Positions 1 to 24,954 of a stretch of 24,954 nucleotides of DNA are shown piece by piece (positions within the stretch are counted from its first letter, which is position 1; each line of letters begins with the position of its first letter). The notes below the pieces were generated by a model. It ran no database searches. It was given only the letters and a program-made list of their open reading frames with translations, and was not told where the DNA came from. The position numbers were made by a program, and so were the translations under genes. The DNA is from a virus (taxonomy: Duplodnaviria; Heunggongvirae; Uroviricota; Caudoviricetes). Location: IMG/VR virus record IMGVR_UViG_2706794665_000003; one strand, 5' to 3'.

Positions 1-90
1 GAACAGGAGGGACAGCTGATAGAAACAGAAGCCACTGGAGCACCTCAAAAACACCATCATACACTAAATCAGTAAGTTGGCAGCATCACC
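1..90 (-). mobile_element. IS1 insertion sequence, terminal fragment; element continues beyond the window start
   Basis: Reverse complement of 1..90 matches the first 90 nt of IS1 as I recall it (GGTGATGCTGCCAACTTACTGATTTAGTGTATGATGG...), with the terminal inverted repeat at 68..90. Minus strand 35..1 reads GTG GCT TCT GTT TCT ATC AGC TGT CCC TCC TGT = (M)ASVSISCPSC, the InsA N-terminus. Confidence 0.85.
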
Positions 91-839
91 AGCCTTCTTG
101 AGGCTACCACCTGTTTTCAGGTGTCATTCAGACGTGATTTGCCCCAGATTGGGAAAGCACGCTTTTTTCTCAGCTATCGTCCTCTTATTTTGCCGTTACA
201 TTTCTTTTTGCATTCTAATGATTAATTTACAATAATAATATCGGTAATTATTGAGTAATAATAAATTAATTATTGCAAATGTAATTTAATTCCATCTTCG
301 CGTTATATTCCAATCTTTAATCTCCGCATGGAACAAGTTGCATGCGTGACTATATTAAGACGACTTATAACCACCAAAACATTTGCTTTGCAAGCAAAAA
401 CAGTGACCATTGACTCTAAGAAAATTCCGATCTATTGTTAGGGTCATCAAAGTTACTTAACAGTATTCCGAAATGAAAATACAAAGCAAGCTAATTGTCT
501 TATTAAACATTATTATTGCATTTATATTATTTGAGCTTTTAGCTCAAAAATTTGGTTTGAGTACATTATTTTAAAGCAAGATAAACAATATCGGGCACTC
601 TAGTTTTTATAATTAACAATTAAACGTCCATAAAATGTTATTTACTTTTCTTCGCTATTGTCATATCTTAATATAGTGGCTTACGCCACTCTACTTTCAT
701 CACATTTTGTACGTTTATGTACTCGCCATGAAGCTCTTTCATGGCGATTTTTTATTCTTAATCCAAGAACATACTCCCTACCTATAGCAAAATCACTTTT
801 TTAACAAAAGAATAACGTATTTAGGTAATCATTACGAAT
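91..839. other. AT-rich region with no ORF of 60 aa or more, between the IS1 end and the tfa stop
   Basis: Visibly low GC compared with the flanking phage genes; the six-frame track lists no ORF here; contains promoter-like hexamers, small ORFs and a plus-strand terminator-like hairpin. Confidence 0.6.
724..756 (+). terminator. Candidate intrinsic terminator for plus-strand transcription
   Basis: Perfect 9-bp inverted repeat CGCCATGAA (724..732) / TTCATGGCG (738..746) with 5-nt loop, followed by ATTTTTTATT (747..756). Confidence 0.5.
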
Positions 840-1421
840 TTACCCTATAGGTGCTACTGGCCATTCAATATCCGGTGCAGTTGATGTATCAACACGGTTC
901 AGCAACACCCGATACTTTTTCCAAGCTTCCAGCAACAAGGTTTCTTTCTCCGTTGCGATCTCCAGATCCACAGCATCCTGAAGCGGCGCTATATGCTCAC
1001 TGGCTACCTGCATCAGGCTGTTTTTTGTTTCTTCCGCCTCCCGGATCCGGAACAGTTTTTCTGCTTCCGTATCCTTCACCCAGGCTGTGCCGTTCCACTT
1101 CTGAAACTCCCCTTCCGGGGATAACCAGGTGACATTTTCCGGTAATGAGCCGAGTTCAGAAATAAATAACGCGTCGCCGGAAGCCACGTCATAAACCGTT
1201 TTACCCCGATGATCTTCAACGAGATGCCACGATGACTCATCACTGTTGAAAACAGCCACGAAACCAGCCGGAATATCTGGCGGTGCAATATCGGTACTGT
1301 TTGCAGGCAGACCTGTATGAGGCGGAATATATGCGTCACCTTCACCAATAAATTCATTAGTTCCGGCCAGCAGGTTATAAATTTTTATGGTCCGTGCTTG
1401 TTCACTCATTCTGAATGCCAT
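840..1421 (-). CDS. tfa: Tail fiber assembly protein Tfa
   Basis: 193-aa ORF; MAFRMSEQ...[34 protein letters not shown]... matches lambda Tfa as I recall it over nearly the full length. Start ATG overlaps the stf stop by 1 nt (TAATG). Confidence 0.93.
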
Positions 1422-4400
1422 TATGCGAGCCTCACAATATAGTTAAATGCGATGTTTTTGACGGTGTTTTCCGCGTTACCAGCAGCGTTAACGGTGATGG
1501 TGTGTCCATGTGAACCAATCGCAACAGAGTGCGTATGAGCACCAATACCGACAGTATGCGCGTGTGCACCCGCAGATGCTGCTGTGCCGGACAGTGAGTG
1601 TGTATGGTTTCCTTCTGAAGATGATTTACCTACCCATTGGGAGGTGCCACTGGTTAATGAGCCACTGATACCAACCTGATTAGTCCCGCTAACTTGAGTA
1701 CTCCCTGCCGGAAACATTCCAGTAGGTTGACTCCCGCTATTCGTTCTGGGCCCAGTCTGACTATGTTGGTGGGCCCCAGCTGAACTTGTAGAGCCGCTCA
1801 GACTGTGCGTATGCGCCCCGGTGTTATTCGTGGATTTAGTGCCGTAATCAAACGACGATGTGGTTTTCGTCCCCAAATCCGTACTGGATGCGCTGGCGCT
1901 GTGGGTGTGCGATTTAATGCCATCCTGTTCCTGAGACAATACGGCACGACCACTGGCGGGCTTGCCCTTAATCGTCCAGCCACGCATATCAGGGATCACG
2001 CCTGACGGATAAGCGGCTGCAAGTTTCGGGTAAGCAGATTTGTCAAAAGTCTGCCCCTGCATCAGGGCATAACCAGACGGAACGGTATCTGATGGCCACG
2101 GGATTGGTGCACCGACTGGATAAAACTCTGCAGGAGGATGAGCCGAGGTGTAAAGCTGCGCCCACGGCGACCAGTTTGCGTCGGTCGTATCCCGTCGTGA
2201 ACGAATAAATGCCGGAGCATGAGCACCGCTTGTACCACTCCAGCCGATGAGTAACTCACCTTCGCCAACGGCTGTCATCCCTTTCAGGTGAATGATATTT
2301 CCATACGCTGTTGGATATCCGTTGTTATACACCTCGTATAACTCAAGACCTGCTGCCCCCTGCGTATTGTCTGTCAGCGCGGCTACCCGACCTTTTGAAG
2401 CCAGATTAACTGATGATACTGCTGTTCCACCTGACGGTAGCGCCCCGATCTCTGATGCCGTTGGCTTATTTCTGGAGTTATAGTCCCTTCGCCAGCCAGG
2501 TGAATAATCTGTTCCGTGATTAATATAGGTAAACTGGGCGTTGGTTGTTCCGCCACCGCTGGATGTGGTCGGAGTGGTAATGCGGATCGTCATCGCTGAC
2601 TTTATCCCCATTACTTCAATGACAGCTCCGGCGAGATGAATATTACCGCAGCCAGTATCAGTAATGATTTTATTATTGCCATAAGACCAGGAACCCTTGC
2701 ACATCCAGTATGGATGGTTAAATGCTCCCTGAGAATCCAGCCACTCGATAAACTGTGCAGTCGTCCAGTTTCCTGTTGTTGTGCTTACTGACCCACCGAA
2801 GGCACGGCAGGCACCAATATTTTTCGTAAAGGTGTCTTTGCCAGGGATATCCGCACCGTTCTGATCTTTCTGCAGACGTTTCTCAGCATTGTCATTGGCT
2901 GCTTTTACTGCCTTTGGCGTTGCCGCCAGCGTTTCAGACGTGCTGTTGGTCGCGCTGCTTAGCTGGATTATCCCTTTCTGTGCTGTCGTTGCATCCTGTG
3001 CGGTGTATTTCCCGTTAGCCAGGTCATACGCGGCCTTAACGGCTTTTGGTGTTGCCGCCAGTGACTCGGAAGTGCTGTTAGTCGCACTACTGAGCTGTAC
3101 TATCCCCTTTTTCGTCGTGCTCGCATCCTCAAGCGCCACGGCGGATGCAATATCCTCTGCCCGTTTTGCCGCTGTCTCAGCGCGCGTTGCTGCAGATTCC
3201 GCCGTACTTTTGCTCTGAGCTGCTGCCGTCGCACTACCAGCAGCCTCTGTCGCCTTCGTGGATGCCGTCGTGGCGCTGCCCTTCGCTGCTGACGCCTGTC
3301 TGGTCGCCTCATCTTTTGAAGCAGACGCCGATGATGCCGATGACGCCGCCGAACTGGCGGACGATGCGGCAGCCGTTTTTGAGGATTCTGCACGGGTTTC
3401 CGACGCTTTCGCGTTCGTTTCGGATGTCTTCGCTGCGGAAGCTGACCTCGCTGCTGCCGTGGCCTGCTCAGTGGCTTCGCCAGCCTTCGTTGTGGCTGTT
3501 GAAGCGGATGATGCGGCGCTTTCTGCCGATTTTCCGGCGGCGGTGGCACTGGCTGAGGCCTGCCCGGCACTTGTTGACGCGGCGCTGGCAGACGACGCAG
3601 CCGCTGTTTTTGAGCCTGCCGCAGCTGAGGCACTCTGTCCCGCTGCCGTTTCAGAAGACCTGGCGTTCGTCTCGGACGTTTTGGCCGCCTTCGCAGAATT
3701 TGCAGCCGCCGTCGCCGAGGAAGCTGCGCTACTGGCGCTTGATGATGCGTTCGTTTCTGATGATTTTGCCGCCTCTTTTGAAGCCGACGCATCCCGGGCT
3801 GAGGTGGCAGCTTCTGACGCTTTCGTGGTCGCGGTGGATGCAGAAGTGGCTGCTGATTGTTGTGACGCTGCCGCATTCGTTTCTAACGTTTTCGCCGCAC
3901 CGGCACTGGTAGCCGCCGCGCTTTTTGAGGACTCTGCAGCGGCAGCACTTTTTGAGGCTTCAGTGGCCTTTGTTGATGCCGTTCCTGCGCTGGAAGACGC
4001 TGACTGAGCCGACGAAGCGGCCTGTCCGGCTGACGTGCTGGCTGCACGTGCTGAATCTGCAGCATCAGTCGCATGGGTTGCCGCCTCACGGGCTGATGTG
4101 CTGGCATCGCTGGCTGATTTCTTCGCGGCTGCCGTGTTCTGTGCCACCGCGGACGCGTTACGCGCCACCTCTTCCACCATCAGCTCAAAACGGCGCAGTG
4201 CCTCCGGACGGGCATCATCCTCCGTCATGGCACCGAGAAAATCATTNNNNNNNNNNNNNNNNNNNNNNNNNNNNNNNNNNNNNNNNNNNNNNNNNNNNNN
4301 NNNNNNNNNNNNNNNNNNNNNNNNNNNNNNNNNNNNNNNNNNNNNNNNNNNNNNNNNNNNNNNNNNNNNNNNNNNNNNNNNNNNNNNNNNNNNNNNNNNN

Positions 4401-4506
4401 NNNNNNNNNNNNNNNNNNNNNNNNNNNNNNNNNNNNNNNNNNNNNNNNNNNNNNNNNNNNNNNNNNNNNNNNNNNNNNNNNNNNNNNNNNNNNNNNTTAC
4501 TGCCAT
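1421..4506 (-). CDS. stf: Side tail fiber protein Stf, enlarged; N-terminal region interrupted by gap 4247..4496
   Basis: Start ATG GCA GTA A (minus 4506..4497) directly after the post-lom terminator, as in lambda (MAV...). After the gap: [15 protein letters not shown]..., a long Ala/Ser/Thr-rich shaft, [14 protein letters not shown] motif twice, and a His-x-His-rich C-terminus ...[31 protein letters not shown]. The track ORF start at 4549 reads through the terminator hairpin and is not the real start. Total length is not a multiple of 3, so the gap does not preserve length. Confidence 0.88.
4247..4496. other. N-run (assembly gap or mask) inside the stf 5' region
   Basis: 250 consecutive N. 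Confidence 1.
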
Positions 4507-4515
4507 ATTCACCCC

Positions 4516-4544
4516 ACAAAAAAGCCCGCCTGAACCGGCGGGCT
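4516..4544 (-). terminator. Intrinsic terminator downstream of lom
   Basis: 8-bp stem AGCCCGCC (4523..4530) / GGCGGGCT (4537..4544), loop TGAACC; on the minus strand the hairpin is followed by TTTTTTGTGGGG. Same arrangement as in lambda between lom and stf. Confidence 0.75.
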
Positions 4545-4570
4545 GTCATAACACTGTGTTACCTGGCTAA

Positions 4571-5067
4571 TCAGAATTTATAACCGACACCCACGATGAA
4601 ACCGTCAGTGCGCCAGAGACGTGTTGCTGTGGCGACCGTCATCACTTCCGGTCAGCACATCGTGCGTTTTCCCCTTATNNNNNNNNNNNNNNNNNNNNNN
4701 NNNNNNNNNNNNNNNNNNNNNNNNNNNNNNNNNNNNNNNNNNNNNNNNNNNNNNNNNNNNNNNNNNNNNNNNNNNNNNNNNNNNNNNNNNNNNNNNNNNN
4801 NNNNNNNNNNNNNNNNNNNNNNNNNNNNNNNNNNNNNNNNNNNNNNNNNNNNNNNNNNNNNNNNNNNNNNNNNNNNNNNNNNNNNNNNNNNNNNNNNNNN
4901 NNNNNNNNNNNNNNNNNNNNGTTCAGATCATCACTGCCGGGAACGTTGGTCCGGGCATGAAGATACCCCGCGCTCAGCGTGGACTGATGTTCAGACGCCC
5001 ATGCAGGCGCACCGGATACGGCCAGGCAAATGGCTGCGGACAAAATGGCTGCACAAACTTTACGCAT
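4571..5067 (-). CDS. lom: Lom outer-membrane protein (Ail/OmpX-like family), interrupted by gap 4679..4920
   Basis: N-terminus MRKVCAAILSAAICLAVSGAPAWA/SEHQSTLSAGYLHA has a signal peptide with an AxA cleavage site and matches lambda Lom. C-terminus after the gap ends ...GVGYKF-stop, an outer-membrane beta-barrel style terminal Phe. Shine-Dalgarno GAGAGG lies upstream of the ATG. Confidence 0.85.
4679..4920. other. N-run inside lom
   Basis: 242 consecutive N; the lom frame differs on the two sides. Confidence 1.
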
Positions 5068-5091
5068 AATTACCTCTCGCTTTTCTGCAAT

Positions 5092-5115
5092 AAAAAAGGC
5101 GTCATTCCTGACGCC
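5092..5115 (-). terminator. Intrinsic terminator between J and lom
   Basis: 7-bp stem GGCGTCA (5098..5104) / TGACGCC (5109..5115), loop TTCC; on the minus strand followed by a run of six T (5092..5097). Confidence 0.75.
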
Positions 5116-5137
5116 ATTTATTGGGGTTATAAATATT

Positions 5138-8100
5138 TCAACGAATACTGATGCCGGAAGCCGCTTTTTTGGTCACAATCACCGTACAGTCGGTGATATT
5201 GCCTGCCCCCTGATTGCCTTTCTGGAAAATCTTAAACTCCAGAGTGACGCTACCACCACCACTAGGCATATCAATAACTGCACTGTAACTACCGGGAATG
5301 GCACCTTTAGTTTCTCTGGATGCGATTAATACGCCGTTTTTGCGAACTTCAAAACCATAACCCGTGTATCGCGTGCCTCCTGGGTTATTTCCGCTCCCCG
5401 GATCGTCATACGCTATACCGTTAAAAATAATGGGCGGAATAATAATCTGGCGGTCAAAGTTATGATCATCGCTTATGGTGACTGTAACCGTCCCGTTTGG
5501 TGTTTCCGTGTTACCCCACGTACCAGCCTGTTTCGGAAATGATTTGGATACAGCTTTAACGAAGTCACCTCTGACCTGAGTCGCCTCCAGCATGCCCTTA
5601 ATCGTACAGTTTTCATTTACCGTGACATTGTTGAGCGTCCCGGCGTTCGCATTCACACTGCCACTGATATCCGCATTTTTAGCGGTCAGCTTTCCGTCCG
5701 GAGTCAGGGAAAATGCCGATGGATTTCCACCGCTGGTAATGGTGGGGGCCGTCAGGCGTTTCAGGAACACGTCGTTCATGAATATCTGATCGCCCTGACC
5801 AACAAACATCGGTTTTGTGTTGCCATTCGCAGGATTAACCATCGCAATCCTGTCCGCCGCCAGCAGCACCTGACTCTGCATGCCGTCAGGGGTGTTCTCA
5901 ATACCGGCACCAATACCCGCGATATAAAGGCGTCCGTCCTGCATCTGCTGCAGCTTCACAGCCCACATGCTGTTCAGGTTATTATTTGNNNNNNNNNNNN
6001 NNNNNNNNNNNNNNNNNNNNNNNNNNNNNNNNNNNNNNNNNNNNNNNNNNNNNNNNNNNNNNNNNNNNNNNNNNNNNNNNNNNNNNNNNNNNNNNNNNNN
6101 NNNNNNNNNNNNNNNNNNNNNNNNNNNNNNNNNNNNNNNNNNNNNNNNNNNNNNNNNNNNNNNNNNNNNNNNNNNNNNNNNNNNNNNNNNNNNNNNNNNN
6201 NNNNNNNNNNNNNNNNNNNNNNNNNNNNNNNNNCGGTGCGGCAATCCGGAACGATACCGACGCCGGATCGCCCTGCTGCCCCCACGCATTTACTGCCCGG
6301 ACTGTCAGCCTGTAGTTCCCCAGCGCCAGTTGTGTGAAGCGGTAAGTGGTTTCCGTCGTCCGGGCCGTGCTGACCAGCCGCTCACTGCCGTCATCCGCTG
6401 TTACGGTCAGACGGAGCAGGAAGCTCACGCCCTTCACCACCTTCGGCGTGTCCCAGCGCGCCAGCACCTGATATTCCCCGCTGTCTGCGGTGACTTCGGC
6501 AGTCAGGTGCTGCACCGCTGGCGGCGTGACACCATTCACCGTGCCGCTCTGGTCGCCGTCAAAGTGCGCCCCGTTATCCACGATGGCTTCTTTTTCCGGC
6601 ACATGCTGCACGGCGGTGATGGCATACGTGCCGTCGTCGTTCTCACGGATACTCACGCAGCGGAACAATCGCTGGTGCAGCGTCGGCAGCTTCAGCCCCC
6701 ACACGCTGTATTCAGCAACACCGTCAGGAACACGGCTCACTTTTACCTTCACGCCGTCGGTGACGGACTGGACCTCCACGCTGACCGGATTCCCCTGCCC
6801 GTCAACCAGGCTTATCAGCGTGGTGCCGGAGGATGGCAGCGTGATTTCACGGTCGAGCGTCAGCGTCCGGGTCTGGCTGTTCACCGCCAGCACGCGCCCG
6901 CCGGTGCGGATACCGGCATAGTCATCATCGCAGATTTCAATGACATCGCCCGGTACATGACGAAGCCCTTCAGCACCCACGCTGAAATCCACGGTCTGCG
7001 TCTCCAGCAGTTCCGTTTTAATCAGCCACAGCCCGGCGCGGTGTGCCTGCCCCCGGCTGGTACAGCCAAAGGCATCCATCTTCGTGACGTTACGACCGTA
7101 ACGGACAATGGCCTGCGTATCCTCCACAAGCTCTGTCGCCGTCTCCCAGCCGTTATCCGGGTCAATCCAGTTCACCTCAACGGCATTATGGCGGTCTTTC
7201 AGGGCGCTGAAACTGTAGCGGAACGGCGCGCCATCATCCGGCATCACCACATTACTGCGGTTATAGGCCCACACCTTATCCGACTGTCGGTCCTGCACGA
7301 ACGTCAGCGTCTGCCCGTTCCATACCGGCATACAGCGCATCGCCGAGCAGAAATCACTGAGCACATCCCACGCCTTGCGCTGTGTGGTCAGCCAGGCATT
7401 ACAGGTGATGCGCGGCTCCGTGCTGCCAAAGCCGTCCGGCACCGACTGGTCACAGTACTGGCCGATGACATACAGCGCCCATTTATCCACATCTGCCGCA
7501 CCAAGACGTTTCCCCATGCCATAGCGCGGATGGGTCAGCATATCCCACAGACACCAGGCCATGTTGTTGCTGTATGCCGGTTTTAACGTTCCGTCCCAGA
7601 TACCGCTGTATTGCCGCGTCTGCGGATTATAGTTCGACGGCACCTGCAGAATGCGCCCGCGAAGATGATAATTACGGCTCACCTGCTGGCTGCCGAACTG
7701 CTCCGAATCCACCTGTACGCCGACCAGTGCCGTGTTCGGGTAGCACTGTTTCACATCGATGATTTCGGTGTATGACGACCAGAGCGTTTTGTTCTGCAGC
7801 TGGTCTGTGGTGCTGTCCGGCGTCATTCTGCGCATCCGGATATTAAACGGGCGCGGCGGCAGGTTATCCACCACCACCGAGGCCAGATACTGCGAGGTGG
7901 TTTTGCCCTTAATGGTGATGTCTTTTTCCGTCACCCAGCCACCGTTACGCTGTATCTGAACCAGCAGGCGAACTTCAGACGGATTCCTGTCTCCCTTTGA
8001 GGTGGTTTCCACCAGTGCCTGTACACCGAAGGTAAAACGCAGTCGGTCAATGTTTGCCGACGTGATGGTCCGGGTGATCGGCGTGTCATATTTCACTTCC

Positions 8101-8375
8101 GTACCCAGCACCGTCTCGGAGCCGGAGGATTCAAATCCCTCCGGCGGTGACTGCTCCTGCTCACCTGCCCGGAACACCACCGTGACGCCGGAGATGTTGG
8201 TATTCCCCTCACTGTCCAGCACCGGCGTACTGTTCAGCAGCACGCTTTTTAATCCATCCACCGGACCTTCAACCGGCCCTTCGCTGATGGCATCGATCAC
8301 ACTCAGCAGCTGCGTGGACTTCAGGTTGTCCTTCGCTTCGCGCGGGGTATGCCCCTTACTGCTGCCTTTACCCAT
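5138..8375 (-). CDS. J: Tail tip / host specificity protein J, interrupted by gap 5989..6233
   Basis: N-terminal 797 aa (MGKGSSKGHTPREAKDNLKSTQLL...) near-identical to lambda gpJ as I recall it. The ORF after the gap continues with ...WAVKLQQMQDGRLYIAGIG...FMNDVFLKRLTAPTITSGGNP..., i.e. the J C-terminal region, with a diverged final ~150 aa. Frames differ across the gap. Confidence 0.92.
5989..6233. other. N-run inside J
   Basis: 245 consecutive N. Confidence 1.
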
Positions 8376-8435
8376 TCGTCATGCTCCATAAACGATAAAA
8401 CCGCCCGGAGGCGATTTCACATAAAACATTTTGCA

Positions 8436-9107
8436 TCAGCGACCAATCACCACAACCTGACCACCGTCCCCTTCGTCTGCCGTGCTGATCTCCTGAGATA
8501 CCACACGTGACCCCACGCGCATTTCACCATACAGAACAGGCATAACATTGCCCTGGGCAACCATGTTATCCAGTGAGGAGAAATAGGTGTTCTGCTTACC
8601 GTTATCCGTTGTCTGTGTGCGGGGAGTTCTGGCTTTCGGTGCCAGCATCTGAGCCACACCGCCGAGCACCATACTGGCACCGAGAGAAAACAGAATGCCG
8701 GTCATACCACCGGCACCAATGGCAGCCCCCCATGCTGCAAGGGTGGCTCCGGCGGTAAAGAATGATCCGGCAATGGCGGCTGCTCCCAGGACAATCTGGA
8801 ATACACCACCTGACTTGGCCCCGGCGACTCTGGGAACAATATGAATCACAGCGCCGTCAGGCAGAGCCTCATGTAACTGTGCCGTTAATCCGGACGTGCT
8901 AACATCCTGCCCGGCAATACGCACCTGATACCAGCCGTCGCTCAGCTTCTGACGAAACGCAGGGAGCTGTGTGGCCATCGCCCGGATGGCTTCGGCACCC
9001 GTTTTCACACGAAGGTCGATGCGGCGGCCAAATCGTTGCAAATCCCCGTAAAGGCAGATGCGTGCCATGCCCGGTGACGCCAGAGGGAGTGTGTGCGTCG
9101 CTGCCAT
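8436..9107 (-). CDS. I: Tail assembly protein I
   Basis: 223-aa ORF MAATHTLPLASPGMARICLYGDLQRFGRRIDLRVKTGAEAIRAM..., near-identical to lambda gpI; 60-nt spacer before the J start as in lambda. Confidence 0.95.
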   Translation of the reverse strand: MAATHTLPLASPGMARICLYGDLQRFGRRIDLRVKTGAEAIRAMATQLPAFRQKLSDGWYQVRIAGQDVSTSGLTAQLHEALPDGAVIHIVPRVAGAKSGGVFQIVLGAAAIAGSFFTAGATLAAWGAAIGAGGMTGILFSLGASMVLGGVAQMLAPKARTPRTQTTDNGKQNTYFSSLDNMVAQGNVMPVLYGEMRVGSRVVSQEISTADEGDGGQVVVIGR

Positions 9108-9757
9108 TTGTCGGTATNNNNNNNNNNNNNNNNNNNNNNNNNNNNNNNNNNNNNNNNNNNNNNNNNNNNNNNNNNNNNNNNNNNNNNNNNNNNNNNNNNN
9201 NNNNNNNNNNNNNNNNNNNNNNNNNNNNNNNNNNNNNNNNNNNNNNNNNNNNNNNNNNNNNNNNNNNNNNNNNNNNNNNNNNNNNNNNNNNNNNNNNNNN
9301 NNNNNNNNNNNNNNNNNNNNNNNNNNNNNNNNNNNNNNNNNNNNNNNNNNNNNNNNNNNNNNNNNNNATGGTAAGCATCCCGGAACAGCGTGTAACAGTC
9401 CGTCACCCCGTGCTCAAAGCGCCGCCCGGTAAGATGTGGCACACAGCGGAACTTGTGAATCGCCCCCCGGCAGACCAGCCACCACGGCAAATCACTCTGC
9501 ACCTGCAGCCGCCGGTCGGCCTCACTCAGCCAGGGCAGACCACCGGGGTGGCTGTGGACCAGTGCCACAATCTCACCCTGCATCTCTGCCTGCAGCCAGT
9601 CTTCCGGCGACATACGGAAATACGCCTCCGGCTCACCGGAGATATTCACGCAGGGGAAATATCTTTCCCCCTCCGGCGTTCTTACCACGAAGCCGCACGA
9701 CTCCGCTGGAGCACATCGCCGGGCGTGCGCCAGAATCGCTGATTCTGTCTCTGTCAT
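9005..9757 (-). CDS. K: Tail assembly protein K (MPN/JAB plus NlpC/P60-like), central part in gap 9118..9367
   Basis: N-terminus MTETESAILAHARRCAPAESCGFVV...HSHPGG (JAMM-like HSH motif) ...DCYTLF (NlpC/P60-type Cys); C-terminus after the gap ...AFTGICNDLAAASTFV. 3' end overlaps the I start by 103 nt. True length is uncertain because of the gap. Confidence 0.85.
   Translation of the reverse strand: MTETESAILAHARRCAPAESCGFVVRTPEGERYFPCVNISGEPEAYFRMSPEDWLQAEMQGEIVALVHSHPGGLPWLSEADRRLQVQSDLPWWLVCRGAIHKFRCVPHLTGRRFEHGVTDCYTLFRDAYHXXXXXXXXXXXXXXXXXXXXXXXXXXXXXXXXXXXXXXXXXXXXXXXXXXXXXXXXXXXXXXXXXXXXXXXXXXXXXXXXXXXXTDKWQRRTHSLWRHRAWHASAFTGICNDLAAASTFV
9118..9367. other. N-run inside K
   Basis: 250 consecutive N. 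Confidence 1.
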
Positions 9758-9762
9758 GGGAT

Positions 9763-10461
9763 TTACTGCGAAAGTTTGTTAATGGAAAGGAAGCCGCCAA
9801 AGTTGCCGACGTTATTGCGAAACTTACAGCCACTCAGGCATTTGCTGCATTTATCCTTCGTGATGTCGGACGTTGGCTGGTCATATTCATCCGCGACCGC
9901 CGGACCGTGATAACCGCACTCATCGCCGCGATAGGTCCAGGTGCAGGTGTTGGCCAGCATGATACGTCCCGGAAAAACAGCGCCATCTGTTTCCGTCGGC
10001 GTGGACAGTACAAAAGAGGCACTCACCGCGCTCAGTTCGCTGCACTGCTCAATGCGCCAGCGGCTGATCACCTCCTGCTCCGGATCGGCGTCACTGTTTC
10101 CGTTGACGAAGTTCACCGCATCCAGAAAACGGGCGTAAACCTTACGCCGGACCACCGTTCCGCCGACCAGACTCTGTAGATCTTCCGCCATCCCGGTGAC
10201 CATACCGTACAGGTTAGAAACCATCAGCGTGGGGCGCGTACTGGTGCCTTTGCCATTCAGTTCAAAACCACTCCCCTGAATGGGATACGGCTGATACTGT
10301 CGCCCCTGCCAGGTGACCGGCTCACCTTTTTCGTTCTGCTCATTACAGAAAAAATAACGTTCTCCACCGACCTCTGTCAGATCGATTTCCCAGAGCACCA
10401 CGCTGGCCGACTGCTCCGCACGGGTGCATTCATTCAGTGTTTCCTGCCGGATATCCTGCAT
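9763..10461 (-). CDS. L: Minor tail protein L
   Basis: 232-aa ORF MQDIRQETLNECTRAEQSASVVLWEIDLTEVGGERYFFCNEQNEKGEPVTWQGRQYQPYPIQGSGFELNGKG... matches lambda gpL; same length as lambda L. Confidence 0.95.
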   Translation of the reverse strand: MQDIRQETLNECTRAEQSASVVLWEIDLTEVGGERYFFCNEQNEKGEPVTWQGRQYQPYPIQGSGFELNGKGTSTRPTLMVSNLYGMVTGMAEDLQSLVGGTVVRRKVYARFLDAVNFVNGNSDADPEQEVISRWRIEQCSELSAVSASFVLSTPTETDGAVFPGRIMLANTCTWTYRGDECGYHGPAVADEYDQPTSDITKDKCSKCLSGCKFRNNVGNFGGFLSINKLSQ

Positions 10462-10790
10462 CAGTTCACCACCTGTTCAAACTCTGCGCTGAACTCAACA
10501 CGCAGCATACTGACCCGCGACGACCATTTTGCGCAGGTCACCTTTATCTGCCGCCACTCATAAGGCGGCGTCCACAGAAAGGCTTTCCAGCCCCCGTGCT
10601 CTTCCAGAAACGACTCCAGTACCATGGCCTCCTCACGGGGGACAGAAAGCGTCACGCTGTACGTTTTCAGGTTGGCATTCAGCCCGGCAGGCGCTCGCTG
10701 GGAATAGCCATCACCAAAGCGCACCTTTCTTACAGAAGGGGCCGAAGCCACATCCATACCGGGTTTCACTTTCCAGCGGAAGGTTTTCAT
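10461..10790 (-). CDS. M: Minor tail protein M
   Basis: 109-aa ORF MKTFRWKVKPGMDVASAPSVRKVRFGDGYSQRAPAGLNANLKTYSV... matches lambda gpM; shares position 10461 with the L start (overlapping start/stop). Confidence 0.95.
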   Translation of the reverse strand: MKTFRWKVKPGMDVASAPSVRKVRFGDGYSQRAPAGLNANLKTYSVTLSVPREEAMVLESFLEEHGGWKAFLWTPPYEWRQIKVTCAKWSSRVSMLRVEFSAEFEQVVN

Positions 10791-13348
10791 CGTCCACCTC
10801 CGGAGAACAGGCCACCATCACGCATCTGTGTCTGAATTTCATCACGGGCACCCTTGCGGGCCATGTCATACACGGCCTTCATCATCTGTGGACCTGGCAG
10901 ACCATTCGTACCGTCGTTCTGAATCACCACGTGATTGTTCTGATTAAAATTAATGCCTTCAGCCCGCCGCATCTGCGCCGGACTTCCGGCACCGCCCACA
11001 TAACCACCTTCCGCATAGCCGCGCATCAGCCGGTAGAGATTCCCCACGCCAATCCGGCTGGTTGCCTCCTTCGTGAAGACAAATTCACCACGGTGAACAA
11101 TCCCCGCTGGCTCATATTTGCCGCCGGTTCCCGTAAATCCCCCGGTTGCAAAATGGAATTTCACCGCAGCGGCCTGAATGGCTGTACCACCTGACGCGGA
11201 TGCGCCGCCACCAACAGCCCCGCCAATGGCGCTGCCGATACTCCCGACAATCCCCACCATTGCCTGCTTAAGCAGAATTTCTGTCATCATGGACAGCACG
11301 GAGCGGGTGAAGCTGCGCCAGTTCTGTTCACTGCCGGTCAGCATCGCCGCCATATTCTGTGCAATACCATCAAAGGTCTGCGTGGCTGCACTTTTAACCT
11401 GTGACATACTGTCCGTGGCGCTCTCTTCCCACTCACTCCAGCCGGACTTCAGGCCTGCCATCCAGCTCCCGCGAAGCTGGTCTTCAGCCGCCCAGGTCTT
11501 TTTCTGCTCTGACATGACGTTATTCAGCGCCAGAGGATTATCGCCATACTGTTCCTTCAGGCGCTGTTCCGTGGCTTCCCGCGCTGCCTGCCGGTCAGTC
11601 AGCCCCCGGTTTTTCGCATCAATGGCTGCCCGTTTTGCCCGTTGCTGCTGTGCGAATTTATCCGCCTGCTGCGCCAGCGCATTCAGGTGCTCCTGATACG
11701 TAACCTTGTCACCAAGTGCAGCCAGCTGGCGTTTGTACTCCAGCGTCTCGTCTTTATGCGCCAGCAGGGATTTCTCCTGTGCGGACAGCTGGCGACGTTG
11801 TGCCGCCTCCTCCAGTACCGCGAACTGACTTTCTGCCTTCCACAAATCCCGGCGCTGCTGGCTGATTTTCTCATTCGCTCCGGCATGCTTCTCCAGCGTC
11901 CGGAGTTCTGCCTGAAGCGTCAGCAGGGCCGCATGAGCACTGTCTTCCTGACGATCGCCCGCATACACCTTCACGCCGGACTGTTTCGGCTTTTTCAGCG
12001 TCGCTTCATAATCCTTTTTCGCCGCCGCCATCAGCGTGTTGTAATCTGCCTGCAGGATTTTTCCGTCTTTCAGTGCCTTGTTCAGTTCTTCCTGACGGGC
12101 GGTATATTTCTCCAGCGGCGTCTGCAGCCGTTCGTAAGCCTTCTGCGCCTCTTCGGTATATTTCAGCCGTGACGCTTCGGTATCGCTCTGCTGCTGCGCA
12201 TTTTTGTCCTGTTGACGCTGTTGATCTACCCTCTTTTGGGCTGCATCCCGCTCCAGGCGTTTTTTTTCACGATCATCCCAGTAACGCGCCCGTGCTTCAT
12301 CGTTAACGAAATAATCATCCTTGCGCAGATTCCAGATGTCGTCTGCTTTCTTAAACGCAGCCTCTGCCTTAATCAGCATCTCCTGCGCGGTATCAGGACG
12401 ACCAATATCCAGCACCGCATCCCACATGGATTTGAATGCACGTGCAGTCCTGTCTGCCCAGGTCTCCAGCGTGCCCATGTTCTCTTTCAGGCGGCGGGTC
12501 TGGTCATCAAACCCTTTCGTTGCGGCCTCGTTCGCCGCCTGCAATGCCCCGGCTTCATCGCCGGAACGCTGCAACTGAGCAACATACGCAATCTGCTCCG
12601 CCGTCACGTTATGGAACTGGCGTGCCATCGCCGTCAGCCCCGACGTCGGGTCTGTGGTCAGCTTCCCGAAGGCTTCAGCGACCTTGTCCACCTCCACGCC
12701 GGATGCATAGGAGAAACGCGCCACACTCTGGCTGATGGACGCAATCTGAGCCTCACCGCTTACCCCCGCCTTAACCAGTGCGCTGAGTGACTCGCTGGTC
12801 TGGTTAAACGTCAGCCCTGCCGCCTGCCCGGCTCTGGACAGGACCAGCATACGATCTGCCGTCAGTCCCGCCTGATTACCGGAAAGGACCAGCGTTTTGT
12901 TGAAATCGGACAGGGTTGAGTTGCCCTGATACCAGGCATACGCCAGCGCACCGGTCGCCACCGCCAGCGAGGTGGCCCCCACCATCGGCAGGGTGATCGC
13001 GCCGGCAAGCCCCCTGAACATGGGGATCATCCCGCCGAAGGAGTCCTTAACCTGACCACCCTGTTGCAGCAGGATCAGCCAGGGATTCTGCCCCCCTGCA
13101 AGCTGCGTGGCCACGTCGGTGAACTGTGCAGGCAGCATACGCATGGCGGCTTTATACTGCCCGACGGAAATCCCCGCTTTCTGTGCAGCCAGCGCCTGTC
13201 GGCTCAGCGACTGTTCAACGACTGCCGCTGTTTTTTTCGCATCACTTTCCGTACCGGAAAAATGACGCCTGACTCTGGCCATCTGCTCGTCAAATCTGGC
13301 CGCATCCAGACTCAAATCAACGACCAGATCGCCTACCGGTTCAGCCAT
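10787..13348 (-). CDS. H: Tail tape measure protein H
   Basis: 853-aa ORF MAEPVGDLVVDLSLDAARFDEQMARVRRHF... with coiled-coil rich central region; same length as lambda gpH; 4-nt overlap with M. Confidence 0.95.
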   Translation of the reverse strand: MAEPVGDLVVDLSLDAARFDEQMARVRRHFSGTESDAKKTAAVVEQSLSRQALAAQKAGISVGQYKAAMRMLPAQFTDVATQLAGGQNPWLILLQQGGQVKDSFGGMIPMFRGLAGAITLPMVGATSLAVATGALAYAWYQGNSTLSDFNKTLVLSGNQAGLTADRMLVLSRAGQAAGLTFNQTSESLSALVKAGVSGEAQIASISQSVARFSYASGVEVDKVAEAFGKLTTDPTSGLTAMARQFHNVTAEQIAYVAQLQRSGDEAGALQAANEAATKGFDDQTRRLKENMGTLETWADRTARAFKSMWDAVLDIGRPDTAQEMLIKAEAAFKKADDIWNLRKDDYFVNDEARARYWDDREKKRLERDAAQKRVDQQRQQDKNAQQQSDTEASRLKYTEEAQKAYERLQTPLEKYTARQEELNKALKDGKILQADYNTLMAAAKKDYEATLKKPKQSGVKVYAGDRQEDSAHAALLTLQAELRTLEKHAGANEKISQQRRDLWKAESQFAVLEEAAQRRQLSAQEKSLLAHKDETLEYKRQLAALGDKVTYQEHLNALAQQADKFAQQQRAKRAAIDAKNRGLTDRQAAREATEQRLKEQYGDNPLALNNVMSEQKKTWAAEDQLRGSWMAGLKSGWSEWEESATDSMSQVKSAATQTFDGIAQNMAAMLTGSEQNWRSFTRSVLSMMTEILLKQAMVGIVGSIGSAIGGAVGGGASASGGTAIQAAAVKFHFATGGFTGTGGKYEPAGIVHRGEFVFTKEATSRIGVGNLYRLMRGYAEGGYVGGAGSPAQMRRAEGINFNQNNHVVIQNDGTNGLPGPQMMKAVYDMARKGARDEIQTQMRDGGLFSGGGR

Positions 13349-14179
13349 ACCGGACTCCTCCTGCGATCCCTTCTGATACTGTCATCAGCATTACGTCATC
13401 CTCCGTCATGTCCGCCACATCCGGGGAAGCGGGGATAACTTCATTCCCGTCCGGGCCAAAGCGGACACCTCCGGCAAGCCCTGCCGCTTTCTGCATCAGC
13501 ACATCATCTTCAGGCTCTTCGTCAGCCTCGCGCCGGTTCAGCAGACTGAAATCCAGCGGATGCATCTCCGGATCGCTGAAAAACAGGCTGAGCACGGTGT
13601 ACGTCAGCCCGGAAAAGTGCATATCCAGCAGAACATCATGAAAATAATGGGTACTGTAAAAGCGGTGCCAGTCGGCATACTCCGTGGATGACATCCCGGC
13701 AAGCATGGCGCGCCAGTCGGGTCGCCCCATCTCACGCGCCAGTTTCAGGGCAAAACTCAGCTCACCGTCGAACACTTTCCCGCAGAAACAGGCTCTGCAG
13801 GCCCGGCGTCCTCTGCCTGTTCAGGAGCATCATTCACCACAAACTCATACATACCGGACAGCCGGTACACCACGTTTTCAGCATGAGAAATTGCCTCTGT
13901 GGGCCAGGTGGTAAGCACTTCCTGCTCAATCTGTTTAACGGCTTCATTCATGGACGGCATCTGCGTCTTCTTCGGATGGTTATGCCACAGGGACATCGCA
14001 ACCACAAAAGCGCCGGTTCTGATGGCGTCTTCCACAGTAAACTTCCGGTTGCTGTCTGACTCCGCCTGTTCTGCCTGCCGTTTCATCAGGTCGAGATGCT
14101 CAATACGCTGCAGGGCTGACAGTTCAGAAAGCGTGACGGTCACACCGTTATGTTCAAATGATTCGGTTTTCAGGAACAT
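13341..14179 (-). CDS. T: Tail assembly chaperone G-T fusion, made by programmed -1 ribosomal frameshift at 13775..13781
   Basis: The -1 frame from the slippery site reads ...GK-VFDGELSFALKLAREMGRPDWRAMLAGMSSTEYADWHRFYSTHYFHDV..., the lambda gpT sequence, ending at 13341 and overlapping the H start. Confidence 0.85.
13757..14179 (-). CDS. G: Tail assembly chaperone G
   Basis: 140-aa ORF MFLKTESFEHNGVTVTLSELSALQRIEHLDLMKRQAEQAE... ending ...PVSAGKCSTVS; matches lambda gpG. Confidence 0.93.
   Translation of the reverse strand: MFLKTESFEHNGVTVTLSELSALQRIEHLDLMKRQAEQAESDSNRKFTVEDAIRTGAFVVAMSLWHNHPKKTQMPSMNEAVKQIEQEVLTTWPTEAISHAENVVYRLSGMYEFVVNDAPEQAEDAGPAEPVSAGKCSTVS
13775..13781 (-). promoter_or_regulatory. 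Slippery heptamer G GGA AAG for the G-T -1 frameshift
   Basis: Plus strand CTTTCCC at 13775..13781 = minus strand GGGAAAG, in frame with G as G-GGA-AAG, about 6 codons before the G stop. Confidence 0.85.
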
Positions 14180-14194
14180 CGCTGACTCTCCGGA

Positions 14195-14935
14195 TTAACT
14201 GGCGGTGACGTTGATTTCTGCAACCGCAGCAAACTCACCATTACCAGATACGACCGGAATGTTGACCTTGCCTGCAGCAACACCTTTCACGGTGATGGTC
14301 ATACCACTGACCGACACGGTGGCTTTTGTTTTATCCGCAGACACCGCACGGAAGCTCTTGTCGGTTGCGCCATCCGGCTGGAATGCCACGGTCAGCGTGG
14401 TGCTCTGCCCTTTCACTACGGAAGCACTGGCGGGTGTCACCGTCATGCCGGTCGTCGCCGTCACCGTGCTGCGATCTTCTGCCATCGACGGACGTCCCAC
14501 ATTGGTGACCTTCACCGTGCGGGTAATCACCTCCTTCGCCGTCACCGCCTTACCGATACTGCTGACCCAGCCACGGAACACATCGACCGTGCCGTTCGGG
14601 AAGCGGATTTTATAGGCACGGGTATCACCTTCATTAAACCACGCCAGCAGCGCCTGCTGCCCCTGCTCTCCGGGCATCCACGCCAGCGTGAAGCTGGTAT
14701 CTCCGGCAGATTTCTGCCCCTGCCCGGTCGCAGTCCAGTCTGCATCTTCATCATCGAGATAGCTGTCGTCATAGGACTCAGCGGTCAGTTCGCCGGGCGT
14801 CAGGTCTTTAACTTTTGCCAGACGCGACCAGTCAACGTCTGAAAGCGGGTTCGCATAAGGGTCACCGCTCCCCTTATAAACCCACAGGGTGGTCCCGGCA
14901 CCTTTCACCGGCATTGTAGGATTTGGTACAGGCAT
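14195..14935 (-). CDS. V: Major tail tube protein V
   Basis: [44 protein letters not shown]... matches lambda gpV (246 aa). Start chosen at the Met equivalent to the lambda start; the track ORF extends 10 codons further upstream. Confidence 0.93.
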
Positions 14936-14942
14936 AGCGTCC

Positions 14943-15338
14943 TCACATTTCATAGATAATGACATAAGTCAGATCGGCTGAACTCCACAGGCCCGCATCA
15001 TCGTCGCGCCGGTAGTCATAGCCGCTGGCCACCATACTGGTGATCAAATCTGACAGTGCCGGGATATCGCTCATCACAGGATAAATCCGGGACTCCATCC
15101 ACGAATCCAGCTCTGAATCCGGCACCTGAGCAGGCAGGAAAACTTCAATATGCAGCTCCGCCTGCCAGGTATCGCTGTCCAGCTCTTCGCCCGTGTATTC
15201 AGCGCCGGTGAGATAAACGGCAATTGCCGGAAAATCTTCCTCATCAAAAACAGCGGGGCGACCATCAAAAAGCGTCGCCCCGGTGTCATGCTTCTCCAGT
15301 GCATCCAGTACGGCTGCACGGAGTTCAGTATGTTTCAT
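14943..15338 (-). CDS. U: Tail terminator protein U
   Basis: 131-aa [55 protein letters not shown]... matches lambda gpU. Confidence 0.95.
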
Positions 15339-15913
15339 CGCTTTATTACCATTCTCAGTTGATGCTGCAGCGCATAGCCCAGCTCTTTCGGAAGACGTTC
15401 ACGCCGTATCCGTTCAATATTCTGTTTAAACGCCGTGGTCAGCGGCACCGCCATCGGGATTTTCACCACATCAATGGGGTAACGGTTTTTCCCGGCCACA
15501 CGCTGCATAACATGCCACCGGCCGTTTTTCAGTTGCTGAATAAACGCGCCGGGAATACGACGGTTACCCACCACAAGCACGCTGCCGCCACCTTTCAGGG
15601 ATGAACGCTGCCCCTTTTTATGACGCCTGCGGCGGGACAGGACAACCCGCGCATTACCCAGCTTGATTACGGGCAAATCCCCCCGGTTAACTTTGATTCT
15701 GGCCTGCGGATTTTTGACCGTGGCCCTTTTCAGCCTGGCCCTTTCCTTTACCAGTTTCCGGCGTACCTTTGTCTCACGGGCAACCTGTGACGCAGACTGC
15801 GATATCGCGGATGAAGCAACGCGGTTAATGGCCATTGCGGCGGCACCGGGCACCGCCGTTTTGCTGATACGGCTGAGGTTTTCAACGGCCTGCTCAAGAC
15901 CTTTTATGGCCAT
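15335..15913 (-). CDS. Z: Tail completion protein Z
   Basis: 192-aa ORF MAIKGLEQAVENLSRISKTAVPGAAAMAINRVASSAISQSA... matches lambda gpZ; 4-nt overlap with U. Confidence 0.95.
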   Translation of the reverse strand: MAIKGLEQAVENLSRISKTAVPGAAAMAINRVASSAISQSASQVARETKVRRKLVKERARLKRATVKNPQARIKVNRGDLPVIKLGNARVVLSRRRRHKKGQRSSLKGGGSVLVVGNRRIPGAFIQQLKNGRWHVMQRVAGKNRYPIDVVKIPMAVPLTTAFKQNIERIRRERLPKELGYALQHQLRMVIKR

Positions 15914-15924
15914 ACATCCCCCTT

Positions 15925-16278
15925 TCAGCGGCGACGGTTAACGGCAGGCGGTACGCCCCGTCCAAGCCAGAGATGACAACTTCCGCCATCATCCGGCGAA
16001 ACCCGATCTACCCAGAAATTTTCCTCACCGATGGTCAGCGTGTCTCCACGCCGCAGCTGCCGCACCTCATCAGTCCGGACAAACAGGGACGGGCTGGAGC
16101 CTTCAACGCGCACGCCCTGTCCGGCATAGCTGATATTTTCAGGGTCATCAAAAACACCACGTATCACCGCACCTGACTGCTCACCGGATGTCATGGTGGC
16201 TGACGTTCCCATGTACCCGCGTATCGTTTCATCGGCGCGGGCAATGGCAGCATCGAACAGGTTATCGAAATCAGCCAC
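15925..16278 (-). CDS. FII: Head-tail connector (head completion) protein FII
   Basis: 117-aa ORF MADFDNLFDAAIARADETIRGYMGTSATMTSGEQSGAVIRGVFDDPENISYAGQGVRVEG... matches lambda gpFII. Confidence 0.95.
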   Translation of the reverse strand: MADFDNLFDAAIARADETIRGYMGTSATMTSGEQSGAVIRGVFDDPENISYAGQGVRVEGSSPSLFVRTDEVRQLRRGDTLTIGEENFWVDRVSPDDGGSCHLWLGRGVPPAVNRRR

Positions 16279-16289
16279 AGCGCCTCCCG

Positions 16290-16688
16290 TTATTGCATTC
16301 TGGCCAGGCCGCGCTCTGTCATTTCGGCTGCCACACCGGCAGAGACACGAAACGCCGTTCCCGGCAGCACAAATGCCACAGGTTTATCCCGCGTGGCGTG
16401 AAGTGCATCAGTATGCAGCGTCACCAGTGCCACGACCGTGACCAGTTCAGCCGTATCCTGAATCACGGTATCCGGCTGCGCTGATACCACCTCATTTTCA
16501 TGCCCGGTCAGCACATTTTCCCGGCTGAGAGGGGTGTCCTGACCGGCAGTTTCATCCGTGTCATCAAGCTCTTCTTCCAGCTCTGCCACACGAAGCGCCA
16601 GTTCTTCTTTCGTTCCCGTCAAACTGACATCGCGGTTCAATTGCTCACCCAGCTCCTGAAGACGGGCAATCAGTTCATCTTTCGTCAT
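16290..16688 (-). CDS. FI: DNA packaging / head assembly protein FI
   Basis: MTKDELIARLQELGEQLNRDVSLTGTKEELALRVAELEEELDDTDE... matches lambda gpFI (132 aa). Start set at the Met preceded by GGAGGAG; the track ORF extends 13 codons upstream through the E-FI hairpin. Confidence 0.92.
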   Translation of the reverse strand: MTKDELIARLQELGEQLNRDVSLTGTKEELALRVAELEEELDDTDETAGQDTPLSRENVLTGHENEVVSAQPDTVIQDTAELVTVVALVTLHTDALHATRDKPVAFVLPGTAFRVSAGVAAEMTERGLARMQ

Positions 16689-16710
16689 GAACTCCTCCAC
16701 AGAGAGAAAA

Positions 16711-16726
16711 TGGCCCCGAAGGGCCA
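16711..16726 (-). terminator. Stem-loop between E and FI (possible attenuator)
   Basis: TGGCCC-CGAA-GGGCCA, 6-bp stem with tetraloop, immediately after the E stop (16730..16732); on the minus strand followed by TTTTCTCTCTG and the FI ribosome binding site. Confidence 0.45.
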
Positions 16727-16729
16727 TGA

Positions 16730-17755
16730 TTACGCCAGTTGAACGGACACGAACTCATCAGGATCAGCCAGCAGCATCAGCGGTGCTGACTGAATCATGG
16801 TGAACTCACGCGCCGGATCGCCGGTGGTCACCCAGTTTTTCGGGTAACGGGCAGAAGCGTTAATGCCTTCGCGCTGTGCGTCCGCATCCTGAATGCAGCC
16901 ATAGGTGCGCAGACCGCGAGCCTGAGTGTTCCCCAGCACCATCGTGTTGTCCGGCAGGAAGTTCTTTTTGACGCCGTTTTCCACGTACTGTCCGGAATAC
17001 ACGACGATGGCCACATCGCCATACATTCCCTTATAGGACACCGCTTTGCCCAGGTCTTTTACCGCTGTCTCCAGCTCGGAATGAGAGCCGCGACGGGTAT
17101 CCAGCTTCTCCTTGACGGCTTTGAAGGAACGGAACAGCGCCCAGCCTTTCGGGTCAAACACGATGATATTCACCACACCGCTGGCGTTCAGCGCGTAGGC
17201 TTCGATATCGTCGGTCGGGTCATACGTGGACTTGTCACGCTTGCTCCACTCCGTGACGCCGGACTGTGTGATGTTGTTCGCCGCACTGCGGCCCATATCC
17301 ACCTCAACCGGATCGAAGGCTTCACCGGTCATGGTGTATTTGCCCTTGAGCACGGCAGAAACTGCCTGCATCTCTTCGACCTGAGCAATGGCCAGCTCTT
17401 CGTCACGCATGTTCTGCATGATGATGCGACGGCGGCGGTAAGCCGGGTCCGCCAGATTCTGCGGATCTTCATCCGGCAGGCGACGCAGGGTCATCTGCGG
17501 ATTCACCTCATGCTTGGGTTTGACATATCCCGGCGTAAATTCAGAGGTGGAGCCGCCACGGGAACGGATAACCTCACCGGAAACAATCGGCGAAACGTAC
17601 AGCGCCATGTTTACCAGTCCCGGAATTTGTGAGAGATAGACTTTCTCCGTAGTGAAGGGATAGCTCTCACGGAAAAAGAGACGCAGAAACAGCGGATCAA
17701 ACTTAAATTTCTGCTCATTTGCCGCCAGCAGCTGGGCGGTTGTGTACATCGACAT
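16730..17755 (-). CDS. E: Major capsid protein E
   Basis: MSMYTTAQLLAANEQKFKFDPLFLRLFFRESYPFTTEKVYLSQIPGLVNMALYVSPIVSGEVIRSRGG... matches lambda gpE (341 aa). Start set at the lambda-equivalent Met; the track ORF extends 9 codons upstream. Confidence 0.95.
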   Translation of the reverse strand: MSMYTTAQLLAANEQKFKFDPLFLRLFFRESYPFTTEKVYLSQIPGLVNMALYVSPIVSGEVIRSRGGSTSEFTPGYVKPKHEVNPQMTLRRLPDEDPQNLADPAYRRRRIIMQNMRDEELAIAQVEEMQAVSAVLKGKYTMTGEAFDPVEVDMGRSAANNITQSGVTEWSKRDKSTYDPTDDIEAYALNASGVVNIIVFDPKGWALFRSFKAVKEKLDTRRGSHSELETAVKDLGKAVSYKGMYGDVAIVVYSGQYVENGVKKNFLPDNTMVLGNTQARGLRTYGCIQDADAQREGINASARYPKNWVTTGDPAREFTMIQSAPLMLLADPDEFVSVQLA

Positions 17756-17810
17756 AAAAAAATCCCGTAAAAAAAGCCACACAGGCGGCCTTTAGTGATG
17801 AAGGGTAAAG

Positions 17811-18143
17811 TTAAACGATGCTGATTGCCGTTCCGGCAAACACGGTCCGTTTTTTCGTCTCGTCGCTGGCAGCCTCCGGCCAGAGCACATCCTCATAACG
17901 GAACGTGCCGGACTTGTAGAACGTCAGTGTGGTGCTGGTCTGGTCAGCAGCAACCGCAAGAATGCCAACGGCAGCACCGTCGGTGGTGCCATCCCACGCA
18001 ACCAGCTTACGGGTGGAGGTGTCCAGCATCAGCGGGGTCATTGCAGGCGCTTTCGCACTCAATCCGCCGGGCGCGGTTGCGGTATGAGCCGGGTCACTAT
18101 TGCCCAGCGGCTGGTAATGGGTAAAGGTTTCTTTGCTCGTCAT
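17811..18143 (-). CDS. D: Capsid decoration protein D
   Basis: [100 protein letters not shown]... matches lambda gpD (110 aa). Confidence 0.95.
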
Positions 18144-18152
18144 AAACATCCC

Positions 18153-18758
18153 TTACACTGGTGTGTTCAGCAAATCGTTAACGGCATCAGATGCCGGGTT
18201 ACCTGCAGCCAGCGGTGCCGGTGCCCCCTGCATCAGACGATCCAGCGCAGTGTCACTGCGCGTCTGTGCACTCTGTGGTGCTGCGGCCAGAATACGGCGG
18301 GCCGTTTCCACGGTCATACCGGGGGTTTCGGCCAGCACGCGTGCCTGTTCTTCGCGTCCGTGAGCCTCCTCACAGTTGAGGATCCCCATAATGCGACTGT
18401 TTTCTGCCGCAACCGCTGCGGTGATCTGCGCGTTCACGTCCGGCTGCGCCGCGCTGGCGTTCTCGCCCTCCGTCGCTTGCACCACGCCAGTAACGTCAGC
18501 CTGCGAAGCAGTGGCTGAAACAGTTGTTGATTGAGTCTCTTTGGTCATTCGCCCTCCTGAGAGACGGGATTTACGTGCATCCAGTGCATCACGCATGACG
18601 GTGATCGCATCGGTACTGTTAACAAGTTCATCAGCCAGTCCGGCATCAATGGCCTCCTGACCGCTGTACACTGCAGCCTCGGTATCCAGCACAGCCTGCA
18701 CGGACAGGCCGGTATATGCCGACACCTTCTGTGCAAACATCCGGCGGGTTGCATCCAT
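18153..18758 (-). CDS. Nu3: Scaffolding protein Nu3, in-frame internal start within C
   Basis: Internal ATG at 18758 (MDATRRMFAQKVSAYTGLSV...), 201 codons to the shared stop, the same nested arrangement and length as lambda Nu3. Confidence 0.7.
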   Translation of the reverse strand: MDATRRMFAQKVSAYTGLSVQAVLDTEAAVYSGQEAIDAGLADELVNSTDAITVMRDALDARKSRLSGGRMTKETQSTTVSATASQADVTGVVQATEGENASAAQPDVNAQITAAVAAENSRIMGILNCEEAHGREEQARVLAETPGMTVETARRILAAAPQSAQTRSDTALDRLMQGAPAPLAAGNPASDAVNDLLNTPV

Positions 18759-19452
18759 CCGGGACTGCAATGTTTCCCGGACATCATCCGGTAGATGGCT
18801 GTAGGGGTTGCCATCCACCTTATGGCTGCCGCTGTAAATCAGCGTGATTTCCACGCCCTGTTTCTCCAGTGCAGCGCCGTAATTACTGTGAGCCATCATG
18901 ACGCCGATGGAGCCTGTCCGGGCGGTCTGCGTGACCAGACGCCGGGAGGCGGCACTGGCAAGCAGCTGACCTGCGCTGCAGTTCATGTCATTGGCCAGCG
19001 CCCATACCGGCTTTATGTCACGCACACGGGCGATGATGTCAGCGCAGTCAAATGCTCCCGCCACCATTCCGCCCGGTGTGTCCATATCGAGCAGAATGCC
19101 GTCCACCATCGGGTCGCTGGCAGCCTGTTGCAGACGGGCGATAATGCCGTTGTAACCGGTCATCCCCGAGTACGGCTGCAGCGCCCGCGTCCGGCTGACC
19201 AGCGTGCCGGACACCGGCAGCACGGCGATGCCGTTCATTACCTGATAACTGCGGGCCTGTCGTGGTCCGTCATCATCACCGGATAACGCCAGCGCCGCGG
19301 GTGCCTCTCCGGCAGTCAGGCTGTCGCCGGATACTGCATCCGTCAGGCAGCTGATCCCAAGCTGGCCTGCAAGCGCACAAAAGAAAACCCGCGCATAGGC
19401 GGGTTCAAGCATCAGCGGCTCATTAAAAGCCATGCTGGCAATATGCGGGAGA

Positions 19453-19472
<20 letters not shown>
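18153..19472 (-). CDS. C: Capsid assembly protease / scaffold protein C
   Basis: Start GTG at 19472 preceded by GGAGGAG; (M)TAELRNLPHIASMAFNEPLMLEPAYARVFFCALAGQLGIS... matches lambda gpC (439 aa); 20-nt overlap with the B 3' end as in lambda. Confidence 0.9.
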
Positions 19473-23073
<3,601 letters not shown>

Positions 23074-23099
<26 letters not shown>

Positions 23100-23619
23100 T
23101 CAGCAACCCCGGTATCAGTTCATCCAGCGCGGCTGCTTTGTTCATGGCTTTGATGATATCCCGTTTCAGGAAATCAACATGTCGGTTTTCCAGTTCCGGA
23201 AAACGCCGCTGCACCGACAGGGGGATCCCGTCGAGAATACTGGCAATTTCACCTGCGATCCGCGACAGCACGAAAGTACAGAATGCGGTTTCCACCACTT
23301 CAGCGGAGTCTCTGGCATTTTTCAGCTCCTGTGCGTCGGCCTGCGCACGCGTAAGTCGATGGCGTTCGTACTCAATAGTCCCTGGCTGGAGATCTGTCTC
23401 GCTGGCCTGCCGCAGTTCTTCAACTTCCCGGCGCAGCTTTTCGTTCTCAATTTCAGCATCCCTTTCGGCATACCATCTTATAACGGCGGCAGAGTCATAA
23501 AGCACCTCATTACCCTTGCCACCGCCTCGCAGAACGGGCATTCCCTGTTCCTGCCAGTTCTGAATGGTACGGATACTCGCACCGAAAATGTCAGCCAGCT
23601 GCTTTTTGTTGACTTCCAT
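23074..23619 (-). CDS. Nu1: Terminase small subunit Nu1
   Basis: 181-aa ORF MEVNKKQLADIFGASIRTIQNWQEQGMPVLRGGGKGNEVLYDSAAVIRWYAERDAEIENEKLRREVEEL... matches lambda Nu1 (N-terminal winged helix-turn-helix). Confidence 0.95.
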
Positions 23620-23643
23620 TGTTCATTCCACGGACAAAAACAG

Positions 23644-23758
23644 AGAAAGGAAACGACAGAGGCCAAAAAGCCCGTTTTCAGCACCTGTCGTTTCCTTTCT
23701 TTTCAGGGGGTGTTTTAAATAAAAACATTAGGTTACGGCGAAGAAGAACGGAAACGCC
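23644..23758 (-). promoter_or_regulatory. cosB: Nu1-binding R1 (23644..23659), R2 (23685..23700), R3 (23739..23758) with AT-rich IHF-site region between R2 and R3
   Basis: R1 AGAAAGGAAACGACAG, R2 CTGTCGTTTCCTTTCT (inverted relative to R1), R3 CGAAGAAGAACGGAAACGCC; same sequences and spacing as lambda cosB as I recall them. Confidence 0.8.
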
Positions 23759-23796
23759 TTAAACCGGAAAATTGTCATAAATAGCGAAAACCCGCG

Positions 23797-23808
23797 CGCC
23801 TTCCGCCC
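23797..23808. other. cosN core (position of the 12-nt cohesive end); sequence differs from canonical lambda
   Basis: Flanks align with lambda (CGCGGGTTTTCGCTATTTATGA... on one side, CGTAACCTGTCGGATC... on the other), but the 12-mer reads GGGCGGAAGGCG on the lambda top strand versus lambda GGGCGGCGACCT. Confidence 0.7.
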
Positions 23809-24007
23809 CGTAACCTGTCGGATCGCCGGAAAGGACCCGCAAAATGATAATAATTATCATCTACATGTCACAACGTGCATCTACGCCATCAAACCACGTC
23901 AAATAATCAATTATGACGCAGGTATCGTATTAATTGATCTGCATCAACTTAACGTAAAAACAACTTCAGACAATACAAATCAGCGACACTGAATACAGGG
24001 CAACCTC

Positions 24008-24241
24008 ATGTCAACGAAGAACAGAACCCGCAGAACAACAACCCGCAACATCCGCTTTCCTAACCAAATGATTGAACAAATTAACATCGCTCTTGTTCAA
24101 AAAGGGTCCGGGAATTTCTCAGCCTGGGTCATTGAAGCCTGCCGCCGGAGACTGTGCTCAGAAAAAAGAGTTTCGCCTGAAGCAAACAAAGAAAAGAGTG
24201 ACATTACTGAATTGCTCAGAAAACAGGTTAGACCAGATTGA
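24008..24241 (+). CDS. Small basic protein, YlcI-like, with ribbon-helix-helix-like N-terminus
   Basis: 77-aa ORF MSTKNRTRRTTTRNIRFPNQMIEQINIALVQKGSGNFSAWVIEACRRRL...; a purine-rich AGGG lies 9-12 nt upstream of the ATG. Same position and orientation as the sequence I recall at the lambda right end and as E. coli prophage ylcI (family assignment from memory). Confidence 0.7.
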   Translation: MSTKNRTRRTTTRNIRFPNQMIEQINIALVQKGSGNFSAWVIEACRRRLCSEKRVSPEANKEKSDITELLRKQVRPD

Positions 24242-24298
24242 AGCAATTTAGATAATCGTGCAGACTACGCCCCCTCATATCACATGGAAGGTACTACA

Positions 24299-24709
24299 AT
24301 GGCTCAGGTTGCCATTTTTAAACAAATATTCGATAAAGTGCGAAATAATTTAAACTATCACTGGTTTTATTCTGAACTAAAACGTCACAATGTCTCACAT
24401 TACATTTACTATTTAGCCACAGAGAATATTCATCTTGTTCTTGAAAACGATAATACGGTTTTAATAAAAGGACAGGGTAAGGTTGTAAATGTAAGATTTT
24501 CAAAAAATAAATGCCTTATAGAAGCCACCTTAAAAGGATTCAAATCAGGAGAGTTATCATTTTACGAATACAGGAAAAATCTTGCTACAGCAGGGGTTTT
24601 CAGATGGATTACAAATATCCACGAAAACAAAAGGTATTACTATACCTTTGATAATTCATTACTCTTTACTGAGAACATACAGAACACTACACAAATATTT
24701 CCGCACTAA
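24299..24709 (+). CDS. Conserved lambdoid protein of unknown function, YbcV-like (DUF1398 assignment from memory)
   Basis: [65 protein letters not shown]...[24 protein letters not shown]. Start chosen at the second ATG (24299), which has GGAAGG 8-13 nt upstream; the track ORF starts 5 codons earlier at 24284. Confidence 0.7.
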
Positions 24710-24954
24710 ATCATAACGTCCGGTTTCTTCCGTGCCAGAACCGGACTCGCTGGCATGATGAAATATGTGTACCCGGTAACCCCGGTGTGCATCGTTTTTG
24801 ATTATTCCCGCACACTCGCGCAGAAGGAGTTCCCCGTCGGGCTACGGTCTCTGTTAATACGGGAATACGGCGACGATTGGATTTGCCCCTATATTTCCAG
24901 ACATCTGTTATCACTTAACCCATTACAAGCCCGCTGCCGCAGATATTCCCGTGG
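24710..24954 (+). promoter_or_regulatory. Non-coding region downstream of the YbcV-like gene; by lambda synteny the region upstream of bor
   Basis: No ORF with a credible start; the sequence aligns with what I recall of the equivalent lambda segment (TAAATCATAACGTCCGGTTTCTTCCGTG...). The bor gene itself would lie beyond the window end. Confidence 0.4.

Follow-up and report, generated by a model that had tools for sequence, protein, structure and literature searches.

What is carried by the AT-rich stretch that lies between an IS1 end and the tail fibre assembly gene tfa of a lambdoid prophage, when it contains no open reading frame (ORF) of 60 aa or more? The stretch occupies positions 91-839 of the window, by which we mean the whole 24,954 nt of caudoviral DNA analysed (IMG/VR record IMGVR_UViG_2706794665_000003). 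Five runs of N (1149 bases: 4247-4496, 4679-4920, 5989-6233, 9118-9367 and 21718-21879) occur in the window; two of them, including 4247-4496 within the side tail fibre ORF, lie around the 5' end of that ORF, and the translated proteins contain runs of X at these places. GC content of 91-839 is 0.315, compared with 0.485 in tfa and 0.557 in stf. An earlier note on this DNA had described the region as AT-rich and free of ORFs of at least 60 aa, and both statements are correct (31.5% GC; the longest ORFs are 52 aa, at 77-235 with the start within IS1, and then 48 aa), though this is also what chance predicts: the missing long ORF is unremarkable because 73.5% of 2000 shuffles of 91-839 are without one too. 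The 60-aa threshold concealed a 33-codon ORF at 473-574, located within the transcript which the note had proposed. We conclude that 91-839 probably forms the right end of a lambdoid prophage, mosaic and non-essential, with one intact accessory gene cassette embedded in it, and, with a probability of roughly 0.7, that this cassette is a prophage moron which would express a predicted inner-membrane peptide resembling YncL.

BLASTN of 91-839, a check proposed in the earlier note, found all 749 bp, 98-99.6% identical, in 280 complete E. coli genomes. The same 749 bp are also present in three cultured phages, mEp332, PhiR70_1 and ev099 (four phage records). No homology was found that would make the region the decayed 3' part of a known gene, the outcome which the note itself had named as fatal to its proposals. 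Six-frame translations of 91-839 gave nothing credible against Pfam and PHROGs, and a decayed larger gene was rejected. The region and its surroundings can be divided as follows.

1-90, minus strand: terminal 90 bp of IS1, insA-proximal end (100% match to IS1A copies; transposase directed away from the region)
91-175, no strand: phage-side arm relic of a serU-type attachment site, 85 bp (the same 85 bp lie beside a serU 3' fragment elsewhere)
176-261, no strand: strongly AT-rich linker with 24% GC (confined to the att-lambda class)
262-386, no strand: flank common to Qin-like (ydfJ) and sit-linked prophages (no conserved ORF)
387-819, plus strand: present/absent cassette of 433 bp, moron-like, 29.8% GC (absent from locus L011 between homologous flanks)
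840-1421, minus strand: tfa, tail fibre assembly gene (constant neighbour of the cassette)

The left border of the region was made by IS1. As the earlier note had noticed, an IS1 terminus reaches position 90; 1-90 is the IS1 end, and it is annotated as IS1A transposase in sibling genomes with an identical junction (matching window 1-500). In locus L006 the element is complete (5323-6090, the full 768 bp with an IS1A transposase CDS). Locus L004 is an uninterrupted relative, a prophage at att-lambda beside ybhB and bioA, in which no gene is annotated in the 1505 bp after tfa; beyond them a gene for an AraC-family regulator follows on the same strand. In comparison with L004, L006 has IS1 inserted and 550 bp alongside it deleted, with no target duplication, and the full 768-bp IS1 stands in place of L004 4451-5000 in 273 complete genomes with the window's junction. 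The deleted 550 bp are neighbouring spacer, including the serU att relic, upstream of the AraC-family (YdeO/GadX-like) gene, before which 206 bp are left after the insertion and deletion. Independent IS1 insertions were also found at positions equivalent to window 241/242 (L044), 456/457 (L144) and 719/720 (L036), besides the one at 90/91, and since these are at least four independent insertion positions among strains, the 750-bp AT-rich stretch is an IS1 hot spot. The regulator gene itself lies outside the window, about 206 bp past IS1 (L006 4373-5116, minus strand, 247 aa); it matches phrog_1450 and the models of YdeO and GadX best, the latter two with scores short of their cut-offs. IS1 and the deletion took most of its 756-bp upstream region, and its expression may be altered by this loss.

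The 85 bp next to IS1 are, by their sequence, the outer part of the att arm of a serU-integrating phage, a relic that is probably non-functional here. In uninterrupted relatives their start is 110 bp away from the serU core. In EC958 and AST20 they adjoin a serU 3' fragment at the prophage junction on the zinT side, and they recur alone near zinT at prophage junctions in strains such as ST131. The 55-aa ORF annotated over this relic in ev099 was rejected, being not conserved outside the module. Between tfa and the AraC-family gene of L004, 340 bp (4551-4890), deleted from the window lineage just left of 91, are 97% identical to the K-12 yodB-serU spacer together with the 3' 62 nt of tRNA-Ser serU. 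To us this looks like a relic att junction of a serU-integrating prophage inside the att-lambda prophage, seemingly captured by aberrant excision or by recombination between prophages. In L035 about 1 kb stands in place of the linker at 176-261, and ydfJ-class prophages have different sequence there. From there on 262-839 is about 96% shared with Qin-like prophages at ydfJ. The flank 262-386, whose ORF 328-441 is interrupted in other lineages, is kept in loci without the cassette, there separated from the tfa stop by about 20 bp, and the flanking sequence shared with other prophages also includes 820-839. We read part 91-386 as recombination debris, made of a serU-type att arm relic and a shared flank. 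It was this debris that IS1 cut into, and the cassette at 387-819 is untouched. The earlier suggestion of a remnant of foreign cargo broken by IS1 has to be abandoned: nothing in the cassette is broken, and it encodes the same peptide as the majority allele.

Two further observations concern longer versions of the region. To the left of the 262 module, ydfJ- and sit-linked prophages carry stacked remnants of the tfa 3' end (L008 3159-3253 and about 3892-3995; L141 2745-2844 and 3449-3607), all in one orientation and 74-77% identical to window 839-956, which suggests that tail-fibre modules were replaced repeatedly and that old tfa ends stayed in place. A hypothetical ORF of 65 aa (MNGESFNFDDNDIEF...; L008 3563-3760, plus strand, and L035 9565-9762, minus strand), absent from the window, sits between the prophage end and the 262 module; it gave no Pfam or PHROG match and in NCBIfam only a non-significant match to GlgS (E 0.027, 14 of 105 bits).

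The cassette is delimited by its absence elsewhere. In L011 (strain OkiPb01681) window position 386 is joined straight to 820, and about 49 genomes fall within the identity band of this class; the polymorphism arose either by insertion or by deletion. Base composition of the cassette differs from that of its neighbours (29.8% GC versus 48.5% in tfa and 55.7% in stf), and it is about 99% identical between the att-lambda and ydfJ classes, compared with about 95% for tfa and about 82% for 262-361. Of 5426 complete E. coli genomes, 828 (about 15%) contain its core, 400-760, in 941 places altogether with no more than four per genome, and never on plasmids as searched by blastn; in 816 strains the cassette is intact. 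Three prophage contexts were found, att-lambda, ydfJ and sit-linked (beside sitABCD), and in all of them a tfa, or the remnant of one, runs convergently to the cassette. The expectation of accessory cargo at this position of a lambdoid prophage thus proved justified. The ends of the cassette carry neither terminal inverted repeats nor a target duplication, and the idea that it is a mobile element was rejected; so was the idea of a modular 3' element: where the 3' part stands alone (L143), a deletion of 1.19 kb has produced it, and the 5' part found by itself (L144) results from another IS1 insertion. Some copies are damaged by loss of the start codon (ATG to ATA in L114), by a frameshift (variant P0018), or by IS1 insertions and deletions inside the cassette, which shows that the cassette is dispensable.

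Could it then be just a non-functional spacer, conserved through recent spread together with tfa, whose ORF and resemblance to YncL are fortuitous? The frequency with which IS1 or deletions struck the cassette would fit such debris, as would its lack of annotation: no RefSeq row inspected has an annotated feature under the match to 400-760, and in three phage records examined either nothing is annotated there or a different, non-conserved ORF is called. Moreover, a hydrophobic ORF of 33 codons easily arises in DNA of 22-30% GC, and most copies are 95-100% identical, so that conservation within the lineage says little. This explanation has to be judged against the properties of the following elements.

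410-438, plus strand: candidate promoter, TTGACT, 17-nt spacer and TATTGT preceded by TC (scan; conservation against the allele L141)
473-574, plus strand: 33-codon ORF (stop included) encoding MKIQSKLIVLLNIIIAFILFELLAQKFGLSTLF, predicted YncL-like single-pass membrane peptide (ORF list, NCBIfam, BLASTP)
675-722, plus strand: 3'UTR hairpin AGTGGC-TTAC-GCCACT (675-690) and A/U-rich linker (96% identical to L141, the most conserved stretch of the cassette)
723-757, plus strand: intrinsic terminator, stem 723-732/738-747 and T-run (scan, fold, alignment)

The only NCBIfam family matched by the peptide is NF000537, "stress response membrane protein YncL" (E 1.3e-5, 25 bits, positions 1-28 of 30). 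Three alleles of the peptide match it with E values of 1.3e-5, 3.7e-5 and 7.5e-5 and scores of 25.0, 23.5 and 22.5 bits, while K-12 YncL scores 68.6 bits and the curated cut-off, which an equivalog has to reach or exceed, is 35 bits. The phage peptide, at 22-25 bits, is for this reason not a YncL equivalog, and the scores fit a distant paralogue. In the BLASTP alignment with K-12 YncL (MNVSSRTVVLINFFAAVGLFTLISMRFGWFI) 11 of 28 residues are identical (39%) and 18 of 28 positive (64%), ungapped from Met1 to Gly28. The Smith-Waterman score of 60 is not reached by any of 20,000 composition-preserving shuffles (20.2 +/- 4.1), and none of 10 composition-matched shuffled peptides matched YncL in NCBIfam, so the colinear similarity to YncL goes beyond composition. 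Both peptides are about 30 aa long with one central predicted transmembrane segment, flanked in the phage peptide by the basic residues K2, K6 and K26; the maximum of Kyte-Doolittle hydropathy over 19 residues is 2.54 at residues 7-25, and 2.15 at the same position in YncL. Asn12, invariant within the predicted helix, may point to helix-helix association. Chromosomal yncL, a core gene of E. coli, lies between patD and ortT, and the phage gene adjoins tfa in prophages. Because the peptide stays below the equivalog cut-off and its gene lies outside that locus, we file the gene, as far as its sequence can tell, as a divergent prophage-borne paralogue of YncL packaged as a moron.

Evidence on coding constraint comes mainly from divergent alleles. 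At all loci taken together the ORF has five synonymous and three non-synonymous variable sites, a weak excess within the main lineage. The sit-linked allele (L129, L142) differs by four synonymous changes and one non-synonymous, A24D. The allele of GF50 (L141) is 81% identical in DNA over the ORF and keeps start, stop and length (MKIQSKLIILLNIIFALILFKLLAQKFGLYTLF); here pS is 0.51 and pN 0.088, giving a pN/pS of 0.17, versus 0.38 and 1.98 in the other two frames, and indels appear in the alignment directly outside the ORF. In contrast to this frame, the small ORFs 328-441, 658-804 and 668-742 (minus strand) are broken, or have only non-synonymous changes, in other lineages. Identity to L141 along the cassette is distributed as follows.

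upstream of the -35 (23 bp): 0.48
promoter: 0.90
5'UTR: 0.71
ORF: 0.81
575-631 (with indels): 0.56
632-674: 0.81
675-722: 0.96
terminator: 0.91
past the terminator: 0.67

Conservation is thus uneven, with peaks over promoter, ORF and 3' hairpin-terminator. The ORF is under purifying selection, as judged from these substitution patterns. A fortuitous ORF in a passively spread spacer is quite unlikely in view of this patterning, of the similarity to YncL far beyond that of composition-matched shuffles, and of a 19%-diverged allele that keeps its frame at a pN/pS of 0.17 while the adjacent non-coding DNA has acquired indels.

The transcription unit suggested in the earlier note, plus strand from 410-438 to 723-756, coincides with the conserved core of the 433-bp cassette. 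The TTGACT (410-415), 17-nt spacer and TATTGT (433-438) are present as the note had stated. It matches 9 of 12 consensus positions, and promoter-like sites as such are at chance level (6 found by the scan versus 4.8 +/- 2.5 in shuffles), yet this one forms an island of conservation. Its -35 is unchanged in all five aligned lineages; L023, a single IMG/VR copy, has TTGATT with one substitution. L141 has TATCGT in place of TATTGT at the -10 and retains the preceding TC, which we take to resemble the C(-13) signature of sigma-S promoters. Transcription would start near 445. The region around the start of the ORF is unstructured (-2.3 kcal/mol), and no Shine-Dalgarno sequence lies ahead of the ATG of 473-574. 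At the other end the hairpin and T-run reported near 724-756 are real and strong: the stem at 723-747 has 10 perfect pairs (11 by the scan), then TTTTTTATTC, with a folding energy of -18.2 kcal/mol (z -5.8). This terminator is directional (plus strand only), convergent with tfa, and its stem is unbroken in all divergent alleles. The minus-strand ORF 668-742, which overlaps the 3'UTR hairpin, has only non-synonymous changes.

The earlier note had also considered a regulatory or small-RNA locus, and this reading deserves attention since the 3' 82 nt are 91-96% conserved in relation to L141, more than the ORF (81%) and much more than 575-631 (56%). Either the transcript of about 310 nt or a fragment of its 3'UTR (about 675-756) would act by base-pairing, and the ORF would be incidental, or secondary in a dual-function RNA. 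Hairpin, A/U-rich linker and U-tailed terminator resemble the 3' ends of Hfq-type sRNAs. In Salmonella, yncL is sigma-S dependent, and its transcript was first catalogued as an sRNA (PMC5437024). On the other hand, the search for structured RNAs, also proposed in the note, found no Rfam family in the region (1-1500) even at E up to 1; over this search and a gathering-threshold search of the whole window the only match was IS009, inside tfa. The K-12 yncL locus matches no Rfam family either. Both strands of the region fold equally well (z -3.5 and -4.0), and substitutions in stems are too sparse for covariation (two are G-U compatible and one is disruptive). A trans-acting sRNA would be recognised by an Rfam match, or by covarying structure without a conserved ORF, and what we see here is a conserved ORF. 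The locus is hence not simply non-coding; a selectively maintained, YncL-homologous 33-codon ORF lies in the putative transcript. Purifying selection on this ORF and its homology to a known protein make an RNA-only function unlikely, although 675-756 is so highly conserved that it may have a further role at the RNA level. As to IS009 (RF02111), it scores 218 bits at window 880-1078 (minus strand), wholly within the tfa coding sequence, and this "RNA family" coincides here with a conserved piece of a protein-coding gene.

A small, hydrophobic, prophage-borne peptide on a long structured mRNA also brings to mind the toxin of a type I toxin-antitoxin system, a membrane-damaging peptide that would be kept in check by an overlapping antisense RNA. 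Overproduction of YncL depolarises the membrane and lowers viability (PMC12542507). Such a system would include an overlapping or adjacent gene for an antisense RNA, under a conserved promoter and with a conserved terminator of its own, and we found no conserved antisense unit: the sole promoter-like site on the minus strand (664-635) has its -35 changed in L141, and the scan gave no minus-strand terminator. Long-range pairing between the 5' and 3' parts, seen in the minimum free energy fold, was rejected, as manual inspection of the alignment with L141 showed no compensatory changes. PADLOC gave no match and NCBIfam no family but YncL. We therefore regard a type I toxin as very unlikely.

We return to the moron with a YncL-like peptide as the preferred reading, under which the cassette might work in the following way. 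In the lysogen the plus-strand promoter at 410-438 would give a transcript of about 310 nt, starting near 445 and stopping at the intrinsic terminator 723-757 (about 756), convergent with the tail-fibre operon, from which late read-through out of tfa would run antisense to it. An unstructured leader without a Shine-Dalgarno sequence would precede ORF 473-574, and the product would be a single-pass peptide inserting into the inner membrane. YncL is induced by stress, minimal medium, heat and stationary phase, and its production condenses the nucleoid, triggers the phage-shock response and depolarises the membrane to a sublethal degree (PMC12542507). It is also cleaved by RseP in vivo (PMC10470546). 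By analogy, the lysogen would produce the phage peptide, perhaps when stressed or in stationary phase, and the peptide could modulate membrane potential and stress physiology.

A more speculative extension, which we think rather improbable, is a dual-function module in which the YncL-like peptide partly depolarises the inner membrane of the lysogen and the 3' 82 nt (675-756) serve as a 3'UTR-derived RNA regulating host targets. The RNA half of it rests on 675-756 being better conserved than the ORF. If true, depolarisation could bring the lysogen into a tolerant state of low metabolism, or superinfecting phage could be excluded; the latter would fit the fixed position of the cassette beside receptor-binding tail-fibre genes.

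The peptide family appears to be narrow, with only two allelic lineages, all in E. coli-type sequence. Searching 1.84 billion representative proteins with phmmer returned only the peptide itself and the frameshift variant P0018, and among about 15 billion predicted proteins it occurs only twice, unnamed. The tfa-linked loci of GTDB representative genomes are without the cassette, and degenerate back-translated patterns in IMG/VR and metagenomes found the same cassette only, plus five chance matches. A tblastn search of phages gave no match, and since even the identical copies were missed, the low-complexity filter probably masks the peptide. We found no paper in the literature with the peptide sequence or linking YncL to a prophage copy. 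Annotation routinely overlooks small membrane proteins, and AT-rich spacers at prophage ends which are taken as free of ORFs should be screened below 60 aa. If our reading is correct, YncL, a chromosomal family of stress peptides, has a mobile, prophage-borne paralogue. Since K-12 can be lysogenised with mEp332, PhiR70_1 and ev099, this offers a tractable system for the function of YncL-type peptides and for lysogenic conversion or exclusion.

How does the cassette compare with known systems? With YohP, Hok, Ldr and TisB the peptide shares a length of about 30 aa and a hydrophobic, here predicted, single-pass character; it differs from them in sequence, the only match in NCBIfam being to YncL, and no antitoxin RNA was found for it. 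YohP, like YncL, causes sublethal depolarisation when produced (PMC12542507).

Phage morons are reportedly defined, by Hendrix and colleagues, with lom and bor of lambda as examples. Like them, the cassette is an extra gene with a putative promoter and terminator of its own, is poorer in GC than the genes around it, and may be present or missing at its place, here at the end of the tail-fibre operon, between sequences that otherwise adjoin. Unlike lom or bor it is very small (433 bp, 33 codons), and its expression from the prophage is putative.

The closest relative is K-12 YncL (b4598). The two differ in that identity is 39%, that one is prophage cargo and the other sits in the chromosomal patD-yncL-ortT locus of K-12, and that the phage gene is accessory (15% of genomes) while yncL occupies a fixed chromosomal position. 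There is no Shine-Dalgarno sequence before the phage ATG where K-12 yncL has AAGGTGG, the phage gene has a long (180 nt) conserved 3'UTR, and the C-terminal tail is LSTLF in the phage peptide and WFI in YncL. What they have in common is size (33 versus 31 aa), a colinear and ungapped alignment from Met1 and a single hydrophobic core at residues 7-25. Residues S5, K/R6, L10, N12, A16, L19-F20, L22 and K/R26-F27-G28 are shared, and both genes form a short monocistronic unit, putative in the phage, with a C before the -10 hexamer.

Follow-up and report, generated by a model that had tools for sequence, protein, structure and literature searches.

The window analysed here is the whole of a 24,954-nucleotide stretch of viral DNA (Caudoviricetes; IMG/VR record IMGVR_UViG_2706794665_000003), and its tail gene cluster raises the question of what kind of receptor-binding domain (RBD) ends the J protein of this phage and which porin it would recognize. 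That lambdoid phages exchange host-range modules at the C-terminus of J is textbook knowledge, and work with the h434 allele goes back to the 1960s. A first-pass annotation had described the J of the window as almost lambda up to a hinge, followed by a diverged form of the lambda LamB-binding domain, and had proposed the use of a different receptor or of a LamB variant.

The position of J in the tail cluster is that found in lambda, after H-M-L-K-I and before lom-stf-tfa, and the order is colinear in both the open reading frames (ORFs) of the window and the genes called in an unmasked twin locus (L007, described below); gene I (8436-9107) flanks J on one side, and lom, stf and tfa lie on the other. 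In Pfam, the visible parts of J matched FNIII-A_GpJ, Phage-tail_3, Ig_J, Phage_Tail_Tip and Ig_GpJ_C, both parts scoring well over the curated cut-offs, and the complete J domain set, including Ig_J_second, was recorded for the unmasked twin protein. By its domain architecture, its cluster position and the fold of its RBD, the product of this gene is a lambda-like tip attachment protein J. Its parts are arranged as follows:

5138..8375, minus strand: gene J, tip attachment protein or central tail fibre, delimited by ORFs and Pfam domains (start at 8375, stop codon at 5138-5140)
6234..8375, minus strand: J residues 1-714, hub and first FNIII/Ig domains, common to lambda, 434 and 21
5989..6233: mask of 245 N inside J, standing for 505 bases of the unmasked twin, that is, J residues 715-882 plus one base
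5807..5988, minus strand: J residues 884-943, visible end of a phage-21-type shaft, recognized by protein identity and DNA windows
5633..5806, minus strand: conserved hinge or beta-prism fibre end, FMNDVFLKRLTAPTITSGGNP...TAKNADISGSVNAN, 83-98% identical across all J types compared
5141..5632, minus strand: 434-type RBD, J residues 1002-1165, an Ig-like beta-sandwich that ends at the stop codon 5138-5140

Five runs of N interrupt the window, at 4247-4496 (250), 4679-4920 (242), 5989-6233 (245), 9118-9367 (250) and 21718-21879 (162). The twin locus (CP023645.1 1260987-1281658) was found among public assemblies through the exact product of gene I, and belongs to GCA_002442535.1, the assembly of Shigella sonnei CFSAN030807 (PMC11594029). 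It contains no N and, over the unmasked stretches compared (window positions 1 to 19116), is 100% identical to the window except for a single mismatch in 9749 bases. For the four runs of N that were comparable with this locus, the real bases underneath numbered 248 (4247-4496), 262 (4679-4920), 505 (5989-6233) and 241 (9118-9367). ORF frames and gene lengths across the runs of N are unreliable in the window, where J and stf both appear frameshifted or mis-started. As the 245-N mask does not preserve length, it breaks J in the window into two ORFs whose frames differ; on this ground we rejected a genuine frameshift. The J of the twin is intact: in S. sonnei CFSAN030807 it is a single ORF of 1165 aa (L007:10733-14230), and the full 1165-aa ORF is also present in a third assembly. 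The integrity of J is thus that of the twin locus, whereas the window itself carries the 245 masked positions. In the indexed assembly collection, 605 blocks contain the exact gpI protein, which implies that this prophage family is widespread.

Comparison of the 1165-aa protein with other J proteins in 40-residue windows revealed blocks of different affinity. Over residues 1-714 the protein has 97% identity to lambda gpJ (695/714) and, window by window, 95-100% to lambda, 434 and 21; up to about residue 800 the identity stays at 90-100%, without distinction between these three phages. From about 800 to 960 it is 98% to phage 21 and 12-75% to lambda and 434, and the visible end of this shaft (5807-5988) is 100% identical to phi458, 97% to phage 21 and 53-55% to lambda and 434. 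The shaft block (window 5807-5988 plus the masked stretch; L007:13130-13610) constitutes a second mosaic block in J, corresponding to the alpha-helical shaft or upper fibre, and accounts for a J of 1165 aa as compared with 1132. The view that J is almost lambda up to the hinge was therefore correct for residues 1-714 and did not hold for 5807-5988, which at 53% identity to lambda is phage-21-like. The hinge, FMNDVFLKRL...NADISGSVNAN, which in this division of the protein takes up residues 961-1000, is 93% identical to that of lambda, and it is within this segment that the identity crosses from the 21-type to the 434-type, both in 40-residue protein windows and in 60-base DNA windows. Beyond it, residues 1001-1165 are 88-100% identical to 434 and 20-52% to lambda and 21. 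The breakpoints are sharp in protein and DNA windows alike, and the hinge is likely a recombination junction between J modules. At the same junction, lambda aa 964, Brödel et al. joined the C-terminal parts of natural gpJ proteins to lambda J and obtained working chimeras, including OmpC-targeting particles (PMC11338833). Judged by these alignments, J is a mosaic of four blocks, namely a common N-terminal part, a phage-21-type shaft, the hinge and a 434-type RBD. The J of phi458 has the same combination of a 21-type shaft with a 434-type RBD.

The C-terminal 282 aa (window 5141-5986) aligned with lambda residues 856-1131 at 52% identity overall, a homology beyond chance (BLASTP E = 3e-92), and this identity was very uneven. 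Over the last 164 aa it is 37.5% (63/168 aligned columns) and over the last 150 aa 35%; the first-pass annotation was right that the last ~150 residues are only partly similar to the LamB-binding domain, and the alignment placed them clearly below the 90% identity to lambda gpJ which that annotation had set against its own view. In Pfam, the C-terminal part matched Phage_Tail_Tip (E = 1e-29) and Ig_GpJ_C (E = 3e-26), the latter defined as 'Tip attachment protein J, C-terminal receptor binding domain'. When lambda and lambdoid J proteins from reference phages with known receptors were aligned, as the annotation had proposed, the best match was phage 434, with a gap-free identity of 94.5% (155/164), followed by lambda h434 imm21 (94%, 154/164), phi330/A8 (42%) and phage 21 (39%). 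When 50,697 phage records were searched by tblastn with the 164-aa C-terminal stretch, 74 of the records matched at >=90% and another 169 below 60%, lambda being among the latter with 37.9%, and none in between. The upper group includes Evi, 2B8, ev207, Ayreon, mEp460, Tritos, phi458, cdtI and many Stx1- and Stx2-converting phages. This bimodal distribution, with its gap from 60 to 90%, implies that the RBD belongs to a discrete allele class and is not a drifted lambda domain.

The high, gap-free identity over the whole RBD places it in the 434-type (h434) class. It falls outside the lambda-type LamB-binding RBDs, as shown by the 37.5% identity and by indels in all four loop regions, and outside the A8/phi330/phage-21 type, which has other loops and another C-terminal tail. 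Between lambda and 434, 101 of the 124 differing alignment columns of J lie within lambda residues 986-1132, so that the classical h434 host-range difference maps to the RBD. Two candidates for comparison were discarded: phi330 as an experimental proxy for this RBD, given an identity of just 42-44%, and the gpJ variants A8 and 1A2 (PMC11338833 supplement, machine-read with errors), which are clearly of other RBD types, A8 being of the phi330 type. By sequence class, then, the RBD of the window is the long-known phage 434/h434-type module; the class was already known, and the mosaic is already present in sequenced phages. What had been called a diverged lambda domain is better described as a discrete, common allele that would have been acquired by recombination at the hinge.

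An AlphaFold2 model of the 164-aa RBD was all-beta, with a mean pLDDT of 76.8 and a pTM of 0.71. Structure prediction had been suggested along with the original annotation, and the model matched the solved gpJ RBDs: its top four Foldseek matches in the PDB were 9wca, 9wcb, 8xck and 8xcj (TM 0.70-0.72, E about 1e-13), and the matches that followed were about nine orders of magnitude weaker, so that the model assigns the C-terminal domain to the gpJ RBD fold. The nearest solved chains by sequence were likewise those of the A8 gpJ chimera (9wca/9wcb, E = 5e-94) and of lambda gpJ (8xcj/8xck, E = 3e-85); 9wcb represents the open state of A8 gpJ bound to OmpC of E. coli EDL933, and 8xcj is lambda gpJ with LamB. 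The entries 9wca and 9wcb, which hold the engineered A8 gpJ fibre alone and with OmpC, were released in January 2026, and a literature search for a paper describing them found none. Among the PDB sequence and fold matches there was no solved structure of a 434-type RBD.

Alignment with lambda located four indel sites in the RBD, at S1012, S1049, A1077 and D1107 in a lambda numbering derived from the alignment. Lambda positions 1012, 1049, 1077 and 1107 are the four indel hotspots reported for natural J homologues, and 1012 and 1107 are the key sites at which lambda gained the use of OmpF (PMC6646904). From the indel positions in the alignments, the AlphaFold2 model and these hotspots, two putative receptor-contact loops were placed:

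5492..5536, minus strand: putative contact loop L1, J about 1034-1048, FPKQAGTWGNTETPN, with a 2-residue insertion relative to lambda at S1012
5198..5227, minus strand: putative contact loop L4, J about 1137-1146, FQKGNQGAGN, with a deletion relative to lambda at D1107

In the AlphaFold2 model, L1 is a loop between strands. The motifs DDHxFDRQ, DMPxGxG and KKxxxGIS are kept in all RBD types and lie outside the four indel loops; they presumably form the non-contact, trimer-proximal side of the domain.

Of 5426 complete E. coli genomes, 2114 carry the 495-base DNA of the RBD, in almost every case at 90-99% identity and in as many as seven copies per genome; the 434-type RBD is among the commonest J alleles. 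A scan of genome contigs for exact matches to a 70-nt pattern from the RBD returned no match. A search for homologous proteins gave mainly partial J fragments, which were used to describe the polymorphism within the class and for the AlphaFold2 alignment; their taxonomic reach was E. coli, E. albertii and S. sonnei, the species in which protein fragments 93-99% identical to the RBD are recorded. Nine residues differ from 434, at J positions 1006, 1008, 1032, 1036, 1037, 1047, 1136, 1138 and 1143, and seven of them are in or beside L1 and L4 as placed above. All nine are recurrent polymorphisms of the class, the same states being found in P0001-P0017, phi458 and MB56. Among the 14 class members compared, 36 of the 164 RBD positions vary. 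The common variants, present in at least 4 of the 14 members, are at 1006 and 1008, just past the hinge, at 1127, and at 1032-1047, 1077 and 1136-1143, these last three sets adjoining three of the four indel sites.

OmpC is the receptor of phage 434 and is also bound by lambda once its J has been replaced by that of 434 (PMC3509688, PMC11101478); it has further been given as the target of the 434 central fibre (PMC12502783). The identity of 94-95% between the RBD of the window and those of 434 and lambda h434 indicates that the porin recognized is most likely OmpC and not LamB. Since a few substitutions can change the porin used, and nine residues differ from 434, we hold the probability of this prediction, which is made from sequence, at about 0.85. 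The earlier proposal that the C-terminal domain sets the host range and that the receptor is probably not that of lambda was supported in so far as the RBD is of the 434/h434 type; the LamB variant that it also offered became much less likely. For the nearest phages (phi458, cdtI, Ayreon, mEp460, ev243, mEp332 and the PhiR phages), no receptor data were found in the literature, and a receptor-prediction preprint of 2026 concerns the gpJ of Drexlerviridae, not lambdoid J.

How such a domain would work can be proposed from lambda, whose RBD is an Ig-like domain that tips a trimeric fibre and inserts four bottom loops, L1-L4, into LamB; on binding the loops spread, and the change travels up the fibre and opens the tail (PMC11101478). 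In the phage of the window, the 3' 495 bases of J encode a 434-type RBD, which would have been joined by recombination at the hinge to a recipient J with a phage-21-like shaft and the N-terminal part common to lambda, 434 and 21. By homology to lambda gpJ and to the A8 gpJ chimera, J would form trimers whose three C-terminal Ig-like domains make up the tip of the central fibre. The four variable bottom loops of these domains would enter a trimeric porin at its extracellular mouth; on binding the loops would spread, and the change would pass up the fibre so that the tail tip opens for DNA ejection.

The named systems differ from the window in separable respects. The J of 434 (OL657226) and that of lambda h434 imm21 (OM418627) share with it the RBD length, the hinge, the AGNITDCTVIVTKKAASGISIR tail and the J-lom-stf order; the nine or ten substitutions in the RBD are mostly near L1 and L4, and the shaft from about 800 to 960 is phage-21-type in the window and lambda-type in 434, whose J has 1137 aa against 1165. 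The J of phi458 (OP434518) also has 1165 aa, and its identity to that of the window is 100% over the visible shaft end, 98% over the hinge and 97% over the RBD. The combination of a 21-type shaft with a 434-type RBD occurs as well in cdtI and in many Stx1/Stx2-converting and ECOR-derived lambdoid phages; phi458, cdtI and their relatives differ from the window in a few loop polymorphisms, such as D/S at 1077, G/R at 1127 and IFQ..G versus VFH..R in L4. The RBD of lambda gpJ in complex with LamB (8XCJ, 8XCK) belongs to the same Ig_GpJ_C family and fold (TM 0.70-0.71), with a hinge that is 93% identical; in lambda it is the tip of a trimeric fibre with four bottom loops on a trimeric porin, an arrangement predicted for the window phage as well, whereas the RBD identity is 37.5%, indels affect all four loops, and the receptor is LamB as compared with a predicted OmpC. 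The closest solved structure, both by sequence (5e-94 over the C-terminal 282 aa) and by fold (TM 0.72), is that of the A8 gpJ chimera/phi330 J (9WCA, 9WCB); A8 gpJ/phi330 is OmpC-dependent by experiment, and A8 was grafted at the same hinge, but its RBD is of a different class with other loops, 42-44% identical to that of the window and nearer to phage 21 (81%) than to 434.

Other readings of this locus have to be weighed against an OmpC-dependent, 434-type RBD. The RBD might be 434-like in sequence and yet, through substitutions in its loops, recognize LamB or a variant of it, or a further porin such as OmpF. Phage 21 natively uses LamB and phi330, as established by knockout and complementation, uses OmpC (PMC11336670, PMC12502783), even though their RBDs are 81% identical; a single J mutation opens OmpC to phage 21 (PMC11336670), single J mutations alter the porin used by lambda too, and the clustering of seven of the nine differences near L1 and L4 would fit such a switch. 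Nevertheless, at 94-95% identity the RBD is far closer to 434 and h434 than phage 21 and phi330 are to each other, the variant residues all recur inside the class, and the RBD has neither indels relative to 434 nor the lambda-type loops; we consider a switch of this kind improbable. That the C-terminus is the lambda LamB-binding domain, diverged gradually by point mutation, hardly seems credible: the two domains do share the Ig_GpJ_C family and the three core motifs, but the identity to lambda falls sharply at the hinge, from 93% to below 40%, just where that to 434 climbs to 88-100%, the block upstream comes from a third source, phage 21, and the identities found among phages leave the space between 60% and 90% empty.

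It could also be argued that J is a dead remnant in a cryptic prophage, its domain being without current function, given that the lom next to it in the unmasked twin is cut down to 160 aa, that an IS1 abuts tfa, and that J seems split in two frames in the window. This split is an artefact of the mask, though: S. sonnei CFSAN030807 and the third assembly both have J as a complete ORF of 1165 aa. The ORF list is unbroken from upstream of portal to tfa, and widespread intact copies share 99% identity with the allele, all of which makes this explanation very improbable.

The genes next to J have features of their own. In the twin, lom (window 4605-5067, minus strand; L007:14301-14783) has 160 aa, where lambda, 434 and E. 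coli MB56 have 199-206; near its 3' end it lacks about 77 bases of MB56, with the junction at window 4611-4616, and the public annotation calls no gene there, so lom is probably truncated or a pseudogene. An IS1A-family element, from window position 1 to about 770, directly adjoins tfa (840-1421); some E. coli genomes have this IS1-tfa junction too, at 99.5% identity. The side-tail-fibre gene stf (1421-4506, minus strand), which is frameshifted in laboratory lambda, is here an unbroken ORF of about 1027 aa, and its product has a very long, repetitive middle rich in Ala, Ser and Thr and a His-rich tip of the GAHTHS type. The Stf of Ur-lambda binds OmpC, and hence the J and Stf of the window phage might target the same porin.

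The variants beside the putative contact loops L1 (1032, 1036, 1037 and 1047) and L4 (1136, 1138 and 1143) might tune the RBD to particular OmpC alleles, for instance that of Shigella sonnei. We regard this idea as doubtful; if it were true, the 434-type class would consist of natural OmpC-variant specialists shuffled by recombination inside the domain.

In summary, the 3' end of J in this phage represents an ordinary and very common module swap, and as such brings little new biology. Its use lies in annotation, as the J of this Shigella sonnei/E. coli prophage family would be described as having a 434-type RBD, predicted to be OmpC-dependent, and not as lambda-like and LamB-dependent. Furthermore, the hinge appears to be a natural junction for swapping RBDs, one that is also exploited for retargeting lambda-based delivery particles.

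Follow-up and report, generated by a model that had tools for sequence, protein, structure and literature searches.

A natural allele of the lambda cohesive end with a rewritten right half recurs in Escherichia prophages and phage-plasmids

The window analysed here, the whole 24,954-nucleotide stretch of a Caudoviricetes record (IMG/VR IMGVR_UViG_2706794665_000003), carries a cos site of the lambda type in which the 12-bp cohesive-end segment reads GGGCGGAAGGCG, where lambda bp 1-12 read GGGCGGCGACCT. Judging from sequence comparisons, it is highly probable that the site is a functional lambda-type cos with a natural cosN allele, which would be cut by a near-lambda terminase. The initial annotation of this DNA had left two readings side by side, a natural cos variant or a cos inactivated in a decaying prophage. 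The former is borne out by the presence of the 12-mer in 158 genomes, 51 contigs, 23 plasmids and 2 phage records, by the intact terminase genes that accompany it and by its position as the sole cos of phage PhiR46_1; the recurrence of the allele and the intact terminase genes give no support to the latter.

We took lambda NC_001416 as the reference, joined its right and left ends, and aligned it to the minus strand of the window. Lambda bp 1-12 pair without a gap with window positions 23808 to 23797, and this segment (23797..23808, minus strand) departs from lambda at five of the 12 positions, bp 7, 8, 9, 10 and 12, all on the cosB/Nu1 side. The left half is lambda's GGGCGG; the right half (bp 7-12, 23797..23802, minus strand), which contains all five substitutions, reads AAGGCG versus CGACCT in lambda. 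About six differences had been proposed. The lambda 12-mer on which this count was based agrees with NC_001416, the canonical 12-mer that might have refuted the claim did not appear in the window and the site does differ from lambda, with the count corrected to five; the placement of the substitutions in the Nu1-side half is right for every one of them. The CG dinucleotides at both nick sites are kept, the 16-bp cosN (23795..23810, minus strand) being CG-GGGCGGAAGGCG-CG, and the predicted nicks would fall between 23809 and 23808 on the top strand and between 23797 and 23796 on the bottom strand.

The flanks were also found to be nearly identical to lambda with scattered single changes, as the initial annotation had it: 16 scattered mismatches were counted over 326 ungapped positions (4.9%), the flank set being lambda -200 to -1 and 1-132 minus bp 7-12. 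At this rate, five or more changes within a 6-nt block have a probability of 1.6e-6 per block, or about 5e-4 after correction for all blocks scanned. The cluster at bp 7-12 is thus a block replacement, and not a product of chance or drift. We considered an inversion as its source and rejected it, because CGACCT reverse-complemented does not give AAGGCG. The variant 12-mer has the same G+C content as lambda's (10 of 12) and a closely similar duplex stability (dG37 of -17.8 versus -18.2 kcal/mol, nearest-neighbour sums). The two-fold symmetry of the 16-bp cosN amounts to four symmetric pairs versus five in lambda, the G2/C11 pair and the flanking CG pairs being retained.

All other elements of the site are those of lambda. 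cosQ, the packaging-termination signal (GGGTCCT, 23832..23838, minus strand), has the lambda sequence and the lambda distance from cosN, 30 to 24 bp upstream of the top-strand nick. On the other side lie the cosB elements, all on the minus strand: R3 (23744..23759; lambda bp 50-65, coordinates from PMC9026076), the critical TerS binding site, R2 (23685..23700) and R1 (23644..23659). The three had been described as lambda-like and are letter-for-letter identical to it. The cosN-to-R3 spacing equals lambda's, with no indel from cosN to R2. The window thus shows each sequence feature of a lambda-type cos: cosQ, GGGCGG with its CG flanks, R3, R2 and R1 at lambda spacing, and adjoining terminase genes. 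In a close relative of the window cos, L103 (IMG/VR UViG_2734482788_000004, around 880-890), GGGCCCT stands in place of GGGTCCT as cosQ beside the variant cosN, a change in a supposedly invariant termination signal.

The genes around the site, on the minus strand, follow the lambda map: cos, Nu1, A, W, B, the head and tail genes and the tail-fibre region. From Nu1 to L the window is about 97% identical to lambda, a value that drops in J and the fibre genes, and the DNA upstream of cos is homologous to the lambda right end. Nu1, the small terminase subunit (181 aa; 23074..23619, minus strand), is 98% identical to lambda's, from which it differs by K48R, A75T and L132I; its N-terminal DNA-binding region is unchanged. 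Gene A, for the large terminase subunit (21254..23099, minus strand), is interrupted in the window by a masked run of 162 N (21718-21879), which leaves a 462-aa open reading frame and an apparent net loss of 80 nt. A look-up of exact matches to the portal protein led us to L210 and L212, two 4.8-Mb chromosomes that are 100% identical to the window on either side of the run and carry the same variant 12-mer. Both have 242 nt in place of the 162 N, and their gpA is an intact protein of 641 aa that departs from lambda's by four substitutions. A broken gene A was therefore rejected, and the terminase of the window's lineage is, to judge from these relatives, intact, since they encode the whole protein. 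Pfam PF07471 matches Nu1 of L210, a gene identical to that of the window, and PF07471, PF05876 and PF20454 match the Nu1 and gpA terminase genes of the window's identical relatives.

Five N runs are present in the window (4247-4496, 4679-4920, 5989-6233, 9118-9367 and 21718-21879). The masks are not length-faithful, since 162 N stand for 242 nt of L210 and L212; they create a false frameshift in A and probably one in J as well. Just ahead of the masked stretch of A, at codon 404 where the nuclease region starts (window about 21888-21890), gpA has an L404R substitution that is confined to the window's lineage (L210, L212) and absent from other carriers of the variant. Just past the end of the window (position 24954), a transposase of the IS3 family (rve, HTH_Tnp_1) occupies positions 1-1086 of the L210, L212 and L214 loci, directly upstream of a DUF1398 gene; in other carriers this place is taken by holin, lysozyme and spanin genes. 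It may be that the lysis region has been lost from the window's prophage, which may be defective upstream of cos for a cause unrelated to cosN. In L214 (GCA_040188985.1), a relative of 99.97% identity, Nu1, A and Z are each split into two open reading frames, either in a decaying copy or through indel errors in a draft assembly.

To follow the allele across genomes, we used megablast with a 44-nt query centred on the 12-mer; every 28-nt seed spans the whole 12-mer, so that each match carries the allele. The variant was found in 158 of the 5,426 complete E. coli genomes, at 169 places (153 chromosomal and 16 plasmid). A query of the same design placed the canonical 12-mer at 8,393 places in 4,474 E. 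coli genomes, 20 of them on plasmids. The variant accounts for about 2% of the lambda-type cos sites in complete E. coli genomes, genome counts that are inflated by clonal sampling and cryptic cos remnants. Its share is again about 2% on chromosomes (153 of about 8,526 places), and about 44% on plasmid records (16 of 36). PLSDB holds the variant on 23 plasmids, mostly of 42-47 kb, from E. coli, E. fergusonii, E. albertii and Shigella sonnei, and the phage collection holds it in two records, YDC107_1 and PhiR46_1. Among GTDB representative genomes searched with fixed lambda flanks, all nine matches had the canonical 12-mer and the window itself was not found. Three of the nine, L008 (Raphidiopsis brookii), L009 (Aeromicrobium sp.) and L010 (a plasmid of Alicyclobacillus fastidiosus), have lambda-identical cos regions (about 117 nt compared); these matches in unrelated bacteria are most likely lambda DNA contamination or spike-in in the assemblies.

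In IMG/VR, a scan with a free 12-mer between lambda flanks returned 120 loci, of which 117 were canonical and the other three were the variant, T12G and G6A, one of each. Another scan, limited to sites with a base other than C at bp 7, returned 51 contigs with exact GGGCGGAAGGCG, and cosQ was in place in 50 of them. Two scans with a free 12-mer gave a single left-half variant among about 134 loci, but the IMG/VR scans held either the left half or the flanks fixed and are not an independent measure of left-half variation. All together, GGGCGGAAGGCG is the second most common cosN allele in the collections searched. Rare right-half alleles in IMG/VR were AAGGCT, AAGCGT, AGACCT and TGACCT, with CTGACG added by a third scan; AAGGCT may be an intermediate between the lambda and the variant allele. 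As full 12-mers, the rare cosN alleles noted in lambda-type context (L203, L196, L206, L180, L168/L178, L061 and L090) were GGGCGGAAGGCT, GGGCGGAAGCGT, GGGCGGCTGACG, GGGCGGAGACCT, GGGCGGTGACCT and GGGCGGCGACCG; the same set of loci includes one left-half change, GGGCGACGACCT.

The variant is not tied to one background. After removal of duplicates, it occurs with at least 12 types of cosQ-cosN spacer and at least three types of cosB, and the canonical 12-mer is likewise found on several cosB types. Among eight chromosomal places with an identical portal protein, four have the variant and four the canonical 12-mer. The allele is also linked to three Nu1 haplotypes, none of which departs from lambda in the DNA-binding region.

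Every annotated carrier that we examined (H41 to H44, PhiR46_1, pRHBSTW-00124_4, L210, L212 and L216) has an intact Nu1 (546 nt) and an intact A (1926 nt). Four chromosomal carriers that match the core at 100% have intact Nu1 and A, and their lysis modules differ. In five variant carriers, the identity of gpA to its lambda counterpart is 98.9-99.5%, versus 99.1-100% for 35 canonical carriers. A co-adaptation of the terminase to the variant cosN was looked for and not found in the nuclease domain, which has no residue that tracks the allele.

Among the carriers, PhiR46_1 (PV340565.1) is an N15-style linear plasmid-prophage, annotated with telL, telR, ParAB and a primase; its head and tail gene set is complete and of lambda type, and its only cos-like site is the variant. 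ΦR46.1 is listed as an isolated temperate phage (Saxton et al., Table S1), from a panel of temperate phages plaqued on MG1655 or ECOR13 derivatives (Saxton et al.), and GenBank gives ECOR13 as the host of PhiR46_1. The record is the linear-plasmid form, from telL to telR, and is silent on virion ends. That an isolated phage has the variant as its sole cos is indirect but real evidence for the viability of a phage that depends on this cosN, and it lends indirect support to the predicted 12-nt 5' overhangs. Both carrier plasmids examined, L138 (PhiR46_1) and L208, belong to the N15-like phage-plasmids and have the head and tail genes of lambda.

How a terminase so close to lambda's would cut this site can be read from published cosN genetics. 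The two halves of cosN are not equivalent in function: mutations at bp 7-12 matter very little and the symmetric changes in the left half are severe (PMC4669245, Feiss et al. 2015). For example, G2C costs about 10-fold and C11G nothing (PMC4669245). Bottom-strand nicking is insensitive to sequence, TerL being anchored through TerS at cosB (PMC4669245); a 2022 review likewise describes TerL as an enzyme of low sequence specificity that is positioned from R3, bp 50-65 (PMC9026076). Natural variants within bp 7-12 have been described in phiD326 and N15 (positions 9 and 12) and in Gifsy-1 (8, 9 and 11), with the CG pairs at the nicks and cosQ conserved among them (PMC4669245). Moreover, cosN-N15, changed at 9 and 12, is used by lambda TerL as efficiently as cosN-lambda (PMC4669245). 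The initial annotation had seen a bearing on terminase nicking specificity. That question stands, in large part, as already answered: lambda TerL is insensitive to bp 7-12 (PMC4669245), and the gpA of the carriers cannot be told apart from the gpA of canonical carriers.

We therefore propose, from the published insensitivity of terminase to the right half (PMC4669245), that the block at bp 7-12 would be tolerated. Nu1 and gpA, essentially identical to lambda's, would bind the unchanged R3, R2 and R1 of cosB, and this binding would set the gpA nuclease at a fixed distance, giving the usual two nicks 12 bp apart. What terminase reads is all in place, namely GGGCGG, the CG pair beside either nick, cosQ and the distance from cosN to cosB; bp 7-12 would go unread, with the bottom-strand nick placed by cosB anchoring and not by local sequence. 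The virion DNA would then have 5' overhangs GGGCGGAAGGCG and CGCCTTCCGCCC in place of lambda's, and such an end would cyclise its own genome normally, since its G+C content and duplex stability are those of lambda or nearly so. The precise sites of nicking and their 12-nt stagger are predicted from homology to lambda; the cutting efficiency is likewise a prediction, and five simultaneous changes could lower it. As a proxy for termini, we searched phage records and IMG/VR contigs for any that start or end exactly at the variant nick and found none.

A cos that functions but is cut unlike lambda's, by a shifted bottom nick, with another overhang length, or at a markedly lower efficiency for which a terminase or host factor would have to compensate, is an unlikely alternative. 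In its favour are the drop from five to four symmetric pairs in the 16-bp cosN, the five simultaneous changes (bp 7-10 and 12), a combination for which there is no published mutant, and the enrichment of the gpA substitutions N9D and S21A, found in four of five variant carriers versus two of 35 canonical ones. However, the distance from cosN to R3, by which the bottom-strand nick is set, is that of lambda, and the CG flanks and the G2/C11 pair are retained. Both gpA substitutions are at the very N-terminus, next to the linked Nu1 haplotype; they also occur in canonical carriers, and are missing from one variant carrier and from the window's lineage.

We consider it very unlikely that the changes are damage to the cos of a prophage that is decaying and has lost the ability to be packaged. 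Although bp 12, the base beside the bottom-strand nick, is changed, the changes are confined to the mutation-tolerant half, and G12 is the N15 state, cut normally by lambda TerL. Although gene A looks interrupted in the window, the break is a masking artefact, as L210 and L212 show, and the carriers have intact terminase genes. The IS3-family element past the window end in identical relatives and the split Nu1, A and Z of L214 also fit decay; against it, the same 12-mer stands in hundreds of independent genomes with many flanks and cosB types, where random decay would not keep one 12-mer, and it is the sole cos of an isolated phage, PhiR46_1. The chance that the sequence is a sequencing or assembly artefact is negligible. 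Cohesive-end junctions are prone to mis-assembly when virion DNA is sequenced, but this site lies within a chromosomal prophage, and L210 and L212 are whole chromosomes. The complete genomes with the allele come from many laboratories and platforms, and it is further present on plasmids of four species of Escherichia and Shigella; an error of this kind, which had been named as a possible refutation, is excluded because the 12-mer recurs in hundreds of independent assemblies.

A functional natural allele, the reading we retain, would have a consequence for end joining. Between a variant and a lambda end, only bp 1-6 would pair contiguously, with a dG37 of about -8 kcal/mol versus about -18 for the full 12-mer. 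The lambda cohesive-end compatibility group is defined by an end identical or fully complementary to lambda's GGGCGGCGACCT; the variant, which differs from it at five of 12 positions, lies outside this group. A 2-bp mismatch between lambda and N15 ends lowers the yield about four-fold (PMC4669245). Mixed lambda and variant ends, with a 6-bp run in common, are predicted not to anneal productively, and since two mismatched base pairs already have this cost, a 5-bp mismatch would be close to non-viable. The point on sticky-end and packaging compatibility with lambda in the initial annotation is upheld as a prediction.

Comparison with known systems places the allele more precisely. It shares with lambda cosQ and its distance, GGGCGG, both CG pairs, the cosN-R3 spacing, R3, R2 and R1, together with a gpA more than 99% identical, and differs at bp 7, 8, 9, 10 and 12 of the cohesive end, which leaves a 6-bp contiguous run in common. 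The cosN of N15 and phiD326 (GGGCGGCGTCCG) is likewise a natural variant of the right half only and has G12, and thus the CG^CG context at the bottom nick. However, the variant departs from it at bp 7-10 and has five changes relative to lambda where N15 has two; set against an N15/phiD326-type allele, with changes at bp 9 and 12 only, it has G12 alone in common. N15 further has a simple cosB of its own, and its TerL is only 65% identical to lambda's; the variant, in contrast, is mostly found with lambda-type cosB and terminase. Gifsy-1, a Salmonella phage, similarly combines a right-half cosN variant with a lambda-like packaging module, but with bp 8, 9 and 11 changed and in another host genus (as described in PMC4669245). 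Finally, lambda-dependent PICI satellites of the EcCICFT073 type reuse cosQ and cosN with other cosB (PMC9026076), which shows that the sub-sites of cos assort as modules, and the variant also occurs on several cosB types. The descriptions of these satellites, in contrast, give them a cosN almost the same as in lambda, and the present case is no satellite but a complete phage that encodes its own terminase.

In the searchable full-text literature, the variant 12-mer and the reverse complement matched only two papers, both unrelated, one dealing with a plant gene and the other with a Streptomyces gene. The specific allele is thus apparently new, undescribed and fairly common. That right-half variation in cosN is tolerated by terminase is already known (PMC4669245); the variant has more changes than any allele we found described. 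It leaves the accepted terminase mechanism unchanged and confirms, from natural variation on the scale of populations, that the two halves of cosN differ in function, with the right half almost wholly rewritten and the terminase still lambda-identical.

Practically, cos or terminus finders that match GGGCGGCGACCT would miss about 2% of the lambda-type sites of E. coli, and on phage-plasmids almost one site in two, and cosmid or in-vitro packaging with such phages would yield ends that do not anneal to lambda arms. A more speculative proposal, which we think rather doubtful, is that GGGCGGAAGGCG marks a second widespread cohesive-end incompatibility group on the same lambda-type terminase, kept because mismatched ends block chimeric cyclisation. 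If so, chimeric chromosomes with one cos type at the start and the other at the end could not cyclise productively, and the phage-plasmids would be genetically isolated from canonical lambdoid prophages in the same cells. Apart from this proposal, lambda-type packaging modules of Escherichia have at least two common sticky ends, predicted to be mutually non-annealing, and end compatibility may bias exchange between co-resident prophages.
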